Shown piece after piece: positions 1 through 64,000 of a DNA stretch of 64,000 nt. Each line of letters begins with the position of its first letter. Within the stretch, counting starts at the first letter, position 1. The stretch spans positions 158,987 through 222,986 of the forward strand of contig CAWBPM010000004.1 of the NCBI GenBank assembly GCA_963790825.1, given 5' to 3'. Below the pieces are notes generated by a model. It made no database searches. It saw nothing but the letters and a program-made list of their open reading frames with translations, and was not told the DNA's origin. The translations under genes were made by a program, and so were the position numbers. Source of the DNA: Candidatus Levyibacteriota bacterium. Lineage in GTDB: Bacteria > Patescibacteriota > Microgenomatia > Levybacterales > UBA12049.

Positions 1-2
1 AA

Positions 3-353
3 ATTATTAAAATCTCGCAAAATCCTGCCAGTCTGGAGTCTCCGGTAGGAGATGAGGAAGACAGTAGGCTTGGAGACTTTATTCACGATGCCTTAGCGCC
101 AACCCTTTTCGACTCCGCTTCTCGTGAGTTACTCAAGGAGCAGGTCGAGCAAGTCTTAGAAACGCTTTCAGACCGTGAGCGGAAAGTGCTTGAAGAGCGG
201 TTCGGCTTAAAAGATGGTAGACCGAAAACACTCGAGGAGGTTGGAAAACTGTTTGTCGTGACCCGCGAGCGCATTCGTCAAATCGAGGCAAAAGCACTTC
301 GCAAACTCCGCCACCCATCCAGGGGGAATAAGCTGAAGGATTACCTTGGATAG
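3..353 (+). CDS. rpoD: RNA polymerase sigma-70 factor RpoD, C-terminal part (5' end outside window)
   Basis: Frame 3 translates to ...[26 protein letters not shown]...[51 protein letters not shown], matching sigma-70 regions 3.2-4.2; stop TAG at 351-353. Confidence 0.85.
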
Positions 354-377
354 TGAATGTAAAATGAACAATGGATA

Positions 378-767
378 ATGTACAATCTACTTATGCCGAC
401 TCCTTCCAAGCGAACGTTTGATATTCAAGAGAGAAGTTTCAACTTCAGTGTAAATATCATACATCTAGTCTCGCTTCTTCCTAAAACAACGGCTGGATAT
501 ACTATTGGAAATCAGATTATGCGCTCTGGGACTTCAGTTGGCGCAAATATCGAAGAAGCACAAAATGCAGGAACAAGAAAAGAATTTATTCGCGGATTCA
601 CAATTGCTTTAAAGGAAGCAAGGGAAACAGAATATTGGCTACGGTTAATTTTAGAAACTAAACTAATTGACCAAATAACTGTAAGTCCACTTCTGGAAGA
701 AATTGTTGAGCTAATCAAGATTCTCACGACTATAATAAAAAAGACAAAAGAAAATACGAGCAAGTAA
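378..767 (+). CDS. four-helix-bundle protein (23S rRNA intervening-sequence-protein family)
   Basis: 129-aa ORF whose ...IIHLVSLLPKTTAGYTIGNQIMRSGTSVGANIEEAQNAGTRKEFIRGFTIALKEARETEYWLRLI is typical of the TIGR02436-like four-helix-bundle family. Confidence 0.65.
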   Translation: MYNLLMPTPSKRTFDIQERSFNFSVNIIHLVSLLPKTTAGYTIGNQIMRSGTSVGANIEEAQNAGTRKEFIRGFTIALKEARETEYWLRLILETKLIDQITVSPLLEEIVELIKILTTIIKKTKENTSK

Positions 768-867
768 TTTACAAGAAGGGTTGTATGTTGTACAATGCAT
801 ACACTTTGGAATTTACTTACGTTTTATACATAGTACATTCTAAATTAGATCATTAAAATAGTAATAT

Positions 868-1140
868 TCCGCGATAGCTCAACGGTAGAGCAGGAAACTG
901 TGTTAGCAGCTCTCAATAGAAATATTGAGATGATAAGTGGGTGAATTCAGGGAACGTCTTGAGAGGAATCGAAGGATAACCCTGAGCCAAGTCCCGCTTA
1001 GCGGGAAAGGTGCAGAGACTAGGTGATTACACCATTTAGCGCCCACCACCTAAATACTAAGCATTGGCGAAGTATAAGGTGATGAGATAGTCCAAAAAGT
1101 AATTTCAAGGTTCTAGGTTCGAATCCTAGTCGCGGAGCCA
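868..1140 (+). tRNA. tRNA-Asn(GUU) gene interrupted by a group I intron in the anticodon loop (exons 868-901 and 1100-1140)
   Basis: Acceptor stem TCCGCGA/TCGCGGA, D-arm GCTC-AACGGTA-GAGC, T-arm CTAGG-TTCGAAT-CCTAG, discriminator G and encoded CCA. Joined exons give anticodon loop CUGUUAA, identical to the canonical tRNA-Asn loop. Confidence 0.7.
902..1099 (+). ncRNA. group I self-splicing intron (small IC3-like, Azoarcus-tRNA-Ile-intron-like)
   Basis: P1 formed by exon CUGU with internal guide GCAG (U.G at splice site). Conserved core elements GCGGGAAA (P), GUGCAGAGACUAG (R/P7 5'), CACCCACCUAAA and GAGAUAGUCC (S/P7 3'). Terminal G at 1099. GAGCCAAG motif as in the Azoarcus intron. Confidence 0.65.
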
Positions 1141-2586
1141 AAGTTGATTATCGTTGTAATTTAGTATTGTATCAAAGGGTTTTAGCCCGTCATATCGGAC
1201 TATTTTACCTTCTACCCTAAGGTTCTGAAGTGTGAGCTTGATTAACTGCCTTCTTTCTTCAACTTCCGAACTTTCAAACAACTCATAAGCTCTATTAACC
1301 AATTCCAACAGATATTTAGCCGTGATGTAGTAGTTGTCTTCTGCTTCCTGTAATATGCTTAATCGGGTATCAACATCTGCTAATTGTTCACGGAACGACT
1401 GATAGAACTTGTCATACTCATTGTCAGTAATACGCCCGTCTAATCTATCAAGGTAAAGTTTTTCCAGTCTTTTGCTATAAGTTTCGTGTTCTTCTGTCAG
1501 TTTGTTGAATTGTTTATCTCTAAACTCTATTTTACTTTCGTGAGTTGTCCGTAATGCTTCAACGATTTGCTCTACTACCCATTCAGGCACCTGCAACCGC
1601 TTAAAAATGCTTCCTAGTTGTTTGGTAATATCCTCTTCTCTCAACCATTCAGCCCCATGCTTGCCGTTATATTGGGTGCAATGGTAATAAATGTGCCCTT
1701 TGTGCTTCTCAGGCGTTACAGACAGCCCGCAATGACCACATCGTAGTAATCCTCGGTAAATATAAGGTAAACCAGCAAACTTGAAGTGTTTTTTATTAAA
1801 ACTTTCTTTTACCTTCTGCACTTGGTCAAATAAATTTTGGGTAATAATAGGCTGATACTTATGCGGATAGAATTTCTTATTCCACTTCATTATTCCATAA
1901 TAAAATGTATCCTTGAGGATTTTGTCAGTCCAGCCATGCGACCATTCTACGCCATACTCTTCTTTTAGCTTTTTGCGTAATAAATCCATTGAAAAACTAC
2001 CCGTTGCATACCATTCGTAGGCTTTTTGAACAATCCGAGAAGCAAACTCATCAACTACAATTTCTGTTTTGTCTTTACTTATTGAAACACGCTTATATCC
2101 GAAGGAAGGTCTGCTTGGGTATGTTCCCATCCTAAGCATTTGTTCTTGTGCTCGTTTTACATTATCGCTAATTGCATCAGAGTAGTATTTAGCAAGCCCA
2201 AGACTAATACTAAAATTAAACTTCTCTACTGCGGATAGTTGGCTATTTATTACTTGCCCGTCCGATACGAAATGGAGTTCTACCTCATCTTTTAATGCCT
2301 TATCGTAAAGCGTAGAAACCCTTTTATCAAAAATGTTACGGGATAATCTATCTACTTTGTCAAAGCAAACGGCTATTTTTTCTTTTTGCTCAAGAACAAA
2401 GTCAAGGATACTGTCAAAATCGCTACGCTGTGTCTTATATGCACTTTCATCAAAGCTAAATTCCTTGATAATCTCAAAGCCTTTATTTTGGCTGTATTTT
2501 TTGAGCCGTGCAATCTGAGCAGGTAAGGAATTGTTGGCTTCCTTTTGTTCTTCTGTTGATACTCGTGCAATTATAATCGCTTTCAT
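1126..2586 (-). CDS. large serine recombinase (resolvase/invertase N-domain + recombinase + zinc-ribbon domains)
   Basis: MKAIIIARVSTEEQ... catalytic Ser motif, central recombinase domain, and a CGHCG...C zinc ribbon. The stop codon lies inside the tRNA-Asn 3' end. The six-frame ORF extends to 2610, but MKAII is the likely start. Confidence 0.85.
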   Translation of the reverse strand: MKAIIIARVSTEEQKEANNSLPAQIARLKKYSQNKGFEIIKEFSFDESAYKTQRSDFDSILDFVLEQKEKIAVCFDKVDRLSRNIFDKRVSTLYDKALKDEVELHFVSDGQVINSQLSAVEKFNFSISLGLAKYYSDAISDNVKRAQEQMLRMGTYPSRPSFGYKRVSISKDKTEIVVDEFASRIVQKAYEWYATGSFSMDLLRKKLKEEYGVEWSHGWTDKILKDTFYYGIMKWNKKFYPHKYQPIITQNLFDQVQKVKESFNKKHFKFAGLPYIYRGLLRCGHCGLSVTPEKHKGHIYYHCTQYNGKHGAEWLREEDITKQLGSIFKRLQVPEWVVEQIVEALRTTHESKIEFRDKQFNKLTEEHETYSKRLEKLYLDRLDGRITDNEYDKFYQSFREQLADVDTRLSILQEAEDNYYITAKYLLELVNRAYELFESSEVEERRQLIKLTLQNLRVEGKIVRYDGLKPFDTILNYNDNQLWLRD

Positions 2587-2587
2587 A

Positions 2588-3028
2588 TTATTGACATTGC
2601 ATAAATTCATTTCGTGTTCCTTGGTTATAGGTAAAACAAGTGGTAGGTTTCGAAGGCTGAGTAATGTATTTTATTACTGGCGTTGGGGTAGGTTGTGGAT
2701 TATCAATTTCATATTGTTGATAAGCTTCAAATGCGTTTGAACATTTATCTACTGCATTCCAGCTCATTGAAGAAAAGTCAATTATTTTAGATTTACCTTC
2801 TTTATATGCTTCAGCTGAGGCTATAGATTTAAGGTAATCTTTAACATCGTTTCCTGTGCATTTATAATTTTCTAAAGTATTATATTTTGAAAGCCATTCT
2901 TGAGTAGTTTTTCCTTGATATGTAAGTTTCGGCTGAAGGTATAGATACATAACTACTAAGCCAACAGCAAAACCTATTGCCAATGACCCAAAAAGACTAT
3001 GTTTTATATTTTTTAACTTAATTTTCAT
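2588..3028 (-). CDS. membrane-anchored hypothetical protein (paralogue of the next gene)
   Basis: N-terminal TM helix, then a YQGKTTQEWLSKYN domain also present in the 3025-3387 ORF. Confidence 0.45.
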   Translation of the reverse strand: MKIKLKNIKHSLFGSLAIGFAVGLVVMYLYLQPKLTYQGKTTQEWLSKYNTLENYKCTGNDVKDYLKSIASAEAYKEGKSKIIDFSSMSWNAVDKCSNAFEAYQQYEIDNPQPTPTPVIKYITQPSKPTTCFTYNQGTRNEFMQCQ

Positions 3029-3387
3029 TGTGGAGTAGTATTGCTTGTAAAACAGTTTTTCATTTCGTCTGTTGGTGAAGTTAGAGAATTGGCATTAAAA
3101 CCAGAGTATATCCATCCGCTATTGGCTTTCTGGGTATAATCAGAATAATTATAAGTGTAAATAGCCTCATTTGAATACTCAGCGTTGCTGTATCCCCATT
3201 CGTTCGCTTTACTAGTTAAACAATCGCCTACAGCGTTATAAGAGGTTTGCCAGTCTTGAACTGTTTGTTGCCATTCTTGTGCGGTCTTTCCCTGATACTT
3301 TGGATGGTAAAAGAAAAACATCAATACGGCACCTATAATAAGTCCTGTCCAAAACCCTCCAGCACCATTGTTATTATGATTTTCCAT
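3025..3387 (-). CDS. membrane-anchored hypothetical protein (paralogue)
   Basis: N-terminal TM helix and YQGKTAQEWQQTVQDWQTSYN motif; 4-nt overlap with the downstream paralogue. Confidence 0.45.
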   Translation of the reverse strand: MENHNNNGAGGFWTGLIIGAVLMFFFYHPKYQGKTAQEWQQTVQDWQTSYNAVGDCLTSKANEWGYSNAEYSNEAIYTYNYSDYTQKANSGWIYSGFNANSLTSPTDEMKNCFTSNTTPQ

Positions 3388-3394
3388 ATTTTTA

Positions 3395-3562
3395 TTACTT
3401 TAATTTAATAAAATAATCTAAGTCAGATTGTTTTATGCGATACTGTTTTCCTGCTTTATGTGATTTTAACTTACCAGATTGTATCCAGCGATAAACTGTA
3501 AGGTAAGTAACCTTTAGCATCTTGGCGATTTCTTCAATTGAATAGTATTGTTCGTTTATCAT
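3395..3562 (-). CDS. excisionase/AlpA-like helix-turn-helix DNA-binding protein (~55 aa, below the ORF-track cutoff)
   Basis: Reverse-strand translation MINEQYYSIEEIAKMLKVTYLTVYRWIQSGKLKSHKAGKQYRIKQSDLDYFIKLK matches the excisionase-family HTH pattern. Confidence 0.6.
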   Translation of the reverse strand: MINEQYYSIEEIAKMLKVTYLTVYRWIQSGKLKSHKAGKQYRIKQSDLDYFIKLK

Positions 3563-3575
3563 TTGTTTTAAATAA

Positions 3576-3944
3576 TTATTGCCCCTTTAAGAAATAAAAA
3601 TTAACGCACTTACCACCAGTTCTAACGAAGGGATAGGGACATTCAACTGCTTGTTGAGGAACATATTTAACCTCAGGCGTAAGATTTGGCATATTCAATA
3701 AATACTTAATTTGAGCACTTGAACTTGCAACATCTTTAGTTAAAATGTTAATTTGATTATTAACCTTCTTAATAGTTTCTTGCAAAGTTGTTATCTGCAC
3801 TTGTTGAGAATTTATTTGTTTCTCTACTGAAATGAAATTCAATATACCAAAACCAAGAATTGCTATACCGACAATTACTGCAATTATGATGTAAGTTGCG
3901 TTGAGTTGGTTTGCTTTAATTTTCATGCTAGTCATATTTATCAT
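3576..3944 (-). CDS. membrane protein with coiled-coil segment, hypothetical
   Basis: TM helix (IIIAVIVGIAILGFGIL), then heptad-like Q/I/L-rich segment and a C-terminal Cys pair. Confidence 0.4.
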   Translation of the reverse strand: MINMTSMKIKANQLNATYIIIAVIVGIAILGFGILNFISVEKQINSQQVQITTLQETIKKVNNQINILTKDVASSSAQIKYLLNMPNLTPEVKYVPQQAVECPYPFVRTGGKCVNFYFLKGQ

Positions 3945-5064
3945 TATTTATCATTTGACCTTGAAAGTCAACTAGTTTTAACGGTTCAAATTTATTCAAA
4001 TGTTCCCTAATTATACTTAGAGGGCTTACTGTATGCGGTAGGTTTATTTTTTTCGCCTCTGCGATAATCCTATACCAATTTCTTTGATTATGTTTATTAA
4101 ACATCGCTCTTAATTCACGAGGAGTAGCAATGTCAAAAGCCTGTTTTAGACCGAATAATTGCAAAGTTTTCAAGGTTCCTAGCTTAGGGTTGTTGATTAT
4201 AATATCTACTAAAAGAGCTTTATCTGATGTAACTTGATAATCAAGTAGTCGTGGTCTTTGTCTTTCTATCTCTGAAACATAATGAAAAAGTATTTTTTGA
4301 GAGATAGAAGTGGCAAATAAATTCTGAAAAGTTAGATTTGCCTCAATGCCTAGCGTTGAAAATAATTGCTTCATCTTTTGTCTACTATTAAGCCTTACTT
4401 CCATACGAAATACCTCTAGTCTTTTTTTCTGCAAATCTTCAAATAAATGGAGCTGTAATAAGTTGTCTTTTTCAATTGCTCTTTTGTCGCTTTTCTTTGC
4501 TACTTCAAGGTCTTTGATTTTGTCGTAAAAAGCAACTTCATAAGAGTTGGCATGCCATTTATAACTGTGCCCATCATTTCTATAATCTGTTTGGTTTACA
4601 TCAAGAGCAAGCGATATGTTGGCTTCTTTTATTTTGCTAATAAGGTAATGAGGGGTTGTGCCGTCAGTCAAAGGGATATTTTTAGAGTAGTGTATTGCAG
4701 AAACAGGAGCAACTAACATTAACCCGTGAAATACCCTAATGCCCATTGTTTTTAGAACAATCTCTAGCTTGTCAATAACAGCAGGAAAGTCAGCATCCGT
4801 AATCTCATCAAAATTATTGCCAAAAAGTAGTTTTGGAGCAGAAAACTCTATTGCTAGGGTCAATCCTCTTTGTCCAGATGTATTAAATCTGTTTGTAAGT
4901 GTTAAACGAGGCTTGTAGATACCGTTTTGTAGTTCTATTTTTGTAGGATTTTGCACGAGAGTAAAGTAGCCTCGTGAGGCATTTTGTGTCTCTTTTTGAA
5001 AAAGGGTTTTATCAATACCTGCAATCATACTTTTATCAAGCATCAACTTTATCGTGTCCAGCAT
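3928..5064 (-). CDS. hypothetical protein, possible replication-initiation/relaxase-like protein of the element
   Basis: 378-aa ORF in the recombinase-proximal module; a Rep_trans-like family is guessed from position and loose sequence impression only. Confidence 0.35.
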   Translation of the reverse strand: MLDTIKLMLDKSMIAGIDKTLFQKETQNASRGYFTLVQNPTKIELQNGIYKPRLTLTNRFNTSGQRGLTLAIEFSAPKLLFGNNFDEITDADFPAVIDKLEIVLKTMGIRVFHGLMLVAPVSAIHYSKNIPLTDGTTPHYLISKIKEANISLALDVNQTDYRNDGHSYKWHANSYEVAFYDKIKDLEVAKKSDKRAIEKDNLLQLHLFEDLQKKRLEVFRMEVRLNSRQKMKQLFSTLGIEANLTFQNLFATSISQKILFHYVSEIERQRPRLLDYQVTSDKALLVDIIINNPKLGTLKTLQLFGLKQAFDIATPRELRAMFNKHNQRNWYRIIAEAKKINLPHTVSPLSIIREHLNKFEPLKLVDFQGQMINNDKYD

Positions 5065-5323
5065 ACTTTTTCATTACATCTTCAAACTTTGTAATAACCT
5101 CTCTTTCTATTAGATTTGCTATCTCTTTATTTATTGGGTAAAAAACATTAAAGCTATTTACTGCCGTCTTACGAGTAGGATAAGTTAAACGATAACCGCC
5201 TTCTGGTCGGGTATAAATACCGATTGAACCAAGATATAAGCAATTATCAAATACTAAGCTAGCAAAACCTACTAAGCCGTTACTTGGTTTTACTGGCATT
5301 ATTTGTATTTCTGAGATTTTCAT
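5036..5323 (-). CDS. spoVG: SpoVG-family nucleic-acid-binding protein
   Basis: MKISEIQIMPVKPSNGLVGFASLVFDNCLYLGSIGIYTRPEGGYRLTYPTRKT...FYPINKEIANLIEREVI follows the SpoVG consensus (RV....ASITLDD.FV.HDIRV....GLFVAMPS.R......DIAHPIN). Confidence 0.65.
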   Translation of the reverse strand: MKISEIQIMPVKPSNGLVGFASLVFDNCLYLGSIGIYTRPEGGYRLTYPTRKTAVNSFNVFYPINKEIANLIEREVITKFEDVMKKYAGHDKVDA

Positions 5324-5478
5324 TATTTTTTCTTCTTAGTTCTCTGGTCAATTTCAACCAGTAGACCAAAAAACTTTACAATTCTGTCTTTGTATTCTTT
5401 TACCTCTTCATCGGTAAGTTCCTTCCCATACATTTGCTCAAGAAACTCTTTTAACTTTTCGTGTTTTGTCTGCTCCAT
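5323..5478 (-). CDS. small hypothetical protein (51 aa), translationally coupled to spoVG
   Basis: Reverse translation MEQTKHEKLKEFLEQMYGKELTDEEVKEYKDRIVKFFGLLVEIDQRTKKK; its stop codon overlaps the spoVG start codon. Confidence 0.3.
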   Translation of the reverse strand: MEQTKHEKLKEFLEQMYGKELTDEEVKEYKDRIVKFFGLLVEIDQRTKKKK

Positions 5479-5567
5479 GTAGGCAGATTAACAAGGATTT
5501 AGTTAGCTGTCGTTGTAGCAGGAGTTTAGAGGATTATGTGGGTAAAAATAGGTATAAAAAGGAATAA

Positions 5568-6626
5568 TTAGCGATGCAATGGGGGTAATACTAATTTGCC
5601 CCCTCCTTTAATCATTCTTGTTAATGGTTTTTTAATTTCTTGTAAATCCTGTTTAGTTATTGGATTTCTAAACTCAATTGCATTTTTTGATACACTAAAA
5701 AAAACTTTTTTAGTATCGCCTTCAAATCCTAAGTTCTCAATTATTTTATGGAAATCTTTATTCAGCTTGCCTCCAATCGCTTTTTCTATCTGTTCTTTAG
5801 TAAATCTTTTATGTGGGTTTTCGTATAAAAAAGAGAATACTAGGTCATTCTCGCTATTAAAATCTGGATTGGCTATTTGAGTATCATCATTTAATATGAT
5901 TTGTCTTTGCTTTGTGTAGATTATCTTATAAACAATATCTGCATCTTGGTTTTTCGCTTCGTCTTTTTTAGTTGGCTCTGGCGGTATAGGATTTAGGGTT
6001 ACATGCTGAGATTTAACTGTCTTCACTCTATCTAAAAGTTCGTAATAATTGTTTATATTAAGGGTTATATCTGCGTCAACAGACATAACACCGTGTGTAT
6101 AATCTGTTATGACACCTAATTTTTTGAGGTAATCTAATACCCTAATATAGCCGTCTATTAAATTATCAACATCCTCTGTGTCGTATCCTTCTAAAGCATA
6201 AGTTGAAGCAACGAACCCAAAATTGAATTTATCGGATTGAGCAATTTGCATTTGTTCTTCAATTTGCGTTAATACAGTATAAATTTCGTCTAAGTTGGTT
6301 TTTGTAAGATTTTCTATTCTTGTCCTGTTTTTAATCAGATAGTTGGAATACCATTTATCAAATCCAATTCTAATATCAATAAGTAGATAAGATGGATTTT
6401 TAGGTTGTTGGTCAGAAGGAAGCAGGCGATTATAAGTATTATTTATGGAAAGTATTTTTTCTTCTACTTCAAGTTTATAGAGTATGTCTCGCACTTCATC
6501 TTTCCCGATAGGGCTTAAGCCATTATCATCGTTTATATATAGCTTTACAGACTGTTCTTTTACAGCTGATTTTCTTGCCTGAATAATAGCTTTTAGGATA
6601 AGGTCAAGTTTTTCTTCGTATGTCAT
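5568..6626 (-). CDS. hypothetical protein (352 aa)
   Basis: Long uninterrupted ORF co-oriented with the module; no recognised motif. Confidence 0.45.
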   Translation of the reverse strand: MTYEEKLDLILKAIIQARKSAVKEQSVKLYINDDNGLSPIGKDEVRDILYKLEVEEKILSINNTYNRLLPSDQQPKNPSYLLIDIRIGFDKWYSNYLIKNRTRIENLTKTNLDEIYTVLTQIEEQMQIAQSDKFNFGFVASTYALEGYDTEDVDNLIDGYIRVLDYLKKLGVITDYTHGVMSVDADITLNINNYYELLDRVKTVKSQHVTLNPIPPEPTKKDEAKNQDADIVYKIIYTKQRQIILNDDTQIANPDFNSENDLVFSFLYENPHKRFTKEQIEKAIGGKLNKDFHKIIENLGFEGDTKKVFFSVSKNAIEFRNPITKQDLQEIKKPLTRMIKGGGKLVLPPLHR

Positions 6627-7152
6627 TTCATTACATCTTCAAAACTAAGCCCAATTATACTGCTTTGCGGTTTAATTTGTAATCTATTGTCAATTTTTTG
6701 ACTTCAATCTTAAAAAAGTGTATAAGAAAAATAGGCTTTATTTATTTTTATGAGGTATTCTGTATCCGCAGGTAGAGTAAAACTATTTTTATGGGCTATT
6801 GTTATTCTTCAGATATTTTTTTCTATTTCGGTCATTGAACCCGTATATATCTTCCACACAAGCAAGATGAGCTTAATTCAAACTTTATTTTATTGGTTTA
6901 ATATGATTGCTCCAATTTTTCTGTTGTGGGCTTTTTATCAAACTAAAAAACAAAATAACAATTTATTTTTGTTTAGTTTTTCACTATCTCTTGCCTTAGT
7001 TTTAATTAGACTAATATCTATGTTTCTACACTTTAGTTTATTGCCCGTTTTTGTGCTTTTGCTTTACCTTGATACTGGAATGTTCTTTAGAAGTAAAATT
7101 ACTAAAACACTTTCACTGTAATAAAAATGGAAGAGAAATTTAACAGGCAATC

Positions 7153-8760
7153 TTAGGCATAAGCAGGCTGTATTTGGAAGGTTTCAAATACCGTCTTTAT
7201 ATTCTGCAAGCTAAACCCAAACTCTATTTGTCTGTTCTTGAATATATCTACTAGGGGGAGCTGAGGCTGTCTTAATATAATTTTGTGGGTATTTTCGAGA
7301 ACTTTGAAGATGGGAGTCGGTACAACTTTATAGATTTTTCTATTCTTTACTTCAAATCGCTCAAAGAAGAACCTCATATAGTGCCGTTTTAGGAAAGTCG
7401 GAGCGTCAACATAGGTTTGATGAATGTTCCTGCTGAAAGCTAAAACCTCCTCAATTAAGTCAACGTCCATCTTCCCTTTATTATCTAATTCGATAATTTG
7501 TGTGTCCAAATTAAGAATCTGCTGATAAAGTTTATCGTGGTGTCGCTTATATACATCCCGATCTATGTCTCCGTTAAGCAAAGCGTCCTCAAGCTTATCT
7601 CTTTTTGATTCAAGAGCAGTTTTTTGGTTCAATATGCCTCGTTGGGTAGATGAGGCTGTTTTTCTTGTTTCTTCCAATACGGATCGTGTCTTTTGTACTA
7701 CTGCATCTATGAAATCTTGGCTAAATTCCATTTTCTTAAATTCTTGCTCAACTAAACTTTCCATTTGCTCCATTTGAACGTAGGGAGCGGGACATCCGTT
7801 ACGATCCCTTTTCTGGCAGTGATAGTATCCTATCTTACCGCCCCGATTTTTCAATTTATCAGCATCCTTGTGCCATTCGGCTGTGTATCGCTGTCCACAT
7901 TCACCGCATATTAGAAAACCTCTGAGAAGAAAGTCGTGCACACGATGACGTAAAAGGAAATTTCTGTGTTTTGCCAAAACGTATTGGCAAGTGTCAAAAA
8001 GTTCTTTTGTAATGATTGGTTTTTGTTTACCCATTTTACTTACCCCATGCCATCGACAAAGTCCATAATAGAACGGATTATTCAAGATCGTGTTAATAAC
8101 AGAATGGCCTAGTGTTGTGCCATTTCTAGAAAGAATATTTTTTTCTGCTAACCAGTCCTGTAATTCCAGTATACTGTAATTGCCTGTGGCGTAAAGTTCA
8201 AATAGTTCTTTAATTATCGGTGATGTATCAGGATCAGGTTTACACTTTTTCTTTTCATCTTTACTTCCTACGCTCATATATCCAGGGTATCGTGAATACG
8301 GCTGCCAGCCTTCTTCAAATTTTTGTTGCAATGCGTCTTTAGTTCTGTCGCTGTTGACCTCGCTTTCCCATTGGGCTACCGAAGCAAAGAGATTTGGAAT
8401 TAGACTATTACCCTCCATGAGATCACCCTCGCTAACTGACAGTAGCTTGATACCTTTTACTTTAAAATCGTTGTACAACCGAGAAAAATCTGATACGTTG
8501 CGACAAAAACGATCAATTTTATAGACCACGACCGCATCTACTGGATGATCTTCTAGTTCCTTGAGTAGTTCTTGTAGTGCAGGTCTTTTTGCGGCAGATC
8601 TTCCAGATCGTCCACTATCATCAAATAGTCTCTTTACTTGATAGTCGTGCATTTTAGCATAATCCCGACACTGTCTGATTTGATTGTCAGGGGAGTAACC
8701 TTTATTTTTCTGTTCTTGCGTACTAACACGAATATATATGTAACAGGTAAAGCTTTTCAT
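7153..8760 (-). CDS. large serine recombinase (second copy, distinct sequence)
   Basis: YIYIRVSTQEQ catalytic motif, ...SGRSGRSAAKRPALQELL..., DAVVVYKIDRFCRN, C-terminal CGECG zinc ribbon. Confidence 0.85.
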   Translation of the reverse strand: MKSFTCYIYIRVSTQEQKNKGYSPDNQIRQCRDYAKMHDYQVKRLFDDSGRSGRSAAKRPALQELLKELEDHPVDAVVVYKIDRFCRNVSDFSRLYNDFKVKGIKLLSVSEGDLMEGNSLIPNLFASVAQWESEVNSDRTKDALQQKFEEGWQPYSRYPGYMSVGSKDEKKKCKPDPDTSPIIKELFELYATGNYSILELQDWLAEKNILSRNGTTLGHSVINTILNNPFYYGLCRWHGVSKMGKQKPIITKELFDTCQYVLAKHRNFLLRHRVHDFLLRGFLICGECGQRYTAEWHKDADKLKNRGGKIGYYHCQKRDRNGCPAPYVQMEQMESLVEQEFKKMEFSQDFIDAVVQKTRSVLEETRKTASSTQRGILNQKTALESKRDKLEDALLNGDIDRDVYKRHHDKLYQQILNLDTQIIELDNKGKMDVDLIEEVLAFSRNIHQTYVDAPTFLKRHYMRFFFERFEVKNRKIYKVVPTPIFKVLENTHKIILRQPQLPLVDIFKNRQIEFGFSLQNIKTVFETFQIQPAYA

Positions 8761-9011
8761 ATAAACGCTCCTAAATCTGTGTATGTAAAATCTCTATGTT
8801 TTACTCCATATTTCTTCGCAATTACGGCAGTTTCTTTATTAATCCTGTCTAAAATCACGTTTATTTTTTGAACTCCTTTTTCATGGGAGATGGCATTATG
8901 CAACATGGCAAAATAGATGGCTCTTGCTTCTGCAAATAATTCTCTTAACTTGTATTTATTTTTAGTCATAGTGTATAATAAATATATTATAGGCTTTACT
9001 CCAAAGGTCAA
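8757..9011 (-). CDS. hypothetical small protein overlapping recombinase start (possible regulatory/directionality factor)
   Basis: ATGA overlap with the recombinase start; the true start may be the internal MTKNKYKL. Confidence 0.3.
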   Translation of the reverse strand: MTFGVKPIIYLLYTMTKNKYKLRELFAEARAIYFAMLHNAISHEKGVQKINVILDRINKETAVIAKKYGVKHRDFTYTDLGAFI

Positions 9012-9109
9012 GGCTGGCTTTATTTTTCTTGATATCTCATTCGTAAGAGCTAGAATTGAGTTTAGCTCTTACTATCAAATATCAATCAGAATTATTTCCA
9101 CTTAGTACA

Positions 9110-9649
9110 CTACCAATTGATTGCGTGACTATGGAAAATTCTGTCTAATATCGGATCATTGTCTACTACGCTAAGGCTGATAACCTCAATTCCATTTCGC
9201 TCAAAATCATCTTTTAACAGAAAATGCGTTATAACATTTCTTGTTAATCTATCCCAGCTTGTACATAAGATTCCTTGAGCCTCTTTCTTTTCAAGTCGAT
9301 GTAACATTTGCCAAAAGATTGGTCTTTTGTTACTAATACCCGAACCATATTCACTGATTACATCAACAATTTTAAAACCTGACTTTTCTTCTTCTACCAG
9401 ATCGTCTTCGTTAATAGGGTAAACTATAAGTTGTAAATCGTCTGGGTGAAGGGACGGTATGCCAAACTCTTTGCGGATCTCCTTTGCAAAGAAATCCATA
9501 ATTCCTGACTTAACATAAAGATCAAAATAGTCTTTAATAACTTTTTCTCTCCCTTGTTTGATAGGAGTTTTAGTAAGCGCTTGGTTCCATACGGATGCAA
9601 TTCTCCAAGATGAGTCATTCGGCTTAGAAGTATTCTTATCATTAAGCAT
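9110..9649 (-). CDS. resolvase-N-domain-like protein with substituted catalytic residues (likely inactive)
   Basis: Residues ~70-175 align with the serine-recombinase catalytic domain (YGSGISNKRPIFWQMLHRL ; GILCTSWDRLTRNV). The R-V-S motif position reads P-I-N. No HTH/recombinase domain. Confidence 0.5.
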   Translation of the reverse strand: MLNDKNTSKPNDSSWRIASVWNQALTKTPIKQGREKVIKDYFDLYVKSGIMDFFAKEIRKEFGIPSLHPDDLQLIVYPINEDDLVEEEKSGFKIVDVISEYGSGISNKRPIFWQMLHRLEKKEAQGILCTSWDRLTRNVITHFLLKDDFERNGIEVISLSVVDNDPILDRIFHSHAINW

Positions 9650-9791
9650 GTATATTTATTTTCATTCTCATTTTATTTTGTTAATTGTAACACCTATATA
9701 TACAAGATGGTCTATCATGCGTTTACATGAGGTATTTTTATAGCTACAAGTTAATAAAATTATGAAAATTAATAGACAACAGATAGTCTAT

Positions 9792-10019
9792 TTAAAAAGG
9801 GAATATATCAGAAGACTTTAAATCCAAGGCTTTTATAATTTTATAAAGCTTTTCAATGCTCGGATTCGCCAGTCCTTTCTCTATCTTGCCGTAATAGCTT
9901 CGATTTACTCCCGCTACTGCGGCTACGTCTACTTGCTCTAACTTTTTTTCTTTACGTGCCTTCTTTATATTTTCTCCAATTTCCTTTCTGATACCAATAG
10001 TGAAGTAATAACTAGTCAT
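9792..10019 (-). CDS. XRE-family helix-turn-helix transcriptional regulator
   Basis: IGIRKEIGENIKKARKEKKLEQVDVAAVAGVNRSYYGKIEKGLANPSIEKLYKIIKALDL is a classic Cro/C1-type HTH; start taken at the internal Met. Confidence 0.65.
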   Translation of the reverse strand: MTSYYFTIGIRKEIGENIKKARKEKKLEQVDVAAVAGVNRSYYGKIEKGLANPSIEKLYKIIKALDLKSSDIFPF

Positions 10020-10162
10020 ATAGCTATTTTCGATGAAAAAGAATTTGTTTGAGATGATATAGTGGGCAAATAACCTCAAGGCTAGCCTTGTTTTTTATAC
10101 CTAATTTAAAGTAAAATTACGATAGCTTATAGCACTATGAAAATACAAAGGAGGCGAACAAC

Positions 10163-10462
10163 ATGAAGCATAATACAAAAGACATAATTAAATTCGCAAT
10201 TATAGGAGGCATCACTGTCCCTTTAATCTTATATTTTGTAGGCTTTTTCTGGATGATAATTGGAGTACTATTTTGTATTTCGATAATTGGGATATTTTTG
10301 GGAATATTCTTTTTCTTAGTTGGCGGATGGTTTTTAATGATAACAACTAATTACTTGTTATTGTTTATTGTTTTAGGCGCAATCTCAGGGATAGTATTTA
10401 GGCCTATCTATCAAAACATGATAAACAAAATCCAACAAGCACGAACAAAGAAAAACAAATAG
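10163..10462 (+). CDS. small integral membrane protein, hypothetical
   Basis: Three predicted TM helices, Lys-rich C-terminus. Confidence 0.4.
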   Translation: MKHNTKDIIKFAIIGGITVPLILYFVGFFWMIIGVLFCISIIGIFLGIFFFLVGGWFLMITTNYLLLFIVLGAISGIVFRPIYQNMINKIQQARTKKNK

Positions 10463-10875
10463 CAGAAGTTAAAATGATTGTATTTGTTGCAATCGTTAAT
10501 ATAGTTTGATCCGAGTATAATGGTTATACTTCTTGACGTACATAGTCCTCCTGCTTCCTATTTTGCCCTTTTGGCGCATTTTATTTAGTAACAGGATGAA
10601 ATAGTAATCTTTGGCGTTTCAGTCTGGCGAAAGCTATGTTACGCAGTTTGGGTCTCCAGCAGTTATAAAACAAGTTACACAACTTGCACCAGCTACAAAT
10701 AACCTACATTTCTATTCACATGAGCTTGTGCTCGCAAAGATATGAGCCTACACAAAATGTAATTATTTTCACTAACATATATATATTTTTGAGTTCAAAA
10801 GGTAGTAGTGTAAGTTGTGCAAGCTATATAATATTGCTTATGGATAGACACACTCCTGCACAAAGAAGTTTTAAT

Positions 10876-11259
10876 ATGTCTCAGGTAAAGTCAAAGGATA
10901 CTAAACCTGAACTGTTAATGTTTGCATTACTTGAGGAATCTGGAATTAAGTTTGAAAAACATTATTCTGTTCCTGGCAAACCTGATATAGCGTTTCCCGA
11001 ATATAGAGTAGCGGTTTTTATTGATGGGGAATTTTGGCATGGTAAGGATTTTAAGCAAATTAAAGATACATTACAGCCCTTTTGGGTTAAAAAAATAGGT
11101 GATAACATAAAAAGAGACAGAAGAACAATGGATAAGCTGAGAGTTGAAGGGTGGCATATTTTGCATTTTTGGGATAAACAAGTTATTCGGAATCCTCGAA
11201 AATCGCTCAAACGTATTAGGCAATTTCTTGAGCGTGTACAAATTTCTGGTGGAAAGTAG
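10876..11259 (+). CDS. vsr: very-short-patch repair endonuclease Vsr
   Basis: SKDTKPE, VPGKPDIAFP, FIDGEFWHG, KIGDNIKRDRR, GWHILHFWD motifs. The six-frame ORF starts at 10684, but the Vsr domain begins at MSQVKSKDTKPE. Confidence 0.8.
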   Translation: MSQVKSKDTKPELLMFALLEESGIKFEKHYSVPGKPDIAFPEYRVAVFIDGEFWHGKDFKQIKDTLQPFWVKKIGDNIKRDRRTMDKLRVEGWHILHFWDKQVIRNPRKSLKRIRQFLERVQISGGK

Positions 11260-12346
11260 GAAGCAATTTTTCTGTTGTTTCCAGCTCACGCATTGAGTAC
11301 AAGAGTGCTTCAGCGGCTCTTTTAGCAAGTAACGGAGGTACAGCATTTCCGATCTGTTTGGCAATTTCTCCGAAGTTGCCTATGAACTTAAAAGAATCAG
11401 GAAATGTTTGGAGTCGGGCGGCTTCTCTTAAAGAAATTGCTCTGTCTTGTTCAGGATGCCCAAATCTTCCTTTTGAAATCATTCCGCAACCGCCTGTCAT
11501 TGTTGGTGAAGGATAATCCCATCTCATTCTTCCGTAAACATCTTTGTGTCCCTTAGTTGTTTTATGACACTCCAGGACTAATTCGTCTGGCCATGATGTT
11601 CTATCTCCGCCGTCGTGTGGTGTATAGATGATTCTTTTAAGATTGATTTCCGCCAGACTTGCTGAGACCTGCATTGGATCATTCTCATGTTTTTCGCCTG
11701 CCTTTATTGGAGGCAGGTCTTTAATTGCTTCTCGTACAGTAGCCCACGCGGGTAAGTTATCCGAAACTGAAGGGTCAGCATTAGTTTTCGGGGGGAATGA
11801 GAGTCTGATACTCGGATTGTTTGTACCCATAAGAACCAATCTTTTTCTTCTTTGGGGAACGCCATAATCAGCGGTATTTACTACATCGTAAATCGTTTGG
11901 TAACCGAGCTCACTAAGTCTCTGTAAAATCTGCACAAATAGAGGCTTTCCGATTCCTTTAGCAAGCCCTGGAACATTTTCTAATACAAAAGCGAGCGGCT
12001 TTATTTCCTCAACTATACGCAAAAATTCGTATATAAGTTTGTTTCGCGGATCAGTAAGTCGTTGAGAATTTCTTCTTGCAGTGGAAAACCCCTGACAAGG
12101 AGGACATGCAATAAGAACTACTTCTTTACCGTTTTTGAAACCTCCAGCTTTCAGAAGTTCTGTGCCTGATAGATAGGAAATGTCAGACGGAAATACTGTA
12201 CAACCTGGAAAGTTTACCTTGAATGATTCCGAGGCATTGCTATCAATATCAACGGCAACTTTAATGGAGTAGCCTGCCTGTTCGAATCCCAACGCTGAGC
12301 CTCCACAGCCTGAAAAAAGGTCAATTACGCCCATATTCCCTTTCAT
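11216..12346 (-). CDS. dcm: DNA (cytosine-5)-methyltransferase
   Basis: Motif I DLFSGCGG, motif IV PCQGFS, motif VI ENVPGL, C-terminal QIGNAVPP; 3' end convergent and overlapping with vsr. Confidence 0.85.
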   Translation of the reverse strand: MKGNMGVIDLFSGCGGSALGFEQAGYSIKVAVDIDSNASESFKVNFPGCTVFPSDISYLSGTELLKAGGFKNGKEVVLIACPPCQGFSTARRNSQRLTDPRNKLIYEFLRIVEEIKPLAFVLENVPGLAKGIGKPLFVQILQRLSELGYQTIYDVVNTADYGVPQRRKRLVLMGTNNPSIRLSFPPKTNADPSVSDNLPAWATVREAIKDLPPIKAGEKHENDPMQVSASLAEINLKRIIYTPHDGGDRTSWPDELVLECHKTTKGHKDVYGRMRWDYPSPTMTGGCGMISKGRFGHPEQDRAISLREAARLQTFPDSFKFIGNFGEIAKQIGNAVPPLLAKRAAEALLYSMRELETTEKLLPTFHQKFVHAQEIA

Positions 12347-12436
12347 AATTATATAATAACATTTTTTGAAAACACAAAATTACCGTTTTAAGAAAAGCTT
12401 GTATCTGCTTATTCCTTGTTTCATATTTTGTATTTG

Positions 12437-12465
12437 TTGACTATATCTTAAAAATGTAGTATGAT
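12437..12465 (+). promoter_or_regulatory. sigma-70-type promoter candidate for the 12496-18319 operon
   Basis: TTGACT - 17 nt - TATGAT located ~30 nt upstream of the first ORF. Confidence 0.4.
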
Positions 12466-12495
12466 ACTCACCATGCTACGGCATAGATACATATT

Positions 12496-12723
12496 ATGAA
12501 AACCAAAGAAACAAAAAGTGCGTCTTTCAAAAGGCTTGCAGGAAACAGAACAAATAATGCAATCAGGAATATAAGACTCCTCGGTAATCTATCCAATAAG
12601 CATAACTATGCCTATACTGAGGAAGACTTCAAGCATATCTTCAGTAGTGTTGAGGAGGAACTGAAACTCGCAAAATCAAAATTTTTTGTATCGTTAAGTA
12701 AGAAGAAAAAATTTAAGCTCTAA
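12496..12723 (+). CDS. small basic hypothetical protein (75 aa), first gene of operon
   Basis: Lys/Arg-rich ORF directly after the promoter candidate. Confidence 0.4.
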   Translation: MKTKETKSASFKRLAGNRTNNAIRNIRLLGNLSNKHNYAYTEEDFKHIFSSVEEELKLAKSKFFVSLSKKKKFKL

Positions 12724-12764
12724 AAAGAAGTTAAACGCCAATTAGAATTAAAATAAATATAAAA

Positions 12765-13412
12765 ATGAATAAAAATATTACATCACTCAAACTAACCCGT
12801 TCGCAGAAGATTCTTATTTCGCTTTACCAAAGAGCCAACGGTACGAATAAGCAAATCAGGTTTGAGGACATTGCTGTTGCCGCTTTCAGGAATTTTCCCG
12901 CTGATTTTCAATTGAAAGGTTACCCGCAATATCCCGATACTGGAGACATTATCCATAAACCTTTATATAGCGAACTGAAAAAAGGCGGCTATGTATTGTC
13001 TGGAAATAAGTATTTTTCTCTTACTCCGAAAGGAGTAACCTATGCTAAAAAGTTACTCAGGGTCTCAGAGAAAGAACCTGTATCTGGTAAAGCGTCTTCA
13101 TTTATAAAACTAACAGCCGACCAACAAAAAGAACTTGATAGATTGAGAACTTCCCCAGCGGTTGAAATGTTCCTCAAGGGTAAAGAAACCGAAATTCTCG
13201 ATATAGATTTCTATTCTTATCTTGGTGTAACCGTAAGAACTAATAAAAATACTTTTTTGGGAAGATTATCAACAGTTGAAGATGCAATAAATGCAACTCA
13301 AGGAAAAAGCGATGAATTGTATACCAAATTAAGAGAGTGCCATAAATTTCTGCTTGCTAAATTTAATGAAAACATTGAATTTGTAAAACAAAGTAAAGGA
13401 GGAAACAGGTGA
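12765..13412 (+). CDS. hypothetical protein (215 aa)
   Basis: ORF overlapping the next gene by 4 nt (ATGA), indicating coupling; no recognised motif. Confidence 0.5.
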   Translation: MNKNITSLKLTRSQKILISLYQRANGTNKQIRFEDIAVAAFRNFPADFQLKGYPQYPDTGDIIHKPLYSELKKGGYVLSGNKYFSLTPKGVTYAKKLLRVSEKEPVSGKASSFIKLTADQQKELDRLRTSPAVEMFLKGKETEILDIDFYSYLGVTVRTNKNTFLGRLSTVEDAINATQGKSDELYTKLRECHKFLLAKFNENIEFVKQSKGGNR

Positions 13413-15256
13413 GTAATACTCAGCTTACAATTAAAGAAGAACCAAATGTCTTCGACGACAACATTCTGGATATCTGGGGAAATGCTTTCAACTTCAGTCA
13501 TGAAAAGGGACTTGCCGAATGGCTTAAAAACTCTGTAGATGCCTATCGTCGAGCGGGAGCACCAGATAAAGACCAGCATATTGTATTCCGCTTTACTGAT
13601 GGGAAAGATTCTTCAAATCCTCCAACAATAGAGTGTATTGATTTTGTGGGAATGGAATATTTGGATATTGAAAAAGCTCTTAAAAGATGGGGAGATCCAA
13701 ATGCGGCAAAAAGAGGGCAAAAGATAAAAGTATTTGGAGGCCATGGTAATGGGGGTAAGTTCTATATGCGTCAGATGTTCCAGCAATCATATTATTTTAC
13801 CTACAAGCAGGGTAAGCTTAATGTTTTCGGGTTTAATAAAGATAGAAAATACGGCTTTTCTCCTGATTACAAAGATAAAAAAGTTTCCTTGGAGGAGGCG
13901 TTTAAAGTTGCGGGCATAGACCGATCCATCATCCCTAATGCAATAATACGTCAACTTGAACATGGCGAGACGGGGTTTACGGTGGTCAAGGGTATAAGAC
14001 CAAAGAATTTAGTCGGCAACAAGCTCCCCGTTTATAGAATTTGTGACAAACTCAAGTATCATCCTCAGGCAAGAAGCCCTCTAAAGTTCAGCAATGTATC
14101 TGTTATTCATAATGATAAAATCTTGGTTAACAGCTTAAGAGTTGAAGCGATAGAACCACTTGAAGGATTCGAGGGTCCTTTCCTTTTTGATATTCCAGAT
14201 TTTCTTGATGCTATAGAAGGGGACAAGAAGATCAGCATGTCAAATAAAAAATATGGGAAAGGTAGTCTTGTACTTAAAACTTCTTCACTTCCATTCGGTC
14301 GCGGTGGAAGAAAGGCGGAGTTAAATTGTATTGATATAGCAGGAGAAATCGGAATAATAGCCTCTTACAGCATGGAACAGGTTGGATTTTTACAATACTT
14401 TCCTCAAGCTCAATACATCTATGGGGAATGCAGTTGTCCTATATTAGAAGATCCCGAATATGATTCTGTTCAGAATGATAGAGAAAAACTTGTTGAGAAT
14501 GAGAGAACTCAAGCATTACTACAGTGGATTGCAAGAAGAATAGATGAAGTAGCTGGAAAAATAGCGGATAAAGAAGCAAAAAAAGAAGAAGAAAACAGCA
14601 TGAAAGCATCGGATGAATTCAATAAAATTCTCAATAAGTGGAAAAATCAATTCATGTCGAAGTTGTTTGCAGAACTCTTTGGTGGATCAGGTAAGGGCGA
14701 CTCCACAGGTGGACTTGGAGACGATGGTTCTGGGGGCGGGGAAAATAAGGAATCCAAAACCAAGGGCGGTTTAGGTTCAGGATCTGGAAAAGGAGGGGGA
14801 GATGGAGAGGAGAAAAAGAAAGGCTCTGCCTTCCCAATGGTTCTGTTATCCGAGAGAGACAGAGACCCTGACTATCCAGACATCCCAGTCACTTTTTCAG
14901 AAAGACATCCAGCGGTGCAACAGCGACCCCAGGACGTTAGCAGAGGTATTTATTGGATAAACATGTCAAAACCAATGGCTAAAAAAATAAGCGAGAAATA
15001 TGGAGAAGACTCAATAGAGATGAGAAATTATATTTTTGAAAGATATGTAGACATTTTTACAAAAGAAACTATATGGAGAGAAGCTAAGAAACAAGGCGGA
15101 ACTCTCACACCAGAGCAAATTGACGACAGAATTACATATGTTGCTTCGCTTGTGTATGATACGGCAATGGTTGATTTAGAAGAAGCCCTTCTTGACAGAA
15201 AATATACTTCAAAAAAAGGTGACGAAGTACATAGTGAAAATGAACCAAAACAATAA
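13409..15256 (+). CDS. GHKL-superfamily (histidine-kinase/MORC/HSP90-like) ATPase with Gly-rich linker and C-terminal extension
   Basis: N-box EWLKNSVDA, G1 IDFVGM, G2 VFGGHGNGGKFY; low-complexity GGSGKGDSTGGLGDDGSGGGENK...GSGSGKGGGDGEE linker. Confidence 0.65.
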   Translation: MSNTQLTIKEEPNVFDDNILDIWGNAFNFSHEKGLAEWLKNSVDAYRRAGAPDKDQHIVFRFTDGKDSSNPPTIECIDFVGMEYLDIEKALKRWGDPNAAKRGQKIKVFGGHGNGGKFYMRQMFQQSYYFTYKQGKLNVFGFNKDRKYGFSPDYKDKKVSLEEAFKVAGIDRSIIPNAIIRQLEHGETGFTVVKGIRPKNLVGNKLPVYRICDKLKYHPQARSPLKFSNVSVIHNDKILVNSLRVEAIEPLEGFEGPFLFDIPDFLDAIEGDKKISMSNKKYGKGSLVLKTSSLPFGRGGRKAELNCIDIAGEIGIIASYSMEQVGFLQYFPQAQYIYGECSCPILEDPEYDSVQNDREKLVENERTQALLQWIARRIDEVAGKIADKEAKKEEENSMKASDEFNKILNKWKNQFMSKLFAELFGGSGKGDSTGGLGDDGSGGGENKESKTKGGLGSGSGKGGGDGEEKKKGSAFPMVLLSERDRDPDYPDIPVTFSERHPAVQQRPQDVSRGIYWINMSKPMAKKISEKYGEDSIEMRNYIFERYVDIFTKETIWREAKKQGGTLTPEQIDDRITYVASLVYDTAMVDLEEALLDRKYTSKKGDEVHSENEPKQ

Positions 15257-16691
15257 TGACCAATCAATCCATTCTCATCAGTTGCAAATGAACACTACAG
15301 TTCAGGGCAATTCTGGATTTGCTAACTTTATATCTTCCGAAGATATACAGCTTCCTCAAACTTTAACTCGTGATGACTCAATTGAAGTGCTTGGATTACC
15401 AGTCAAACTTGAAAATGCTCTGAAACTTAATGGAAACATTGCAACAGTAGGAGAGTTTTGTGATACATCAAAAGATAAACTAGGGAAAATTTGGACAATC
15501 GGACCGAAGTCAATAAAGTATATGCTCCAAGTACAATTTTTGATAAATGAGAAATTTGGAATCCTGAACAACAAAACAATAGATAAAGTTGTGCATGAAG
15601 AACCACCTCAATTAGTAAAGATAACTGAAAACGAACTCCTTACCTCTTTACTTAACAGATCAGGTAACAAAAGAACAATAGAAATTGTTTCCAAACGGTA
15701 TGGCTTAATGAATGGCGAGAAGCAGACCCTTGAAGAAATCGGAGATAGTTACGGAGTAACAAGAGAAAGAATACGACAAGTCCAGAAAAAAGCATTAAAC
15801 AGAATGAAACATCCGATGAGCTCAATAAAGGAACAATTAGTAGAACTAATCGAGGAAGTTATTTTTAGAAACGGTGGCATACTTTCAGCTGAGGAAGCGG
15901 ATTTAGAAATTCCTAAAGCTCTCGGCGGAATAAATGATGATGGGAGTTCAATTCTTGATTTACTTTGTGACTTAGATTGGATTCAGAACTACAGAATAGG
16001 AGACATTGTAATATATGCTCCTAAATTTGGCGGTATTTCTCTCTCTAAATTATCAGAAAGAATTATTTCGCTTGTTAAATCTGAAAATCTAGGTCTTGAT
16101 GTAGAATCTATAATAAGAAGAAATGGTTTATTTATTAAGATTAAAGACGAGCGATTTGACCCTCACGTTTTTGTACTCAGATATTGTCGTATTGACCCAC
16201 GTATTGAAGAAATCAACTTAACATCCAATCGAACGGAAACTCTTTTCAGGTACTATACATCTTCGGGGCACTTCGCCAAAAAAGGTTGGGTCGTTCTTAT
16301 GTCCAGAATACTGGAAGAAGTACAGACGCCTTTACACTATACGGAGATTGCCAATAAAGTTAATGACTTAATGGGAAACTCGGAAAACCAACTGGATGCA
16401 AGAAGGGCTCATTCGATTCTTATCGAAGACGAGGCTTTTGCTCATAGTGGCATACATGGAACATACGGTCTTACATCATGGGGTTTGCGAAAAGAAACTA
16501 CCCCAGAACTGATCGAAGAATGTCTCCGTAAAGCGGGATTTCCACTTCATTGGAAACAAATATACAACTATGTCAGTAAATATAAAGATTCTAAGCCTGG
16601 TAGCATTACCAGTGTTCTTGAAACCAATAGAATGTTTAAGAAAGTTGACAGCGGAATATATTGGTTGACAGAGAATAAAAATTCACATTAA
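15240..16691 (+). CDS. multi-HTH DNA-binding protein: alpha-CTD-like HhH + sigma-70 region-4 HTH + two HARE-HTH-like domains
   Basis: IEVLGLPVKLENALKLNGNIATVGEF...IGPKSIKYM (RNAP alpha-CTD pattern). [35 protein letters not shown] (sigma-70 region 4, nearly the same motif as the rpoD end at 200-320). PLHYTEIANKV...GTYGLTSW and PLHWKQIYNYV...GIYWLTE (HARE-HTH pattern). Start at MNQNN overlaps the upstream gene by 17 nt. Confidence 0.6.
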   Translation: MNQNNNDQSIHSHQLQMNTTVQGNSGFANFISSEDIQLPQTLTRDDSIEVLGLPVKLENALKLNGNIATVGEFCDTSKDKLGKIWTIGPKSIKYMLQVQFLINEKFGILNNKTIDKVVHEEPPQLVKITENELLTSLLNRSGNKRTIEIVSKRYGLMNGEKQTLEEIGDSYGVTRERIRQVQKKALNRMKHPMSSIKEQLVELIEEVIFRNGGILSAEEADLEIPKALGGINDDGSSILDLLCDLDWIQNYRIGDIVIYAPKFGGISLSKLSERIISLVKSENLGLDVESIIRRNGLFIKIKDERFDPHVFVLRYCRIDPRIEEINLTSNRTETLFRYYTSSGHFAKKGWVVLMSRILEEVQTPLHYTEIANKVNDLMGNSENQLDARRAHSILIEDEAFAHSGIHGTYGLTSWGLRKETTPELIEECLRKAGFPLHWKQIYNYVSKYKDSKPGSITSVLETNRMFKKVDSGIYWLTENKNSH

Positions 16692-16696
16692 AGACA

Positions 16697-18319
16697 GTGA
16701 GAGTAAAGAGCGAAAGCTTTACGCTTACTGGTTCAACTTATATAAATAATAGTATGAGAATAAAGAAAATACATCTAAAAAATTTCAAAAGATTTGATAA
16801 TCTAACAATAGATTTAGGTAATGACCCTAAAAAAATCATAGCTCTTGTTGGTCCAAATGGTTGTGGCAAAAGCTCCGTATTTGATGCTTTTGAAGAAAAA
16901 TTAAAAGATTATAAGGGGGCTAATGTCACTGAGCTTGCCTCTTTCTTTTCTAAATTATGGCACTCCAACGATCCTGCTCTCAAATCAGAAACTTATAATA
17001 AAGGAGAATCAATAAAAATACATAGAGAAGATGATAGTGAGAATTTTGATAAAAAAAGCTTTACTATTAGATCTGCATATAGGTTTACGCCTAAATTATC
17101 TGTTGATAGCGTTAGAACAAAACCTAGTATTATTGAAAATAAAGAAAGACCAGGTAGTAGTATTGCTATAGATTCTCAGTTGAGTGATAACTACGAAAGA
17201 TTACTGGGTAAACTAATCAATGAATTTTTTAATGGTACAAAAACAGGACAAGAAACTCGTGAAGAAATTCTAGGGAAGATTAACGCTATTTTAGAGAATA
17301 TATTGGATATAAAAATATCTAATTTAGGGGATGTTACCGCTGGTAAAGGGCAGCTATACTTTCTGAAAGAAAGCTCTAAGGATTTTCCATTTGAGAATTT
17401 GTCTTCTGGGGAGAAAGAAGTCGTGGATATCATTGTTGACTTGATTATTAAATCTTCAGACTATAACAACACTGTTTATTGCATAGATGAACCAGAGTTA
17501 CACCTAAATACTGCAATACAACGAAAACTACTTATTGAAGTCGAAAAACTTATACCCGACAACTGTCAATTATGGGTTGCTACTCATAGCATAGGTTTCT
17601 TAAGAGCCCTTCAAACTGACTTGAGGGATAAAACACAAGTTTTGGATTTCTCCGAGAAAGATTATTTTAACGGGGCAAAAACAATCATTCCAATCAATCA
17701 AACACGAAGAAATTGGCAACGTATCTTTAAAACTGCCCTAGAAGACTTAACTGGACTTATTGCACCCGAAAAAATTATTTATTGTGAAGGCAGAGCCGAT
17801 CCAACTTCTCAGGGAAACGAACAAGGATTAGATGCAACAGTTTATAATGAAATTTTTGAAGAAACTAACCCAGAAACATTATTTATATCAGCTGGTGGAG
17901 GGATACCACATATAAACCATTCTGCTATTGCTCTCCAAATTCTGTCAAAAGCATTCCAAGGAGTAGAGCTCTTTTTATTAAAAGATAAAGATGAAAAAAC
18001 CGATGCTGAGAGAACTACATTTATTAGCTCTACACCAGAAAATAAGATGTTAACAAGGCGAGAAATAGAGAACTATTTATTTGATATTGAAATTTTGAAA
18101 AACTACAGTAGTAAGAATGGTAGAACACTAGATGAGCAAAAATACTCGCAGATTGTTATAGATATTAAACAACAAGATTTGAAGCTAGGTCAAATACTAC
18201 AGAGCTTACAGCATTTGTGTGGAGCAAGTGGAAGTATAAGTGATTTCAAAATTGAACTTGCGAAATATATTATTCCTGAAACTTCAGTCTATTCCGAACT
18301 GAAGGGATGTATTTTTTAG
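16697..18319 (+). CDS. OLD-family / PARIS-like ABC-ATPase fused to a short Toprim (DUF4435-like) nuclease domain
   Basis: Walker A GPNGCGKSS, Walker B VYCIDEPELHL, H-loop WVATHS. C-terminal IIYCEGRADP (Toprim Glu) and LLKDKDE (DxD), ending REIENYLFD. Confidence 0.6.
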   Translation: MRVKSESFTLTGSTYINNSMRIKKIHLKNFKRFDNLTIDLGNDPKKIIALVGPNGCGKSSVFDAFEEKLKDYKGANVTELASFFSKLWHSNDPALKSETYNKGESIKIHREDDSENFDKKSFTIRSAYRFTPKLSVDSVRTKPSIIENKERPGSSIAIDSQLSDNYERLLGKLINEFFNGTKTGQETREEILGKINAILENILDIKISNLGDVTAGKGQLYFLKESSKDFPFENLSSGEKEVVDIIVDLIIKSSDYNNTVYCIDEPELHLNTAIQRKLLIEVEKLIPDNCQLWVATHSIGFLRALQTDLRDKTQVLDFSEKDYFNGAKTIIPINQTRRNWQRIFKTALEDLTGLIAPEKIIYCEGRADPTSQGNEQGLDATVYNEIFEETNPETLFISAGGGIPHINHSAIALQILSKAFQGVELFLLKDKDEKTDAERTTFISSTPENKMLTRREIENYLFDIEILKNYSSKNGRTLDEQKYSQIVIDIKQQDLKLGQILQSLQHLCGASGSISDFKIELAKYIIPETSVYSELKGCIF

Positions 18320-18423
18320 AATTAGCTTGGACTGTTATAATCAAACAACTTTCCGAGGACAGCGAGTAGCTTGCGGTTGAGAAAAAGTTTTGCGAGGAAC
18401 ACCAATCCTCGGAAAGGTTAAAA

Positions 18424-18585
18424 ATGAGAAAGGTTGTTAAACCTAATATCATCTATAAGTACGTTGGCGATGAATCTCCTGAAAAGAAGAAAGAGGCAGA
18501 AAGAATAATACAGGATTTCTATTTCTCATTGTTTGATGAAACCGCAAGAAGGATCAGGGAAAAGCAAAAATCCAAAAAGAAATGA
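18424..18585 (+). CDS. small hypothetical protein (53 aa), possible last gene of operon
   Basis: GGAAAGG Shine-Dalgarno-like sequence before the ATG; lies between the nuclease gene and the terminator. Confidence 0.3.
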   Translation: MRKVVKPNIIYKYVGDESPEKKKEAERIIQDFYFSLFDETARRIREKQKSKKK

Positions 18586-18709
18586 GTTTTGCATTCAGTA
18601 GTCTTGCTAGAATTTTGTTTACCTATTTACTATACTTGAATTACCTTTTGAGTTTTTTACGTGCAAGATGTTTTTGGTTTGCAAGGAGCGAACTCGTCCG
18701 TAAAAAGGA

Positions 18710-18746
18710 AACCGAGACCCTAGCCAGTCTCGGTTTATTATTTTTT
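18710..18746 (+). terminator. rho-independent terminator
   Basis: GAAACCGAGACCC-tagcca-GTCTCGGTTT hairpin followed by TTATTATTTTTT. Confidence 0.55.
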
Positions 18747-18870
18747 AGGCTGCGTATAGAAAGTGCGCCACGGGTGGCGAGTTTTATTGCTTAAATCCTT
18801 CAAAGCGGCATAGATTTTTGAACACCTATATGCTGACCTGGGTATTCAGAGAGAACGAATGTTTCTGTAG

Positions 18871-18983
18871 TTTCTTAATTTCCATCCATCTTTGTCTTAG
18901 CTCTCCTATATACCTTAGATCCTGAAAAGACTGGATAATTGAAGTGAAATCCAAGGGTATAATAAGACGAGGCTCGGGGAGCT
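18871..18983 (+). repeat. ~115-nt intergenic repeat family, copy A
   Basis: Shares ...ctttgtcttagct..cctatata.cttag.tcctgaaaaga...tataataa.a.gaggctcggggagct with copies at 21166, 23164 and 31905. Confidence 0.5.
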
Positions 18984-19109
18984 TTTTAAGTCGAGTTACG
19001 ACCACGATTTAGGTTGATAAGATAGTATAATTTACAATGTTTCTGGGGATGGTTTTCTGAAAGTCATGCCAAGTGTACGATGTAGGGAACTAACTTCCCA
19101 AGACATACA

Positions 19110-19451
19110 TTATAAAGGTTTAGATAAAAAGGCGAATACGAATAATATAGACAGGAGGATTATTAGTACAAAAATTCCCACAACTATTGCTCGATTGTTA
19201 TGGTGGTCTCCGTTCTTAGTTTGAACAATAAGCTTAGTAAATGTATGGTTCCAAAATAAATTTAGTGGGTAGGCTATGACAAAAATCGAAAAGGACAGCA
19301 TTAATAAGGAGGCAATTATAAAACCAATAATAGATGAAGCAAAATTTGAGAAAAGAGTTGACCAGAAATATGGAAAAATAACGAAAAAACCAATATAGAG
19401 TGATAATGCTAAAATAACTAGATTGCCTGCCCAATAGATAATCTTTTTCAT
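19110..19451 (-). CDS. small integral membrane protein, hypothetical
   Basis: Highly hydrophobic 113-aa ORF. Confidence 0.35.
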   Translation of the reverse strand: MKKIIYWAGNLVILALSLYIGFFVIFPYFWSTLFSNFASSIIGFIIASLLMLSFSIFVIAYPLNLFWNHTFTKLIVQTKNGDHHNNRAIVVGIFVLIILLSILFVFAFLSKPL

Positions 19452-19522
19452 ACTAGATAACTAATATAAGCATACTGGAAATATTATTAACGGACAAGTA
19501 TCACTAGAGTCTAATACCTCTC

Positions 19523-19558
19523 ATACCAGTTCCCCACATATTCAACCAGAGGGAGCAA
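19523..19558 (+). repeat. 36-bp perfect direct repeat, copy 1 (ataccagttccccacatattcaaccagagggagcaa)
   Basis: Identical 36-mer recurs at 23746-23781 in the same orientation. Confidence 0.7.
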
Positions 19559-19628
19559 TTGGCCCTTAATATAATATTCTGAATAAGTCGCGATACATTT
19601 CGGAACTTTGAATCTAATTTAAAGTTCT

Positions 19629-20657
19629 ATGGCAAGTGATTTTAAACGAGTCAGATACATACGACCAAAACTCTCCAAATTGAGCTATCATATCGAGATG
19701 AAGGCTCTTGAGGATGCAATGGCTTGTGAGTTATCAGATGTTGCTGCTTTTAGGATGCATGTGATCACCCATTACTACAAATATGGACTGCGTGCCACTC
19801 TTGATGCTTTTAATCTGAAACAAAGTACTTTCTATGACTGGAAGTGGGCATATGAGAGAAACAATCGGCGTGTCATTGCACTTGTTCCAAAATCAACACA
19901 ACCAAAAACAACAAGAGTAATGAAAACTGATCCACAGATAATTGAATTCATTAAGCAGATGCGAGTGGGACATGGGAACATAGGAAAAGAAATGATCAAA
20001 CCATTTGTGGATGCTTATTGCAAAAAACTTGGTATCAATACCATAGGACCAACTACTATTGGAAAGATCATCAAAAGGAAGAACTTTACCTTTGAGAAGA
20101 AGGTTTACCCACAAAAACAGCAAAACAGGTTCAAAAAGCTAAGAGTCAGAAAGTCTCCAAAGGTGACAAGTCCCGGATTTATCCAAATGGATTCCATAGT
20201 GGTATATATCAACTATGAGAAACATTTGTTTATGAGTGTGATTGATATTTTTACTAAATATGCACATGTCGTATATGTGGATACAATTTCTTCAGCAAAT
20301 GCAAAAAGAGTTTTCCAAGAGTTTATAGAGCTTAATCCGACATCCATTCATACAGTGCAAACAGACAATGGCTCTGAATTTCTCAAATCTTTCCATGCAT
20401 ATTTAGAAGAGCAACAGATTAAGCACCAATTCATTTATCCCAGAATGCCAAAGATCAATTCCTACATCGAGAGGTTTAACAGAACTATTCAAGAAGAGTT
20501 TATTCTCAGAAATGATGAGATTTATTACGATATTCCAGCTATGAACAGGAAACTCACCAAATATCTTTTCTGGTACAATTACCAAAGACCTCACAGGTCA
20601 CTTCATTACATGTCGCCTATGTCATTTATTGAAACCAATCTTCCGAAATGTGGGTGA
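19629..20657 (+). CDS. IS481-family-like DDE transposase (HTH + rve integrase core)
   Basis: Single 342-aa ORF with ...VQTDNGSEF...YNYQRPHRSL integrase-core motifs. Confidence 0.75.
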   Translation: MASDFKRVRYIRPKLSKLSYHIEMKALEDAMACELSDVAAFRMHVITHYYKYGLRATLDAFNLKQSTFYDWKWAYERNNRRVIALVPKSTQPKTTRVMKTDPQIIEFIKQMRVGHGNIGKEMIKPFVDAYCKKLGINTIGPTTIGKIIKRKNFTFEKKVYPQKQQNRFKKLRVRKSPKVTSPGFIQMDSIVVYINYEKHLFMSVIDIFTKYAHVVYVDTISSANAKRVFQEFIELNPTSIHTVQTDNGSEFLKSFHAYLEEQQIKHQFIYPRMPKINSYIERFNRTIQEEFILRNDEIYYDIPAMNRKLTKYLFWYNYQRPHRSLHYMSPMSFIETNLPKCG

Positions 20658-20704
20658 CGCGTACATATTCTCAGCCCCAAAATCGTATCTGATATAATCT
20701 TTAC

Positions 20705-21115
20705 ATGGATCAAGTTATAAAAATTGGCTGTGAAATATTCGTTATCAAAGAAGGCAAACTCTTATTTGGTATAAGAAAAAATATTTATGGAGATGGTTCA
20801 TGGGGATTACCTGGCGGACATTTAGAGTATGGAGAAAAATTAGTTGATGCTGCAAAGAGAGAGTTGGAGGAAGAAACCGGGATTAAAAATGTAGACCTTA
20901 TATTAACCAATATTGTTGATGACCCACGAGAAGACCAGCATTATCTTCATGTTGCGTTTAAGTTAGATAACTATAAAGGGGATGTTGAACTAAAAGAGCC
21001 AGAAAAGTGTGAGGAATGGAAATTTTTTCCTCTTGATAGTTTGCCTGAAAACATTTTTATTGGGCACAGGAAAATTATAGGTACTTTTCTTAAAGATAAG
21101 CTTTATTTGTATTAA
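20705..21115 (+). CDS. NUDIX hydrolase
   Basis: Nudix box GGHLEYGEKLVDAAKRELEEETGI. Confidence 0.8.
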   Translation: MDQVIKIGCEIFVIKEGKLLFGIRKNIYGDGSWGLPGGHLEYGEKLVDAAKRELEEETGIKNVDLILTNIVDDPREDQHYLHVAFKLDNYKGDVELKEPEKCEEWKFFPLDSLPENIFIGHRKIIGTFLKDKLYLY

Positions 21116-21165
21116 TTAAGGGATTGACTTAACATCGTCTACTCTAAATTAAGTTGCAAGTGCAG

Positions 21166-21282
21166 AATTTAATTGTAATTTCTTTATTTCCTCCCACCTT
21201 TGCCTCAATTCCCCGATATGGCCTAGATTCTGGAAGGATTCTATTACTTTTGCAGTTATAATAATCTCAGGCTCGGGGAGCT
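21166..21282 (+). repeat. ~115-nt intergenic repeat family, copy B
   Basis: aatttaattgtaatttcttt...cctttgcctcaattcc...ttttgcagttataataatctcaggctcggggagct; closest to copy C. Confidence 0.55.
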
Positions 21283-21418
21283 CGATAGCCTCAACTCATG
21301 CCTAAAAAGTTCACGAAACTAGAACTTTTTTAGTTATTTTCTTCAAATAGGAATAATACTAAATATATCCTTTGCAGACGCTCTCGAATTCGATGGTAAC
21401 ACAACGGAATAAGAAGAT

Positions 21419-22237
21419 TTAATTCTTACTTCTATCTAATCTCCAAGTTGATGAGACAAATCTTGGAATCCCTAGAATTCCTCTCTTTTTATAGGTTAAC
21501 TCTCGGAAAGTATGCATATCTTCCATTCTAAAACTAAAAATAACCTCTCTGAAATTTCTTGATAATGCCAGTTCTAAAGCTAATGGAGCAGAGGAAATTC
21601 TATTGAAATTAACCCTCGGATCAGTAAGTATTTCCTCGTCCAAACAAGTGGGCGTTTCTGAGTAAATTCTATGCTTGCCTTTTCCCTCTGTTTCGGCTGT
21701 TTCGCCCGGCTTTACTTTTGACAGTAAATCTAACGCCATGTCTTTCCCAAATAATATTTGCTCCCCCTGCGATAGCGGTAGATCGCGCCCTGAACTGCCA
21801 GGACCCTGAGATAAGGCTGATAAAGTAATTTTACAGGGCTCTTCGGGGTCAGCCAAATTACCGAAATCCAGTAAAGGCGAAAAGGGTTCATTGATACGCA
21901 GAGAAATATTATTATGACGCATAAAATACAACTCACGTTCACCTACCGTAAGATGTGGATGAACAACATGCTCCATTCGTCTTTGTGCACTATAAATAAT
22001 TGAAAGTGCTCTCCACCCATATTTTGAAATTATTCTAATTGGTTCCTGCCTTAAGGCATTTTCTTCCGGGGTAGGTCTAAAGGGTCCATCTGTAGCCATA
22101 AATATACTCCTTTTTGGAACAGCAGCGGAATAATACTCTCTGGGAAACAAATTGTCAAATAGGTGTGGAACTGCAAGACATGGGTTACGCTCAGATTTTA
22201 GCTTTTTCTCTAAATCTTTCATACGGTGTTTGTCCAT
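21419..22237 (-). CDS. hypothetical protein, GC-richer than surroundings, overlapping transposase 3' end
   Basis: 272-aa ORF at roughly 48% GC in a ~35% GC context; no recognised motif. Confidence 0.35.
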   Translation of the reverse strand: MDKHRMKDLEKKLKSERNPCLAVPHLFDNLFPREYYSAAVPKRSIFMATDGPFRPTPEENALRQEPIRIISKYGWRALSIIYSAQRRMEHVVHPHLTVGERELYFMRHNNISLRINEPFSPLLDFGNLADPEEPCKITLSALSQGPGSSGRDLPLSQGEQILFGKDMALDLLSKVKPGETAETEGKGKHRIYSETPTCLDEEILTDPRVNFNRISSAPLALELALSRNFREVIFSFRMEDMHTFRELTYKKRGILGIPRFVSSTWRLDRSKN

Positions 22238-23108
22238 TTAATGCCGAATGTGGTCTTTCAAAGTTGTAGAAGTTTTCCCACTCCTGCAGTTTTTCATTAA
22301 ATAGCTTGGTATCATCAATAACTACTCCTTCTAACATACGATAGAACTCCTCTTCGTCAATTCTGTGAGATCGTTCAACTTTTCCATTAAGCCTTGGTGT
22401 TCTTGGTCTAATATACACATGATTAATTCCTTTATCAAGGATGTGCCAATGGAATTGGCCTTGAAACTCTGATCCGTTATCTGTCTGAATTACTTCGGTA
22501 TGAAACGGTAGTCGAGAAAGAACATAATCAACAAACTGTATTGCAGTTAACTGGTTGTTTCTCTCATATATTTTTAACACCCTGAGTCTTGTACAATCAT
22601 CAATTGCAGTGAATTGATAATATCTTTGCCTTGTATCTTTTATTCGCTCAAGAAACTTTACATCCACTTGTATGCTGTGGCCCGGTTGAGGCTTTTCATA
22701 CCGTTTCCACCGCTCTGTGTGCTTTTTGTATCGTTGATTTGCTGGGAGTAAATTCATATTTAATCTTTTAAGCATTTTCCAAATACTTGATCTGTTAATG
22801 ACAATTCCATGATATCGTTCTAAGTACATCTTTATGCGTAGTGGACCAAAATGATAGGTTTGTCTTAAGTACACAACTTTAGCAACAATTTCAACTGGCG
22901 TTGCCATAGGGCTATTGTGTGGGCGTCTTGATTTATCTCGTAATCCTTCTTCACCCTCTTCTTGGTAACGTTTAAGCCACTCATAATACGCTGTCCTACC
23001 GATTCCGTAATACCTACAGGTTTTTGCTACATTGTGTGTAACTTCTTCCATGTGTCGTAGAACTCCCAGTCGCCATTTTTGCAATCGTTTTATTTCTTGT
23101 TCAGACAT
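22191..23108 (-). CDS. IS481-family DDE transposase
   Basis: N-terminal HTH (TCRYYGIGRTAYYEWLKRY), rve core ...IQTDNGSEFQGQ...YNFERPHSAL. Confidence 0.8.
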   Translation of the reverse strand: MSEQEIKRLQKWRLGVLRHMEEVTHNVAKTCRYYGIGRTAYYEWLKRYQEEGEEGLRDKSRRPHNSPMATPVEIVAKVVYLRQTYHFGPLRIKMYLERYHGIVINRSSIWKMLKRLNMNLLPANQRYKKHTERWKRYEKPQPGHSIQVDVKFLERIKDTRQRYYQFTAIDDCTRLRVLKIYERNNQLTAIQFVDYVLSRLPFHTEVIQTDNGSEFQGQFHWHILDKGINHVYIRPRTPRLNGKVERSHRIDEEEFYRMLEGVVIDDTKLFNEKLQEWENFYNFERPHSALNGQTPYERFREKAKI

Positions 23109-23163
23109 AGTCGATATTTTAACACTAAAAAGTGTTCGCTATGTCCTGCAGTTTTATAATAGG

Positions 23164-23279
23164 ATTTAATTGTAATTTCTTAATCTCTCCCCACCTTTGC
23201 CTCAGTTCTCCAATGTAGCTCAAGTTTTGAAAAGAATCTATTATTTTTGCCGTTATAATAATTCTAAGCTCGAGGAGCT
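23164..23279 (+). repeat. ~115-nt intergenic repeat family, copy C
   Basis: gatttaattgtaatttcttaatctctccccacctttgcctcagttctcc...ttttgccgttataataattctaagctcgaggagct. Confidence 0.55.
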
Positions 23280-23328
23280 TTGAATTTAGAGTCTGACAAA
23301 TCCCATTTTTTATGATAGAATCTCCACG

Positions 23329-23703
23329 ATGAAAACAGAGGTTCCGTACTTCATCCGAATGAGGGGTTGTATTAATTGCCAAGCCTCCAAGGATTTGAAA
23401 GCAAAGACTGGCCATGATTATGGCTTTGATCATGAAATTATTGTAAGATGTGTCTTGATGGGCTGCAAATTCTATGGTCAGGATCTGATGAATCCATACT
23501 ATGATCCTGCAGAGATAGTGCGGTTAGCAAACAAGGCGGGAACTCTCCAAGTACAAAGTGGAACGAGAAAACTTCTGCAAAACTTGCAGACACAATATGA
23601 GAAGTTCTACCAGAGAGAAAATATCTCTATAGAAGATGTATCAAAGGGACTTGGAACTTCGCTAATGCCAGACACAGCAAATCCTAGAAATCGCCCAATG
23701 TAA
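23329..23703 (+). CDS. hypothetical protein (124 aa, Cys-containing)
   Basis: ORF between repeat copy C and the second 36-bp repeat. Confidence 0.3.
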   Translation: MKTEVPYFIRMRGCINCQASKDLKAKTGHDYGFDHEIIVRCVLMGCKFYGQDLMNPYYDPAEIVRLANKAGTLQVQSGTRKLLQNLQTQYEKFYQRENISIEDVSKGLGTSLMPDTANPRNRPM

Positions 23704-23745
23704 CAAGCAAAAAATATAAAGAGAAGTTATTTAAGGGTAATTCAA

Positions 23746-23781
23746 ATACCAGTTCCCCACATATTCAACCAGAGGGAGCAA
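23746..23781 (+). repeat. 36-bp perfect direct repeat, copy 2
   Basis: Identical to 19523-19558. Confidence 0.7.
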
Positions 23782-23815
23782 GCTCATCCCCGAAAGCCTC
23801 TTATAATGACCCAGT

Positions 23816-24430
23816 TCACAGGGTATTTTTATTTAAATCGCCTGTAAGATATCTTTGTAGCGTTGGCGCAAGGTATTCTATTAATTTATCCGGTGGCAGC
23901 GAGGCCAACGGCTGAATTTTTAGAATGTAGCGCACAATAACTACCCCGAGTAATTGTGATTGAATAAGAGTCACCCGAAGCTCAGCGTTGTCCAGTTCCT
24001 TATAATTCTTAAAAACGTTCAGTATAGGGCGTATAAGTACTTCTTTTAAGAGTGATGCTGCTCCGGGTACCTGGACTACGGCGCGCATTGCACTGACTAT
24101 CAGATGATTTGTTGCCTTAGATTCAAGTATACCGACAAAGAGCGTTGCTAGTCTCAAACCGAGTGTTTCTGTATTTCCTGTAAGTTCTCTTGTTATTTTT
24201 TCCGGTATGTGCTGCGCCGGTGCCATGACTGCTACAAAAAGTTCCTGCTTTGTTCCAAAGTAATGCATAACCAGTGCAGGGTCCACCTCCGCCAATCTTG
24301 CAATTCCCCTAATCGTTGTCTGGTCATAGCTTGTATTGGCAAATAATGACTGCGCAACGACAATTATCTTTGTCTTCGTCTCATTTTGTCCAGGACGTCT
24401 ACCCATCTTTTTACTTAATTCACCCATCAT
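23816..24430 (-). CDS. TetR-family transcriptional regulator
   Basis: N-terminal TetR HTH KTKIIVVAQSLFANTSYDQTTIRGIARLAEVDPALVMHYF. Confidence 0.7.
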   Translation of the reverse strand: MMGELSKKMGRRPGQNETKTKIIVVAQSLFANTSYDQTTIRGIARLAEVDPALVMHYFGTKQELFVAVMAPAQHIPEKITRELTGNTETLGLRLATLFVGILESKATNHLIVSAMRAVVQVPGAASLLKEVLIRPILNVFKNYKELDNAELRVTLIQSQLLGVVIVRYILKIQPLASLPPDKLIEYLAPTLQRYLTGDLNKNTL

Positions 24431-24496
24431 CTACATATTATACTACATGTAAAATATAATTCAACATTGTTGACATATTCATAATAACTGCTTATA

Positions 24497-25792
24497 ATGC
24501 AACTATCGCATGTTGGTTGGTTTAGAGAACACAACAGACATGGTTATAAAACATACTATGCGTATATGAATAAAGGCTTATCGCAACTTAAAGCTAAAAA
24601 AATTATCATTATCCCTATCGTTATTGTAATTGTTTTTTTTACTATCCAGACAATTCTCCTGTATCAGCCAAGTACGGAGATTGACTACACTGTCAAACAC
24701 GAAAACCTCGTGGATACTATTCTGGTTAGCGGGACATACATGACTGCTTCCCAGGTACCCGTCAATTCTCCAGCCTCCGGTACTATAATCAGTCTTTATG
24801 TGGAAAATGGAGATAGGGTGAAAAAAGGAGATCCACTTTTTTATGTTGAAAGCACTGCGACAACCGATGAGCAAGACGCGGCATATTCGAATTATGAAAG
24901 CGCTCTTAGTGGATTACAAACCGCACAAAACACCATACAAAGTCTTGATGCGGCAATGTGGACTAAACAGCAGGCATATATCTATGCCCAAAATACACAA
25001 AACTACATGAACAATAATACAACAAATCCCGTAACAAAAAATGCCTACACGGATCTTGAAAAATTTGCAATCAATAGCTCGGTTACCCAGGCCCAAAAAG
25101 ATTTCCAAGCCGCAGAGCAGGCATATAAAACCGCCGGAGCCGCAGTAAATGCAGGGCAGGCAGAAGTAGCGCAGACCAAACATCTGTACGAGGAGACACA
25201 AAGCACAACTGTTACCGCACCGGGGGCAGGAATAATTGTAAATTTTAACACTAAGGTGGGCGATTCGGTTTCCGAAGGGAATGCAGGGATGGTGACTGCT
25301 GGATCTTCAGCAGGACAGACATCTATTTCATCATCAGCTCCACAACCCATCCTTGTCATTGCAAATCTTTCAGATCCCCACCTAACAGCTGCGGTTAGTG
25401 AAGATTATGCTGCATGGATAATGGCCGGACAAAAGGTGTCAATCGTCTTTGATTCGCTAAAAAGTAAAACATTTAGCGGTATGGTGCAAAATATCGATAC
25501 AGTTGGAACGGATACAGACGGTGTTATTACTTATAACGCGCGAATTACAGCCGATAATATCACCTCGAACATCAAGCCTGACATGACGGCACTTATCACC
25601 ATTGAAACGCTTCGAAAAAACAATGTGATTGATGTTCCCAATAGCGCAATTATTACAACAAACGGCAGAAGCTTGGTTGAGGATGCAAAAACACGAAGAC
25701 AAATACCCGTTACGCTGGGAGTAAACGGCATGGCAAAGACAGAAGTAACCGGTGGATTAAGAGACGGGGTAATAATAGTTGCCAACCCTTAA
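24497..25792 (+). CDS. efflux periplasmic adaptor (HlyD/MacA-like membrane-fusion protein)
   Basis: N-terminal TM anchor, biotinyl-like PASGTIISLYVENGDRVKKGDPLFYVES, coiled-coil Q/A-rich middle, beta-barrel C-terminus; start may be the internal MNKGL (24566). Confidence 0.65.
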   Translation: MQLSHVGWFREHNRHGYKTYYAYMNKGLSQLKAKKIIIIPIVIVIVFFTIQTILLYQPSTEIDYTVKHENLVDTILVSGTYMTASQVPVNSPASGTIISLYVENGDRVKKGDPLFYVESTATTDEQDAAYSNYESALSGLQTAQNTIQSLDAAMWTKQQAYIYAQNTQNYMNNNTTNPVTKNAYTDLEKFAINSSVTQAQKDFQAAEQAYKTAGAAVNAGQAEVAQTKHLYEETQSTTVTAPGAGIIVNFNTKVGDSVSEGNAGMVTAGSSAGQTSISSSAPQPILVIANLSDPHLTAAVSEDYAAWIMAGQKVSIVFDSLKSKTFSGMVQNIDTVGTDTDGVITYNARITADNITSNIKPDMTALITIETLRKNNVIDVPNSAIITTNGRSLVEDAKTRRQIPVTLGVNGMAKTEVTGGLRDGVIIVANP

Positions 25793-25832
25793 AGAGGTAC
25801 AATTTTAATTTTACATTATATTTTTTATTATT

Positions 25833-27104
25833 ATGTTATGGAAGGATAAATCTTTATCTGTAGGTTTTTTTCTCGCATTTCGTGAGATCCGGCGCACCAA
25901 CCCCGCAACAACTCTCCTTATTATCTTTGTAATGACGCTCACGTTTTTCAATATGAATCTAATTGGCGGCGTTTTAATCGGTATTGCACACGGGTTGGTT
26001 GGATCATATAAAGAATATTACTCAAGTGATATTCTCATTACTCCTGCAACCCAGAAAAACGACATAGAAGATACCGATACTGATATGGATGTTATACAGA
26101 ATCTTCCTACCTTTCAAGCTGCGACGATTCGTTATACTGCCCCGGCTCTTGTTGAATACGGCTATGAAAATAAATTACGATCATCCGATCTTGCCGAAAG
26201 TTCTGAAGGCGTACTGACCGGTATAGATCCGGTGCAGGAAGACAAAACGACTCACTTGTCGCATATTCTTGTTGCCGGTTCATATCTGAGCGAATCAGAT
26301 GTCAATGAAGTACTTATTGGCGCTAGCCTCACCAAAAAATATGCCTCCCTAAGAGGTTCTGTTCTCGGTCTCGGTACTAAGATTCTCAAAACGGCCGATG
26401 TGGGGTCAAAAGTCCGTATAACAGTTAACGGCATTCAAAAAGAAGTGTTTATCAAAGGGATTATCTCAACAGACGGAACCAATATTGATAACCGTATCAT
26501 GATGACTAGTACAACGGTGCGGGAATTACTGGGCAATACAAATATGAATGCAAGCGAAATAGCTGTTTTGCTCAAACCAAACTCATCCGAAGAAAATGCC
26601 AAAAAATATCTTATCAAAAATTTAGGAAACGATAATAATATACTGATCCAGACCGCCACTGATGCTCTCCCCGGTGGTGTCTCCGATGTTATAAAAACCT
26701 TTACTATTTTAGGCAATATCGTCGGCGGGATCGCACTTATTGTCGGTGCTATTACTATCTTTATTGTGATTTTTGTTAATGCCGTCACAAGAAGGAAATT
26801 TATAGGTATCTTAAAAGGCATTGGTATTTCTTCCCGCGCGATTGAAATTTCTTATGTTTTCCAGGCGCTATTTTATGCCGTTTCGGGAATCTTGATTGCC
26901 AGCGCATTGGCAAACTGGTTGCTGGTTCCGTATTTTCTCCTGCATCCGATCAATTACCCTATTGCAAAAGGATCACTGGCAATTACCACCTCTGATTTAA
27001 TTCTACGTGGAACGATACTGACCCTAACATCACTCATTTCGGGATATATTCCGGCCTGGCTGGTCACGAAGCAAAATACACTGGATGCTATTTTGGGACG
27101 GTAA
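25833..27104 (+). CDS. ABC transporter permease (FtsX/MacB-like)
   Basis: N-terminal TM, large periplasmic domain, then 3 C-terminal TM helices. Confidence 0.65.
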   Translation: MLWKDKSLSVGFFLAFREIRRTNPATTLLIIFVMTLTFFNMNLIGGVLIGIAHGLVGSYKEYYSSDILITPATQKNDIEDTDTDMDVIQNLPTFQAATIRYTAPALVEYGYENKLRSSDLAESSEGVLTGIDPVQEDKTTHLSHILVAGSYLSESDVNEVLIGASLTKKYASLRGSVLGLGTKILKTADVGSKVRITVNGIQKEVFIKGIISTDGTNIDNRIMMTSTTVRELLGNTNMNASEIAVLLKPNSSEENAKKYLIKNLGNDNNILIQTATDALPGGVSDVIKTFTILGNIVGGIALIVGAITIFIVIFVNAVTRRKFIGILKGIGISSRAIEISYVFQALFYAVSGILIASALANWLLVPYFLLHPINYPIAKGSLAITTSDLILRGTILTLTSLISGYIPAWLVTKQNTLDAILGR

Positions 27105-27109
27105 AATTT

Positions 27110-27799
27110 ATGATTAAAGTTAAAAACCTAGTTAAGAAGTTTCATATGGGGGATACAGAGCTTGTAGCGCTGAAAAATATAAGCTTTGATGTTCCCAGCA
27201 GACAATTTCTGGCAATAACGGGCAAGTCCGGAGCCGGCAAAAGTACCTTACTGTATAATATCAGCCTTTTGGATAAACCAAACGAAGGAGAAATTATTAT
27301 TGACGGTGATAATATTTCCGATCTTGATGACAAATTGAGAGTTGTTTATCGGCGGAATAATTTCGGATTTGTTTTTCAGGAATACGCGCTTCTTCCGATG
27401 CTTACTGCTGTTGAAAATGTTTCCTTATTGATGCTTATGCAGGGAGTAGACAAAAAAACTGCGACGCAAAGAGCCATGGATGCGCTCGCAAAAGCCGATT
27501 TACCGAATAAACCTCATAATTTACCCAGCCAGTTATCGGGTGGTGAACAGCAGCGGGTTGCAATTGCCCGCGCCATTGCTCACAATCCAAAGATACTCTT
27601 TGCGGATGAACCGACGGCCAATTTAGATACCGAATCCTCAAAACATGTACTTGATACATTTATAAAACTAAATAATACTGGATTAACAATTATTATGGTT
27701 ACTCATGAACTTGAATATGCAAGATTGGCAGACCGTAATATTGAACTAAGGGACGGTGCGATAATTAGAGATAAAATGCAGAAATATCGCGGAAAATAA
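27110..27799 (+). CDS. ABC transporter ATP-binding protein (MacB/LolD-type)
   Basis: Walker A GKSGAGKST, signature LSGGEQQRVAIARA, Walker B ILFADEPT. Confidence 0.85.
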   Translation: MIKVKNLVKKFHMGDTELVALKNISFDVPSRQFLAITGKSGAGKSTLLYNISLLDKPNEGEIIIDGDNISDLDDKLRVVYRRNNFGFVFQEYALLPMLTAVENVSLLMLMQGVDKKTATQRAMDALAKADLPNKPHNLPSQLSGGEQQRVAIARAIAHNPKILFADEPTANLDTESSKHVLDTFIKLNNTGLTIIMVTHELEYARLADRNIELRDGAIIRDKMQKYRGK

Positions 27800-27806
27800 A
27801 AAATGG

Positions 27807-28868
27807 CTACTTAAGATACTTATGTAAAAAGGATAATGCTTGAACTATGGCCTCGGAAGTATCAGGCGATAGGTTATGATCAGCTTCTAAGTATTCGTGA
27901 AAATCTACTGTTTTTCCAGCACTTTGTAGTTCGTCTCTCAGGGAGGTTGAAAAACTTGGGGGAACATCTTCGTCTTCAGTTCCAACTTGGATTTGTACAG
28001 GAGCAGTAATGTCAGAAATATAAGTAGTTGGGTCAATTGTCTGCCAAAATGTAGGATTGGTTTGTGGTGTCCCGTGCAACTCAGTAAACTGTTTTACCAA
28101 CAGTGCTGTTTCCTGATCGTTTTGTGTCGTTAAAACTCCTGTCGCAACACGTGTATTCCACCACTTAAGAATGTCTGTGTAGCTGCCAACTACTCCCGAT
28201 AAGATAACAGCTGCTTTTATATCTTTTGAAATAACGAGTTCATGGATGGTTATATTTCCTCCCATGGAATGTCCTAACACCCCAATTTTATTCGGATCTG
28301 CATCCTTATATTTTTTTACTGATGCAAGAGCATTCAAGCTATCTGTCACATAATCTGGAGAAACATAGATTTGCGATGCTTTACCTTGTGAATTTCCATT
28401 TCCACGGTAATCTGGTTTAAATACAATATATCCGGCAGAAGCTATGGGATTAGCTAAAACGTCGTAGCTGCTTTCAGTAGAGTACTGACTTGGAGGTATA
28501 TACCCATGATTAAAAAGAATGATTGGCCACCCGCCAAATGGTTTTTGACCTATGGGTACAGTTAGCAAACCATATATTTTTAATCCATCTGATAGATATG
28601 AAACAAGAAAACGATTGTAATTTACACCAGAAGTTAATGTTTGTTCGATTATTATATCGCTTCCTGGGTATGATTTTTGTCTCATTGCAGCAATTGCAAG
28701 CGGGAAATTATTATTATTTTGTATTGATTGAGAAGGCATAGCTGTTGCTTGGATTGCCATAGTTTCTGTTATAGTTGCAACCTTCCGATTTTGTGAATGT
28801 ATAAAAAATAGAATCCCAGCTGTTAGCATACTGACAAAAATAATAAGAAATATAAAAACCTTTTTCAT
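27807..28868 (-). CDS. secreted alpha/beta hydrolase (S9 peptidase/esterase-like)
   Basis: Signal peptide, GHSMGG nucleophile elbow. Confidence 0.6.
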   Translation of the reverse strand: MKKVFIFLIIFVSMLTAGILFFIHSQNRKVATITETMAIQATAMPSQSIQNNNNFPLAIAAMRQKSYPGSDIIIEQTLTSGVNYNRFLVSYLSDGLKIYGLLTVPIGQKPFGGWPIILFNHGYIPPSQYSTESSYDVLANPIASAGYIVFKPDYRGNGNSQGKASQIYVSPDYVTDSLNALASVKKYKDADPNKIGVLGHSMGGNITIHELVISKDIKAAVILSGVVGSYTDILKWWNTRVATGVLTTQNDQETALLVKQFTELHGTPQTNPTFWQTIDPTTYISDITAPVQIQVGTEDEDVPPSFSTSLRDELQSAGKTVDFHEYLEADHNLSPDTSEAIVQALSFLHKYLK

Positions 28869-29135
28869 ACGATGTATTCTACAATACCAATAATAAAAGA
28901 CGGTAAGAGAAGTAAGTATTCTCTAAAAACAGAAAAACTAAATTTCTTCTGCCTTGAGCAGGATGATATCGAATAACGTACAGCCTTCGGAAAACAGTAG
29001 TGAATTGTGGGGTAAATCAATAAACTAAATCTGAAACTCTGGAGATATGTCTGGGATATAGAAATACTCATCTTGTCGTTGAAATAATGGCTTAAAGTTA
29101 TTCGCGATGCGAAGCCGTATATTTTAGTCTCAAAA

Positions 29136-29450
29136 TTGTCCTCAAATGATATAATAGTTCTGATGAAAGTTTTAAAGAATAAGATAGTTTTGCTGACCAT
29201 ATTTTTAATAGGTTTATTGCTTTTTGTTTTTGCAATAAATCAATTTTTTCTTTTAAGAAAAGCGCATAGCACATTCGAAAACTATTACACTTTTAGAGGA
29301 TGCACACAAATACTTAAAAGAACACAGGATTATGGAATTTGTAAAATAAATACTGGCCAAACTATTAAAATTGTAAAATTTCAAGGCAAGTGGTATCTGG
29401 ATGGAGATTTGCCATGGGCATGTTTAGGCAGAATTTGCTTTGGCATATAA
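29136..29450 (+). CDS. small membrane protein, hypothetical
   Basis: One TM helix and a Cys-containing C-terminus. Confidence 0.3.
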   Translation: MSSNDIIVLMKVLKNKIVLLTIFLIGLLLFVFAINQFFLLRKAHSTFENYYTFRGCTQILKRTQDYGICKINTGQTIKIVKFQGKWYLDGDLPWACLGRICFGI

Positions 29451-29567
29451 ATTAATTATATAAGATTAATTTATATAGATTATTTCGTTATCTTGATCTC
29501 TTTGGTAACATAATTTTTATTCTTTGGGTTACCTAACTGCTTTATCTCAATAAATAGGCTCTAACAT

Positions 29568-30323
29568 CTATGGATATTTAATATCTTTGTGGGTGATTGT
29601 TAGGTAAACAACAAAGATGATTATCAAAATTGTTAAGACCAGACTTACCGTTGTATCTCCTAGGCCAAGACCACCCAGAATTGGTTTTCCAAAATAATCT
29701 GCAAAGGACGCGCCGAAAGGACGTGTTATAACATATGCAAACCAGAATGAAAAAATCTCTTTCCAACCCAATTTCCAGTAAGCAAAACCTGGTATTAAAA
29801 ATAACACCGCAAACAATATTCCGGAAAGTAAATACCCCAACCCGAGGGTTGCCGCTGTCATGTCACCTGCAGCTGTTCCAAGAGCAAAAGTAATCATAAC
29901 TGTTGCCCAGTAAAATAGTTCACGACGCGTTGTGTTAATACTGTGAATAGAAAGAGTTTTCTCAAATCTGTACCAGGTAATAAATATAACTGCAAGGAAT
30001 ATGGAAAAGAATGCTGTTGATACAATATACGGAATGCCTAGCGCTACATGCAAAACGTCTGCGGCCATTGTTCCAAAGATTGCTACCATTACAACAGTCA
30101 GCCAATAAACCCAAGCAATATATTTTTTTACCCAAAACTGAAGCATTAAAGAAATTGCTAAACCAATTCCTCCAAGGGTAACAGCGACATATGGATTAAT
30201 GTGAAATACAAGGTAGTCCGAGGTTGATTCGCCCATTGCGGTAGTCAGCAGTTTGATAATCCAGAAGTATACGGTGATTTCGGGAACCTTTCTGGCTATA
30301 TATTTAGCATTAATTTTTAACAT
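29568..30323 (-). CDS. integral membrane protein, hypothetical (6-7 TM)
   Basis: Repeated hydrophobic segments throughout. Confidence 0.45.
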   Translation of the reverse strand: MLKINAKYIARKVPEITVYFWIIKLLTTAMGESTSDYLVFHINPYVAVTLGGIGLAISLMLQFWVKKYIAWVYWLTVVMVAIFGTMAADVLHVALGIPYIVSTAFFSIFLAVIFITWYRFEKTLSIHSINTTRRELFYWATVMITFALGTAAGDMTAATLGLGYLLSGILFAVLFLIPGFAYWKLGWKEIFSFWFAYVITRPFGASFADYFGKPILGGLGLGDTTVSLVLTILIIIFVVYLTITHKDIKYP

Positions 30324-30636
30324 AATTACTAGTTTAAGAGATTAGGGTTAAAAATCCAATAGGTTCAGTTCTGACATTGTTCATTCCACGGAGCCCATGT
30401 CAGTCAATAGGAGAATTCTAAGAATATCGGTTCATATGTGTCTTCCGTCTTCAGAAAATGCGTTCGAAGTGAGTAAACGTTGAGAAAGTTTAATGCCTTA
30501 AATAATAGTTCCGCACATATCTAACCCGATTTGATCAGAGTCAACCAGAGGAACTTTATTTTTTAGCCTCAGATAACTACATCAAACTACCTAATCCGGA
30601 ATAGGATTCGGACCTGGTATAATATAAATAAAGGAG

Positions 30637-30921
30637 GTGAATAATATAGACACAACACAACCACAAGGACCATTTTGTCAAAGCTGTGGTATGCCGATGA
30701 TGAAACCGGAAGATTTTGCTACAAATGCGGATGGCAGTAAAAATGAAGAGTATTGCAATTATTGTTTCCAAAAGGGTAATTTTACCTGGCCGAATGCAAC
30801 TCTTAATCAAATGATTGAAAAAATAGTTTCAATGCATGGCCAGATGGGGACGACCGAAGAAGAGGCAAGAAAAATGGCAAATGAAAATTTGCCGAAGCTC
30901 AAAAGATGGAAAGCCCAGTAA
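30637..30921 (+). CDS. putative zinc-ribbon-domain protein
   Basis: CQSCGMPM...CNYCF Cys pairs at the N-terminus; strong GGAGGTG RBS. Confidence 0.5.
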   Translation: MNNIDTTQPQGPFCQSCGMPMMKPEDFATNADGSKNEEYCNYCFQKGNFTWPNATLNQMIEKIVSMHGQMGTTEEEARKMANENLPKLKRWKAQ

Positions 30922-30947
30922 ATGTTTGATATTATTACAGTAATTGA

Positions 30948-31361
30948 TTGGAGGTGATAAAAATGAAAGGATTTACATCCGATATTGAAACAGCTACAAG
31001 AGCAAATGCTAATTTCCGTAAAGTACTTTATACCGCGAAGCACAGTCAACTGGTGCTAATGAGTCTTTTGCCAAATGAAGAAATTGGAATGGAGGTGCAT
31101 CCGGATAATGACCAGTTTTTCCGCTTTGAGGAGGGATCGGGCAAATGTATCATCGACGGAAACGAATATGCGGTTAAGGACGGAGATGTTGTCATTGTAC
31201 CGGCTGGAGCTAATCATAATGTTATTAATGTGTCCAACACTGAAGATTTGAAGCTTTATACAATTTACAGTCCGGCACATCATAAGGACGGTATTGTTCG
31301 AGCTAGCAAAACTGAAGCCGTACAAAATGAAGCCGAGTTTGACGGGGTGACGACAGAATAA
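30948..31361 (+). CDS. cupin-domain protein
   Basis: G(x)5HxH-like MEVHPDNDQFFRFEEGSG...VVIVPAGANHNVIN cupin motifs. Confidence 0.6.
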   Translation: MEVIKMKGFTSDIETATRANANFRKVLYTAKHSQLVLMSLLPNEEIGMEVHPDNDQFFRFEEGSGKCIIDGNEYAVKDGDVVIVPAGANHNVINVSNTEDLKLYTIYSPAHHKDGIVRASKTEAVQNEAEFDGVTTE

Positions 31362-31452
31362 ATTTTGATTAGACTTAGATTTATAAATTAAAGCCGACAA
31401 AATAGGTTCAAACTTCCTCTGTCACTCGAAGTTCATTTACTTCTTTATTTTT

Positions 31453-31881
31453 TTGCTATATAATATTTTAGTGCTTAAAGGATTTAAACAATTTATATTG
31501 AAGGGTAATGTAGTCGATTTGGCGGTTGGCGTTGTTATTGGAGTAGCGTTTGGCTCAATCGTTACCGCGCTTGTAAAAGATATTATCACACCAATAATTG
31601 GCGCTATTGGAGGAAAACCTGATTTTTCAGCAATTAGCTTCACAATCAACAACAGTAAATTTTTAGTTGGTGATTTTCTTAATGCAGTTATTTCCTTTCT
31701 CATCATTGCGGTAGTTGTCTACTTTTTTGTTGTAATCCCGATGAATAAATTAATAGCGGTAACCAGAAAAGAAAAACCCATAGACCCAACGACTAAAAAA
31801 TGCCCTGAATGCTTGAGTGTTATTCCGCTTGAAGCAAAACGCTGTGCGTTTTGCACGGCAGTCCTCAGTTCTAAAAAATAA
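31453..31881 (+). CDS. mscL: large-conductance mechanosensitive channel MscL with C-terminal CxxC...CxxC zinc-ribbon tail
   Basis: LKGNVVDLAVGVVIGVAFGSIVTALVKDIITPIIG TM1 signature; C-terminal CPECLS...CAFC. Confidence 0.7.
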   Translation: MLYNILVLKGFKQFILKGNVVDLAVGVVIGVAFGSIVTALVKDIITPIIGAIGGKPDFSAISFTINNSKFLVGDFLNAVISFLIIAVVVYFFVVIPMNKLIAVTRKEKPIDPTTKKCPECLSVIPLEAKRCAFCTAVLSSKK

Positions 31882-31904
31882 GATTCATTTAAAAAGATTA
31901 CCTA

Positions 31905-32020
31905 ATTTCTTTTTGTCACCTTTTAATCTCATTACACTTTGTCTTAGTTTCCCTATATAACTTAAGCTTCTGAAGGATTATATTACTTTTGCAGCTACAA
32001 TAATCTCAGGACTGTGGGAC
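31905..32020 (+). repeat. ~115-nt intergenic repeat family, copy D
   Basis: atttctttttgtcacc...ctttgtcttagtttccctatataacttaagcttctgaaggatt.tattacttttgcagctacaataatctcagg. Confidence 0.5.
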
Positions 32021-32139
32021 TAAATAGTATAGCAATAGTTCGAAGATCGACCTGTAGGCGAATAGCTCCCCCGCGCGGGACAGGCAGAATCAATCTTTTA
32101 CTTGACGTTTTTCAGATTTCAGATTATATATGATTTAGT

Positions 32140-32952
32140 GTGTTAATAAAGAAAAAGTATCTGGTTTTTTTGTTGTTTGCCGTATTTTTTGTTTTACCAG
32201 ACAGAGTATCTGCAAATCAAAGCTGTTGCAGCTCGCAAGGCGGAGAATATTTTTGTAATTACAGAACAGGTGAGTTATATTGTAAAAACGGCACCGTGAG
32301 TACGGAGTGCAGCTGTAGCCTCTTAAATACTCCGACACCTATGCTGCCGACCAACACGCCTACCCCGACGTCTTGCCCAGCTCTGTCTTCTTATGATACC
32401 GAGGTGGGAGCATGTAAATGCAATACGGGTTACATTGTGGAGAATAATGAATGCGTCTCTGATTCTCAGTATTGTTGGGCTAAGTACGGTGGAAATGCAA
32501 CCTATGATGCAGATAAAAACAGCTGTAGTTGTCCGCAAGGGTATACGTGGAATAATGAAGGGACAAGTTGTATATCCTTAAACCAACTTTGTAATAACGA
32601 CCTTGGCAGCAAGAGCTATTATAATAACGACGATAATGCGTGTTATTGTTACCAGGGTTATTCAATTCAAAATAATGAGTGTCAACTGATTCCTACACAA
32701 ACATTATCGAATTCACAAGGTACCAGCGAGACAGTTGTAACCAATACACCAATACTTAATCCTACAATTGCAGTGTTAATAATTCCATCTTTAACTTCTA
32801 CAAAGTCTATTGGCAAGAAAATTACTCCTACTCTCACTGTAAAAAGGAACGTACTCGGAGTAAAAAATTATATCACTGTCGGGAAAACACAAAAAAACGG
32901 ATTTACGCAGATTATCAATAGTATTTGGAATTTCATACTCCATTTATTTTAG
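32140..32952 (+). CDS. secreted Cys-rich tandem-repeat protein (EGF-like CxC..GY...NNEC repeats)
   Basis: Signal peptide; repeats CKCNTGYIVENNECVS / CSCPQGYTWNNEGTSCIS / CYCYQGYSIQNNECQL. Confidence 0.55.
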   Translation: MLIKKKYLVFLLFAVFFVLPDRVSANQSCCSSQGGEYFCNYRTGELYCKNGTVSTECSCSLLNTPTPMLPTNTPTPTSCPALSSYDTEVGACKCNTGYIVENNECVSDSQYCWAKYGGNATYDADKNSCSCPQGYTWNNEGTSCISLNQLCNNDLGSKSYYNNDDNACYCYQGYSIQNNECQLIPTQTLSNSQGTSETVVTNTPILNPTIAVLIIPSLTSTKSIGKKITPTLTVKRNVLGVKNYITVGKTQKNGFTQIINSIWNFILHLF

Positions 32953-33060
32953 GTATCTGAATTTGTTATGCAGCCTAGTCTGGTTGCTCGGTAAGCGAAA
33001 CAGTTCTAGGTAGTAGCTGTATTGACTTTGATTTGCAAACTGGTAAGATACTAAGGTCCT

Positions 33061-33492
33061 ATGCACGAGCAATTAATTGATAAGAACATTCTAGGATGGG
33101 AAGACGGAGAAAATAGACCACCCTTTCCATTGGTAGCATTTCATCATATCGTCTTCTCAGGTGGTAAAGTACGCGGTGGAGGATTTTATGACGATAAAAA
33201 CAAGGCGAGACAAGCTCGTGTCGACATCGCACATAACCTCGCATTGCAAGAGATAAGTGCGGGAAGGACTTTTGCATTTGCAAGCTCACAGTTTTATGAA
33301 AATTCTGCTCTAGCTTATCTTCAGGAATTCGCATCCGGAAGAGAAGGAGACGTTTACGAAGTTAAACGCGTAGATAAAATAGTACGTCATATACATGATA
33401 AAACTGACGGGTTTCATGGTTCAATCGATTTAACCACACAATATGTAAACGGGAGTAGTACTATGACTAAACTAGAACCTCGAAGAAGATAA
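33061..33492 (+). CDS. hypothetical protein
   Basis: 143-aa ORF, no recognised motif. Confidence 0.3.
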   Translation: MHEQLIDKNILGWEDGENRPPFPLVAFHHIVFSGGKVRGGGFYDDKNKARQARVDIAHNLALQEISAGRTFAFASSQFYENSALAYLQEFASGREGDVYEVKRVDKIVRHIHDKTDGFHGSIDLTTQYVNGSSTMTKLEPRRR

Positions 33493-34032
33493 CCTTTCAC
33501 TGTTTCTCTTTGTATTTAATTCAAATAATGAACACCACGTGAGATTTGTTGGCAAAAAAGTCCAGATTATAAACAACAATAGATTTGAACGTCGATCGTA
33601 GGCGGATAGCCCCTTATAGAATAAGTGGAGCTAATTCATCTGTTGTTTATTCTCATTGCAAAAGCTTTCTTTTTTGAAATATCAGAAATATAAACATTCC
33701 TAAAAAAGCAGCGCAAAATTAAACATACATATCGCTTTACCCCAGGACTTTAAATGATTCCACAGAAAAGCAGAAAATAGTGTATACTATATATAATATG
33801 TCAAAAAGAAATACGGGAGTCGGGAAAACGAAGAAGTCCCATTCACATAAGACTAAAAAAAGACTTGAAATAAAACGTCAACTACTAGCGCGAATTGCAA
33901 ATAAAAGACATAAATAAAACTTTTTCTCTACAGCAAAAAATTTAGAATTACTGAGGCTCCATGTATTTCCTTCTTGACAAACGCAAGCCAATTGAATATA
34001 CTAATGCAAATTACTTGCATTAGTATATTCGT

Positions 34033-34470
34033 ATGAAAGCAAAAATACAACATAATTATAAAAAAGAATTAAACCAAGCGGAACTTCGGGCAACACCGGC
34101 TCGTATTGCTATTATGCAGCTTCTGGAATCCACGAAAGAACCAGTTGATGCAGCTTCAATTATGGATTATCTGCAAAAAGAAAAGATTGCGACAGATCCG
34201 GCAACCGTTTTTCGGATTATGAATACATTTACCCAAAAAGGCATAACTACCCCTATCCAATTTCAGGAAAGCAAAACCCGTTATGAGCTGGCAAACAAAG
34301 AACATCATCACCATCTTATCTGTGAAAACTGCGGCAGAGTAGAAATAATTGAGGATACGATTATACCTGTTTTTGAAAAACATATTGAAGAAAAACATAA
34401 TTTTACTGTGAAACGTCATTCACTGGAGTTTTTTGGACTATGCAGTAATTGTCAAAAGAAACAAAATTAA
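34033..34470 (+). CDS. zur: Fur-family metal-uptake regulator (likely Zur)
   Basis: Winged-helix N-terminus; HHHHLICENCG...C metal sites; precedes zinc ABC transporter. Confidence 0.75.
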   Translation: MKAKIQHNYKKELNQAELRATPARIAIMQLLESTKEPVDAASIMDYLQKEKIATDPATVFRIMNTFTQKGITTPIQFQESKTRYELANKEHHHHLICENCGRVEIIEDTIIPVFEKHIEEKHNFTVKRHSLEFFGLCSNCQKKQN

Positions 34471-34477
34471 TAATCTT

Positions 34478-35401
34478 ATGAAAAATAAATATCCTTACAT
34501 TGTTATCATCATCCTAGCAGTACTGCTTGCCGGTTATAATTTATACAAAATTGGCAAAACTAATTCCCCAACGCAATCAGAACAAATAAACTCCAATGTA
34601 ATCAACGTAGTAGCCGCAGAAAACTTCTATGGTGATATTGTTAAACAGTTAGGGGAGAGTCATGTCAATGTCTTAAGTATTCTTTCGGATCCGAATACAG
34701 ATCCTCACCAGTACGAATCGGATGTACGAGATGGGATTGCAATTGCAAAAGCGGACATAGTTATTGAAAACGGGGACGGATACGACACATGGATGGATAA
34801 ACTTCTGTCGGCATCTCCAAATAAAACCAGGGTAGTTCTTGTTGGAGCAGGAATTGCGGATCATAAACTACCTGATAATCCTCATGTTTGGTACGGATTT
34901 AATAATGTACGTACAATAGCGGCTAAAATTACCAATGCACTTAAACAGAGAGACCCTGCTTACACTAGCGAGTTTGACAAAAACTTAATCATTTTTGATA
35001 ATTCATTGCAACCGCTTGAACAAAAGATGAGCGATATAAAAGCAAGATATGATGGGACATCGGTTGCATTAACGGAAACCATCTATCTTTATCAAACACA
35101 ACCAGAAGGATTAAATGTATTAACACCATTTGGGTTTGAAAAAGCCATTGCGGAAGGGAATGACCCATCTGCGGATGATGTTGCTAAAGCCAACGATCAA
35201 ATTATAAAAAAACAAGTAAAAGTACTAATCTATAACGAACAAACCATAACACCTATTACAACCAACTTACAAAACGAAGCGAAGCAACAGAATATACCGC
35301 TTGTCCCGGTATGGGAAACCATGCCACAGGGCAAAGATTATCAAAGTTGGATGTTAGGACAGCTTACAAACCTTGAGAATGCGCTGCAATCCGTAAAATA
35401 A
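34478..35401 (+). CDS. znuA: metal (Zn/Mn) ABC transporter substrate-binding protein
   Basis: Signal/TM anchor; ZnuA/TroA-like ENFYGDIVKQLG...DPHQYE...ENGDGYDTWMDKL. Confidence 0.75.
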   Translation: MKNKYPYIVIIILAVLLAGYNLYKIGKTNSPTQSEQINSNVINVVAAENFYGDIVKQLGESHVNVLSILSDPNTDPHQYESDVRDGIAIAKADIVIENGDGYDTWMDKLLSASPNKTRVVLVGAGIADHKLPDNPHVWYGFNNVRTIAAKITNALKQRDPAYTSEFDKNLIIFDNSLQPLEQKMSDIKARYDGTSVALTETIYLYQTQPEGLNVLTPFGFEKAIAEGNDPSADDVAKANDQIIKKQVKVLIYNEQTITPITTNLQNEAKQQNIPLVPVWETMPQGKDYQSWMLGQLTNLENALQSVK

Positions 35402-35403
35402 GA

Positions 35404-36183
35404 ATGAATAATGTATCTACACTACCCATCATTCAAATAGAAAATCTCCATATGCAGCTTGGAGGCAGAATGATTTTGGAGAATATAAGTATAACGATAA
35501 ATGAGGGCGAATTTATTGCTATTCTCGGTCCTAACGGGGCTGGAAAAAGCACACTTCTTAAATTACTGCTTGGATTATATAAACCCACATCGGGAAAAAT
35601 ACTAATTCTCGGTAAGCAAGCAAAGCGGGGAAATAACGAAATAGGCTACGCGCCGCAACGCAGAACGCTTGAGGCAGACCTCGCACTCAGGGCCCGAGAT
35701 GTTGTCGGATTTGGTCTCGATGGAAATAAATGGGGTATCGGACTTCCCAATGTTAAGAGAACGAAAAAAATAAATAATGCTCTGGAGGAAGTGGATATGC
35801 TTCGTCTTTCAGATATGCCGGTTGGAAAACTTTCAGGAGGAGAGCAACAGCGACTATTGATTGCTCAGGCATTATTAACAAACCCGAAGATACTTTTTCT
35901 TGATGAACCATTATCAAACTTAGATATTTCGCACTCTCAGGCAATAGTCTCTCTTCTGACAAAAATTGCTAAGAGTAGAAATATTACTATCCTTTTAGTA
36001 ACCCATGATGTCAATCCATTATTATCAGCCATTAACCGTGTCGTTTATATTGCAAACGGGCATGCCGCCATTGGCAAACCTGAGGATGTCATTACTACCA
36101 AACAATTATCAGAACTTTATAATTCATCTGTTGAAGTAGTAAATTCGAAAGGACGATTATTTGTTGTAGGTGAAGATAAATAA
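35404..36183 (+). CDS. znuC: metal ABC transporter ATP-binding protein
   Basis: GPNGAGKST, LSGGEQQRLLIAQAL, ILFLDEP. Confidence 0.8.
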   Translation: MNNVSTLPIIQIENLHMQLGGRMILENISITINEGEFIAILGPNGAGKSTLLKLLLGLYKPTSGKILILGKQAKRGNNEIGYAPQRRTLEADLALRARDVVGFGLDGNKWGIGLPNVKRTKKINNALEEVDMLRLSDMPVGKLSGGEQQRLLIAQALLTNPKILFLDEPLSNLDISHSQAIVSLLTKIAKSRNITILLVTHDVNPLLSAINRVVYIANGHAAIGKPEDVITTKQLSELYNSSVEVVNSKGRLFVVGEDK

Positions 36184-36189
36184 TTTCTT

Positions 36190-37020
36190 ATGTTTAGTAT
36201 CCTGCAATATTCCTTTATTCAAAATGCGTTTATCGCCTCTACCTTTGTTGCCATTATTGCGGCAATCGTTGGATATTTTTTATTAGTTCGGGGACTTACA
36301 TTTGCGGGACATGCACTGTCTCACATTGGCTTTGCGGGCGCAGCAGGAGCAGTACTTTTAGGTATTGATCCGGTATTTGGCTTATTGGTTTTTACTATAA
36401 TTGCAGGAATCGGTATTGGTATATTTGGAAGGGTTCTAAAGGAAAGAGATGTCGCGATAGGCATTTTTTTGACCATTGCTCTTTCGTTTGGAATTCTTTT
36501 TCTATTTTTATACAAAGGCTATGCAGAGCAAGCATATAGCATTCTTTTTGGTACGATTTTAGGGATTAGCATACAAGATGTTTTTATCACAGCGCTTTTT
36601 AGTATTCTGACATTCTGTATGTTACTTTTTCTGTTTCGCCCACTTCTTTTTGCCTCGTTTGATCCGGAAGTTGCAGAAGCAAGAGGAGTGCCGGTAAGAC
36701 TATTGAGTATATTATTTCTAATCATTGTCGCAATAACAGTTTCCATATCCGTACAGGTTGTTGGTGTTCTTCTTATATTTACTCTTCTTGTCGGTCCGGC
36801 AGCAACCGCAATGCGGATCGTAAAAAATCCCTATCTTGCAATAGAAATTACCATTGTTTTAGGAATTACATATAGCTGGCTTGGGATTTTTATCGCTGCT
36901 CAAACAAACTTGCCGGTAAGTTTTTTCATCGCAACACTTTCCTTTGGTACCTATGTTATTGTTCGTTTAGTAGAACCATTCTTGCAAGGAGTACAAAAAA
37001 ACTATGTTTCAACTTTTTAG
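36190..37020 (+). CDS. znuB: metal ABC transporter permease
   Basis: 8-TM ABC-3 family permease pattern. Confidence 0.75.
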   Translation: MFSILQYSFIQNAFIASTFVAIIAAIVGYFLLVRGLTFAGHALSHIGFAGAAGAVLLGIDPVFGLLVFTIIAGIGIGIFGRVLKERDVAIGIFLTIALSFGILFLFLYKGYAEQAYSILFGTILGISIQDVFITALFSILTFCMLLFLFRPLLFASFDPEVAEARGVPVRLLSILFLIIVAITVSISVQVVGVLLIFTLLVGPAATAMRIVKNPYLAIEITIVLGITYSWLGIFIAAQTNLPVSFFIATLSFGTYVIVRLVEPFLQGVQKNYVSTF

Positions 37021-37840
37021 TCATCAATTTATACAATATGCGTTTATCGCAGGAACACTCATTTCAATAATTTGTGCTATTGTCGGCTATTTTGTAGTCT
37101 TACGCGCACAAGCATTTGCGGCGGAATCACTTTCATGCATTGGATTCACGGGAGCAACAGGCGCGGCGGTATTTGGGCTAAGTTCGTTAGTCGGAACATT
37201 TCTTTTTACCACACTTATTGCCTTAGGATTTGGACTGTTGGGAAAAAGATTAAAAGGCAGAGATATTGAAGTTGGCATGATATTGTCATTTGCTTTGGGA
37301 TTAGGAGTATTATTTCTCAAACTCTATACCAGCAATGCATCTGAAGCGGTTGGAATACTCTTTGGCTCGATTCTAAGCGTTACCACTGGTGATCTTTATT
37401 TATCACTTATTACCGGTATTATTGCACTTTCCCTTCTTGGGATTATATTTAGACCTTTATTATTTTCATCAATTGATCCTGAGGTCGCAGAAGCTCGTGG
37501 AGTACCAATACAGCTATTGGGAATTGTCTTTATGTTACTTCTTGGAGTTACTGTCGCAGAAGCAATTCTCGTAGTCGGCGTGCTCTTGGTATTTGCGCTA
37601 CTTATCGCACCTGCAGCAACTGCACAGCATTTATCGAATGGGCCTATGACATCAATCCTACTATCCGTTGTGCTTGGATTAGCGTTTATGTGGGGGGGAA
37701 TGTTTCTGGGATTATTCTTTCATGTGCCGGTGAGTTTTTTCATTGCAAGCTTAGCATCAATTACTTACCTCGTGACAGTGCCTTTTATCCATATAATCTC
37801 TCCCCATTTTTATAACCAATTACCCGAAGAAGTTGAGTAG
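37004..37840 (+). CDS. metal ABC transporter permease (second paralogue)
   Basis: Paralogous to the previous ORF (FDPEVAEARGVP shared). Confidence 0.7.
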   Translation: MFQLFSHQFIQYAFIAGTLISIICAIVGYFVVLRAQAFAAESLSCIGFTGATGAAVFGLSSLVGTFLFTTLIALGFGLLGKRLKGRDIEVGMILSFALGLGVLFLKLYTSNASEAVGILFGSILSVTTGDLYLSLITGIIALSLLGIIFRPLLFSSIDPEVAEARGVPIQLLGIVFMLLLGVTVAEAILVVGVLLVFALLIAPAATAQHLSNGPMTSILLSVVLGLAFMWGGMFLGLFFHVPVSFFIASLASITYLVTVPFIHIISPHFYNQLPEEVE

Positions 37841-38225
37841 TATAAAGCCTTATTTTCCGTCATAATTTTAAGCTTAAATTAAAGAAACAAGAGAAATAAC
37901 TAATGAAAGGCAAGTAGACTAAACGCAATAATAGCAATAATCATAAGTCCAATAAGGAGAAATAAACCCCAATTTAGACGGATTGGAGCTCTTGTTGCTA
38001 TCGGCAAATCGTTAATTGATTCATCATGCATACTATACTTAGCTATATGTACAGAATATGATAAGAGCGTAATATTTATGTATGAACTATGTAATTATTT
38101 TATCGCTTCTATTTTAGCCTTTACTCTTAAGAAACTGATAATCTGTGCAAAACGATCATTGATTTATTTCTGATTTATTCGTAAACTTGAAGTAGGAGTA
38201 TTTTAATTACTCCAGCTATGTTGGT

Positions 38226-40091
38226 ATGAAAAAAGAGACTGCCCCCAAGAAATTACGAATAAGTGAGAATAAAAAGCAAATAAGACTACTGGGAGTTTTT
38301 TCCCATAATAAAAAAATCTACCTTTATTTTACTTCTTCTTCAGATTCTTCTTCTCAATTTCACGTAGCAATCAGTACGGACGGTTTCTCTTTTGAGCTTA
38401 AAAAACTCAATCTTTTTATAAAGACGGGGACCGTGACTAAAGAAGACATTACAATGTGCCACGATTTCACTATTTCTGAATATGGTGGGTACTTTTTACT
38501 GATGTATGTTCGGGAAGAAAATAAAAAAATAGTTATTGAAAAAGCATGGTCGAAAAATTTACTTTCCTGGACTTATGAAGGGAACATGATTTCACTTAAC
38601 CAAAAAGGGATTCTGGTGCCTGACTATGTGTATGAAAGAAAATCTGTCGTGTATGCTTCCGGCAGCTCAATTACCGCATATTTTTCAAATGATCTGATTC
38701 ATTGGAAGGAAAACAAGAAAAAACTTTTGACTTCGCAGAATAGTGACCCGGATTTAGAAGCTCTTGAACCGGCATTTGTTGTTAACTCGGAAAAAGGTAT
38801 CTTACTTATCTATCAGTCAAGAGCTAAAGACGAAAATGTGGTAGAGATAGCTTTGTTTGACAGAGAAGAGCCAACGCATCTGTTGTGGCATTGCCGGGAG
38901 CCTATTTGGACAATACCCAGGCAATGGCGAGGAAAAAATGTACGTCAAATCGGCACAGTACTGCACAACGGAAATATCATCGGCTATTGGCAGGTAGAAA
39001 ACGAAGGTACATACGCAGTTTCCTATTTGTTGTATAAAATCTCAGATGGTCAAAGCTCAAAAGATATCTCCTTAAAACTTACACGAGTTAAACATAACCC
39101 ACTCATTACTCCCAATCAAAATAACGCGTGGGAAGCGTTTAACACCTTTAATCCCGCGGCAATTTATGACAACGGGAAAGTGCATATTCTTTACCGGGCA
39201 CAGGGATATGATTATATTTCTACAGTTGGATACGCAGCAAGTCGGGACGGGATTCATATCGATGAAAGGCTGGATACACCAGTTTACGTGCCTTCCCGGT
39301 CATTCGAACAATTTGACCGTACAAAACCATTCCAAGCCGCAAAACAATACGTGTCAGGAGGAGGATATGGCGGCTGTGAAGATCCGAGAATTACACGAAT
39401 TGACGACAGGTATTACTTAACCTACGTCGCGTTTGACGGGACGGGTCCTCCCAGAGTTGCGCTTACCTCAATTCTGGTGGATAATTTTTTACACCAAAGA
39501 TGGTTGTGGGAGCGTCCCGTTCTCATTTCTCCGCCCGGGGTGGTTGACAAGAGCGCGGTTATTTTTCCGGAAAAAATAAACGGGAAATATGTAATTATGC
39601 ATAGGATTTATCCCGATATTTTGATTGACTTTGTTCCGGACCTTAATTTCGACGGTACGTATTGGCTTAAAGGAGAGTATAAGATTTCTCCGAGGGTTGA
39701 TAAATGGGATAGTCGGAAAATTAGCGCAGGCGCACCTCCTCTTAAAACAAAATACGGATGGCTTCTTATCTATCATTCGGTCGGTGAACAAGATTCGGGA
39801 CGATATAAAATTGGCGCAATGCTTCTTGATCTTCTGGATCCGACAAAGGTGCTTCATCGCAGTCAATCTCCAATTCTTGAACCCGAGGAAGTTTATGAAA
39901 ACGACGGATTTAAAGCAGGTGTTATTTATCCATGTGGCGCAGTTATAATAGATAAGACGCTTTATGTTTATTACGGTGCAGCAGATTCCTATGTTTGCGT
40001 TGCGACCGCGAACCTGGAAGAATTCCTAAACGAACTTCGCTATTCGGAAGTTGCTCGTCTGGCAACGCCCATTATGGAAAAAATATTTTAA
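38226..40091 (+). CDS. glycoside hydrolase family 130-like (beta-mannoside phosphorylase-like) protein with N-terminal extra domain
   Basis: GCEDPRITRIDDRYYLTY, IFPEKINGKYV, YHSVG, YYGAADSYVCVAT motifs. Confidence 0.6.
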   Translation: MKKETAPKKLRISENKKQIRLLGVFSHNKKIYLYFTSSSDSSSQFHVAISTDGFSFELKKLNLFIKTGTVTKEDITMCHDFTISEYGGYFLLMYVREENKKIVIEKAWSKNLLSWTYEGNMISLNQKGILVPDYVYERKSVVYASGSSITAYFSNDLIHWKENKKKLLTSQNSDPDLEALEPAFVVNSEKGILLIYQSRAKDENVVEIALFDREEPTHLLWHCREPIWTIPRQWRGKNVRQIGTVLHNGNIIGYWQVENEGTYAVSYLLYKISDGQSSKDISLKLTRVKHNPLITPNQNNAWEAFNTFNPAAIYDNGKVHILYRAQGYDYISTVGYAASRDGIHIDERLDTPVYVPSRSFEQFDRTKPFQAAKQYVSGGGYGGCEDPRITRIDDRYYLTYVAFDGTGPPRVALTSILVDNFLHQRWLWERPVLISPPGVVDKSAVIFPEKINGKYVIMHRIYPDILIDFVPDLNFDGTYWLKGEYKISPRVDKWDSRKISAGAPPLKTKYGWLLIYHSVGEQDSGRYKIGAMLLDLLDPTKVLHRSQSPILEPEEVYENDGFKAGVIYPCGAVIIDKTLYVYYGAADSYVCVATANLEEFLNELRYSEVARLATPIMEKIF

Positions 40092-40093
40092 TA

Positions 40094-42040
40094 ATGATTC
40101 AATTTATTAGAAACAGCTCCAATCCGATTTTAAAACCCGATCCGAGTAATTCCTGGGAATCACAAGCGGTATTTAATGGAAGCGTCGTGAAAGATAAAGC
40201 GTACTATCTGTTGTACCGCGCTCTCTCAGTAAGCCAAAACTGGCAAGGAAGACAAATGGCGCTCTCGACAATTGGACGGGCAGAAAGTCTGGACGGTGTC
40301 ATGTTTACCCGCATGGGGCAATTCATAAAGCCTGAAATGGATTGGGAAAAATTCGGCTGCGAAGATCCGAGGATTACAAAGATAGACGACGAATACTTTG
40401 TTTTTTACACTGCGTTATCTGACTATCCGCCTTATCCAGGCGCAATTAAAATCGGTCTTGCCTGCTTTTCTGATTTTGGAAAGCCAATGGAGAAACATTT
40501 AGTGACTCCGTTCAATTCAAAAGCAATGGCACTTTTTCCTAAAAAAATAAACGGAAAATACGCAGTGCTCTTAACTATTAATACCGATATTCCGCCTGCC
40601 AGAATATGCCTGGCACTTTTTGACAAGAAAGAGGACATTTGGTCGCAATTATATTGGAATCAGTGGTACAACAATTGGCGGGAACATATCTTGCCACTGC
40701 AGCGCATAAATTCCGATCAACTGGAAGTAGGAGCCGCTCCTATATACACAGAGTACGGCTGGCTTCTTGTCTATGCGCATATCCAGCATTATAATACTCC
40801 GGAGCATAGAATATTTGGCATAGAAGCTGCACTTTTAGACCTGGAAAACCCGCGAAAGATACTCGCGCGAACGACTCGTTCGATAATGATTCCGGAAGCA
40901 GAATACGAGATAAAAGGCAGTGTGTCAAATGTTGTTTTCCCCTCAAGTGTATTAGTAGAAGGCGACAGGGTATCACTGTATTATGGCGCGGCCGATACGA
41001 CATGTTGTCTGGCCACCTGCAGTTTATCAAACCTTTTACGGGAGATGAGTACAAGTGCCAAGGTTGCGTTAAAAGTGGAAAAACCCTTAACTACACCGCT
41101 TTTTACACCTATTGCTTCCCACGCGTGGGAAGCGAAATCGGTTTTTAATCCGGCAGTAATTTACAATGGAGATTCCATCTCTTTGCTGTACCGGGCAATG
41201 TCCCCTGATAATACGTCTGTTTTAGGATACGCGCAAACAGTTGATGGATTGACAATTACAAAACGGAGCGAGATACCAATCTATGTACCACGTACGGAAT
41301 TTGAAATTAAAAAAAATCCCAATGGGAATTCCGGCTGTGAAGATCCTCGAATTACCCAAATAGGAGATACGCTTTATATGTGCTATACGGCATTTAACGG
41401 AGTAAATCCTCCTAGGGTAGCATTAACATCAATTTCGCTTTCCGATTTTCTTAGTAACAATTTTAATTGGAAAGACCCCATTATTATCTCGCCTCCCGGG
41501 ATTGACGACAAGGACTCGGCAATTTTTCCCGAAAAAATCAAAGGGAAATACGTCATTATTCATAGAATACAAAACTCAATAGTTTTTGATTATGTTGACG
41601 ATTTAAGTTTTTCTGGAGAAAAAAATTGGCTCAGAAGCATAGCCTATATTCCTCCCCGGGGAGACTCGTGGGATAGCGAAAAAATAGGGCTTTGCACACC
41701 TCCTCTGAAAACGGAAAAAGGCTGGATACTTCTCTATCACGGAGTAAGTTCGAAAAGCCAGGAGTACCGAATAGGAGCAATGCTTCTGGATCTGGAAAAC
41801 CCGAGCACTGTTCTTTCCCGTACTCCGTGGCCGATTCTCGAAGCAGAACTGCCTTTTGAGAGGGAAGGCGTTGTCAGAAACGTCGTCTTTCCCTGCGGCT
41901 GGGTAGTAAAAGGCGACATTCTGTTTATCTATTATGGAGGGGCGGATACCGTTGTTTGTGTGGCAACGATCCCATTCTCGTCTTTATTAAATTATTTACT
42001 TGAGGTGAAAAAAAATGTACCGTTTTTAGCGGAAAAGTAA
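40094..42040 (+). CDS. tandem double GH130-domain protein
   Basis: Two full copies of the GCEDPRIT...FPxKI.GKY...YYGxADT motif set. The six-frame ORF starts at 39995 (overlapping the upstream gene), but the first ATG is at 40094. Confidence 0.65.
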   Translation: MIQFIRNSSNPILKPDPSNSWESQAVFNGSVVKDKAYYLLYRALSVSQNWQGRQMALSTIGRAESLDGVMFTRMGQFIKPEMDWEKFGCEDPRITKIDDEYFVFYTALSDYPPYPGAIKIGLACFSDFGKPMEKHLVTPFNSKAMALFPKKINGKYAVLLTINTDIPPARICLALFDKKEDIWSQLYWNQWYNNWREHILPLQRINSDQLEVGAAPIYTEYGWLLVYAHIQHYNTPEHRIFGIEAALLDLENPRKILARTTRSIMIPEAEYEIKGSVSNVVFPSSVLVEGDRVSLYYGAADTTCCLATCSLSNLLREMSTSAKVALKVEKPLTTPLFTPIASHAWEAKSVFNPAVIYNGDSISLLYRAMSPDNTSVLGYAQTVDGLTITKRSEIPIYVPRTEFEIKKNPNGNSGCEDPRITQIGDTLYMCYTAFNGVNPPRVALTSISLSDFLSNNFNWKDPIIISPPGIDDKDSAIFPEKIKGKYVIIHRIQNSIVFDYVDDLSFSGEKNWLRSIAYIPPRGDSWDSEKIGLCTPPLKTEKGWILLYHGVSSKSQEYRIGAMLLDLENPSTVLSRTPWPILEAELPFEREGVVRNVVFPCGWVVKGDILFIYYGGADTVVCVATIPFSSLLNYLLEVKKNVPFLAEK

Positions 42041-42187
42041 CCTTCCCGAAACAGTTCTAAAAATGTTCACCATTTTATCCCAATCGTTCCCTACTGTATC
42101 CTCTTGTTTTACTCTAGTTCAGATTTAGAAAATTCATTCAAAATACACAAAGCTTAAAGACACTTATTAACACCCTTTTTCTTTATC

Positions 42188-42787
42188 TTGACAGGGTGCT
42201 TTAATAATGTAATGATAGGGAAGATGGCAGACGAACCGGTTGAAGCAAGTCCTAATTCAACTCCAAGCAGTGAATACAGGAAAAGACCGCTTTGGCAATG
42301 GGTTGTCATTTACCTCGTCTTAGCAGTAATCCTCTACGCCGGCATATATTACTTCTTCCTTGCAAAAAACGGCAGCTATACAAATCAAAATCAAATATCT
42401 CAAACTACTCCTACCATATCTTCCATGCATCCTACTGCGATGCAGTCAAATACTAATAACGCACCAACAAGCAATATTTATATGACAAAAACAGATCCGA
42501 CCCAGGGAACATATTTGACGGATTTTCAGGGAATGACGCTTTATACGTATGACAAAGATACAAAAGGAATCAGTAATTGTAGCGGAAAATGCCAGGCAGC
42601 TTGGCCGCCATATACTTCTGGCGCAACAGCTGAAAAAACACTACCAACAAATATAACTATTATTACCAGGGATGATGGCTCCAAGCAATTTGCCTGGAAA
42701 GACATGCCGCTTTATTATTTTGCCGGCGACACAAAAGCTGGTCAAGCCAATGGGGTTGGTATTAGCAATTGGCATCTGGCGAAATAA
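42188..42787 (+). CDS. membrane-anchored protein with 'secreted repeat of unknown function' (YxxxD...C..C..WPP) motif
   Basis: TM helix then LTDFQGMTLYTYDKDTKGISNCSGKCQAAWPP; start may be the internal MADEP. Confidence 0.5.
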   Translation: MTGCFNNVMIGKMADEPVEASPNSTPSSEYRKRPLWQWVVIYLVLAVILYAGIYYFFLAKNGSYTNQNQISQTTPTISSMHPTAMQSNTNNAPTSNIYMTKTDPTQGTYLTDFQGMTLYTYDKDTKGISNCSGKCQAAWPPYTSGATAEKTLPTNITIITRDDGSKQFAWKDMPLYYFAGDTKAGQANGVGISNWHLAK

Positions 42788-42837
42788 ATAGCAGTTCTCT
42801 CAATATCTCCCCTCGGTCTTTTGCTATACTTGTCCTG

Positions 42838-43611
42838 ATGAATATTAGAACGTATGGAGATCCGCCTTTTCGGGTAGTTGTTGTGCATGGAGGGCCGGGC
42901 GCACCAGGAGAAATGAAGCCGGTTGCTAAAGAACTATCAAAATCTTTTGGGGTTTTGGAGCCGCTACAGTCTGCAGATACTATAGCAGGACAAATTAAAG
43001 AGCTAAGAGCGCAAATTGAAAGAAATGCAAAACCACCAGTAGATCTTCTTGGTTATTCATGGGGAGCTTGGTTAAGCTACCTGCTGGCTGCAAAATACGC
43101 AAAACTCGTCAAAAAGCTTATTCTTATAAGTAGTGGACCTTTTGAAAAAAATTATGCCGAGAATATAATGGATACAAGGATGAATAGGCTTTCAGTTGAG
43201 GAAAAGAAAAAGGTTCAAATAATATTGAAGGCACTACAAAGCAGGAAAAGCAAGGATGTTGTTTTGAAAGAATTTGGGATGCTTATGCATAAAGCAGATT
43301 CTTTTGATCCGATAAATACTTTTGTCGAGCAAACTGTATTTCAGCCAAAAATTTACGAAAAAATTTGGGGCAAAGCAAATGATTTAAGAAGCAGCGGTAA
43401 ATTATTAGAAATGGGGAAGAATATTGAATGTCCGGTAATTGCAATACATGGGGATTACGATCCTCATCCTGCGGAAGGAGTCAGGGAACCGCTTTCACGT
43501 AGCCTGAGAAACTTCCGTTTTATTCCACTTAAATACTGTGGACATACACCGTGGAAAGAGAAAAAAGCAAAAGAAAAATTTTACGAGATAGTTAAATCAG
43601 AGATTATATAG
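42838..43611 (+). CDS. alpha/beta hydrolase
   Basis: VVVHGGPGAPGE, GYSWGAW nucleophile elbow. Confidence 0.55.
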   Translation: MNIRTYGDPPFRVVVVHGGPGAPGEMKPVAKELSKSFGVLEPLQSADTIAGQIKELRAQIERNAKPPVDLLGYSWGAWLSYLLAAKYAKLVKKLILISSGPFEKNYAENIMDTRMNRLSVEEKKKVQIILKALQSRKSKDVVLKEFGMLMHKADSFDPINTFVEQTVFQPKIYEKIWGKANDLRSSGKLLEMGKNIECPVIAIHGDYDPHPAEGVREPLSRSLRNFRFIPLKYCGHTPWKEKKAKEKFYEIVKSEII

Positions 43612-43709
43612 CTATTATTATAAAAGAGTTTTTCCTCTTGACGAAGTCTTTGCGGTAAGGTATTCTCATTAGTGAAGTGCTGCCTTTATGGCGGCATTTT
43701 TAGAAAAAA

Positions 43710-44723
43710 ATGGCAAAAGAACTATTTGTACCACAGCAGAACTTTTCTTACGGCCTCCGGGAGGTGCCTTTTCCGGGTCTTGGAGACCCGACACAAGGAA
43801 AGGTGCGGGACAGCTATAGAGTTCTGCTTCCCGACAAAGCAGTGCGGGTTATGATAACGACAGATAGAGCGTCTGCATATGATGCGGTTGTCTGTACTAT
43901 TCCGCAAAAAGGAGCAGTATTAAATGAATTATCTGCTTGGTGGAACGAGCAAACAAAGGATATTGTACCCAATCACTTAATTTCTGTACCCCACCCAAAT
44001 GTATCAATAGTAAGAGAAGTTACCGATCGTTTACCGATTGAAACAGTAGTGAGAGGATATATGGCCAAAAGCAAAACATCTACGTCCTTATATCATAATT
44101 ATGCGGACCTGGGAGAGCGACTGATTTATGGACACAAATTTCCTGATGGTTTGCATGCTAACCAAAAACTTGATGAGCCAATCCTTACTCCGACGACTAA
44201 AGCTGAAACCGGCCATGACCAGATGCTAACTAAAGCATCGGCTCAGGGAATTGTTGATGAAAGGTTCGGCAAAGGAGTTTGGAAAAAGGCTGAGTCCACA
44301 GCACTTAATCTCTATCGCAGAATGGCTGAGGTAAGCTTAGATAATGGTCTTATTCTGGCAGACACCAAATATGAGATGGGACTAATTGATGGAGAGCTTA
44401 TTTTGATTGACGAAGCAGGAACACCCGATTCCTCAAGATTCTGGAGAGGGACTACCTATGAAGAAAGATTTCAAGCAGGAGAAAACCCTGAGGGTTTTGA
44501 TAAAGAAATTCTCAGACGCTTTTTGGCAGAACACGGATTTACCAATAAGACAGGCGAAAAAGTGCCCGTTGTTCCTGAGGCAATTGTTTTTCAAATGAGG
44601 GATGCCTACGCTGTTCCATATCGGATGTTGACCAAAAAGGAATCGCCCCAAGCAGAAAATAATCCTAATAATTTACGAGAGGCGACAATGTTTGGCTTAC
44701 AATATTTAGGTTATAAAGGATAA
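43710..44723 (+). CDS. purC: phosphoribosylaminoimidazole-succinocarboxamide synthase
   Basis: GKVRDSY, LADTKYEMG, DSSRFW motifs. Confidence 0.85.
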   Translation: MAKELFVPQQNFSYGLREVPFPGLGDPTQGKVRDSYRVLLPDKAVRVMITTDRASAYDAVVCTIPQKGAVLNELSAWWNEQTKDIVPNHLISVPHPNVSIVREVTDRLPIETVVRGYMAKSKTSTSLYHNYADLGERLIYGHKFPDGLHANQKLDEPILTPTTKAETGHDQMLTKASAQGIVDERFGKGVWKKAESTALNLYRRMAEVSLDNGLILADTKYEMGLIDGELILIDEAGTPDSSRFWRGTTYEERFQAGENPEGFDKEILRRFLAEHGFTNKTGEKVPVVPEAIVFQMRDAYAVPYRMLTKKESPQAENNPNNLREATMFGLQYLGYKG

Positions 44724-45475
44724 TGATGGCAAAAGAAAGATTAAGAATAGGAATATTAGCCTCAGGTAGCGAAGCGACAACCGCAGCAGCAATAATCACA
44801 GCGATTCATAATGGAAGAATTAAAGATGTTGATATAGGCGCAGTAGGATTTAGTAATGAAAATGATACACGGAAGAAAAAATTCATTGATCTGGATGTTC
44901 CGGAACGTTTAATTTTTACTGTTAATCCCGATGATTACCGTGGAGGAGATAAAAAAGTAGATCAAGATGGTTTTGGAAAAGAACTTTTGCAAAATTTAGA
45001 AGATCGAGGAGTAAATTTTGTTACGCAAAATGGATGGTTACCGTATACGCCTGATATTGTAGTCGAGAAGTATCGTGGAGCAATATTTAATCAGCATCCA
45101 GGTCCTGTACCGGAATTTGGTGGTAAAGGTATGTATGGCAAAAGAGTTCATGCGGCAAGATTGTATCTTGTAAGACTTACCAACAGAGATTGGTGGACAG
45201 AAGCAATCGTGCAGGAAGTGCGTACTGGTGAAAATTATGATCAGGGTAGTGTTATAAAATCGGAAAAAGTAGGTATATTGCTGAATGATACAGTTGAAAG
45301 TCTGGCCGATCATGTTCTTCCGGTTGAGCATGGTATTCAAATTGCTATGATAAATGATTTTGTTCAGGGAAACATTAAAAGAGTTCCTCCACGTGTTCCT
45401 TTAGTTAAACCCGGAGAGGAAGAAGATTTATTGTTTGTAAAAAATAGGGCAAAAAGATTATATCCGAATGGATAA
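44723..45475 (+). CDS. purN: phosphoribosylglycinamide formyltransferase-like
   Basis: RIGILASGSEATTAAAII...AVGFSN and IFNQHPGPVPEFGG correspond to PurN N-terminus and NxHPSLLP motif; ATGA overlap with purC. Confidence 0.65.
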   Translation: MMAKERLRIGILASGSEATTAAAIITAIHNGRIKDVDIGAVGFSNENDTRKKKFIDLDVPERLIFTVNPDDYRGGDKKVDQDGFGKELLQNLEDRGVNFVTQNGWLPYTPDIVVEKYRGAIFNQHPGPVPEFGGKGMYGKRVHAARLYLVRLTNRDWWTEAIVQEVRTGENYDQGSVIKSEKVGILLNDTVESLADHVLPVEHGIQIAMINDFVQGNIKRVPPRVPLVKPGEEEDLLFVKNRAKRLYPNG

Positions 45476-45481
45476 ATATTT

Positions 45482-46834
45482 ATGAAAGAACAAGGAAATA
45501 CGGTTTTGGTGGTGGACGGGGGCGGACGCGGGGCTGCTTTGGTGGACAAATATGCGCAAAGTCCTCACGTTGAACGAATTATTGCAGTACCGGGAAATGA
45601 TTTAATGAGAATTAATACAGACAAGCCTGTTGAGATTTTCCCCCAATTAAAAACCACCAGTGTTCGGGAAATTGTAGACATGTGCAGAGACAGAAAGGTT
45701 AGTTTAGCAGATGTGGCCCAAGATAATGCGGTTGAGGCAGGCTTAGTTGACGCGCTTACAAGAAGAGGTATTCCTGTTGTCGGGCCGACCAGAAAAGCAG
45801 GGCAGATTGAATGGGATAAAGCATGGGCGAGAAGATTTGGGCAAAGACATGGTTTACCCCAACCTACGTTTAAGGTTTGCCACACAGAGCAAGCTGGACG
45901 TATGTATATTGAGTCCCAACCGGACCAGCCATGGTTTATTAAAACCTCAGGACTTGCAGAGGGAAAAGGTGCGCTGCCGGCTAGAAATAATAAGGAAGCC
46001 TCAGAAAGATTAAAAGAAATGGAGCATTTCAAAGATGCAGGAAAGATATTTCTACTAGAAGAGTGGTTAAGTGGTGACGATGGCTCTCCTGGAGAAGAAT
46101 TCTCAACTTATGTTTTTAGTGACGGTAGAAATTATAAAGTAATCGGCAGTGCGCAAGATCATAAAAGAGTAAATAATTTTGACGAAGGAGAAAACACAGG
46201 TGGCATGGGATGCAGTACTCCACCTCTCGTTTTAACACCCGAGTTTATGAAGGACGTTGAAACAGAAGTCTTAGATAAAACGATTAACGGACTATATTCA
46301 GAAGGTCGTCCTTATAAGGGAGTTTTGTATTTAGGCGGAATGGCAATACAAAAAAACGGCAGATTGTCCCCGTCCGTTATAGAATTCAATGCTCGTTGGG
46401 GCGATCCGGAGGCGCAAGTTATTTTACCCGGACTCACAAATGACCTGTTCGAAGTAGGCATGGCAATTGCCCAGGGAGACATCAGTGGTCTTCAAATTAG
46501 AACGGATAATAAAGCGCGAGTGGTCGTGACAGGCGCAGCAAAAGGTTATCCGGGTAATTACCAAGAAGTGAAAGGAAAAGAAATTTACGGATTGGATGAA
46601 GCCAGAAAAATGAATGGAGTAAGACTTTACGGTGCAGGAATAAGAGTTGAAGACGGCAGATATTATGCTAACGGCGGAAGATTATTTTATATCGTTGGTG
46701 AAGACGAAAATGTGATAGATGCCAGGCAAAAAGCGTACGGAGCAATGGCAGCCGTGAGTATAGATGGTAATAATTTACATTTCAGAACAGATATTGGCTG
46801 GAGAGATGTAGAGCGACTTAGACAAGGGAAATAA
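45482..46834 (+). CDS. purD: phosphoribosylamine-glycine ligase
   Basis: VLVVDGGGRGAALV...ATP-grasp pattern. Confidence 0.85.
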   Translation: MKEQGNTVLVVDGGGRGAALVDKYAQSPHVERIIAVPGNDLMRINTDKPVEIFPQLKTTSVREIVDMCRDRKVSLADVAQDNAVEAGLVDALTRRGIPVVGPTRKAGQIEWDKAWARRFGQRHGLPQPTFKVCHTEQAGRMYIESQPDQPWFIKTSGLAEGKGALPARNNKEASERLKEMEHFKDAGKIFLLEEWLSGDDGSPGEEFSTYVFSDGRNYKVIGSAQDHKRVNNFDEGENTGGMGCSTPPLVLTPEFMKDVETEVLDKTINGLYSEGRPYKGVLYLGGMAIQKNGRLSPSVIEFNARWGDPEAQVILPGLTNDLFEVGMAIAQGDISGLQIRTDNKARVVVTGAAKGYPGNYQEVKGKEIYGLDEARKMNGVRLYGAGIRVEDGRYYANGGRLFYIVGEDENVIDARQKAYGAMAAVSIDGNNLHFRTDIGWRDVERLRQGK

Positions 46835-46838
46835 TTTT

Positions 46839-49712
46839 ATGGCAGCTAAAGAACATCTGCAAAAAATCCATACGGTTCGAGTAAGAAGCATAAGAGAAGA
46901 TCCGAAAGGAAAAGGCGTTTTACAAGTAGCACGGGAAACACTTGGTGTGTTGGGACTAACTGGTGTTGAGACAGCTGATGTCTATCGGTTGGGAGGAGCA
47001 AATAAAAAAGGGGCTCACGTTCTGGCAGAAAGATTATTAACTGACCCAGTTACTCAAGAATTTACGCTTGACGAGCGTCCTCCATCCAAAGGGGGAGACA
47101 GTGCAAACCCTATATTGGTAATCGAAATTGGTAAAAATCCCGGCGTGATGGATGAAGCTGCAGGATCAGTAAAAAAAGCAGGAAGAGATTTAGGGATAAA
47201 TTTGGCAGAAGTAGCTACGAGTACGCAGTATCACTTGAAAGGACAAATTAGTCCGTCGGACGTAGAAAAAATTGTTAGAGAATGGGCAAATCCGACTGTG
47301 GAAAGAGAAATTACCAAGGAGCCGGAAACTTTACGAATTTCAGGCAAGCCAGGAGAAACGAGAACTGTCCCGATACTAAACGCAACACCTGAAGATTTGG
47401 AAGCATTGTCAAAAGATAAATTATTTCTTAACGCGCAGGAAATGCAGGTAATCCAAGACTACTTCAAAGGACTTGGAAGAAATCCGACAGATATAGAACT
47501 TGAAATCATTGCTGCCAGATGGAGCGAACACTGCGGACATAAGACATTTAACGCGAGATTAATTGTAGACGGCGTTGAGAAACCACCATTATTTAAAAGG
47601 ATAAAAGACACTGCCAGAAAACATTTCCGCGATCTAGTTAGATCTGCTTTTGAAGACAACTCCGGGGTCATACAATTTGGAGAGGATGAAAAAGGCGAGA
47701 TGCAAAATGTCTGCGGAAAGGTAGAAACGCATAACAGTCCGTCAGCTGTTGAGCCATATGGCGGTGCCGGAACAGGAACCGGTGGGGTAATCCGAGATAT
47801 CTTAGGTACTGGACTGGGCGGGAAAATTATTGCATCAACTGACATATTTTGTTTTGCAGATCCAGATCTGGATTCTAAAAAATTACCTTTGGGAACACTA
47901 AATCCGAAATATTTATATAGAAGAGTAATACAAGGTGTTAGAGATTATGGTAACAGAATGGGAATCCCCACCAATAATGGTTCTGTTCATTTTCATGAAG
48001 ATTTTCGAGCCAAACCCTCAGTGATTGTTGGAAGTTACGGTATTATTCCTGATGAAAGAAGTGAAAAAGGGCAAGCAGAAGTAAATGATTTGGTTGTCGT
48101 TATTGGCGGACGGACAGGAAGAGACGGAATCCACGGCGCGACCTTCTCCTCAGGCGAGATGACTGACAGGACAATAAATGTTAATTCTTCAGCAGTTCAA
48201 ATCGGCAACGCGATTGAGGAAAAACGAATGGTGGACGCGGTTTTGGAAGCCAGAGATAAAAATTTAATCCGGGCAATTACTGATTGCGGCGCAGCAGGAT
48301 TATCATCTGCAATTGGGGAAATGGGGGAGGGAACCGGCGTAACAGTGGATATTGCCAAGGCGCCGCTGAAATATCAGGGAATGGCTCCCTGGGAAATTTG
48401 GCTGTCAGAATCCCAGGAAAGAATGGCGCTGGCAGTTGATCCGAAGAAAATTAAAAAGCTTTTGTCAATTTGTCGCAAACACAGCGTCGAAGCTACAGTG
48501 CTGGGTACATTTGACGGAAGCAACCGGTTGACTGTAAAGTATGGAGACCAAACAGTTGCAGATTTGGATTATAAATTTTTGAAAAATTTGCCACAACGAA
48601 CCATGCTTGCCCACTATGAGAAAGAAGTACGAGAAGAGCCGGAGTTAGAAATTCCGACTGACTGGGTTGATACATTAAAAAGAGTAATGTCGCATGGAAA
48701 TGTTGCATCGAAGGAGCCGATCGTCCGTCAATATGATCACAGTGTTCAAGGAACGAGCGTCATGCCGCCTTTTGGCGGAGTAAAGTATGACGGACCGAAT
48801 GACGCGGTAGTAATAAGGCCGATTCGCCGTAAACCATACGGAATGGTCATTGCTCATGGTATGAATCCGGTCCTGAATAAAATTGATCCATACTGGGGAA
48901 GCGTTTGGGCCTGTGCCGAAGCAGCGAGTAATTACATAGCTGCCGGTGGAGATCCGGATCATGCAGCGTTTATCAATAACTGGATTTGGCCGTTCCCAAC
49001 AGAAGAACAAATGGGAGCTCTCGATAAATCGGTAGACGCGGTTTGCGACTCAATGAATGCTTTAGAGATCCCGGTTGTTTCAGGCAAAGACAGTTTGTCT
49101 TCGACCTACAGGGGAAAAGATGGAGAAGTGATCGAAATTCCACCTGCTTTATGTATGTCGGTATTTGGTAAAGTTGACGATATTCAGCAGACTGTAACGA
49201 CAGATATTAAAAAGCCCGGATCGAGTGTATATTTGGTTGGTGCGATGGACGAAAACTTAGGCGGATCAACCTATTATGACATCAATGGAACCCTGGGAAA
49301 TGAAGTGCCAAAAGTTGACCTGGAAATTTTGCCGAAAACACTTCGCGGAGTACATCGCGCTATTCAAAGCGGAGACGTATTATCCTGCCATGATGTAAGC
49401 GAAGGAGGGGTTATCGCGACTGTTTCTGAAATGGCATTCGGCGGAGATTGCGGAGTTAAATTACAACTGGATGAACAGATAGAGAGACCGGACATGTTCT
49501 TATTTAATGAAACTGCCGGGACATTTGTCATCGAAGTTTCAGACGCGGAGACAGCAGAGAGATTGTTTAAAAATTTGCCGCATATGGCGCTTGGGAAAAC
49601 AACTCAGGACAAAACTATTGGCGTAAAAGTTGGCGAAAAAGAATTGTTTAGTGTTCAAACAGACGAATTAAAAAAGGCTTGGCAGAAACCGATGAGAAAA
49701 ATATTTCCTTAA
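46839..49712 (+). CDS. purL: phosphoribosylformylglycinamidine synthase PurL with N-terminal PurS-like extension
   Basis: 957 aa; AIR-synthase-related repeats (HCGHKTF, GGKDSLS); ~170 aa N-terminal PurS-like region. Confidence 0.8.
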   Translation: MAAKEHLQKIHTVRVRSIREDPKGKGVLQVARETLGVLGLTGVETADVYRLGGANKKGAHVLAERLLTDPVTQEFTLDERPPSKGGDSANPILVIEIGKNPGVMDEAAGSVKKAGRDLGINLAEVATSTQYHLKGQISPSDVEKIVREWANPTVEREITKEPETLRISGKPGETRTVPILNATPEDLEALSKDKLFLNAQEMQVIQDYFKGLGRNPTDIELEIIAARWSEHCGHKTFNARLIVDGVEKPPLFKRIKDTARKHFRDLVRSAFEDNSGVIQFGEDEKGEMQNVCGKVETHNSPSAVEPYGGAGTGTGGVIRDILGTGLGGKIIASTDIFCFADPDLDSKKLPLGTLNPKYLYRRVIQGVRDYGNRMGIPTNNGSVHFHEDFRAKPSVIVGSYGIIPDERSEKGQAEVNDLVVVIGGRTGRDGIHGATFSSGEMTDRTINVNSSAVQIGNAIEEKRMVDAVLEARDKNLIRAITDCGAAGLSSAIGEMGEGTGVTVDIAKAPLKYQGMAPWEIWLSESQERMALAVDPKKIKKLLSICRKHSVEATVLGTFDGSNRLTVKYGDQTVADLDYKFLKNLPQRTMLAHYEKEVREEPELEIPTDWVDTLKRVMSHGNVASKEPIVRQYDHSVQGTSVMPPFGGVKYDGPNDAVVIRPIRRKPYGMVIAHGMNPVLNKIDPYWGSVWACAEAASNYIAAGGDPDHAAFINNWIWPFPTEEQMGALDKSVDAVCDSMNALEIPVVSGKDSLSSTYRGKDGEVIEIPPALCMSVFGKVDDIQQTVTTDIKKPGSSVYLVGAMDENLGGSTYYDINGTLGNEVPKVDLEILPKTLRGVHRAIQSGDVLSCHDVSEGGVIATVSEMAFGGDCGVKLQLDEQIERPDMFLFNETAGTFVIEVSDAETAERLFKNLPHMALGKTTQDKTIGVKVGEKELFSVQTDELKKAWQKPMRKIFP

Positions 49713-49715
49713 TTT

Positions 49716-50507
49716 ATGGTAGAGCACGGAGCAAAAGTTTGTATTATAAAAGCACCTGGCATAAATTGTGACGAAGAAACACAGTGGGCATTTCAACTTG
49801 CCGGCGGCAATGCGGAAATCGTTCATGTGAATGAACTTCGTGACGGGAGAAGAAAAAAGCAGAAATTGCCGAATTATCAAATCCTGGCAATTCCCGGCGG
49901 GTTTTCTTACGGCGACGATGTCGCATCAGGTAAAATTTTGGCATCTGAAATGAAAACCCATTTGAAAGATCAAGTAGCCGAGTTTCTAGAAAAAGATGGA
50001 TTGGTTTTGGGTATTTGCAACGGATTTCAAGTGTTGGTAAAAAATGGTTTATTACCGTCAGGAACAATGGATGGAGAGCAAACAGTTACGTTAACGAATA
50101 ATGATTCTGGACATCTTGAATGCAGACCAATCAATTTAAGATTCGAAGAAACTCACAGGTGTGAATTCTTGCAAGGTTTGGAGGGAGTTGTTACCTATCC
50201 CGTTGCCCATGGTGAGGGAAAGTTTTACGCCGATGATACACAGTTGGACGAAATAGAAAAACAAGGCCTGGTTGTTTTCCGCTACGTAAACGGACAGGGA
50301 AATCCGACGCAGATTTATCCGGAGAATCCGAACGGCTCTTTCCGTGCCATTGCCGGAATGACTGATCGGACAGGCAGAATTTTAGGACTTATGCCGCATC
50401 CGGAGCGGGCAGTTGATAGGACACAGTATGTCAATTGGGGAAGAAATTCTACTCTTCAGCCGCAAGGCCTGATAATTTTTGAACGAATAGTAAAATACAC
50501 CAAGTAA
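49716..50507 (+). CDS. purQ: phosphoribosylformylglycinamidine synthase glutaminase subunit
   Basis: KVCIIKAPGINCDEE, GICNGFQVL, MPHPER class-I GATase motifs. Confidence 0.85.
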   Translation: MVEHGAKVCIIKAPGINCDEETQWAFQLAGGNAEIVHVNELRDGRRKKQKLPNYQILAIPGGFSYGDDVASGKILASEMKTHLKDQVAEFLEKDGLVLGICNGFQVLVKNGLLPSGTMDGEQTVTLTNNDSGHLECRPINLRFEETHRCEFLQGLEGVVTYPVAHGEGKFYADDTQLDEIEKQGLVVFRYVNGQGNPTQIYPENPNGSFRAIAGMTDRTGRILGLMPHPERAVDRTQYVNWGRNSTLQPQGLIIFERIVKYTK

Positions 50508-50520
50508 ATATAATTCTTTT

Positions 50521-51648
50521 ATGAATAAAGAACGCAAGTCGATTTCTGATACATCAGCCGGAGTGAATTACGGCTTGATGAATCCATTCAAAATTGAAGC
50601 ACAGCACAGGAGCAGAGAAACATCTTCTAATTTGGCAGTTTACGGAATGGTAGAAGACGGAGAAAGTAGGGGAGAATCAGCTTATGTGGTGATAGATTTA
50701 GTTAATAATTGTGGTTGGGCGAAGACAAATGAAGGATTGGGCACAAAAAATTTTGTTGCTGATGATGCCAGACAAATTACCGGCAGATCTCATTATGATA
50801 CGATTGCCCAGGATACAGTCGCAGCAATTATTAATGATCTAATTACAAGTGGAGCAGCCCCTCTTATAATTAGTTCACATATCGAAGTTGGAGATTCGCA
50901 ATGGTTTAGGGATAAGCAAAGAACAAAAGATTTTTGGGACGGATGGATCAAGGCGTGTCAAAAATGTGGGGTCACTGCAGGAGGAGGAGAAACGGCTGAG
51001 CTACATGATTTATTATTGCCGAATGCAGTTAGTTTTTCTGGTTCTGCAGACGGGATAATAAAACCTTTAGAGCGAAAGTGCTCAGGTAGAAAAATTAAAC
51101 CGGACGATGCTATATTTTTGCTTGAAAGTAACGGTATACACGCAAATGGCTTATCTGTCGCACGGGCACTTGCCAGAAATCTTCCTGATGGCTACGCGAC
51201 AAAGCTTCCCGATGGTAAAAACTACGCAGAATCTCTGCTTACCCCAAGTCATTTATACTCTCCAGTTGTTCAAGATTTATTTACTGAGGGAATAGACATG
51301 CATTATATGGTTAATATAACTGGTCATGGATGGAGAAAAATTATGCGCGCCAAAACTGATAATGATTTCTCTTATATTATTGAAAGTGTTCCTAAGCCTC
51401 AGACAGTATTTAATTTCCTTCAAGAGAAATTAGATTTTAGCGATGAAGAGATGTATGGCGTTTTTAATATGGGAGCGGGATTTGCCATACTTATGCCTGA
51501 AAAAGACGTAGAATTGGCTCAGAAAATTGCATTAGAAAAACATGGACTTCAAGCAGGAAAAGCAGGATATGTTGAAAACGGTCCGAAGCAGGTAGTTATT
51601 AAACCGAAGAATATTATATTTACCGGCGAAAGTTTAAGAGTGCGTTAA
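50521..51648 (+). CDS. purM: phosphoribosylformylglycinamidine cyclo-ligase (AIR synthase)-like
   Basis: PurM/AIRS fold pattern (..GLGTK...NDL...GA.PL ; GGETAE ; NGLS ; ITGHGW). Confidence 0.7.
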   Translation: MNKERKSISDTSAGVNYGLMNPFKIEAQHRSRETSSNLAVYGMVEDGESRGESAYVVIDLVNNCGWAKTNEGLGTKNFVADDARQITGRSHYDTIAQDTVAAIINDLITSGAAPLIISSHIEVGDSQWFRDKQRTKDFWDGWIKACQKCGVTAGGGETAELHDLLLPNAVSFSGSADGIIKPLERKCSGRKIKPDDAIFLLESNGIHANGLSVARALARNLPDGYATKLPDGKNYAESLLTPSHLYSPVVQDLFTEGIDMHYMVNITGHGWRKIMRAKTDNDFSYIIESVPKPQTVFNFLQEKLDFSDEEMYGVFNMGAGFAILMPEKDVELAQKIALEKHGLQAGKAGYVENGPKQVVIKPKNIIFTGESLRVR

Positions 51649-51657
51649 CTTATATGG

Positions 51658-52671
51658 TTGATGCGTATTGATAAAACAAAAATAATATGTAACACTGAGA
51701 ATATGGATGCAACTCAACAATCATCTGCAGCTCCCGCTACTCCATCTCCTCTCATGAAACCGCAAAGTAGTTTTCGCCAAGGTTGGATCATGTTTAAAAG
51801 TTCGTTGCTTTTCTTATTTCGAAGACCCTCCTTTTTAGTTCCTCTTTTTGCTGCCTGGATCGTTTTTGCTGCTATTACTCTTTATCTTCGCTACTTGTGG
51901 ACTGCGCCGCAAAACGCAGGGCTTGGGATATTTATGATATTTCTTTTTGTTTTTGTTCTCTCATATACTATTTGTCTGGCCAATCTAACCTTACTTGAAC
52001 TTATTAAGCAGGTAGAAGATAACAAGACTGTCTCTTTTGTCTCTGCATTCGGAAGAGTGCTCTCATTTGATTCGATAAAAGTAATTCCGCTTGCTGTTTT
52101 CTTTGCAATTGTCTGGTTTCTTATTCTTGTACTGAAAGCTCTAACGAGTAAGAGAAATAATTCTCGTGCAGAGCCGTCAATAAAAGACGCTGCCCTAACA
52201 CTTGGAGGAATAAGTAGTAGTCCTTTCAGTTGGCTCGGTCTAGGGCTTGATATGTTTGAAAAACTGCTGAGAATGACCATTTTTCTCGCACTTCCTGCAA
52301 TTTGCTGGGAAGGAGAGAATTCTTTCTCTGCTTTCCGTGAGGCAGTCGAAATTATAAAAAAACACCCGGTGCAATTTCTGACTGAGTATGCATTAACCGG
52401 TACGGCTGCAATTATCATGGCAATTCCTTTAGTTGGTATAGGAATACTCAGTAATGCAAATATTGCTATATCAGATACTGTATGGCTTGGTGTTATTATC
52501 TACGAAGGCATTACTTGGACACTAAATGTTTACCTGGAGCAAATGTCTGTTTCCCTGCTTTACCTTTGGCATTTGAAATGGAAAAACAGCGGGGCGGCTG
52601 GAGACCTGTCCGTATTTACGAAACCTGATTTACTAGCAGACTTTCACGAGCTAAAAAGTACGCAAGTATAG
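51658..52671 (+). CDS. integral membrane protein, hypothetical
   Basis: Multiple TM segments; no motif recognised. Confidence 0.45.
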   Translation: MMRIDKTKIICNTENMDATQQSSAAPATPSPLMKPQSSFRQGWIMFKSSLLFLFRRPSFLVPLFAAWIVFAAITLYLRYLWTAPQNAGLGIFMIFLFVFVLSYTICLANLTLLELIKQVEDNKTVSFVSAFGRVLSFDSIKVIPLAVFFAIVWFLILVLKALTSKRNNSRAEPSIKDAALTLGGISSSPFSWLGLGLDMFEKLLRMTIFLALPAICWEGENSFSAFREAVEIIKKHPVQFLTEYALTGTAAIIMAIPLVGIGILSNANIAISDTVWLGVIIYEGITWTLNVYLEQMSVSLLYLWHLKWKNSGAAGDLSVFTKPDLLADFHELKSTQV

Positions 52672-53020
52672 ATCCTCGAAATAATATTAAAAAACCGAAC
52701 TCGATTTTTTCTCAGAGAACCCTCATAATCACTTCAATGACTATTTAAATTCTTGAATAGATGTATTTGATGATCGGAAAGAATTGGGAGTCGATTAAAG
52801 TCTATAAGTGTTAGGATATAAAAAAAACGGGAAGCATAGAAAATTACTATTTACAAGCTGATTTCGTAGAATTGAGTAAATTTATTCAACAATAAAATTT
52901 GTGGGGAAATTTGCTTATTTATGACCGCTTATACTAACTAATCTGTAATCCTACTGCAAATGAATAAATCCCTTAATCTATTTTTGTTAGAATTAACCTT
53001 ATTTCTTACTACTTCTCGTT

Positions 53021-54709
53021 GTGTATAATAAACTGGTGTATATACATAAATATCGTTACCTACTGTTTATAGGTTTTATTACTTTATTATTTTTAATTCG
53101 GATCATTTTGTTTGTCGGATCATATGGCGGAGTAGAACATGACAGCGGTTGGTTTTTAGGGGTAGCAAAAAATCTGGCACTTCGTGGTATTTATGCATCT
53201 TACACCAACACCATTATCAAGGAAGGAGTCGGCGCATTTCCGAGTATTCATGACAGATATTCCGTACAAGACGCGAAGGGATTTGTCTATTTCCCGGCCG
53301 CGGTAACTGTCGGACCGGGATACATAATACCTGAAGCGTTAATAATAAAACTGTTTGGAAGCGGTTGGTGGCAATATAGGGCGTGGCCCCTTATCGCCTT
53401 TACGCTTATGCTTTTCTTAGCACTGTTTGTTGTTTGGCGAATCGGCGGAATACTGGCATTACTGTTTTTTACTTGTTGGTTATGGGTAATTCCTCAATTT
53501 ACGACGCAGTTTGCTTACGAAGCATTTTCAGAAGACATAGCATTTTTGTTTTTGCTGGCAGGATTTTTCTTGCTTTTTTTATCGGAAGGAAGCAAGCGAA
53601 GTATTCTGTTATCTTTTTTGGCAGGTATCTGTATGTCTTTTTCCTATTTGACGAAAACACTTTTCCTTTTACCGATAATGGGATTTGTCGTTTTTACCCA
53701 ATGGGATTTTTTCAATTTTAGAGAGAATAGGAAATATTGGCTGAAAAAATGGGTAGTTTTTGTAGTAGGTGCGATAATTCCAATTGCCCTTTTTTTTGTC
53801 TACGAGTACACCTATGTCCTATCTCATTTTGGTATGCAAGGATGGAATGCGGTTCAGGAAGATTCCCGGTTGGTTTTCGTTCAGTTAGGCAGTGGAATAG
53901 ATTTTTTTAATGTTTTCTTTTCTCAAAATATTGATTTTATGTACAAAAAGTATCTTATATGGATGGACGTCGGGAGTAATTTACCGATAATTTGCTGGAT
54001 TGCATTTTTGCTTTCCCCGCTGGTTTTTTTATACTATCTTAAGAAAAGAGAAAAGGTGCTCAGCCTTGCTTTATATATCGCTTCTTTTCTTTCATTTCTT
54101 TGGTATATGTTTCTCTCGACTGACGGATGGGGAAGGCATATCTGGCAGGGACTAATGATAGGTATGATGCTCATGTCTATTAGCATAGGACTAATCTATA
54201 AGCATTATCATTTCAAGAATAAACAACTGTTCTTAATAATATTAGGTTTAGTATGTCTCATATTTACCAACTATTCTGTGTTGTCTTTCACACTGGTTCT
54301 TCCTGCGTCTACGATTAAGACATGGGCAACAGTGCGATCAGTTAGGGGACTAGATGGTTTCCCCAGTCTTTCCCTGCCTTCCCTTGCGGACCAAAAGCAG
54401 CTGGTAAATTACTTTAGCGATTACATTAAACCAAACGACAGGATCTATTATCTAACTAAATATCTAAACGCGGAAGTTTCTCCTCTGGTTGATAAAGTAT
54501 TTTATCCATTAATGCGATTTGCCAGTCTCAATCAGACAAATCCATTTGGAGGAAAGTCGTATTTGATTATTGGACCCTACCAGCAAGGGTTATGGTCGCT
54601 GGAGCCGGTTGGTTACGTGCCTTACATGAAAAAATTCTTGTGTAAAAAAGTTGTCCTACAAAACCCGTCTTATTTGCTTTGTACACTAAAACATTTCGCA
54701 GTTAAATAA
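53021..54709 (+). CDS. polytopic membrane protein, possibly ArnT/PMT-like (GT-C) glycosyltransferase
   Basis: 12 or more TM helices with a periplasmic C-terminal domain; the family assignment is a guess. Confidence 0.45.
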   Translation: MYNKLVYIHKYRYLLFIGFITLLFLIRIILFVGSYGGVEHDSGWFLGVAKNLALRGIYASYTNTIIKEGVGAFPSIHDRYSVQDAKGFVYFPAAVTVGPGYIIPEALIIKLFGSGWWQYRAWPLIAFTLMLFLALFVVWRIGGILALLFFTCWLWVIPQFTTQFAYEAFSEDIAFLFLLAGFFLLFLSEGSKRSILLSFLAGICMSFSYLTKTLFLLPIMGFVVFTQWDFFNFRENRKYWLKKWVVFVVGAIIPIALFFVYEYTYVLSHFGMQGWNAVQEDSRLVFVQLGSGIDFFNVFFSQNIDFMYKKYLIWMDVGSNLPIICWIAFLLSPLVFLYYLKKREKVLSLALYIASFLSFLWYMFLSTDGWGRHIWQGLMIGMMLMSISIGLIYKHYHFKNKQLFLIILGLVCLIFTNYSVLSFTLVLPASTIKTWATVRSVRGLDGFPSLSLPSLADQKQLVNYFSDYIKPNDRIYYLTKYLNAEVSPLVDKVFYPLMRFASLNQTNPFGGKSYLIIGPYQQGLWSLEPVGYVPYMKKFLCKKVVLQNPSYLLCTLKHFAVK

Positions 54710-54965
54710 ATGACAACCTGTCTTTGTAAATAATATTATTATTGTTTTCCATTTGGGAGAAATATACGGGAAATCGAAATACGGGAAGGCAAGAATTTAA
54801 TAATGTCCTGGTCACTTGGATAATTATGATGCTTGCAACACTTTTTTGTGTCGGCATTATGCAGACTTTTTTTGTAAAGAAAAAGTCAGATTAGTAACCC
54901 CAAAGCCCTACTTACACATTGTCGGTTTTATTGACAAGCACGGTGAGGTTGTATAAGATACAACT

Positions 54966-55502
54966 ATGCAGGACGATACAAATAAACCTACGGACACCCC
55001 GACGCAAGTACCCGCATCGAGTCTCCCGCCCGAAGCGGAGGAGAAAGAAGTGATGGGCGAAGTGCAGTCTTTAGAAAACGAAGAAAAAGCTGAAGTAAAA
55101 GAAGATCTGACAAAAGCAGAAAATACACTGCAATCTGAGAAAGAAGAAACAGGCGGGGAGGAAGAAAAACCGACTGAAGATCCGGGTATACAAATGCAGC
55201 GAATTAAAAATCTGCAAAATCTTATGCTGGATCAAGTAAGCATGTTGACTGACACGCTTGGAAATAAAGGCGTTGACGAATTAATCCTCATGCATGAAGA
55301 TATTAGTCAAATTGTTTCGACTGCAGGCATTGAGGATAAAGTCTTGTTTGAGAAATACTTGTATGCGGCTCAGCAAGCTATATCGGCACTTGCAACTAAT
55401 CTAAGCCAGTTAACTCCGGAAAACAAAACAAAAATTGCCGAGTCAGAATTATTGTTGGGAAGCGAAATCGGAAAAACAGTAAAAACAGTTAGTGAGACGT
55501 AA
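54966..55502 (+). CDS. acidic hypothetical protein
   Basis: Glu/Lys-rich 178-aa ORF. Confidence 0.35.
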   Translation: MQDDTNKPTDTPTQVPASSLPPEAEEKEVMGEVQSLENEEKAEVKEDLTKAENTLQSEKEETGGEEEKPTEDPGIQMQRIKNLQNLMLDQVSMLTDTLGNKGVDELILMHEDISQIVSTAGIEDKVLFEKYLYAAQQAISALATNLSQLTPENKTKIAESELLLGSEIGKTVKTVSET

Positions 55503-56105
55503 GGAAAATAACCCTTTTCATTTCTATAAGTTTATTCCTGCGAATAATATTCACCCTTGACGTTTTACCTCTTTCTTCTATAATGCCGTTATGAGAAGTG
55601 AAGTAGAGACGTTTTTTGATAAAAGTTTTTCTATGCCCGAGCAAATAGTTATAACTAGAGGAAAAATAGGACTGGGTGGCCCGATTGAATATCTGAAGCA
55701 ATTAGTAAAGAAATACGAATATAATCCTAGAGTATCTATGGGCGATGTGATAAAAAGCGAAGCGGGATTTTTAAAATCTTCTCCAAATTAACAAAAAGAC
55801 ACACCCATATTATTTAATTATTTTTAAAGCGGCAGCTACTTCAGCCGGAGTAGCATTTCTCTTTCCAAACGGATCAACAGGAGGAGTAGTGTGGTTTTGA
55901 TAGATATCAAGCAAGGGATTCCCGCTTCCTTTATAAATTTTTCGTAAAGATTGTAGGTCAACAGGTCGAGGAGTTTCGGGTGTATACTGACTTTCTTTAT
56001 GATATGAATGGTCCCGTCTTTCCATCTATCTCAACTATATAACGTAGTACTATATTCGTCAAGCAATAAAATTAATTCCTCAAAATAATTGTATAAAAGT
56101 TAAGC

Positions 56106-57131
56106 TTAAATGTCTAAAATATCTTCCCGATTTGAAATAAGTTGACCCCACCGTAACTTTTTTGCGAACGTATACTGCTTTTTCTGCCGTTTTAATATTT
56201 TCAGATGGAGAATATGATCGCGGGTTAGAACAGGAACTTCCAAATAACCCTTATGTAATCGTACCTGCCCAGCGCACCTTCCCCAAGGAGAAGATTTGGG
56301 AAGTATTCCTCCAATTATTACATAGCTATATTTGGTCTCCTCCCAATCCGATGCCATACGGGAGCTATTTCGTAGATGCTGTCTTACTCGTCTTGTAAAC
56401 TCGGGACGGATAAAACGTTTTGAGAAATGTAGCCAGTAGTCATCATCTGAAACATAGGAATTGTCTATGTATGGAGCAAGAAGCGATGCGTTCCCTGAGA
56501 AATTTTTTGCAACTTTCTGGATAATAGCACTGCCTGTTGGTGTCCCGGGTTCTATAATAACCATAATCCCCTTACACCTTTTAAAAGCACTTCCTATTAC
56601 CTTATCCCTTTGTTTAGCACTAAGTTCACTAAGAACATTCACGATAAGAACAATATCATATGTCTCCGTGCTACTTTTGAGTCCTCGAAGTAATTTATCT
56701 TGCTGCCAGGAAGTCGGTATTGAAAGGCCGGACGCTGCGATAATGCGCCTTCCAAGCAATAAAAAATTCTTGTCTTGATCTATGCAGGTTACACTTTGGA
56801 GATTTGGAAAAACGTTTGTCGTAGCCCAAATCCCCACTCCCGGTCCACTGCCAACATCTAATAATGTTTTCGGTTTCCATCCGGGCAAAACTTCAACCAG
56901 TGATGATAATACACTTTGCGTTTGTACGTAGGTAGCCGGAGCCCGAAGGGCGAGATAGGCGAGTGCGTCTAAGTGATCATAAATAAAAGGACTTTTTTCC
57001 TGAGTTTCTCCCATATACCGAAGATGCAATTGATTTACTCTTTGTAACCACTCGCGAGAGTTTTCTTCAGTAAGTATTTCGGAAATTGCCCGTTCTATCT
57101 TTGGAGGGAAAGCAAGAAGCGTTTCAGACAT
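56106..57131 (-). CDS. class I SAM-dependent methyltransferase (Rsm22-like)
   Basis: LLDVGSGPGVG motif I; DIVLIVNVLSE. Confidence 0.55.
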   Translation of the reverse strand: MSETLLAFPPKIERAISEILTEENSREWLQRVNQLHLRYMGETQEKSPFIYDHLDALAYLALRAPATYVQTQSVLSSLVEVLPGWKPKTLLDVGSGPGVGIWATTNVFPNLQSVTCIDQDKNFLLLGRRIIAASGLSIPTSWQQDKLLRGLKSSTETYDIVLIVNVLSELSAKQRDKVIGSAFKRCKGIMVIIEPGTPTGSAIIQKVAKNFSGNASLLAPYIDNSYVSDDDYWLHFSKRFIRPEFTRRVRQHLRNSSRMASDWEETKYSYVIIGGILPKSSPWGRCAGQVRLHKGYLEVPVLTRDHILHLKILKRQKKQYTFAKKLRWGQLISNREDILDI

Positions 57132-57171
57132 GCCTCGAGTATACTACAATAATCCCAGTAGGGAAAGAAAA

Positions 57172-57420
57172 TCATGAAGCAGATAATATCTCAATGACCA
57201 TTGCCAGTAGGACAGCTATAATTGTAACAAATGGCCAGAGTCTGGTAATTGTTATTAATCTATGTAAATAAAGCGGCGGATCAATGCCGATTTCTTTGCT
57301 GGAGTGATTTGTCTTAGAGAGAAACAGCCAATTATACCCGCTTAAAAAGAGCGCAATAAATAAGTAAATACAATAAAGTGACAATTTAAAAATATGAGAG
57401 AAAAACAAATTATAAATCAT
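57172..57420 (-). CDS. small membrane protein, hypothetical
   Basis: Two TM helices; 4-nt overlap with the upstream gene. Confidence 0.3.
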   Translation of the reverse strand: MIYNLFFSHIFKLSLYCIYLFIALFLSGYNWLFLSKTNHSSKEIGIDPPLYLHRLITITRLWPFVTIIAVLLAMVIEILSAS

Positions 57421-58037
57421 GGAAACACCCCCTCTTCTATATAAGTAAAATTATCAGATTTGGCTTTATTTTTATACCACAGAGGCAAGGTGGGCATCGG
57501 TTGTTTCTGTAAAATGAGTTGTTGTGTTAAATATGCGCTGAGAGATTTACATCCAGAAACATTTTTAATTACAAATTCTTTCTGATGCGTGGGCCTATCA
57601 AATGTCAGAACGACGTCTCCCATGTCGACCAGTTCATTGATAATCCCTCCGATACGCCAATCAATCTCGGTACACTTTACCTGGTCAAGTAAAATATCAT
57701 TAATCACATGCGAAGAAAGAGGAATATAGAATACTTCCAAAATTCTCTCGCTTGTTAAAATATAGATATGAAAATACCAATCAATAATGATCCCAGTAGT
57801 GATACTTAGTATAATTAGAGATAAAGTCATACAAGATGCAAGACTGATCCAGAACGTTAGAGGGTTGGTAAGAAAAAAAACAAGAAAATAGCCAAGTATT
57901 GCCAAAGTCAAAAGGGAAATAAGAAAAAGAGGAGGAACAAGGACAAATAAACTACTCCGTTTTACCAATAATATTTTCTCATTTGGCAAAGATAAAAAAC
58001 TTTGCCAATTTCCTTTCTCAACCATAGAAGGATCCAT
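57417..58037 (-). CDS. membrane protein with bacterial PH (bPH_2/YdbS-like) domain
   Basis: Two TM helices then ILTSERILEVFY...GDVVLTF pattern. Confidence 0.4.
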   Translation of the reverse strand: MDPSMVEKGNWQSFLSLPNEKILLVKRSSLFVLVPPLFLISLLTLAILGYFLVFFLTNPLTFWISLASCMTLSLIILSITTGIIIDWYFHIYILTSERILEVFYIPLSSHVINDILLDQVKCTEIDWRIGGIINELVDMGDVVLTFDRPTHQKEFVIKNVSGCKSLSAYLTQQLILQKQPMPTLPLWYKNKAKSDNFTYIEEGVFP

Positions 58038-58212
58038 AGGAAATCTCCTTCTATCAAGGTAATATATAAGACTTTATATATTACAACGATACATTTATCA
58101 CCCTTTTATTATTGATCAGTAATATTTGAAATTTGTATGAAGTGGGTAACAAAAGAATAAGAATAAGCTATGGAAGTGAGCTTTATTTACTACCGGATAA
58201 TAGTTATCAAGG

Positions 58213-58521
58213 CTATTCTATATTAAAAGTAGACATTTTTTTGCTCATGTTCTTATCACCTCTTGTAATATCTTTCGGGTGAATACCACTGGTATATGTC
58301 GCTCTTACTTTTCCTTCAGGGGTGGAGTAGTATATTGCTGCGATGCCATTAATAAAGATAGGTCTTACCTCTTGTCTGCCATGTTTATCGGTGTTTGCAT
58401 ACCATTTACCCTCCACATTTTCTAAACCGAGCTTTTCCTCGTGCTCTTCCCAGGTTAAATTTTCTGTTTTATTAGATACAGGTCTTCTTTCTGTTTCCGA
58501 CATGAATGGAGAAAATAACAA
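58213..58521 (-). CDS. hypothetical protein
   Basis: 102-aa ORF. Confidence 0.3.
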   Translation of the reverse strand: MLFSPFMSETERRPVSNKTENLTWEEHEEKLGLENVEGKWYANTDKHGRQEVRPIFINGIAAIYYSTPEGKVRATYTSGIHPKDITRGDKNMSKKMSTFNIE

Positions 58522-58703
58522 ATAATTGTAAGTAGAAAGTAAAAATAGAGTAAGCTTTATGTAAGAAATCCTGCAGACAAAACAAATTTACTTTAGTTCC
58601 GATTGACTCTTTTTTTCTCCAAAATAGAAACAACAAATTATTATCTTCAGAATTATCCCCAGTTACCAAGCTAAAGTTATAATTTCAGCTTCAGAATATT
58701 TCC

Positions 58704-58837
58704 TTGACAACACCAAAAATACTCTATTAAATAGATAGATACATAGTTTTTTCAAACTGTGTACAATTTACCCTGAGAGCATTGCTTATCGTACCGAACT
58801 TATCTATCAAGAGTAACGAAAGCGATGCTCTTTTTTT
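58704..58837 (+). ncRNA. candidate small RNA (orphan promoter followed by strong intrinsic terminator)
   Basis: TTGACA-17/18-TAAATA at 58704-58733; 11-bp stem GAGCAUUGCUU/AAGCGAUGCUC (one G.U) at 58777-58830 followed by T7. Confidence 0.35.
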
Positions 58838-59006
58838 ATCTTAGTGTTAATGCGTCATGCAGGAGCATGAGAGAGAATAAAATGATGGGCACTCCAAAAA
58901 ACCAAATAATAAATAGTTCCATAAAAAAATAATATTACAAATCTGTAATATTTCTGCGAAAAATGCGTAAGAGAATGAAGAGAAATTAGAGGCGGATTGT
59001 TATTTC

Positions 59007-61538
59007 TTAAAGCAGGTACTTCTTTAAAAAGATATTTTTGACTTCTTCAACGATAAATAGATAAATAGCGGTAAGCAGTATGAGAATAAGCAAATAGAAC
59101 GGAGGAAGAGGGACAAATCCCAGTGTTTTATTTATCGGCGAATAAGGAAGAAGGATGCCGATCTCAGTCATGATAAGTGCCGTTGTGGTTAACCAAAAAC
59201 TGGGACTACTTAGAAAAAACGGTGTCCGGGCGGTTCGAATTACAAAAACTACTAAAATTTCAGTAGCAATCGATTCGATAAACCAACCTGTTTGAAACAT
59301 TGCTCCTCGGGCGTGAAAAATAAAGAGCATTATGGCAAAGGTTAAAAAATCAAAGAGCGAACTAATCGGCCCAAAAAAAAGCATATAACTTTTAATAAAA
59401 TCAAGATTCCAATGTCTTGGCCGAACGAGTGATTCATGATCAACATTATCCGTCGGAATACTAAGCTGTGAAACATCATAGAGCCCGTTCGTGAGAAGAA
59501 TCTGTACGGGGGTCATTGGAAGAAATGATAAGAAGAAAGATGCTCCTGATGCTGAGAACATATTGCCAAAGTTTGAGCTGGTTGCCATGAGAATATATTT
59601 AATTGTGTTATTAAACGTTTTTCTTCCTTCAATAATTCCATCTGCGATAACATCAAGGCTTTTTCGAAGCAGCACTACCGCAGCTGCATCTTTCGCTACG
59701 TCAACAGCACTATTAACAGATATACCGACGTCTGCGCTATGGATAGACGGCAAATCATTAATCCCGTCTCCAACATATCCAACAGTGTGCCCTGCTTTCT
59801 TAAGCGTTTCTATGATGCGTAATTTTTGTTCCGGAGTAACTCTGGCAAAAATATCTATACCGGTGACTTTTGCAAGAAATTCTTCGCCCGACAGCGCTTC
59901 CAGATCTCGTCCTAACAGTACGTGTTTTACCGGTATACCGATTTCCCGGCAAATTTTCCGGGTAATAATCTCATTATCTCCTGTAATAATTTTTGTTTGT
60001 ACATTAAGCATGTGAAGTTTTCCGAGAGCTTCCTTGGCGCTTTTTTTAGGAATATCCAAGAAGGTGATATAACCCGCGAAAGTTAATTGAGTTGCATCTT
60101 CCCACGAATAATCTTTTTTTTCCGGAATTTTTTTAGTTGCAACGGCAACCATGCGAAGACCATCATTATTTAGGGCGGCTAATTTTTCCCGCAGCGCTTT
60201 TTTATTTGGGATATTATTACACATGGCAATAATGCTATCCGGAGCGCCTTTTACCACGATTGTTTTATGTTTGTCCTCTTCAAGAACAGAATACATAGCC
60301 TTTCTGTTATAGTCAAATGGTTCCTCGGCAATTTTTTGATATCTGCTTCCCATATTTATTTTATTCTTCAGGGCATAATCCCAGATAGCAGCATCAATTG
60401 CATTTCCGAGCACCTTGTGATGTACGATTGCACTATTGCAAAGCATTGCCAGGTGAAGAATCTCAGGGCTTTTTTCTCCATACATATCAACATAATCTAT
60501 AACATCAATTTTCCCTTCGGTAAGTGTTCCTGTTTTATCCGTACATAATACGTCCATATTGCCCAGGTTTTCGATAGAAATAAGCTGCTTTACGACAATA
60601 TGTTTTTTTGCCAACTTTCCTGCGCCGTGTGCCAGACTTACCGTTACAATGACCGGCAGCAACTCGGGGGTAAGTCCGACTGCAATAGCCAAAGAAAACA
60701 GGAGCGAGTCCAGGAGGCTGTGACCTAAGAGCGCGTTGACAACAAATATAACAATTGTCATAAGAATAATAACCTTGACAATAAGATCGCCAAAGAGGGA
60801 AAGTCCTTTTTGAAAATCAGTTACCGGACGGATGAACGAGGTGATCTCAGCGATTTTACCGAACTGCGTATTTTTGCCAATTCTAATGACAATACCTCTG
60901 CCTGACCCGCTTTCGATGCTCGTACCCATATAGCCGACATTGTCAATATTTGCTCCGTTTTCCGGAAGTTTTTGTATGGCTTGACTTGTTTTAAACACGG
61001 TTTTTGCTTCGCCTGTCAAAACAGACTGATTTACTTCCAGATCTTGTGTTTCAATAAGACGAATATCTGCCGGAATAATGCTTCCTTGGGAGACAAGAAC
61101 AATATCCCCAATAGTCAAATGAGAAACAGGGATTTCCAATTTACCGCCATTTCTCTCAACCAGAGCACTTGGCGAAATCTTTTTTAAAAGACTATCGACT
61201 GTTCGAACGGCACTATATTCATTCCAAAGTCCCAACAAAACGCTTGCAATAATAATGCCGAAAATATAATAAGAGCTGACATGTTGTCCTAAGAGGTAAG
61301 AAATACATGTTGCGATTGCCAAGATAATAATAAGCGGGTTACTGGTGAATTGACGAAGAAAAATACGGAAGAAATTAATATTTTGCTTACGTATGCTATT
61401 TAAACCAAACTGTTTTTGTCTTTTGAAAACTTCTGCTTCTGATAATCCCTGATTTGAAGAACCAAGCTGGGATACGACTTCTTGAGGCGAGAACGCTGCG
61501 TAATCGGTATCAGGACGCAAAGCAGACAGAGTAGACAT
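59007..61538 (-). CDS. cation-transporting P-type ATPase (P2/P3-type; Ca2+/Mg2+-like)
   Basis: Cation_ATPase_N, TGES-like, CTDKTGTLT, VGDGINDLPS, 10 TM. Confidence 0.85.
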   Translation of the reverse strand: MSTLSALRPDTDYAAFSPQEVVSQLGSSNQGLSEAEVFKRQKQFGLNSIRKQNINFFRIFLRQFTSNPLIIILAIATCISYLLGQHVSSYYIFGIIIASVLLGLWNEYSAVRTVDSLLKKISPSALVERNGGKLEIPVSHLTIGDIVLVSQGSIIPADIRLIETQDLEVNQSVLTGEAKTVFKTSQAIQKLPENGANIDNVGYMGTSIESGSGRGIVIRIGKNTQFGKIAEITSFIRPVTDFQKGLSLFGDLIVKVIILMTIVIFVVNALLGHSLLDSLLFSLAIAVGLTPELLPVIVTVSLAHGAGKLAKKHIVVKQLISIENLGNMDVLCTDKTGTLTEGKIDVIDYVDMYGEKSPEILHLAMLCNSAIVHHKVLGNAIDAAIWDYALKNKINMGSRYQKIAEEPFDYNRKAMYSVLEEDKHKTIVVKGAPDSIIAMCNNIPNKKALREKLAALNNDGLRMVAVATKKIPEKKDYSWEDATQLTFAGYITFLDIPKKSAKEALGKLHMLNVQTKIITGDNEIITRKICREIGIPVKHVLLGRDLEALSGEEFLAKVTGIDIFARVTPEQKLRIIETLKKAGHTVGYVGDGINDLPSIHSADVGISVNSAVDVAKDAAAVVLLRKSLDVIADGIIEGRKTFNNTIKYILMATSSNFGNMFSASGASFFLSFLPMTPVQILLTNGLYDVSQLSIPTDNVDHESLVRPRHWNLDFIKSYMLFFGPISSLFDFLTFAIMLFIFHARGAMFQTGWFIESIATEILVVFVIRTARTPFFLSSPSFWLTTTALIMTEIGILLPYSPINKTLGFVPLPPFYLLILILLTAIYLFIVEEVKNIFLKKYLL

Positions 61539-61637
61539 ACTCTATTTATACCATACTCATATATAAATTTGCGTTTCCTTCCCTAAGCATTCCCGGTTAT
61601 TTCAGCTGTTTTTCAGTTTAAGTGCTATAATTACAGC

Positions 61638-62315
61638 ATGAGAATTCTTATTATTGAAGACGAACATAAAATAGCCAACTCTATAAAAAAGGGATTGGAG
61701 CATGAAAATTATGCTGTCGATGTTGTTTATTCCGGCTCGGAAGGTTTGGATTTTGCCCAGAGCGAAGAATATGATGTGATAATTTTGGACCGGTTGCTTC
61801 CGGGAATGGATGGAATTGAGATCTGCAAGGAAATTCGAAAATTTGGCATCCACACTCCTGTTTTACTCTTAACGGCGAAAGGACAAGTGGAAGATAGGGT
61901 AGAAGGACTAAATAGCGGGGCGGACGACTATATGATAAAACCATTTGCGTTTTCTGAGCTTTTTGCCAGGGTGCGCGCTTTGACCAGGAGACCAAAAAAC
62001 ACGATGGGTGCAATATTAAAAATTGATGACCTGACATTGAATACGATTACCTTTGAAGTAAATCGGCAGAATAAGCAGATTAAACTTTCCAGTAAAGAGT
62101 TTTCTCTCCTGGAGTATTTACTTCGGCACCAAAACAAAATTCTTACCAAAGAACAGATAATGAATCATGTCTGGAGCTATGATTCGGATGTACTTCCTAA
62201 TTCGGTTGAGGTGTATATTAAACATTTACGAAATAAAATTGATATGCCTTTTCCAAGCTCTCCGCTTATTCATACGGTTCGGGGATTTGGATATAAAATA
62301 AGTAAAGAAGAATAA
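61638..62315 (+). CDS. OmpR-family response regulator
   Basis: Receiver domain (DE...D...K) and winged-helix C-terminus. Confidence 0.85.
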   Translation: MRILIIEDEHKIANSIKKGLEHENYAVDVVYSGSEGLDFAQSEEYDVIILDRLLPGMDGIEICKEIRKFGIHTPVLLLTAKGQVEDRVEGLNSGADDYMIKPFAFSELFARVRALTRRPKNTMGAILKIDDLTLNTITFEVNRQNKQIKLSSKEFSLLEYLLRHQNKILTKEQIMNHVWSYDSDVLPNSVEVYIKHLRNKIDMPFPSSPLIHTVRGFGYKISKEE

Positions 62316-62316
62316 T

Positions 62317-63324
62317 ATGTTTCATTCAGCACGTCTCAAACTTACAGCCTGGTATTTACTCATTATCATGCTGGTCAGCATTTTCTTTAGTCTCGCATTT
62401 TATAACGTTTCTACCCAAGAAATACAAAGAGTTCTGCGCCGTATAGAAATGAGGGAAGTAAATCCGGCAGCCGGACTTTTCCCACAACCTCTTCCGCTGT
62501 CTCAAGCAGCAGTAAATGAGCTTACAGAATCAGAACAAAGGTTACAAATCGTACTGATTTTAATTAATGCAGGGATACTTGTTGCAGCAGGAGGCGCAGG
62601 CTATTTCCTGGCAGGCAGAACGCTCCGTCCGATTCAAAATATGGTGGATGAACAGAATCGCTTTATTGCCGATGCTTCTCATGAGCTCAGAACACCCTTG
62701 ACTGCGCTTCGGTCCGAAATGGAAGCAGCTTTGCTTGAAAAAAATATGGCAGTGAAAAACGCAAAAATCCTTATCACCAGTAACCTTGAAGAGGTAATTA
62801 ATTTACAGGCTATTTCCGATAACCTCTTGCAGTTGGCGCATACGCAGCAGGCACAGCCGATTTTTCAGGAAATATCATTACTGCAAATCATTGAAGATAC
62901 ATTAAAAAAAATCACTCCCTTGGCAAAAGAAAGACACATAACGATCGATAATGAGGTAGAAGATGTGTCTTTAGAGGGGAATGCGTCTAATTTACGGCAA
63001 CTTTTTGTCATTCTCCTAGATAATGCGATAAAATACAGTCCTGAAAAAACAACTGTTTCTCTTACTTCCGGGCGTCTTGCGCAAGGAGTCAGTGTTAATA
63101 TTAGCGACCAGGGAATTGGAATGAGCGATATTGATCTGCCGCATATTTTTGATAGATTTTATCGCGTCGATAAATCCCGAAGTAAAACAACAATCAACGG
63201 ATACGGCTTGGGATTGTCAATTGCCAAAAAGATTATAGAAATGCATAAAGGAACCATTAGTATTAAAAGTAAAATAGGAAAAGGGACGACATTTACCGTT
63301 ACCCTCCCAACAAGAAAGAATTAA
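62317..63324 (+). CDS. sensor histidine kinase
   Basis: 2 TM, H-box ADASHELRTPL, N/G boxes LLDNAIKYS, GYGLGLSIA. Confidence 0.8.
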   Translation: MFHSARLKLTAWYLLIIMLVSIFFSLAFYNVSTQEIQRVLRRIEMREVNPAAGLFPQPLPLSQAAVNELTESEQRLQIVLILINAGILVAAGGAGYFLAGRTLRPIQNMVDEQNRFIADASHELRTPLTALRSEMEAALLEKNMAVKNAKILITSNLEEVINLQAISDNLLQLAHTQQAQPIFQEISLLQIIEDTLKKITPLAKERHITIDNEVEDVSLEGNASNLRQLFVILLDNAIKYSPEKTTVSLTSGRLAQGVSVNISDQGIGMSDIDLPHIFDRFYRVDKSRSKTTINGYGLGLSIAKKIIEMHKGTISIKSKIGKGTTFTVTLPTRKN

Positions 63325-63372
63325 TTTTATTCAGCTAATTTTAAGATTAATATATTTAAATAATTCAGCAAG

Positions 63373-63846
63373 ATGAAAAAACTATTGATCACTATTGTAC
63401 TTTTGTTTATCTTTATCGGTTATTCAATTAACCAGCAAACAGAAGGAAAAAATATTCAGGCGATTGTAGCGAAAAGTAGCACACCATCCGGTTCAAATGG
63501 AAGTCCCTCTCCGTCAAATGCCGGTTCAAGTCCTTCTACTAATTCTGGAAACGTCACCACTGGTTCGTTTAAGGATGGTACGTATGTCGGAAACAGCGCA
63601 GATGCTTATTATGGCAACATACAAGTACAAGCAACAATCAGTAACGGCAAGCTGGTGGATGTTCAATTTCTTAAGTATCCGAATGACCGGGGTACCTCAA
63701 TAGAAATTAATAGTGCCGCTATGCCGATTTTAAAACAAGAAGCAATTCAAGCACAAAGTGCCAATGTTGGCGCGGTGTCAGGTGCGACTGATACCAGTAT
63801 GGCATTTGTCCAATCTCTTAGCTCCGCACTCGTAAAAGCACAATGA
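63373..63846 (+). CDS. FMN-binding domain protein (secreted, Ser/Gly/Pro-rich linker)
   Basis: C-terminal ...VDVQFLKYPN...GAVSGATDTS FMN_bind pattern. Confidence 0.55.
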   Translation: MKKLLITIVLLFIFIGYSINQQTEGKNIQAIVAKSSTPSGSNGSPSPSNAGSSPSTNSGNVTTGSFKDGTYVGNSADAYYGNIQVQATISNGKLVDVQFLKYPNDRGTSIEINSAAMPILKQEAIQAQSANVGAVSGATDTSMAFVQSLSSALVKAQ

Positions 63847-64000
63847 AACAAACGAAACTTCTCATGGGTATGCCAATAGCGGTAGAAATTGTAGATACTC
63901 AGGTGTCCGATGCGAGTTTCGGAAAAGTTTTTGCATATTTCCGATCTATTGACAAGCGGTTTAGTACTTATAAAAAAAATAGTGAGATTTCACGGTTTAA
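63843..64000 (+). CDS. apbE: FAD:protein FMN transferase (ApbE family), N-terminal fragment (continues beyond window)
   Basis: LMGMPIAVEI start typical of ApbE; overlaps the previous stop. Confidence 0.5.
   Translation, partial: MKQTKLLMGMPIAVEIVDTQVSDASFGKVFAYFRSIDKRFSTYKKNSEISRF

Follow-up and report, generated by a model that had tools for sequence, protein, structure and literature searches.

How does a chromosomal locus at which default tRNA finding reports nothing come to encode a tRNA-Asn, and what is the element that splits the gene? The stretch of DNA analysed here is 64 kb long (the window), and ARAGORN run without an intron search finds no tRNA anywhere in it. With the intron search, or when given the spliced sequence, the program returns a 75-nt tRNA-Asn(GTT) with an intron after nucleotide 35, and this is the sole tRNA gene found in the window. 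Default tRNA finding reports no tRNA-Asn here, so genomes of this lineage will look devoid of an essential tRNA.

The gene occupies positions 868-1140 of the forward strand and has a group I intron of 198 nt (902-1099) inserted behind anticodon nucleotide 35. On direct reading, this intron begins GUUAGCAG and ends with G. The locus is laid out as follows.

768-796, forward strand: tentative promoter-like site, TTTACA-17-TACAAT, about 70 nt 5′ of the tRNA, matching the consensus at 10 of 12 positions
868-901, forward strand: tRNA-Asn 5′ exon (ARAGORN), comprising the acceptor strand, D arm, 5′ anticodon stem and C32 U33 G34 U35
902-1099, forward strand: group I intron of 198 nt, core IC3-like, without an open reading frame (RF00028, family alignment)
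1100-1140, forward strand: tRNA-Asn 3′ exon, comprising U36 A37 A38, the 3′ anticodon stem, variable loop, T arm and acceptor strand

The sequence of this split tRNA-Asn(GUU) gene is exactly as the initial annotation described it, and removal of 902-1099 leaves flanks that ARAGORN folds into a clean cloverleaf with the anticodon GUU. A unique pair of splice sites, after CUGU on the 5′ side and between G and UAAU on the 3′ side, rebuilds the 7-nt loop CUGUUAA; the same pair also yields the P1 U.G pair, the terminal G and P10. The 3′ exon closes with the discriminator G1137 and an encoded CCA (1138-1140). The identity elements of E. coli AsnRS are G34, U35, U36 and the discriminator G73, and at the sequence level the window tRNA has them, in its GUU anticodon and in G1137 before CCA.

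The window itself is bacterial chromosome, with a purC-purN-purD-purL-purQ-purM cluster, an MgtA-type ATPase and transporters. Among named proteins its PurD is closest to that of Candidatus Blackburnbacteria (79% identity), then to one from Candidatus Microgenomates (78%), with other Patescibacteria next. These PurD homologues, on which the taxonomy rests, place the host, an uncultivated bacterium, in the Microgenomates group of the CPR/Patescibacteria. The proteins of the window are singletons at 90% identity.

Covariance-model searching places the insert in the class that the initial annotation had proposed. The Rfam model RF00028 (Intron_gpI) matches 895-1109 on the forward strand at 85.5 bits, where the gathering score is 50, with E = 2.3e-20 calculated over the full window. 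This is the sole Rfam match in 64 kb, and a permissive rescan of 800-1200 gives nothing further that is credible. The minimum-free-energy fold of 868-1140 has an energy of -93.4 kcal/mol (z = -5.45), which none of 200 shuffles equals. Computed without any imposed structure, this fold recovers the acceptor, D and T stems of the tRNA together with P1, P2, P3, P4, P5, P6a, P7.1 and P8 of the intron. As judged from its sequence, 902-1099 is a group I ribozyme intron.

Close relatives were sought in metagenomes with a pattern that describes the window's 3′ end (GAGAUAGUCC, 2-10 bases, GUAA, then a T-loop). The scan returned 50 loci, made up of 12 chance matches in unrelated DNA, 7 incomplete loci and 31 full-length tRNA-Asn(GUU) genes; the last group represents 24 distinct sequences, all with the identical insertion site. 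Together with ARAGORN, these 24 homologues confirm the placement of the intron between anticodon positions 35 and 36 that had been read from the window. RF00028 gives 62-71 bits on three metagenome relatives that were checked, and scores among the relatives span 58-94 bits. An exact 39-mer from the intron core has no match in the species-representative genome collection, and blastn of 850-1160 finds nothing in phage or plasmid collections. Sequences of this family are unannotated but plentiful in public sequence data.

The 25 members (the window and 24 relatives) form a compact family. Each intron starts GUUAGCAGC, is 174-261 nt long and, outside the window, is 64%-85% identical to the window intron. 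All have an 8-bp P2 capped by GAAA, core blocks as in the window, a hairpin GGUGA(U/G)UACACC between P7 and P3, and a tail of 5-9 A-rich bases before the terminal G (25/25). The elements of the window intron, all on the forward strand, are given below with their behaviour in the family.

898-909, forward strand: P1, exon CUGU (898-901) with guide GCAG (906-909) and the splice-site wobble U901.G906; 4/4 pairs invariant in 25/25
902-905, forward strand: P10 element GUUA, facing UAAU (1100-1103) of the 3′ exon; 3 pairs invariant in 25/25
911-930, forward strand: P2, 8 bp, with GAAA tetraloop L2 (919-922); 8/8 pairs with compensatory changes, GAAA in 25/25
937-943, forward strand: P3 5′ strand GUGGGUG, pairing with 1040-1046; 100% of cells paired, compensatory changes in 2/7 pairs
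948-984, forward strand: P4 (948-952/980-984) around P5 (956-960/973-977) and its loop; compensatory change in one P4 pair (G-C to A-U) and in 4/5 P5 pairs
985-1011, forward strand: J4/6 and P6 (GCC 986-988/GGU 1009-1011) around P6a (992-996/1002-1006); P6 invariant, P6a compensatory in 5/5
1012-1020, forward strand: J6/7 GCA and P7 5′ strand GAGACU with bulged A1016, pairing with 1089-1093; invariant in 25/25
1022-1033, forward strand: P7.1, an extra hairpin GGUG-AUUA-CACC between P7 and P3; present in 25/25
1040-1046, forward strand: P3 3′ strand CGCCCAC
1047-1081, forward strand: P8, with a motif resembling the 11-nt GAAA-tetraloop receptor (CCUAAA...UAAGG)
1082-1093, forward strand: J8/7 AUGAGAU and P7 3′ strand AGUCC; invariant save one J8/7 position
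1094-1099, forward strand: A-rich tail AAAAA and terminal G1099, in place of P9.0/P9

The splice-site features read by the initial annotation hold across the family, in that P1 (CUGU/GCAG) with its U901.G906 pair and the terminal G1099 are invariant in 25/25. At P10, most relatives carry UAAC where the window has UAAU, which gives them four Watson-Crick pairs.

For the covariation test we used a 25-sequence MAFFT alignment (A2; the window and the 24 relatives) and a structure comprising the four tRNA stems and P1, P10, P2, P3, P4, P5, P6, P6a, P7, P7.1 and P8. In this alignment 97.2% of cells are paired. Column shuffling lowers this share to 84.8%, and sliding the partners by 1-3 columns lowers it to about 41%. 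Compensatory changes occur in 38 of 74 pairs, adding to the RF00028 match in support of the group I class; in 500 shuffles the observed value was never attained on any of the five measures. The helices P2, P5 and P6a covary densely, as do the acceptor, anticodon and T stems of the tRNA; covariation is sparser in P3 (2 pairs), P4 (1 pair), the base of P8, where the helix covaries in L142, and P7.1. P1, P10, P6 and P7 are invariant in the 25 sequences, leaving covariation neutral on them; their invariance fits catalytic roles. RNAalifold, given no structure, draws the same helices minus the P7 pseudoknot, which it is unable to represent.

Such an alignment bears directly on whether the locus might be a decaying relic, that is, a tRNA-Asn pseudogene holding an unspliceable intron, with a working intronless copy elsewhere in the genome. 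The tRNA search spanned 64 kb of that genome, so a second copy could lie outside it, and the window gene has a G27.A43 mismatch at the top of the anticodon stem, a non-canonical P8 receptor and a mobile island beside it. However, position 27:43 is non-Watson-Crick in 23 of the 25 members, which marks it as a lineage trait rather than damage, and the receptor variant is also seen in L144 and L160. The window copy has no departures at positions that are near-invariant in the other 24, and so looks functional. The compensatory changes in tRNA stems and intron helices alike show, as far as an alignment can, that the whole precursor is under purifying selection, and we consider decay very improbable.

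The upstream flank of the window gene, which includes a gene for a '23S rRNA intervening sequence' family protein, is shared with L135 and L170 at 74% identity over 856 nt, with the intron in place. This resemblance to relatives with conserved upstream flanks suggests that the intron has been inherited vertically with its locus in this lineage. The reading that we prefer, and regard as likely, is that of a functional group I intron that would be spliced from the tRNA-Asn precursor of a Patescibacteria (Microgenomates-like) bacterium; this judgement takes in the small share given below to a need for a protein or for special conditions.

The initial annotation also called the intron Azoarcus-type (IC3), an assignment that stands for the core and not for the periphery. 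We draw the label from the core signatures, the tRNA anticodon-loop site and the missing P5abc, with RF00028 as the only covariance model. The IC3 signatures GAGCCAAG and AGGUG(C/U)AGAGACU are present in the window, and the combination GAGCCAAG...AGGUGCAGAGACU is common to the window and to the introns of tRNA-Leu(UAA), tRNA-Arg(CCU) and CAU-tRNAs, which were retrieved by that same pattern. The P7 5′ strand motif also occurs in the canonical IC3 introns inspected, and at the sequence level both P7 (G(A)GACU/AGUCC) and J8/7 (AUGAGAU) match their counterparts in canonical tRNA introns. The J8/7-P7 segment of the Anabaena tRNA-Leu intron reads GAGAGAGUCC or GAGAUAGUCC. The catalytic core of the window intron thus appears IC3-like. 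The motifs quoted in the initial annotation are present except one: CACCCACCUAAA, which we take to be the Azoarcus sequence, is absent, and the window reads CGCCCACCACCUAAA at 1040-1054.

At the periphery the family departs from the textbook form in lacking P9/P9.0 and the L9-P5 contact and in carrying an extra P7.1. P9/P9.0 is absent in 25/25 members, and in the window only AAAAAG follows P7. The P7.1 stem is GGUG/CACC in 24 members and CUGG/CCAG in L142; a stem GAGC/GCUC occurs at this place in the tRNA-Asn introns L014 and L097 (described below). Support for P7.1 thus comes from few independent stem variants (L142, L014/L097). Some family members add a second hairpin beside it, whereas the canonical IC3 introns inspected have about 4-7 nt between P7 and P3 and no P7.1. 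We also considered a pairing of the P7.1 strands GGUG/CACC with CACC/GGUG of P8; in L142 the two hairpins change independently of one another, a pattern that favours two local hairpins over this pairing.

Extra helices between P7 and the P3 3′ strand, named P7.1/P7.2, are a feature of subgroup IA introns such as that of phage T4 td (Michel and Westhof). Compared by signatures and description, subgroup IA differs from the window intron in its core sequences and other peripheral elements. By position we take the window's P7.1 to be the counterpart of the IA P7.1/P7.2.

The closest described system is the Azoarcus intron. At 205 nt, it has been described as the smallest group I intron. Like the window intron it is small, lacks an open reading frame and lies in the anticodon loop of a bacterial tRNA (PMC13168695; 10.1101/037895). 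Both have the P3-P8 core, GAGCCAAG, AAGGUG(U/C)AGAGACUA, a GAAA L2 and a P8 receptor, and neither has P5abc. The Azoarcus intron is inserted after nucleotide 36 and has P9.0/P9, an L9-P5 contact and few nucleotides between P7 and P3, whereas the window intron is inserted after nucleotide 35 and has no P9, a 12-nt P7.1 hairpin and an unconstrained P5.

In the Azoarcus fold there are two clamps between a tetraloop and its receptor, TL2-TR8 and TL9-TR5 (bioRxiv 10.1101/037895). The P8 receptor-like motif of the family is presumed to be the docking site for L2, and would thus be the counterpart of the first clamp. It has the canonical form CCUAAG...UAUGG in L127, L136, L137 and L146; the window's CCUAAA...UAAGG is non-canonical (UAAGG versus UAUGG) and akin to that of L144 and L160. 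The second clamp, L9-P5, is impossible in the window intron because there is no P9. P5 of the family lacks a receptor motif, varies freely and is shrunk to a stub in L139 and L152, and this lack of constraint is consistent with the missing clamp.

To our knowledge, P9/P9.0 is present in every characterised IC3 intron, and its absence here may count against autonomous use of the 3′ splice site. An intron of this kind might be spliced in the cell and yet be non-autonomous, needing help from a protein (a chaperone or a cofactor) or an exceptionally high Mg2+ level to fold or to place its terminal G. Many organellar group I introns do depend on proteins such as CYT-18 (Hausner 2014, PMC3984707), and a family that has lost P9 from 25/25 members and all but deleted P5 in two of them, where Azoarcus folds with two clamps (10.1101/037895), might be expected to need such help. 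Against this, the core is fully conserved and the L2-P8 clamp retained, P7.1 is present in all members and could compensate structurally, and neither the window nor the relatives show a candidate cofactor gene in linkage with the tRNA. We consider dependence on a cofactor or on special conditions unlikely, though less so than decay.

If the intron is functional, as we prefer, splicing would most likely be the usual group I reaction in two steps, presumably autocatalytic, with the approach of the terminal G as its one unusual part. The precursor would be transcribed, possibly from the promoter-like site at 768-796, and the intron would fold into a two-domain core of P4-P5-P6 and P3-P7-P8, with the L2 GAAA docking on the P8 receptor-like motif and P7.1 placed at the P7/P3 junction. 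CUGU would pair with the guide GCAG to form P1, and a free guanosine bound in P7 would attack after U901. The terminal G1099 would then reach the same P7 pocket by way of a 5-nt A-rich tether in place of a P9.0/P9 helix, while P10 (UAAU with GUUA) would align the 3′ exon. Attack of U901 after G1099 would join the exons into the 75-nt tRNA, with its loop CUGUUAA and encoded CCA, and release the intron.

How far these features are shared by other bacterial tRNA introns was examined with a loose core pattern, GAGCCAAG-N(8-38)-AGGUGYAGAGACU, which matches at least 120 loci in species genomes. Because ARAGORN's intron mode misplaces some introns, we re-derived the host genes with splice rules (5′ exon ending in U, intron ending in G, spliced product called as a tRNA); L046, for example, which the intron mode calls Gln(CTG), is actually a CAU-tRNA. 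Some loci are ambiguous even so, and host counts are approximate. The matches listed are mostly tRNA-Leu(UAA) genes with the intron after nucleotide 34. Also among the matches listed are tRNA-Arg(CCU) and CAU-tRNAs split after nucleotide 36, further CAU-tRNAs split after nucleotide 33, and six tRNA-Asn(GUU) genes split after nucleotide 35. The tRNA-Leu(UAA) introns share core signatures with the window intron, and in them too the exon anticodon stem flanks P1/P10; they differ in following U34, in being larger (about 220-330 nt in our sample) and in having P9.

The six tRNA-Asn hosts have the same tRNA and insertion point as the window. They come from an Eubacteriales MAG (L014), an Elusimicrobia MAG (L097), two CPR genomes (L062 and L076) and two Pacearchaeota MAGs (L027 and L068). 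All six introns keep a P9 hairpin, about 27 nt in size, ahead of the terminal G; the metagenome scan, by selecting short 3′ tails, is uninformative on the frequency of P9-less forms among tRNA-Asn introns. Five of the six pass the RF00028 threshold, the exception being L068, whose large insertion of about 230 nt in the P1 loop includes a 70-codon open reading frame. By eye this frame shows a CxxC...HH arrangement suggestive of an HNH protein, a candidate we rejected since it has no Pfam match.

Four of these introns (L014, L027, L068 and L097) share the GCAG guide with the window and are its nearest neighbours outside the family by core distance; the P7-P3 interval of L014 and L097 holds hairpins too. 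Measured over conserved columns, the core distance from the window is 0.12-0.26 for P9-less tRNA-Asn introns, 0.29-0.32 for the P9-bearing L014, L097 and L027, and at least 0.36 for other tRNA hosts. This order makes the P9-less form look like a derived branch of a tRNA-Asn-specific lineage.

[quoted passage not shown] From inserts of 22-49 nt, a 2017 survey also claims Arg, Gly and Lys hosts in cyanobacteria (PMC5733544); such inserts are too short for group I ribozymes. The initial annotation could cite no tRNA-Asn host, and in open-access text we likewise found no paper that names a group I intron in a bacterial tRNA-Asn; a search of such text for natural P9-less group I introns, or for the 'smallest group I intron', found nothing relevant. 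The tRNA-Asn host, the 35/36 insertion point and the P9-less, P7.1-bearing architecture thus appear undescribed. The locus adds tRNA-Asn(GUU) and the 35/36 insertion point to the few named hosts, and shows a whole conserved family that lacks P9, the helix that normally positions the 3′ splice site. Such a family offers a natural way to test the minimum of RNA that a group I ribozyme requires, and is a possible compact scaffold for ribozyme engineering.

Taken together, these observations raise a broader reading, in which the P9-less tRNA-Asn introns are a natural minimal class of self-splicing RNA and belong to an intron lineage that has crossed domains. The class, at 174-261 nt (198 nt here, below the 205 nt of Azoarcus), may carry its terminal G on a short single-stranded tether, and the P7.1 hairpin may take over part of the role of P9. 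The lineage may have crossed domains because close relatives share the tRNA position in CPR and in genuine DPANN archaeal contigs; an archaeal survey left two IC3 matches unresolved (PMC6125680). We hold the combined reading tentatively and judge it somewhat short of an even chance. If the domain crossing is true, a group I intron would be on record in an archaeal tRNA for the first time.

The 3′ end of the gene has a history of its own to account for, and the initial annotation had described the tRNA as a site adjacent to recombinase integration. One further feature is needed here.

1126-2610, reverse strand: large serine recombinase of 494 aa, convergent on the tRNA (Pfam Resolvase, Recombinase and Zn_ribbon_recom)

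The last codons of the recombinase (W-L-R-D-stop) are the complement of the last 15 bases of the tRNA (1126-1140), an overlap that spans the end of the T stem, the acceptor 3′ strand, the discriminator and CCA. This raises the possibility that an integrated serine-recombinase element supplied or rebuilt the tRNA 3′ end, which would then not be ancestral and would make the gene an attachment-site hybrid. The recombinase gene ends inside the tRNA, and antisense open reading frames stop at the same tRNA offset in L135 and L155. Beyond it, GC content falls to 0.34 over 2-10 kb of the window, against about 0.40. The next stretch of about 22 kb, with this lower GC in its first 10 kb, holds a second large serine recombinase, a small resolvase, Vsr and a C5 cytosine methylase, a PtuA-like ATPase and two IS481-type transposases.

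The expected far side of such an element is harder to see. No repeat of the tRNA 3′ end occurs in the window with up to 3 mismatches, and the search there for a second attachment site gave only a 12-mer repeat (1168 and 23637) at chance level with no extended similarity. Serine recombinases leave only a 2-bp crossover and no long repeats, so the missing repeat is weak evidence either way. The right edge of the island was also not located by tblastx of the relatives' downstream flanks or by synteny. We regard a hybrid 3′ end as a serious possibility, with a chance somewhat below even. The proposal is about the locus, and the intron could be functional all the same.

The association with recombinases extends beyond the window, in line with the initial annotation, since in several relatives too a recombinase gene adjoins the 3′ end of tRNA-Asn or runs into it. 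The homologue beside it in L157 is 71% identical to the window's recombinase, and others adjoin it in L171, L143 and L124/L148; this repeated pairing of tRNA-Asn with serine recombinases marks an integration hot spot in CPR genomes.

Convergent serine recombinase genes recur at the 3′ end of tRNA-Asn, both in the window and in its metagenome relatives (L135, L155, L157, L171, L143 and L124/L148), and some of them end within the tRNA gene, where their stop codon is the complement of the T-stem CTA. This suggests that in CPR genomes serine-recombinase elements have repeatedly used the 3′ end of tRNA-Asn as an attachment site. The stretch downstream of tRNA-Asn in the window, from about 1100 to 23100 (approximate limits), is a probable genomic or defence island, and GC content is low (0.34) between 2 and 10 kb. 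The following features lie in this stretch:

1126–2610, (−) strand, large serine recombinase 1
7153–8760, large serine recombinase 2
9110–9649, resolvase fragment
10684–11259, Vsr, adjoining the C5 cytosine methylase
11216–12346, C5 cytosine methylase
16697–18319, PtuA-like ATPase
19629–20657, first IS481-type transposase
22191–23108, second IS481-type transposase

On the other side, directly upstream of tRNA-Asn, is a gene of the '23S rRNA intervening sequence protein' family (PF05635; window 378–767, (+) strand), and this position is kept in L135/L170, with 70% amino-acid identity. Upstream of tRNA-Asn, L139 carries a stray copy of the exon–intron junction, UGUGUUAGCAG, at a distance of about 130 nt, and in L152 part of the tRNA 5′ end is duplicated (UCCGCGAUAG); recombination at this locus may have left both as scars. 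L146 encodes a homologue of the MgtA-type ATPase of the window (59007–61538) at 7–8.4 kb downstream of tRNA-Asn. The ATPase gene is 58 kb downstream of tRNA-Asn in the window as against 7–8 kb in L146, and its presence in both could be a trace of synteny broken by insertions or else a coincidence.

Two hairpin modules reappear in differing peripheral helices across the P9-less tRNA-Asn intron family (25-sequence MAFFT alignment A2, window copy included), namely in P5, P6 and P8 of various members and, in the window, at 956–977 and 1053–1075. The CCUGAG...UCGAAGG module occupies P5 in the window, L146, L151 and L160, P6 in L139, and P8 in L127, L151 and L171; the GGCUUGCC...GCCGAAGC module occupies P6 in L140, L143, L160 and L171. 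The modules look as if they are small structured inserts that shift from loop to loop.

Among the matches listed from species-representative genomes (L002–L121), IC3-type introns have a wider host range than the classical four tRNAs. Splice-rule checks back tRNA-Thr(GGU) (L035 and L050), tRNA-Arg(UCU) (L055) and tRNA-Lys (L040 and L009) as hosts; where the host is a CAU-tRNA, ARAGORN in intron mode gave a wrong label, Gln(CTG), His or Phe, in several cases. Between its P7 and P3, the CAU-tRNA intron of a Woeseiaceae MAG (L046) carries a long hairpin. Because this hairpin closely resembles that of L142, a member of the tRNA-Asn family, the P7.1-bearing subtype occurs outside tRNA-Asn as well.

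In a Candidatus Pacearchaeota MAG (L027, JAGVXA010000008, 1–2400), tRNA-Asn(GUU) contains a group I intron that is IC3-like (83.1 bits against Rfam), and L068, likewise from a Pacearchaeota MAG, is a further case. Archaeal marker genes lie immediately upstream of the L027 tRNA-Asn:

351–770, aIF-2 beta, scoring above the curated cut-off
1336–1830, universal archaeal KH-domain protein

Judged by these markers, the L027 contig looks genuinely archaeal, which would place a group I intron within an archaeal tRNA gene. A 2018 survey left two IC3 matches in archaea unresolved (PMC6125680).

A related group I intron (84.8 bits against Rfam) interrupts tRNA-Lys(UUU) after nucleotide 35 on a phage-like 153-kb viral contig (L173, IMGVR_UViG_3300022723_000207, 8240–8531) that carries a tRNA array of at least ten genes. 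This intron shares the GGUGAUUACACC hairpin with the window family and has P9. According to a 2014 review, group I introns of phages had until then been observed in protein-coding genes alone (Hausner 2014, PMC3984707).

Follow-up and report, generated by a model that had tools for sequence, protein, structure and literature searches.

Do the tightly spaced genes next to a Dcm methyltransferase gene and a vsr gene in the window (the whole stretch of 64,000 nucleotides analysed here, from a Candidatus Levyibacteriota bacterium) form a single defence system? The initial annotation took the five to six genes as one system. We lean towards a different reading, namely two juxtaposed elements on an island rich in serine recombinases and IS elements, one an R-M-like module with a GHKL ATPase and the other a PARIS/OLD-like gene. 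The delimitation itself, i.e., genes A to D conserved together with Dcm and Vsr and gene E separate from them, is highly probable.

Layout of the locus

Co-directional genes, tightly spaced or overlapping, between a promoter-like site and a terminator had been described initially, and all of these are present at the following coordinates:

10840..11259, + strand: vsr, very-short-patch T:G mismatch endonuclease (Pfam Vsr, 94.6 bits, full-length match)
11216..12346, - strand: dcm, C-5 cytosine DNA methyltransferase (Pfam DNA_methylase, 229.5 bits)
12437..12465, + strand: promoter-like TTGACT-17-TATGAT (consensus match 10/12)
12496..12723, + strand: gene A, 75-aa basic protein, pI 10.2
12765..13412, + strand: gene B, 215 aa, winged-helix protein
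13409..15256, + strand: gene C, 615 aa, MORC/MutL-like GHKL+S5 ATPase (predicted fold)
15240..16691, + strand: gene D, 483 aa from ATG, predicted multi-HTH DNA-binding protein
16754..18319, + strand: gene E, 521 aa from ATG, ABC/SMC-type ATPase fused to a Toprim-like domain
18424..18585, + strand: small ORF of 53 aa, between E and the terminator-like hairpin
18709..18736, no strand assigned: bidirectional intrinsic-terminator-like hairpin (10-11 bp stem, 5 G-C pairs, T-runs on both strands)

The first element, at about 10.84-16.69 kb, consists of vsr and dcm, which converge with a 44 nt overlap, and the co-directional genes A, B, C and D; it is defined by gene set, folds and co-inheritance. 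The dcm gene is divergent from gene A, and the 149-nt intergenic region holds the promoter-like site, of a kind that occurs at chance level in this AT-rich region (35 observed versus 32.1 +/- 5.6 expected by shuffling). The ORFs of B and C overlap by 4 nt and those of C and D by 17 nt, with the D ORF opening at TTG 15192, upstream of ATG 15240. A gap of 62 nt separates D from E, whose ORF opens at GTG 16697 and whose ATG start is common to all homologues. The signal scan found no terminator-like site between D and E, the first one 3' of D being at 18709. The 53-aa ORF had no library match and is doubtful as a real gene; it is not conserved, since of the 87 loci just L001, the copy on the window's own contig, has it. 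The island carries two large serine recombinases, one resolvase fragment and two rve transposases, in line with its initial description as recombinase/IS-rich.

The unit conserved across related loci and the position of gene E

The neighbourhood set comprised 87 C-family loci (81 non-redundant, 48 untruncated) spanning at least 10 phyla, all relatives listed being MAGs. The pair of GHKL ATPase and multi-HTH protein is conserved as a neighbourhood across these genomes, a point that the initial annotation had proposed to check. The core, judged from the 81 non-redundant loci, is B plus C, usually accompanied by D, Dcm, A and Vsr; among the 87 loci B was labelled in 83, D in 68, Dcm in 64, A in 48, Vsr in 41 and E in one. 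B has an N-terminal winged-helix domain, putatively DNA-binding, and a C-terminal helical domain; wherever labelled (83/87) it adjoins C, of which it is an obligate partner. On an Ensifer plasmid, a distant C homologue is preceded by a 75-aa protein with 46% identity to A. The gene set is kept in three different gene orders, and D went undetected in about a quarter of the loci.

Dcm lies within the contiguous block in 56 of the 81 non-redundant and 32 of the 48 untruncated loci, and Vsr in 33 and 18, respectively (the 41/87 given above for Vsr being a jackhmmer label anywhere in the locus). The pairwise distances of C correlate with those of B, Dcm, D and Vsr (rho 0.50-0.70; 0.58 for Dcm), in part owing to common phylogeny. 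The smallest loci are B-C-Dcm-Vsr or B-C with a Dcm::Vsr fusion, and such fusions adjoin B-C in L039 and L041. Given this block membership, the distance tracking and the fusions, Dcm and Vsr are part of the cassette and not the "orphans" they were first called. In 24 of the 81 non-redundant loci Dcm is absent within 7 kb, and other DNA methylases account for only 2 of the 99 neighbouring proteins there; methylation is thus not obligatory in cis. A large C subfamily is found with N6/N4 methylases, while an Ignavibacteria variant combines D-B-C with an HNH protein and has neither Dcm nor Vsr.

Gene E matches AAA_21 (5.9e-19), AAA_15 and SMC_N in Pfam, and among PADLOC models AriAB best (1e-37, residues 210-470), followed by AriA (1e-22). 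Walker A GxxGxGKS, DEPE, E345 and D411xD413 (521-aa numbering) are invariant in its family. PDB sequence searches reached just the ATPase head of PtuA, Rad50 and OLD, and the Pfam domain DUF4435 (AriB) is absent from the window protein and present in 2 of 25 relatives. Of the ATPase-Toprim assignment made initially, the ATPase half therefore stands; the Toprim half is backed by the AriAB match and the invariant Glu and DxD, but not by DUF4435. More than 3,700 proteins make up the E family, and homologues occur elsewhere alone, in a recombinase island, or once between hsdS and hsdR of a Type I R-M operon; one carries the JGI name OLD-family endonuclease.

Would E nevertheless be the dedicated nuclease effector of a single A-E system, in which detection of the invader falls to the GHKL/multi-HTH module and the 3' slot is a variable-effector position? 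E is co-directional with D at short distance with no terminator-like site before 18709, and elsewhere nuclease- or toxin-type genes are tightly coupled to D in the same slot: a GmrSD-like gene at -1 nt, the Shedu gene sduA at 9 nt, a Fic gene at 8 or -4 nt and a trypsin-like one at 12 nt. RelA/SpoT-like or other genes occupy the slot in further loci. Moreover, searches including Pfam, NCBIfam, PADLOC and a profile of the C-terminal domain of C against PDB revealed no nuclease domain in A-D, nor any cognate restriction endonuclease for Dcm and Vsr there, leaving the core without a recognisable nuclease. However, 86 of the 87 loci are without E, the exception being the window's own contig, and the slot is mostly empty or filled by an opposite-strand Dcm. 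The E family and the other slot genes also match stand-alone defence models (SduA, SoFic/PDC-S04, HEC-05 for the GmrSD-like gene and PDC-S33 among the single-gene ones) and occur in unrelated contexts. We thus consider a single system improbable. Judged from its sequence, E is a putatively autonomous PARIS/OLD-like cargo gene outside the conserved module. This second element (16.75-18.32 kb) may on balance be a self-sufficient defence gene, a fused ABC-ATPase-Toprim in a variable slot. Its co-transcription and functional coupling with D are possible, since the D-E spacing is tight and no terminator lies between.

The proteins of the cassette and its possible role

Gene C had been called a GHKL ATPase, and the predicted fold bears this out, whereas no profile library detects it: nothing was found at E<=0.1 in Pfam, NCBIfam, PADLOC or PHROGs, HATPase_c and HATPase_c_3 included. 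The AlphaFold (AF2) model (pLDDT 78.7) places the GHKL+S5 region at roughly residues 1-360; after it come a helix of 60 residues, a disordered Gly-rich linker (426-472) and a C-terminal domain (CTD; 473-600) that is conserved and whose profile had no match in PDB. Foldseek against PDB returned 159 matches at E<=1e-3, the best being MORC2 (E 1.5e-10) and MORC3, then TRAP1/Hsp90, SMCHD1, GyrB and MutL, each with probability 1.00. The Bergerat motifs show little or no variation across 30 sequences (E37-N41-D44, with D44 in at least 90%; D78xxG81M82; G110GHGNGGK117; T191). According to the model, C is a predicted GHKL+S5 ATPase closest in fold to MORC2/MORC3. An assignment as a MutL orthologue was rejected, the nearest fold being that of MORC.

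A MutL-like ATPase beside Dcm and Vsr could also belong to a 5mC maintenance and repair unit outside defence, in which an orphan Dcm on a mobile element, serving anti-restriction or epigenetic control, brings along Vsr and a C protein that, with B, stimulates Vsr nicking in the manner of MutL in E. coli. The composition of the smallest loci agrees with this, as do the MutL-like layout of C (NTD, flexible linker, CTD), the presence of MutL among its fold matches, and a 754-aa C relative beside an HhH-GPD glycosylase gene (weak match). The functional interaction of MutL with Vsr is itself established (cited in PMC2292703, ref. 18). On the other hand, many loci have Dcm without Vsr or neither of them, and both the Ignavibacteria D-B-C pairs with HNH and the subfamily that goes with N6/N4 methylases are at odds with such a unit. 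It also leaves unexplained D with its sigma-4, alpha-CTD and HARE modules, the recurrent defence cargo and the recombinase flanks. We therefore regard repair as quite unlikely.

Gene D opens with an RNAP alpha-CTD-like HhH, followed by a sigma-70 region 4 HTH; a middle region then leads to a tandem pair of winged helices resembling HARE-HTH. The first two modules, as initially annotated, pass the Pfam gathering scores (RNA_pol_A_CTD 28.5 bits versus a cut-off of 23.8; Sigma70_r4 46.7 versus 24.1). The HARE-HTH assignment is clear in relatives (20 of 58, best E 9.5e-11), and the two C-terminal modules cross-match, i.e., are mutually homologous, but the window protein itself stays below threshold (17.7 versus 25.9 bits). 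Across the 58 family members, sigma-4 is present in all, alpha-CTD in 32, HARE-HTH in 20 and DnaA_C in 19. HARE-HTH has been proposed to sense cytosine modification (PMC11037411, citing Aravind and Iyer 2012).

Each domain of D is an RNAP-subunit module, and D matches the NCBIfam RNAP delta model (27.8 bits, cut-off 42), so D might dock on RNAP or promoters and, with the MORC-like ATPase, silence or activate genes depending on the 5mC state. It would then serve epigenetic transcription control by a mobile element rather than immunity, and eukaryotic MORCs are indeed methylation-linked silencers (PMC2292703). However, alpha-CTD and HARE are dispensable (26 of the 58 D proteins are without alpha-CTD, and 19 have a DnaA_C HTH), and some loci are without D. 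In addition, sigma-4-like HTHs are plain DNA binders in MzaA, BrxL and DndH, all of them defence proteins (PMC12839542; PMC10853773). Such a role appears very unlikely to us.

An R-M-like or defence role of the vsr-dcm-ABCD cassette is probable. We are inclined, with some reserve, to regard it as a methylation-linked R-M-like module, BREX-like in its logic, arranged around a dimeric MORC/MutL-type clamp. Dcm would mark resident DNA with 5mC and Vsr would remove the T:G mismatches arising from 5mC deamination. B, through its winged helix, and D, through its HTHs, may bind DNA and signal which site or methylation state is present, the HARE-HTH modules of D being proposed cytosine-modification readers, and may load or activate C on unmarked DNA. 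The C dimer, held by the CTD, would close its N-terminal ATPase gates upon ATP binding and entrap or compact the unmarked DNA, so that replication or transcription is blocked or the DNA is passed to a nuclease. That nuclease might be Vsr, the HNH protein found in place of Dcm in Ignavibacteria, or a 3'-slot product. That the clamp acts on unmethylated DNA is a tentative suggestion, of which we are rather doubtful.

We consider it unlikely that A-B-C-D plus Dcm make up a nuclease-free immune or silencing system, with methylation readers guiding a MORC-like clamp to unmethylated incoming DNA. If true, the methylation-coupled MORC silencing of eukaryotes would have its counterpart, and possibly its evolutionary source, in prokaryotes, and nuclease-free MORC-like silencing would be a common feature of CPR/Patescibacteria and of other uncultured phyla. 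The novelty would be lower if Aravind and Iyer (2012) already reported the B-C-Dcm-Vsr neighbourhood.

Comparison with known systems

The known systems share different parts of the locus. The MZA anti-phage system, mzaABCDE, was reportedly described by Gao et al. in Science in 2020, and its names appear in NCBIfam NF041931 and PADLOC PDLC02203. Its defence operon likewise encodes a sigma-70-region-4 protein (MzaA) together with a GHKL ATPase that is MutL-like. However, D matches only the sigma-4 part of MzaA (52 bits versus a cut-off of 800, confined to about 55 residues), and C matches no PADLOC model, MzaB included. Bacterial chimeras with RNAP alpha and sigma features plus HARE-HTH are said to have been reported by Aravind and Iyer in 2012 (Cell Cycle 11:119), and D resembles these in architecture, with its HARE-HTH score in the window protein below the cut-off.

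Only E resembles PARIS (AriA/AriB, fused AriAB) and class 1 OLD, in that a Toprim-like domain with conserved Glu and DxD follows its ABC/SMC-type ATPase; its family, too, is found within a Type I R-M operon, while the scarcity of DUF4435 (AriB) noted above sets E apart from PARIS. Further hallmarks of PARIS are its triggering by anti-restriction proteins of phages and the cleavage of tRNA. The very-short-patch repair of E. coli, with MutL stimulation, shares Dcm and Vsr beside a MutL-like GHKL protein; in contrast, C is no MutL orthologue, A, B and D are additional, and the distribution is mobile and patchy.

In BREX, PglW has an alpha-CTD followed by a wHTH array, and auxiliary GmrSD or Shedu effectors are appended (PMC12839542), the latter also a likeness to our slot. 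The cassette further shares with BREX (type 2 PglW segment, BrxA; PMC12839542) the combination of methyltransferase, ATPase and (w)HTH array with no obvious dedicated nuclease. The sole match to BREX models in PADLOC and NCBIfam was partial, residues 56-247 of D matching the DNA-binding segment of PglW at 792-989 (E 3.7e-7). Unlike BREX, the cassette is without PglX, PglZ, BrxC and BrxL; its methylase is a C5 Dcm instead of N6 PglX, and its ATPase is GHKL instead of AAA+/STAND.

The closest theme is that of the paraMORC/MORC operons, in which a GHKL+S5 ATPase goes with a cytosine methylase and a Vsr-family endonuclease in mobile 'hotspots', with a proposed DNA-looping or clamp role (PMC2292703). 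The cassette differs in having neither an SF2 helicase nor a REase, TIR or HKD partner; its partners are instead the winged-helix protein, the 75-aa basic protein and the sigma-4/alpha-CTD/HARE protein. A comparison of signatures covering MORC proper and paraMORC2-5 also sets C apart: the MORC S5 signature GhXhhpXXRhl was matched by 0 of 30 C-family sequences in a regular-expression search, paraMORC2 ExxxH and paraMORC5 HxH were not found in the family, and C had no Pfam match to a C-terminal RecB-like REase (paraMORC3), to TIR (paraMORC4) or of HATPase_c type. The initial proposal of an undescribed defence module holds insofar as a conserved module of the defence-island type is present and no model in Pfam, NCBIfam (June 2026), PADLOC v2 or PHROGs covers A, B or C, but not with regard to the theme. 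The cassette is not unprecedented in kind, because R-M-like operons with GHKL, Dcm-type cytosine methylase and Vsr were described by Iyer, Abhiman and Aravind in 2008 (PMC2292703). It is a variant of this paraMORC, methylase and Vsr theme, with MZA as the nearest named system.

Gene layout and mobile surroundings of the cassette

ORF calling in the window bore out the co-directional, closely packed ORFs A to E, which the initial annotation had regarded as one defence operon.

Features of the cassette region in the window
1126-2610 and 7153-8760: large serine recombinases
9110-9649: resolvase fragment
10840-11259, + strand: vsr
11216-12346, - strand: dcm
12437-12465: promoter-like TTGACT-17-TATGAT (signal scan)
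12496-12723, + strand: A, basic protein of 75 aa, pI 10.2 (ORF call)
12765-13412, + strand: B, winged-helix protein of 215 aa (ORF call)
13409-15256, + strand: C, MORC/MutL-like GHKL ATPase of 615 aa (ORF call)
15240-16691, + strand: D, multi-HTH protein of 483 aa (ORF call; ATG start 17 nt inside the 3' end of C)
16754-18319, + strand: E, ABC-ATPase/Toprim-like protein of 521 aa (ATG chosen to fit the N-terminus MxIKxxxLKxFKRF common to all homologues)
18424-18585, + strand: 53-aa ORF (ORF call)
18709-18736: strong bidirectional hairpin (signal scan)
19629-20657 and 22191-23108: rve transposases

The promoter and terminator claimed for these genes were both located, although promoter-like sites overall stood at chance level in the signal scan (35 observed vs 32.1 +/- 5.6 by chance, i.e., no excess). 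The mobile character ascribed to the region was upheld by its flanks, which hold the serine recombinases, the resolvase fragment and the rve transposases. Large serine recombinases flank the cassette (vsr, dcm and A to D) in the window as well as in the Woesebacteria locus L002 (2949-4460 and 15910-17520), which suggests that in Microgenomates the entire module is carried by an integrative element of the serine-recombinase type.

A search for island boundaries via repeats turned up only IS-associated repeats, downstream in the window, and no tRNA gene as integration site was found within the 64 kb. A 36-nt perfect direct repeat (19523-19558 and 23746-23781) encloses both rve genes and a NUDIX gene (20705-21115), while a 119-nt repeat (79% identity; 21164-21282 and 23161-23279) and a third copy of 26 nt (18958-18983) resemble IS ends. 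Small, strongly hydrophobic ORFs lie on either side of the cassette region (10163-10462, 99 aa; 19110-19451, 113 aa) and probably encode membrane proteins of the island.

Conservation and variants of the gene set

ORFs were called in 87 loci carrying a C-family gene (81 non-redundant) and labelled by jackhmmer. B was present in 83 of the 87, D in 68, Dcm in 64, A in 48 and Vsr in 41, while E was found in one, the window's own contig. In the 48 untruncated non-redundant loci the contiguous block comprised B in 44, D in 34, Dcm in 32, A in 25 and Vsr in 18. Three gene orders recur, namely Vsr> Dcm< A B C D, A B C D Dcm< (Vsr) and D B C Dcm Vsr, and B and C are adjacent or overlapping in every case. 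Furthermore, for each of B, Dcm, D and Vsr the pairwise distances tend to rise with the corresponding C distances (rho 0.50-0.70). The identities of Dcm and Vsr are clear-cut (Pfam), and a Dcm::Vsr fusion is the partner in Planctomycetes loci and probably in the Myxococcales locus L042. Based on the locus counts, gene orders, distance correlation and fusions, we conclude with high confidence that the cassette includes Dcm and Vsr but excludes E; the "orphan" status initially given to the Dcm/Vsr pair is thus abandoned. The fused polypeptides of 562-571 aa, a C5 methyltransferase with a C-terminal Vsr, lie directly 3' of B-C in Tepidisphaeraceae and Planctomycetaceae MAGs (L039, 11887-13593; L041, 11867-13555), and the Archangiaceae locus (L042) has a similar Dcm of 571 aa.

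Several loci depart from this arrangement. No Dcm occurs within 7 kb in 24 of the 81 non-redundant loci, and the idea of an always-linked methylase was ruled out, as N6_N4 MTases make up just 2 of the 99 neighbouring proteins there. In Ignavibacteria, D-B-C is followed by an HNH protein of 244-246 aa, without Dcm. A subfamily of C of 740-800 aa has a Big_2 domain where the Gly-rich linker stands in the window's C,; the next gene is B-like (about 225 aa), and in two cases an N6_N4 methylase lies nearby. A conjugative plasmid of Ensifer adhaerens, the sole relative found in a cultured organism, encodes A-like (46% identity), C-like and B-like proteins. These variants indicate that the invariant core is B and C, often with A, and that methylase linkage is frequent, not obligatory.

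With regard to the individual variants, the gene right after C in L075, L077 and L081 carries a C-terminal HNH motif and an uncharacterised N-terminal domain, possibly a modified-DNA reader, in place of Dcm/Vsr. The Big_2 subfamily, together with some proteins that match the C-terminal domain of C alone (profile about 437-600), is represented by P0391, P0400, P0459, P0474 and P0481 and by loci L092, L093 and L094. Of the proteins with the C-terminal match alone, three have Big_2 upstream and two nothing recognisable; an Ig-like domain of this type is odd in a DNA-associated ATPase. The triad of the genetically tractable Ensifer (7641-10966 of locus L091, 59.2-62.5 kb of plasmid NZ_CP118613.1) comprises proteins of 75 aa (A-like), 800 aa (C-like) and 229 aa (B-like), all annotated as hypothetical, with an N6_N4 methylase and a McrB-like AAA_5 ATPase upstream. 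In a Verrucomicrobiota locus (L038, 1-1040), the gene before B-C-Dcm-Vsr resembles, by eye, a PAPS-reductase/DndC-type enzyme.

Gene E and the position after D

The ATPase half of the ATPase-Toprim assignment of E held, Pfam placing it among ABC/SMC-type ATPases. As for the Toprim half, the fused PARIS protein AriAB fits best among the PADLOC models (1e-37) and a Glu (YCEG) and a DxD are invariant, yet Pfam DUF4435 is nearly silent in the family; the E profile against PDB sequences reached the ATPase head and nothing beyond. The family exceeds 3,700 members, and three homologues lie in unrelated contexts: one stands by itself among glycosyltransferase genes, a second belongs to an island with a serine recombinase, and a third separates hsdS from hsdR in a Type I R-M operon. 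In other loci D is directly followed by a gene for one of several protein types (GmrSD-like with DUF262+HEPN, the Shedu nuclease SduA, Fic, RelA/SpoT-like, or a trypsin-like protease paired with an uncharacterised partner), or the slot is empty; several of these proteins match PADLOC single-gene defence models (SduA, SoFic/PDC-S04, HEC-05, PDC-S33). E may be co-transcribed with A-D, and the close packing would suit a single A-E system in which E is the effector, which we nevertheless judge unlikely given the single locus in which E follows D. E is instead read as an autonomous PARIS/OLD-like cargo gene.

Tightly coupled pairs also occupy this 3' slot: a Trypsin_2 protein with a 457-458-aa partner in L002 (13276-15920), and a 274/313-aa protein with a Cys-rich 537/555-aa protein in L009 and L010. 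The partners had no match in Pfam, and the 458-aa and 537-aa proteins none in PADLOC; we list these genes as candidates for new defence cargo. Since single-gene defence modules turn up again and again at the 3' end of such operons, the position could be mined, e.g., for the 458-aa, 274-aa and 537-aa genes.

Protein families, possible mechanism and relation to known systems

The GHKL assignment of C was confirmed by its predicted fold, while searches of Pfam, PADLOC, NCBIfam and PHROGs gave no match and PDB sequences nothing meaningful. Its AlphaFold model is confident (pLDDT 78.7, alignment of 30 homologues), and the Bergerat motifs are invariant (E37/N41/D44, D78xxGM, GGHGNGGK, T191). GHKL and S5 domains (about 1-360) are followed by a 60-residue helix, a disordered Gly-rich linker (426-472) and a conserved C-terminal domain (473-600) whose profile had no match among PDB sequences (best E 0.34). 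In the model this organisation is MutL-like, with a gate at the N-terminus, a flexible linker and a C-terminal domain. A Dcm-Vsr repair cassette with C as MutL analogue could be envisaged on these grounds, albeit with low probability. Among PDB structures the model comes closest to MORC2 (E 1.5e-10) and MORC3, with Hsp90/TRAP1, SMCHD1, GyrB and MutL next. The MORC S5 signature and those of paraMORC2 and paraMORC5 are absent from C, and membership in MORC, paraMORC2-5, MZA or BREX was ruled out on the tested features (signatures; PADLOC and NCBIfam models).

The C family is small, sharply bounded and separate from other GHKLs. Its homologues (>900) are all unnamed; the profile search of 1.84 billion proteins gave 466 representatives (50% identity), and 187 of the 185,579 species genomes contain relatives. 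The 80 listed loci are all MAGs, from CPR/Patescibacteria, Acidobacteria, Verrucomicrobia, Planctomycetes, Nitrospirae, Ignavibacteria, Solirubrobacterales, Myxococcales and Elusimicrobia. The phage collection yielded no match to C and the plasmids one distant match, Ensifer.

For B, fold searches gave generic winged-helix matches only; a MukF/kleisin-like fold was not retained, the weak Foldseek matches (probability 0.75-0.87, E>0.01) not being counted as evidence. D had been described as alpha-CTD, sigma-4 and two HARE modules. RNA_pol_A_CTD and Sigma70_r4 pass the Pfam thresholds and the two C-terminal modules are mutually homologous, whereas HARE-HTH is sub-threshold in the window protein and detected in 20/58 relatives (best E 9.5e-11). 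Within the family, sigma-4 is found in 58/58, alpha-CTD in 32/58 and a DnaA_C HTH in 19/58. The RNAP-like domains would accord with an RNAP-directed epigenetic regulator, in our opinion the least probable alternative. No nuclease was recognisable in A-D by library, profile and fold searches.

Starting from the demonstrated gene content, folds and co-inheritance of the cassette, a mechanism may be sketched. Dcm would mark self DNA and Vsr would repair deamination damage, while B and D may act as DNA binders that signal the site or its methylation state; HARE-HTH has been proposed as a sensor of cytosine modifications (PMC11037411, citing Aravind & Iyer 2012). C would be a MORC/MutL-type dimeric clamp loaded onto unmarked DNA, which it might block or hand over for cleavage, with Vsr, the HNH protein and a cargo nuclease as candidates. 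This scheme follows the model put forward for paraMORC R-M systems in PMC2292703, and we regard a clamp on unmethylated DNA as a tentative proposal, rather doubtful but ahead of its rivals.

In this bacterial cassette 5mC is linked with a MORC-like ATPase, together with putative modification readers and with no evident nuclease, and this link bears on MORC-type ATPase action and on the origin of eukaryotic MORC silencing. Its families lack any annotation-library model and are nearly confined to uncultured lineages with poorly known defence repertoires. In the MZA system (Gao et al. 2020) a sigma-like protein is reportedly combined with a MutL-like ATPase, and alpha/sigma/HARE chimeras are said to have been described by Aravind & Iyer in 2012. 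Our literature search, with the 2012 HARE-HTH paper and the 2008 MORC supplement outside its scope, found no paper on this gene set. What is new is the unmodelled A/B/C family set and its fixed partnership, prevalent in uncultured phyla; the novelty would be lesser if either source draws the neighbourhood. That a GHKL ATPase can go together with Dcm and Vsr was already described in 2008 (PMC2292703). Finally, a survey of BREX reported auxiliary GmrSD or Shedu effectors attached to a methylation-based system (PMC12839542), and BREX and the cassette are alike in that defence genes are appended to a methylation-linked system.

Follow-up and report, generated by a model that had tools for sequence, protein, structure and literature searches.

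The gene analyzed here lies in a stretch of 64,000 nucleotides of Candidatus Levyibacteriota DNA (the window), and we read its product, with a probability of roughly 0.65, as a self-contained, single-chain abortive-infection enzyme of the OLD/PARIS superfamily that is related to the merged AriAB proteins and works by a PARIS-like mechanism. The protein is very likely a fusion of an ABC ATPase with a DUF4435-type Toprim domain, related to AriAB. That the gene serves in defense at all is likely, and by analogy with characterized systems its product would most likely be a stand-alone abortive-infection nuclease.

Identification of the gene

The open reading frame 16697..18319 of the plus strand, proposed in an initial annotation of this DNA, was confirmed in the sequence. 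Its longest version begins with a GTG codon at 16697. The true start is probably the ATG at 16754, giving a protein of 521 amino acids, since homologues begin at the methionine of the MRIKK motif and the gene caller also gives 521 amino acids for this gene on an identical metagenomic contig (L005). About 120 full-length homologues measure 518-526 amino acids and have starts equivalent to MRIKK. The gene and the elements of its product are as follows.

16754..18319, plus strand: gene of the 521-aa fused ABC-ATPase/Toprim protein, with its probable start (open reading frame, homologue starts, gene call)
16754..17653, plus strand: ABC/SMC-type ATPase head, aa 1-300 (Pfam, motifs, AlphaFold2 model)
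16850-16876, plus strand: Walker A GPNGCGKSS, aa 33-41 (motif)
17159..17302, plus strand: predicted two-helix insertion in the ATPase head, aa 136-183 (AlphaFold2 helices 136-160 and 165-183)
17399-17419, plus strand: ABC signature LSSGEKE, aa 216-222 (motif)
17480-17506, plus strand: Walker B CIDEPELHL, aa 243-251 (motif)
17576-17590, plus strand: H-loop VATHS, aa 275-279 (motif)
17756..18088, plus strand: predicted DUF4435-type Toprim core, aa ~335-445 (Foldseek, hhalign, invariant residues)
17774-17791, plus strand: IIYCEG with the Toprim glutamate E345, aa 341-346 (motif)
17825-17836, plus strand: GLDA with D360, aa 358-361 (motif)
17981-17992, plus strand: KDKD (DxD) with D411 and D413, aa 410-413 (motif)
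18062-18076, plus strand: EIENY with E439, aa 437-441 (motif)
18086..18316, plus strand: predicted C-terminal helical bundle, aa ~445-521, with invariant K477 (AlphaFold2 helices 445-520, pLDDT ~90)

Domain architecture and conservation

A Pfam search with residues 1-300 matched AAA_21 (5.9e-19), AAA_15 (3.9e-18) and SMC_N (2.7e-11) and also AAA_23 and ABC_tran, in agreement with the ABC ATPase named in the initial annotation. The ATPase head is complete, with Walker A, signature, Walker B and H-loop all intact. A whole-protein AlphaFold2 model built on 38 homologues (mean pLDDT 83, pTM 0.77) showed an ABC head with a two-helix insertion, which corresponds to the coiled-coil or insertion region present in AriA, Rad50 and OLD and is a candidate dimerization or sensor element. 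PADLOC AbiLi models matched the ATPase weakly.

The best PDB matches of the whole model in Foldseek were PtuA/retron ATPases, GajA and Thermus scotoductus OLD. Since ATPase matches dominated this search, the C-terminal domain was modeled separately (pLDDT 81). The best PDB match of the isolated domain was chain 6nk8_B, the C-terminal region of Burkholderia pseudomallei OLD (E 1e-3, an E-value in the marginal range of this search, with probability 1.0 over 217 columns), followed by four chains of the small Toprim protein 2fcj/2i5r (probability 0.95-0.98) and, ranked lower, the Toprim domain of RNase M5. Residues about 335-521 are thus modeled as a Toprim fold, which bears out the nuclease domain proposed earlier from the letters of the sequence. 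AriB (8UX9) was absent among the best 50 Foldseek matches of this model. Against viral structures Foldseek found nothing significant, the only named Toprim match being that of DnaG (probability 0.72).

Direct searches for the family of this domain were negative. PF14491 (DUF4435) did not match the whole protein in Pfam at E<=0.01, and the isolated C-terminal domain (230 residues) gave a single chance match in Pfam at E<=10, neither DUF4435 nor OLD-like_TOPRIM being found. Among the sequences of the PDB, the family profile of the C-terminal region matched neither a Toprim nor an AriB chain.

The motifs quoted in the initial annotation (Walker A, Walker B, H-loop, Toprim glutamate and DxD) are all present, and two Toprim motifs that it did not name, GLDA and EIENY, are conserved as well. 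When 21 relatives with identities as low as 28% were aligned, the invariant residues comprised the whole Walker A, L216, S217, G219, E220, K221, D245, E246 and H278 in the ATPase and E345, G346, D360, D411, D413 and E439 in the Toprim domain. Such invariance indicates that both catalytic centers are under selection and that the motifs did not arise by chance.

Relation to the merged AriAB proteins and to OLD

Fusion of AriA and AriB has already been described, in the form of two "merged" clades, 1 and 2 (Burman et al. 2024, PMC11464382). The best PADLOC model for the whole window protein was the AriAB model PDLC02981 (1e-37, 128 bits), in a partial match covering model positions 283-530 of 694; the score on PDLC02982 was 49 bits. 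PDLC02981 was also the sole PADLOC model matched by the isolated C-terminal domain (8.8e-7).

Weaker relatives were taken from a one-genome-per-species scan in which the tblastn match extended through the nuclease region. Five of them (L027, L038, L045, L048 and L052), of 530-550 amino acids and with 23-30% identity to the window protein, carry AAA_21 together with DUF4435 (PF14491, 1e-13 to 2e-15) and score 454-483 bits end to end on PDLC02982, which makes them genuine merged PARIS proteins. The window protein, with its partial, quarter-strength AriAB scores, belongs to neither of the modeled merged clades.

The C-terminal profile of the window family was then compared in hhalign with the DUF4435 domains of these five fused proteins, giving 96.3% probability (E 1.6e-9) over 153 columns. 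The catalytic motifs fell in register (IIYCEG with VLFVEG, GLDA with a conserved D, LKDRD with IDRD and EIENY with EIENL), and the C-terminal helical bundle was partly aligned with the DUF4435 helical tail. On the other hand, comparison with the C-terminal regions of PF20469 (OLD-like Toprim) proteins, a profile of two sequences only, gave 0.5% probability. The nuclease domain of the window protein is therefore assigned by profile comparison to a divergent AriB/DUF4435 type. The earlier description of the protein as a fused AriA-AriB-like nuclease was thus supported at the level of domain type and of the PADLOC match, and not as full-length membership of AriAB.

The initial annotation also called the protein Class 1 OLD-like, and the alternative that it is a functional Class 1 OLD nuclease, nicking or degrading DNA in the manner of P2 Old, T. 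scotoductus OLD and Vibrio cholerae OLD rather than cleaving tRNA, was considered. Like those proteins it is encoded by a single gene without a helicase, reverse transcriptase or separate nuclease partner, and the whole model aligns with GajA and T. scotoductus OLD over about 590-660 columns. Its length is also close to that of T. scotoductus OLD (521 against 528 amino acids), so that the view that it is shorter than most OLD and GajA proteins does not hold. The structural match to B. pseudomallei OLD and the name given by JGI to one homologue, "ATP-dependent endonuclease of OLD family", point the same way. However, PF20469 is absent, the profile comparison favored DUF4435, and the DRD and EIEN motifs follow the DUF4435 pattern. 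The likeness to Class 1 OLD is consequently one of single-gene architecture and does not extend to the sequence type of the Toprim domain, and a functional Class 1 OLD nuclease is unlikely.

Size and distribution of the lineage

A word-indexed search with the full-length query found 3,641 proteins at E<=1e-5, a count that includes ATPase-only relatives. The best 120 of these were all full length and 55-69% identical to the query; the few with named sources came from Parcubacteria, Pacebacteria, other Patescibacteria and Ignavibacteriaceae. The C-terminal profile was also run exhaustively in HMMER against 1.84 billion cluster representatives (clusters at 50% identity) and matched 723 clusters with E<=1e-3, of which 433 reached E<=1e-10. 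In almost all cases the domain lay at positions ~290-530 of proteins of 500-560 amino acids, so that the fused architecture is the rule in the lineage; shorter matches look like fragments, and no clear case of a two-gene version was seen among the matches of this profile.

Relatives of full length are found in Gammaproteobacteria, Acidobacteriota, Treponemataceae, cyanobacteria, Herbaspirillum, Mycoplasmatota, Isoptericola, Dehalococcoidia, Planctomycetota and others. Cultured organisms that carry a homologue include Zymomonas mobilis, Herbaspirillum lusitanum P6-12 and Perlucidibaca piscinae. Judged from these searches, the protein stands for a fused lineage of its own, well conserved and comprising 433-723 clusters spread over many phyla. 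One homologue (WP_014466397.1), on the Zymomonas mobilis plasmid pZMOB01, stands alone between toxin-antitoxin genes and is labeled only "AAA family ATPase" in RefSeq. PARIS systems are often borne by phages or their satellites, and a tblastn search of 50,697 phage genomes revealed no homologue, an absence that counts against the PARIS-like reading.

Genomic context

The elements of the window that surround the gene are listed below.

1126-2610: serine recombinase
7153-8760: serine recombinase
9110-9649: serine recombinase, truncated
10684-11259: Vsr
11216-12346, minus strand: C5 DNA methyltransferase (Dcm)
12437-12465: strong promoter-like site
18709-18736: strong bidirectional terminator-like hairpin, the first one 3' of the gene
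19629-20657: IS481 transposase
22191-23108: IS481 transposase

To the left of the gene, an HTH_3 regulator is found alongside the three serine recombinases. The gene shares an island with these recombinases and the two IS481 copies. The promoter-like site at 12437-12465 is followed by a tight set of genes for proteins of 75, 215, 615 and 483 amino acids. The N-terminus of the 615-aa protein reads as a GHKL ATPase (ExxxNxxDA, DFVGM and GGHGNGGK), the Pfam model HATPase_c_3 reaching only E 0.018, and the 483-aa protein contains RNA polymerase alpha-CTD-like, sigma-70 region 4 and HARE-HTH domains. The ATPase/Toprim gene begins 62 nt after the 483-aa gene on the same strand. Downstream of it there are only a 53-aa open reading frame, the terminator and an IS481 transposase. 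The region around the gene gave no match in Rfam and tRNA scans.

This arrangement raised the alternative that the protein is the effector subunit of the Dcm/Vsr-linked operon upstream (the 75-, 215-, 615- and 483-aa proteins) and that all of these form one multi-gene system. The common strand and the short spacing favor it, as do the one strong promoter-like site ahead of the set, the position of the only strong terminator after the ATPase/Toprim gene, and the identical arrangement on contig L005; the gene may well be co-transcribed with the upstream module here. Against this, the set of Vsr, Dcm, 75-, 215-, ~610- and ~480-aa genes is found again in L058 and L059 and, with its genes rearranged, in L060, in each case without the gene and with other genes in its place. 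The slot after the ~480-aa gene is occupied by a Hypoth_Ymh protein and a 273-aa protein in L058, and by a Trypsin_2 protease and a 457-aa protein in L059. As different genes follow the ~480-aa gene in these two loci, the ATPase/Toprim gene occupies a slot of variable content at the 3' end of a module that is itself conserved, linked to methylation and restriction-like.

Conversely, 22 other loci have the gene but lack the module: BLAST detected no homologue of the window's upstream genes near the gene there. The module and the gene thus each occur without the other. The 215-, 615- and 483-aa genes were consequently rejected as obligate partners, the gene is not a fixed component of the module, and a single multi-gene system is improbable.

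No conserved partner gene was revealed by BLAST or by all-vs-all clustering of the 22 loci, or by a Pfam census of 108 neighboring proteins from 19 loci. The sole neighbor families shared in the clustering were type I restriction-modification (R-M) genes and recombinases. In the census the most frequent families were ResIII, SWI2_SNF2, HSDR_N and T1R_D3, resolvases/recombinases and rve transposases, with N6_Mtase, HsdM_N, Methylase_S and Eco57I methylases and phage integrases also frequent. In three distant relatives (L017, L019 and L021) the gene is flanked by hsdS and hsdR within a type I R-M operon, and hsdR directly follows it in L020. It stands alone amid sugar-metabolism genes in L001 and on a recombinase-bearing element in L003. 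The absence of a fixed neighbor, together with the recombinase, transposase and R-M surroundings, indicates that the gene behaves as an autonomous, horizontally mobile defense gene.

A housekeeping function as a repair ATPase of the RecF/SbcC/SMC type, with a C-terminus that does not act as a nuclease, was rejected as scarcely credible: the weak N-terminal matches to SMC, Rad50, RecF and SbcC models that might suggest it reach 16-29 bits in NCBIfam against cut-offs of 172-1000 and span only 40-60 residues around Walker A, homologues are scattered patchily over unrelated phyla at 55-69% identity, the contexts are variable and rich in mobile elements, and the acidic residues of the Toprim domain are invariant.

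Proposed mechanism and significance

The defense role, trigger, substrate and mode of activation set out here are inferred by analogy with the established biology of PARIS and OLD (PMC11464382, PMC12409363, which also document the existence of fused AriAB). Depending on ATP, the ATPase part would assemble into an oligomer with two roles, holding the nuclease in check and detecting a product of the phage. That product is plausibly an anti-restriction protein, given the repeated placement of the gene beside or inside R-M loci. PARIS itself responds to phage anti-restriction proteins such as Ocr, and its effector cuts tRNA-Lys(UUU); for the window protein, the adjacency to R-M genes speaks circumstantially for a similar behavior. 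Binding of the trigger and ATP turnover would then free a two-metal Toprim site formed by E345, D360, D411, D413 and E439. The target of the freed nuclease would be a nucleic acid essential to the host, most likely tRNA, which AriB cleaves, and otherwise DNA; its destruction would stop growth and phage replication. The assignment of tRNA specifically as the substrate is tentative, with the odds somewhat against it.

The AriB of two-gene PARIS leaves the AriA scaffold and dimerizes. Because the two halves of the window protein are covalently linked, its nuclease cannot be released, and activation would have to be a rearrangement in cis. A bolder and rather doubtful extension is that the protein represents a third single-chain PARIS-like lineage forming a "second line" behind R-M systems (type I operons in relatives, the Dcm/Vsr-GHKL module here), which would respond to anti-restriction proteins by switching on its tethered Toprim domain in cis. 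If so, cis activation must differ from the release and dimerization of two-gene PARIS, and 55-69% identity would have been kept across CPR bacteria, Ignavibacteria, spirochaetes and proteobacteria.

The architecture and its likely logic are already known, and the fused form is represented in PADLOC models; a literature search for "AriAB" returned unrelated papers only. What is new here, modestly, is a distinct, compact and strongly conserved lineage in which Pfam sees only the ATPase and which current defense-system HMMs, those for AriAB included, match only partially; the RefSeq record examined reads simply "AAA family ATPase". At 521 amino acids the fused protein is a convenient model for how a PARIS-type sensor activates a nuclease that cannot be released, and its recurring place beside restriction systems provides a testable hypothesis on the trigger.

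Comparison with known systems

The window protein shares its ABC head fold with Gabija GajA and with the retron ATPase-Toprim and PtuA effectors, which supplied the top Foldseek matches of the whole model. It differs from them in that no GajB-like helicase, HNH PtuB or reverse transcriptase lies beside the gene, here or in relatives; in the window no GajB UvrD-like helicase was found immediately downstream. The AbiL/RloA-RloB systems of type I R-M loci likewise place an ATPase and a Toprim-like protein between hsd genes, as in L017, L019 and L021. In contrast to these two-gene systems the window protein is fused, and Pfam scans gave no match to RloB (PF13707).

Class 1 OLD proteins (P2 Old, T. 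scotoductus OLD 6P74 and V. cholerae OLD) resemble it in being single-gene products of about the same length in which a Toprim domain comes after the ATPase, and the best PDB fold match of its C-terminal domain is an OLD protein. Its Toprim domain, however, is of another sequence family and lacks PF20469.

The merged AriAB proteins are similar single chains of ~520-570 amino acids in which an AAA_21/AAA_15 ABC ATPase precedes a DUF4435-type Toprim domain, with the same order of catalytic motifs (E-G, D, DRD, EIEN). The window protein differs from them in that it escapes the Pfam DUF4435 model, is 23-30% identical to them and forms a conserved lineage of its own.

Two-gene PARIS (E. coli B185, PDB 8UX9) differs more: the fusion makes AriB-style release and dimerization impossible as described, the insertion in the ATPase (~48 residues) is far shorter than IS1 plus IS2 of AriA, and in sequence comparison AriA reaches only E 0.026 and the AriB chain gives no detectable match. 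Both nevertheless combine an ABC ATPase, the sensor in PARIS, with a Toprim effector, the window protein retains the Toprim glutamate equivalent to AriB E26, and the anti-restriction logic of PARIS suits the R-M surroundings of the window lineage.

Genomic setting of the AriAB-like gene

The AriAB-like gene lies among recombinase and transposase genes, with a NUDIX gene between the two transposase genes, and the entire stretch of the window from 1 to 23 kb has the appearance of a mobile island. The window yielded no tRNA genes.

1126-2610, 7153-8760 and 9110-9649: three serine recombinase genes (one truncated), left of the AriAB-like gene
19629-20657 and 22191-23108: two IS481-family transposase genes, right of it
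20705-21115: NUDIX gene

Comparison with two loci that carry the upstream Vsr-linked module without the AriAB-like gene (L058 and L059) revealed that the site 3' of the approximately 480-aa sigma region 4 gene is a cargo slot of variable content.

Window, 16692-18319: AriAB-like gene
L058, 10278-11791: Hypoth_Ymh (PF09509) protein and a 273-aa protein
L059, 10276-12920: Trypsin_2 protease and a 457-aa protein

The stretch that separates the stop codon of the AriAB-like gene from a terminator hairpin (18709-18736) contains an inverted repeat of 11 bp, CTTTCCGAGGA / TCCTCGGAAAG, at about 18351 and 18400, as well as a Lys-rich 53-aa ORF (18425-18586). Rfam gave no match at positions 18320-18800.

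Homologues in other loci

The homologue was truncated or split into two ORFs in 3 of the 22 related loci (L007, 8001-9278; L013, 8016-9533; L014, 7980-9610); the explanation could be an assembly error or the decay of a potentially toxic gene into a pseudogene. On a plasmid of Zymomonas mobilis ATCC 10988 (pZMOB01; L061, 7001-8599), a full-length homologue with 33% identity, WP_014466397.1, is annotated only as 'AAA family ATPase'; its gene stands alone between flanking RelE/ParE and YafQ/DinJ toxin-antitoxin pairs. This protein comes from a cultured organism and is a convenient experimental candidate.

Distant family members (about 30% identity) were found in type I R-M operons, in the order hsdM, hsdS, the ATPase-Toprim gene and, further along, hsdR (L017, 4844-15443; L019, 4107-15283; L021, 9813-16135; L020, 1545-4697). 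RloA/RloB and PrrC-type accessory genes are likewise located inside type I R-M operons.

The methylation-linked module

A conserved methylation-linked module precedes the AriAB-like gene.

10684-16691: Vsr (+), C5 DNA methyltransferase (-), then co-directional genes for 75-aa, 215-aa, 615-aa and 483-aa proteins

The same gene set is present in L058 and L059, and is rearranged in L060, another locus lacking the AriAB-like gene. The 215-aa and 615-aa proteins had no significant match in Pfam, NCBIfam or PADLOC; the 615-aa protein carries GHKL/Bergerat-like N-terminal motifs, with a HATPase_c_3 match only at E 0.018, and its family has 914 matches, many from CPR bacteria. This module may be more novel than the AriAB-like gene itself. 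The 483-aa protein combines RNAP alpha-CTD-like, sigma-70 region 4 and HARE-HTH domains, its sigma region 4 resembling that of MzaA, and the module as a whole appears to be a Mza/MORC-like restriction system in reduced form.

What the first reader, a model, noticed from the sequence alone, without database searches (positions are those of the whole stretch)
18871..32020. Four-member ~115-nt intergenic repeat family in direct orientation (18871, 21166, 23164, 31905)
The copies share blocks atttctt / ctttgYctYaR / ccWataWRSctYaRRtYctgRaaRgaYt / tatWaYttttgcMgYtataataatctcagg / ctcgRggagct. Copies B and C are the most similar (including an extra aatttaattgtaattt 5' block) and bracket the 1.9-kb segment carrying the GC-rich ORF and an IS481 transposase. 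Copy D lies in core-like DNA between mscL and a secreted Cys-rich gene. All are intergenic and on the same strand. Candidates are a promoter/UP-type module (it contains tTGcag...TATAAT-like hexamers), a MITE-like or integron attC-like recombination site, or a small RNA family.
Basis: seen in the sequence. Interest (0 to 1): 0.55.

Follow-up and report, generated by a model that had tools for sequence, protein, structure and literature searches.

The report
Split-off serine recombinase gene tails
The four "intergenic repeats" are detached copies of the last ~45 codons of large serine recombinase genes, read on the opposite strand; they appear to be the scars of mobile elements that inserted one after another next to a tRNA-Asn gene in a Patescibacteria (CPR) genome.

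Summary
There are four ~115-nt copies on the + strand and no others in the window. The family occurs across Microgenomates/Patescibacteria: 186 hits in about 1 Mb of fetched loci, and none in viral contigs.

The copies are not a structured RNA, a MITE or a full sigma-70 promoter. Substitutions are three-periodic on the minus strand (pN/pS 0.16). The encoded peptide, LPEPRINITLDFSSIIQAFQDLRYIGELRQRWEEIKKLQ, is the C-terminal tail of full-length large serine recombinases (LSRs), for example a 614-aa gene in L044.

The window has two LSR genes on the peptide strand. LSR#1 lacks the tail and instead runs into the 3' end of a tRNA-Asn(GTT) gene. Three other loci show the same junction. All junctions share the core G-CTCC.

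In every multi-copy locus the copies point the same way. Where a tRNA-Asn is in the locus it lies downstream on the opposite strand (25 of 27 pairs). Decayed LSR fragments lie among the copies.

Best explanation: attP lies inside the LSR reading frame, so integration at tRNA-Asn splits off the tail, and serial integration leaves an array of tails. This is a new variant of the known tandem-island accretion at tRNA and tmRNA genes. Recombination itself is inferred, not shown.

The parts
18826..18983 (-). Copy A: detached LSR tail. The core G is at 18982 and the tail codons run 18981 to 18826 (LPEPRLIIPLDFTSIIQSFQDLRYIGELRQRWMEIKKLQKHSFSLNTQVSI*). This is the long subtype. It has an in-frame GTG seven codons upstream.
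21149..21282 (-). Copy B: detached LSR tail, short subtype (LPEPEIIITAKVIESFQNLGHIGELRQRWEEIKKLQLNSALAT*). It has no canonical start codon; GAG precedes CTC.
23125..23279 (-). Copy C: detached LSR tail, short subtype (LLELRIIITAKIIDSFQNLSYIGELRQRWGEIKKLQLNPIIKLQDIANTF*). AAG precedes CTC.
31905..32021 (-). Copy D: decayed tail with an in-frame stop and single-base deletions. It has the lowest profile score (56 bits) and lies furthest from the tRNA.
868..1140 (+). tRNA-Asn(GTT) gene interrupted by a group I intron (Rfam hit 895-1109). This is the proposed attB. Its last 15 nt overlap the end of LSR#1 on the other strand.
1126..2610 (-). LSR#1, 494 aa (Resolvase + Recombinase + Zn_ribbon_recom). 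It ends ...NDNQLWLRD* = CAA CTT TGG CTC CGC GAC TAG inside the tRNA-Asn 3' end. This is the tail-less form, an attL-type junction.
7153..8760 (-). LSR#2, 535 aa, same domains. It still carries a tail of a second family (core CAG CTC CCC at about 7258, then LPLVDIFKNRQIEFGFSLQNIKTVFETFQIQPAYA*).
19523..19558 (-). 36-nt scar, identical to 23746-23781. The minus strand reads TTG CTC CCT CTG GTT GAA TAT (LLPLVEY): the core plus the first codons of a family-2-like tail only.
23746..23781 (-). Second copy of the 36-nt scar.

Best explanation
Each repeat is a copy of the 3'-terminal ~45 codons (the 'tail') of a large serine recombinase gene, separated from the body of that gene by the recombinase's own integration reaction.

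Proposed mechanism:
- In the free element, attP lies inside the recombinase reading frame. Its core is about G-CTCC, the codons for (W/M/L)-L-P.
- The first ~30 nt of the tail resemble the 3' end of tRNA-Asn.
- The target, attB, is the extreme 3' end of the chromosomal tRNA-Asn(GTT) gene.
- Integration joins the recombinase body to the tRNA end. This gives a truncated recombinase, as seen for LSR#1 at 1126-2610.
- The tail, followed by the element's cargo, is left at the far border of the insert.
- Each new integration at the same tRNA pushes older inserts outward. The result is a one-directional array of tails separated by cargo and decaying recombinase genes.

In the window, the roughly 31 kb from the tRNA (1140) to copy D (32021) would be such an array, with D the oldest scar.

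Shown: the coding signature, the tail on intact recombinases, the recombinase-tRNA junctions, the shared core, and the orientation and tRNA-Asn association.

Inferred: that recombination happens this way, where exactly the crossover lies, and the order of ages.
For: 1. Coding on the minus strand.
- Entropy by codon position is 0.59/0.20/1.20.
- pN/pS is 0.16 in that frame against 0.95-3.5 in four of the other five frames and 0.30 in the antisense frame whose third positions coincide.

2. The peptide belongs to recombinases.
- L044 8300-10144 is a 614-aa Resolvase+Recombinase+Zn_ribbon protein that ends in the peptide.
- Nine further predicted proteins have a recombinase-like C-terminal region running in frame into the peptide; Pfam confirmed a recombinase domain in one of them, P0148.
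- An exhaustive search of 1.84 billion representatives finds only 211 proteins. Whenever the protein is long, the peptide is at its C-terminus.

3. Recombinase ORFs end inside the tRNA-Asn 3' end in the window, L073, L075 and L092. These involve two recombinase subfamilies.

4. Related recombinase bodies continue either into tRNA (L073 ...VTQ|LRD*) or into a tail (window LSR#2 ...QPQ|LPLVD...). All junctions share G-CTCC.

5. tRNA-Asn(GTT) accounts for 15 of 36 tRNAs in about 1 Mb of loci. The predicted geometry holds for 25 of 27 element-tRNA pairs, plus 4 of 4 in the window.

6. All copies in every multi-copy locus share one orientation, with up to 7 per 20 kb.

7. Recombinase genes and short recombinase relics in the arrays lie almost always on the peptide strand.

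8. A second tail family, from the LSR#2 type, also occurs as detached copies on the same strand in the same arrays.

9. About 18% of non-redundant full-length copies carry stops or frameshifts, and many copies are partial.

10. Window scores fall with distance from the tRNA: 106, 96, 88, 56 bits.

11. The same cargo genes recur in different arrays, with homology ending at or inside the elements.
Against: - No excised circle, empty site or experiment was available, so recombination is inferred from junction anatomy only.
- More than 90% of copies are detached, and many array units are single genes of 0.4-2 kb without any recombinase. This needs either heavy decay or mobilisation in trans.
- 57% of detached copies have ATG, GTG or TTG exactly at the boundary, and gene callers predict them as 45-60-aa proteins. 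An independent small gene is therefore not excluded.
- In pairs that share cargo, identity rises gradually across the element. Partial copies break near profile position 45-55. In some pairs the break is at the stop end. The real crossover could therefore lie inside the element, or homologous recombination between tails may blur the picture.
- The resemblance of the element to tRNA-Asn is modest (z 0.3-6.2), and Rfam's tRNA model does not match.
- Many metagenome loci are duplicates of the same populations, so the counts are not independent.
Confidence: 0.72

Rival explanations
1. The repeat is an independent small gene of about 48 aa, for example a regulator or a recombination directionality factor, present in many paralogous copies. 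Recombinase-bearing elements merely insert at its 5' end, which now and then creates fusions.
For: - A canonical start codon sits at the boundary in 65 of 114 copies.
- 291 proteins were found, and those listed are almost all 40-60 aa.
- Purifying selection is strong, also between window copies (pS about 1, pN 0.09-0.2) and between copies next to the same cargo (pN/pS 0.18).
- The AlphaFold model is confident: pLDDT 80, an extended N-terminus followed by two helices.
Against: - An intact 614-aa recombinase carries the peptide as its natural end.
- A second, unrelated tail family behaves the same way.
- Window copies B and C lack a canonical start at the boundary (B has none upstream of the peptide) and D is broken.
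- The base before CTC is always G. TGG (23 copies) and TAG (5 copies) also occur there, which fits a DNA core rather than a start codon.
- The first ~10 codons show no three-periodicity, and the Leu/Pro codons appear fixed as CTC CCC in the alignment.
- There is no conserved upstream signal.
- There is no Pfam, NCBIfam, PDB or Foldseek match.
Confidence: 0.12
2. The elements are the working recombination sites of an integron-like cassette platform. A serine recombinase acting in trans captures and shuffles small circular cassettes (cargo plus one element) at the tRNA-Asn locus, rather than whole recombinase-bearing elements inserting serially.
For: - Units are often single genes.
- The cargo repertoire is cassette-like: NUDIX, GNAT, OsmC, DinB_2, AHSA1, RibD_C, L-PSP, toxin-antitoxin genes.
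- Orientation is uniform regardless of gene orientation.
- The same cargo appears in different arrays with different neighbours.
Against: - No circular cassette has been seen.
- Recombinase relics inside the arrays argue that at least some units once carried their own enzyme.
- The sites lack attC-type hairpin symmetry.
- This is an extension of the main model, not an alternative to the identity of the repeat.
Confidence: 0.1
3. The repeat is a + strand promoter module driving the downstream gene.
For: - TATAnT is conserved about 19 nt before the + strand end of the element, with the Ile codon fixed as ATA.
- The neighbour on that side is co-oriented in 24 of 34 cases.
Against: - None of the four copies is reported as a + strand -35/-10 pair with 16-18 nt spacing.
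- 10 of 34 downstream genes are convergent.
- About 100 nt of conservation upstream of the box is explained by coding on the other strand.
Confidence: 0.04
4. The repeat is a structured small RNA or cis-regulatory RNA family.
For: Intergenic position and conserved length.
Against: - The consensus structure has 0 pairs on the + strand and 4 pairs on the - strand, with negligible covariation.
- There is no Rfam match at gathering or E <= 10 thresholds.
- The substitution pattern is codon-like.
Confidence: 0.02

Closest known systems
Dehalococcoides ssrA genomic islands (serine recombinase DsiB, a CcrB homologue); McMurdie et al. 2011, PMC3146451 (read)
   Same: Islands lie in tandem downstream of a single tRNA-like gene. 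The large serine recombinase gene sits on the reverse strand next to the target gene. Island borders are marked by same-direction repeats, and many islands lack an integration module.
   Different: There the repeat is a 20-bp copy of the ssrA 3' end. Here it is about 115-120 nt, is coding, and forms the recombinase's own C-terminus. The target is tRNA-Asn and the host is a CPR bacterium.
SSV-type ('suicidal') tyrosine integrases of archaea; Badel et al. 2020, PMC7253208 (abstract seen)
   Same: The recombination site lies inside the integrase reading frame, so integration splits the integrase gene into two parts at the borders of the insert. The targets are tRNA genes (the tRNA target is from my own knowledge, not the abstract).
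   Different: Those are tyrosine recombinases and the split inactivates the gene. Here the enzyme is a serine recombinase, and only the last ~45 codons are removed or swapped.
SCCmec / CcrAB composite islands at rlmH (own knowledge; also mentioned in PMC3146451)
   Same: A serine recombinase integrates at the 3' end of one conserved gene, and tandem accretion produces arrays bounded by direct repeats.
   Different: The repeats are short and non-coding, and the recombinase gene is not interrupted.
Integration-dependent immunity of mycobacteriophages (attP inside the repressor gene; own knowledge, Broussard et al. 2013, not read here)
   Same: An attP inside the 3' part of a gene makes the integrated and free forms encode products with different C-termini.
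   Different: The gene concerned is a repressor, and the integrase is a tyrosine recombinase.
Integron attC arrays
   Same: Co-oriented ~60-140-nt sites lie between small accessory genes, and the gene repertoire is similar.
   Different: There is no R''/L''-L'/R' hairpin symmetry, no IntI was seen, and the sites are codon-constrained.

Membership tests
Large serine recombinase integrative element at a tRNA gene | Recombinase with Resolvase catalytic domain, Recombinase domain and zinc-ribbon domain | tested here: met
   Window 1126-2610 and 7153-8760, and L044 8300-10144, all hit PF00239, PF07508 and PF13408.
Large serine recombinase integrative element at a tRNA gene | Recombinase gene abuts a specific chromosomal target | tested here: met
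   ORFs end inside the tRNA-Asn(GTT) 3' end in the window, L073, L075 and L092. tRNA-Asn is 15 of 36 tRNAs in the loci.
Large serine recombinase integrative element at a tRNA gene | Same-direction border repeats that share a core with the target | tested here: met
   The core G-CTCC is common to the tRNA junctions, the recombinase-tail junctions and the detached copies. All copies in a locus share one orientation.
Large serine recombinase integrative element at a tRNA gene | Excision or integration demonstrated (circular junction, empty site) | not testable with these tools
Integron attC site | Imperfect palindrome (R''-L''...L'-R') that folds as a hairpin | tested here: not met
   No inverted-repeat arms within copies. 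No consensus fold on either strand.
Integron attC site | Adjacent IntI tyrosine recombinase | not tested
   None appeared among about 80 neighbour proteins scanned, but array ends were not searched systematically.
MITE | Terminal inverted repeats and target-site duplication | tested here: not met
   No terminal inverted repeats. Flanks of the copies were read and aligned, but target-site duplications were not specifically searched.
Structured non-coding RNA | Conserved secondary structure with covariation, or an Rfam match | tested here: not met
Sigma-70 promoter | -35 and -10 hexamers 16-18 nt apart | tested here: not met
   None of the four copies is reported on the + strand. Only the TATAnT box is present.
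Integrase gene partitioned by its own attP (SSV-type principle) | Recombination site inside the integrase ORF; gene parts at both borders of the insert | tested here: inconclusive
   The anatomy fits. It has not been shown that a given body and a given tail belonged to one gene. The enzyme class differs (serine, not tyrosine).
Independent small-protein gene | Own start codon, ribosome-binding site and promoter; intact in most copies | tested here: inconclusive
   A start codon is at the boundary in 57% of copies and about 80% are intact. There is no conserved upstream signal, and window copies B-D lack starts or are broken.

The most novel reading that the evidence does not exclude
A family of CPR serine recombinases has its attP inside its own reading frame, so that integration at tRNA-Asn removes or swaps a 45-residue C-terminal tail. 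The tail would act as a built-in switch of recombination direction or activity: the full-length enzyme exists only in the excised circle or after a further insertion. The detached tails would stay usable as sites, making the tRNA-Asn locus a serine-recombinase counterpart of an integron that collects single-gene cassettes.
Probability: 0.25. Interest if true: 0.8.

Novelty: new variant of a known kind. Interest (0 to 1): 0.6.

Why it matters
- It turns an unexplained repeat into a map of mobile-element borders. About 31 kb of the window (1140-32021) reads as serially acquired DNA, which matters for annotating accessory versus core genes in CPR genomes.
- It gives candidate attP/attB pairs for an untested recombinase family: a core G-CTCC inside the gene, and the tRNA-Asn 3' end as target. 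Serine recombinases are sought as genome-engineering tools.
- A serine recombinase whose C-terminus is exchanged by its own reaction would be a new way to couple enzyme form to integration state. I found no report of this for serine recombinases in four literature searches. The principle is known for archaeal tyrosine integrases.
- Several hundred predicted 'hypothetical small proteins' in public databases (291, 211 representatives) would be re-read as recombinase gene fragments.

Tried and rejected
- Rfam at gathering and permissive thresholds: nothing at the copies.
- RNAalifold on both strands: no structure.
- An IS481-end hypothesis for copy C, which lies upstream of a transposase: no matching inverted repeat at the other end.
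- Pfam, NCBIfam, PDB sequence search and Foldseek with the peptide: no match. My guess of a ribbon-helix-helix fold, based on the extended-helix-helix model, found no support.
- Exact-protein look-ups of window proteins: not on record.
- Viral contigs: no relatives.
- Reading the whole 3' 75 nt of the element as a pseudo-tRNA-Asn: only modest alignment scores (z 0.3-6.2), so kept as a suggestion only.
- Fixing the crossover from mosaic breakpoints: breaks fall at the core end, inside the element and at the stop end in different pairs, so the position stays open.
Full report
**1.

A profile built from them finds these four in the window at E 3e-29 to 3e-36, and nothing else below E 0.2. A broader profile of 35 copies (31 of them from other genomes) again finds only these four. 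They score 106 (A), 96 (B), 88 (C) and 56 (D) bits. B and C are 79% identical. A carries a 9-nt insertion, and D has single-base deletions.

**2. The family is widespread in one lineage**

- One scan of 185,579 species genomes with a 23-nt degenerate block returned 30 loci. Most are from Microgenomates: Levy-, Gottesman-, Ames-, Roizman- and Woesebacteria.
- Those loci hold about 35 full-length copies, often several per 8 kb.
- A peptide-based scan of metagenome contigs found 328 further places. A scan of viral contigs found none.
- In about 1 Mb of fetched DNA there are 186 hits.
- The window itself has 38% G+C; its proteins and related loci point to Patescibacteria.

**3. It is not an RNA, a MITE or a full promoter**

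- Rfam has no match at the copies, even at E <= 10.
- RNAalifold on 35 copies gives no pairs on the + strand and four weak pairs on the - strand.
- There are no terminal inverted repeats.
- None of the four copies is reported as a + strand -35/-10 pair by the consensus scan. That scan's total count is at the shuffle expectation, 51 against 44.7 +/- 6.2.

**4. It is coding on the minus strand**

- In the alignment, changes are synonymous swaps: TTG/CTA/TTA, AGG/AGA, GGG/GGA, ATC/ATT/ATA.
- Over the 23 best-aligned codons, entropy by codon position is 0.59/0.20/1.20.
- pN/pS is 0.16 in this frame. In four of the other five frames it is 0.95-3.5. It is 0.30 in the antisense frame whose third positions coincide.
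- Length differences between subtypes are mostly whole codons; the commonest is 9 nt.
- The consensus peptide is (L)LPEPRINITLDFSSIIQAFQDLRYIGELRQRWEEIKKLQ, followed by 5-10 variable residues and a stop.
- The first ten codons behave differently. They show no periodicity (0.79/0.92/0.81), and Leu-Pro appears fixed as CTC CCC and one Ile as ATA in the alignment. That points to a constraint on the DNA itself at that end.

**5. What the peptide belongs to**

- A profile search of 5.8 billion proteins returns 291 hits. Those listed are almost all unnamed 40-60-aa predictions.
- An exhaustive profile search of 1.84 billion representatives returns only 211 proteins.
- There is no match in Pfam, NCBIfam, PDB sequences or Foldseek.
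- The few long hits are decisive. P0148 carries a recombinase zinc-ribbon domain, and the peptide sits at its C-terminus. P0160, P0217, P0200, P0121, P0158, P0171, P0113 and P0046 have recombinase-like C-terminal regions that run in frame into the peptide.
- In L044 a complete 614-aa ORF has Resolvase, Recombinase and Zn_ribbon_recom domains. It ends ...NPSLLPEPRINITIDFSSIINAFQDLRYIGELRQRWNEIKKLQMNTPLAFA*.
- The peptide is therefore the C-terminal tail of a family of large serine recombinases (LSRs).

**6. The window holds the other half of the story**

Two LSR genes lie on the minus strand, the strand of the peptides: 1126-2610 (494 aa) and 7153-8760 (535 aa).

- LSR#1 has no tail. It ends ...NDNQLWLRD*, encoded by CAA CTT TGG CTC CGC GAC TAG. 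Those last 15 nt are the reverse complement of the 3' end of a + strand tRNA gene...GGTTCGAATCCTAGTCGCGGAGCCA.
- That gene is tRNA-Asn(GTT), 868-1140, interrupted by the group I intron that Rfam reports at 895-1109.
- LSR#2 keeps a tail of a different sequence family. After the core CAG CTC CCC it reads LPLVDIFKNRQIEFGFSLQNIKTVFETFQIQPAYA*.

**7. The same junctions recur elsewhere**

- LSR ORFs run into the tRNA-Asn 3' end in L073 (...RVTQLRD*), L075 (...KSGLPRVDSNRQPCP*) and L092 (...PFWLRG*).
- The L073 enzyme is of the LSR#2 type and stops at exactly the residue after which LSR#2 continues into its tail.
- When tRNA junctions, LSR-tail junctions and detached copies are aligned on the peptide strand, they all share G-CTCC, with unrelated sequence to its left.
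- The codon before CTC always ends in G: TTG 43, TGG 23, ATG 13, GTG 9, CAG 7, TAG 5 and others.
- TGG CTC C is the reverse complement of a tRNA ...GGAGCCA end.
- The first ~30 nt of the tail (+ strand ...ATTAATCCTAGGCTCGGGGAGCAA) resemble the T-arm and acceptor end of tRNA-Asn. The short subtype can be aligned over the whole tRNA. The statistics are modest, however (z 0.3-6.2 against shuffles).

**8. Arrays and their anchor**

- In every multi-copy locus all copies point the same way. Examples are L061 with 7 copies in 20 kb, L062 with 6, and L038 with 5 in 8 kb. L061 and L083 together give at least 10 copies in 27 kb of one Gottesmanbacteria contig.
- tRNA-Asn(GTT) is 15 of the 36 tRNAs detected in the loci. 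It lies downstream of the peptide, on the opposite strand, for 25 of 27 element-tRNA pairs. In the window this holds for 4 of 4.
- LSR genes and short LSR C-terminal relics inside the arrays are almost always on the peptide strand.
- Detached copies of the second tail family occur on the same strand in the same arrays: L086 has 3, L035 has 2, and L013, L080, L076, L040 and L062 also carry them.
- About 18% of non-redundant full-length copies have stops or frameshifts. Some twenty hits are partial.

**9. Neighbours**

- The gene on the stop side of the peptide is convergent in 35 of 42 cases and usually within tens of nt. The gene on the start side is divergent in 28 of 39 cases.
- The neighbours are very diverse accessory genes: NUDIX, GNAT, OsmC, DinB_2, AHSA1, RibD_C, L-PSP, arginase, MscL and toxin-antitoxin genes.
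- The same genes, at 80-95% identity, sit in different arrays with different neighbours. Homology ends at or within the elements.

**10. The model**

- attP lies inside the LSR reading frame at G-CTCC, and attB is the tRNA-Asn 3' end.
- Integration gives body-core-tRNA, a truncated enzyme such as LSR#1. It also gives flank-core-tail-cargo at the distal border.
- A later integration at the same tRNA gives the older body the newcomer's tail. This explains intact fusions inside chromosomes, such as L044, and adds one more detached tail.
- On the minus strand the window then reads in this order:
  - D and its cargo (32021 to 23280);
  - C with the IS481-type transposase and a 272-aa ORF (23279 to 21283);
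  - B with NUDIX and an rve transposase (21282 to 18984);
  - A with cargo and LSR#2 (18983 to about 7259);
  - the family-2 tail, cargo and LSR#1 (about 7258 to 1141);
  - tRNA-Asn.
- Joining LSR#1 at TGG to copy A at CTC keeps the reading frame.
- The strong purifying selection seen between detached copies can have accumulated while the tails were parts of working genes, so it does not by itself show that detached copies function.

**11. What remains open**

- No circle or empty site was seen.
- The exact crossover is not fixed. In pairs that share cargo, identity climbs from about 55% at the core end to about 95% at the stop end of the element. Partial copies break near the 5' end of the tRNA-like part. 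In some pairs the break is at the stop end. Homologous exchange between tails, or a crossover inside the element, could explain this.
- Most units have no recombinase. Mobilisation in trans, integron-like, is possible.
- A start codon at the boundary in 57% of copies keeps the 'independent small gene' reading alive at low probability.

**12. Comparison with known systems**

- The architecture matches the tandem ssrA islands of Dehalococcoides, which are driven by a CcrB-like serine recombinase (PMC3146451), and SCCmec composites.
- A recombination site inside the integrase ORF is the principle of archaeal SSV-type 'suicidal' tyrosine integrases (PMC7253208).
- Four literature searches found no report of a serine recombinase whose own C-terminus is split off by integration, nor of these elements in CPR bacteria.
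- I therefore rate this as a new variant of a known kind.

**Caveats**

- Neighbour genes were called with a simple longest-ORF rule.
- Loci were retrieved through conserved patterns, which favours well-preserved copies.
- Several metagenome loci are the same population sampled repeatedly.

Noticed in passing
window 868-1140 (+): A tRNA-Asn(GTT) gene interrupted in the anticodon loop by a group I intron (Rfam 895-1109, 85.5 bits). ARAGORN does not call it. The stop codon of the recombinase gene 1126-2610 lies inside its acceptor stem.
   Followed up: partly
window 19523-19558 and 23746-23781 (+); L031 9109-9144: A perfect 36-nt direct repeat in the same orientation as the four copies. Its minus strand reads TTG CTC CCT CTG GTT GAA TAT (LLPLVEY), that is, the core plus the first codons of a family-2-like tail only. 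The pair brackets 4.2 kb holding copies B and C and both DDE transposases. A 7-mismatch relative lies in the L031 array in the array orientation.
   Followed up: partly
L086 2245, 2966, 6267; L035 3370, 11708; L013; L080 939; L076 9549; L040 5579; L062 13288: A second family of detached recombinase tails (LPL[VI]DMFRN[RK].IE...L[QE]N[IV][QK]T...), from the LSR#2 type. It sits in the same arrays on the same strand, so gaps without a family-1 copy may hold other scars.
   Followed up: partly
L018, about 24 nt beyond the 3' end of tRNA-Asn (2845-2917, - strand): Directly after an intact tRNA-Asn lies a second tRNA-Asn 3' fragment (TCGAATCCTCGCGGGGGAGCAAA) of a different variant. It looks like a displaced target end.
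   Followed up: no
L062 9998 vs L080 1644; L009 1450 vs L030 403; partial copies in L023, L030, L062, L076: For copies next to the same cargo, identity rises gradually across the element. Long and short tail subtypes can sit next to the same cargo gene. Partial copies break near profile position 45-55. This suggests a second breakpoint inside the element.
   Followed up: partly
window 19629-20657 (+) and 22191-23108 (-): Two DDE (rve-type) transposase genes, one with IS481-type N-terminal domains, lie inside the array units between copies A-B and B-C. No terminal inverted repeats were found for the second.
   Followed up: partly
window 32065-32081 (+): GCTCCCCCGCGCGGGAC lies 45 nt beyond the core of copy D. 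It is a G+C-rich palindrome that also resembles an inverted tRNA-Asn 3' end. Its meaning is unknown.
   Followed up: no
window 38226-42040 (+), repeats at 39371-41581: Repeat families with a spacing of about 950-990 nt lie inside two long adjacent ORFs (621 and 681 aa). They are probably repeated protein domains or recently duplicated genes.
   Followed up: no
L009 about 2140-2165 and L030 about 1090-1110: Homology between two copies of a cargo gene starts only about 20 nt before the ATG and includes a TATAAT 7 nt upstream of it. This suggests a leaderless transcript for this cargo gene.
   Followed up: no
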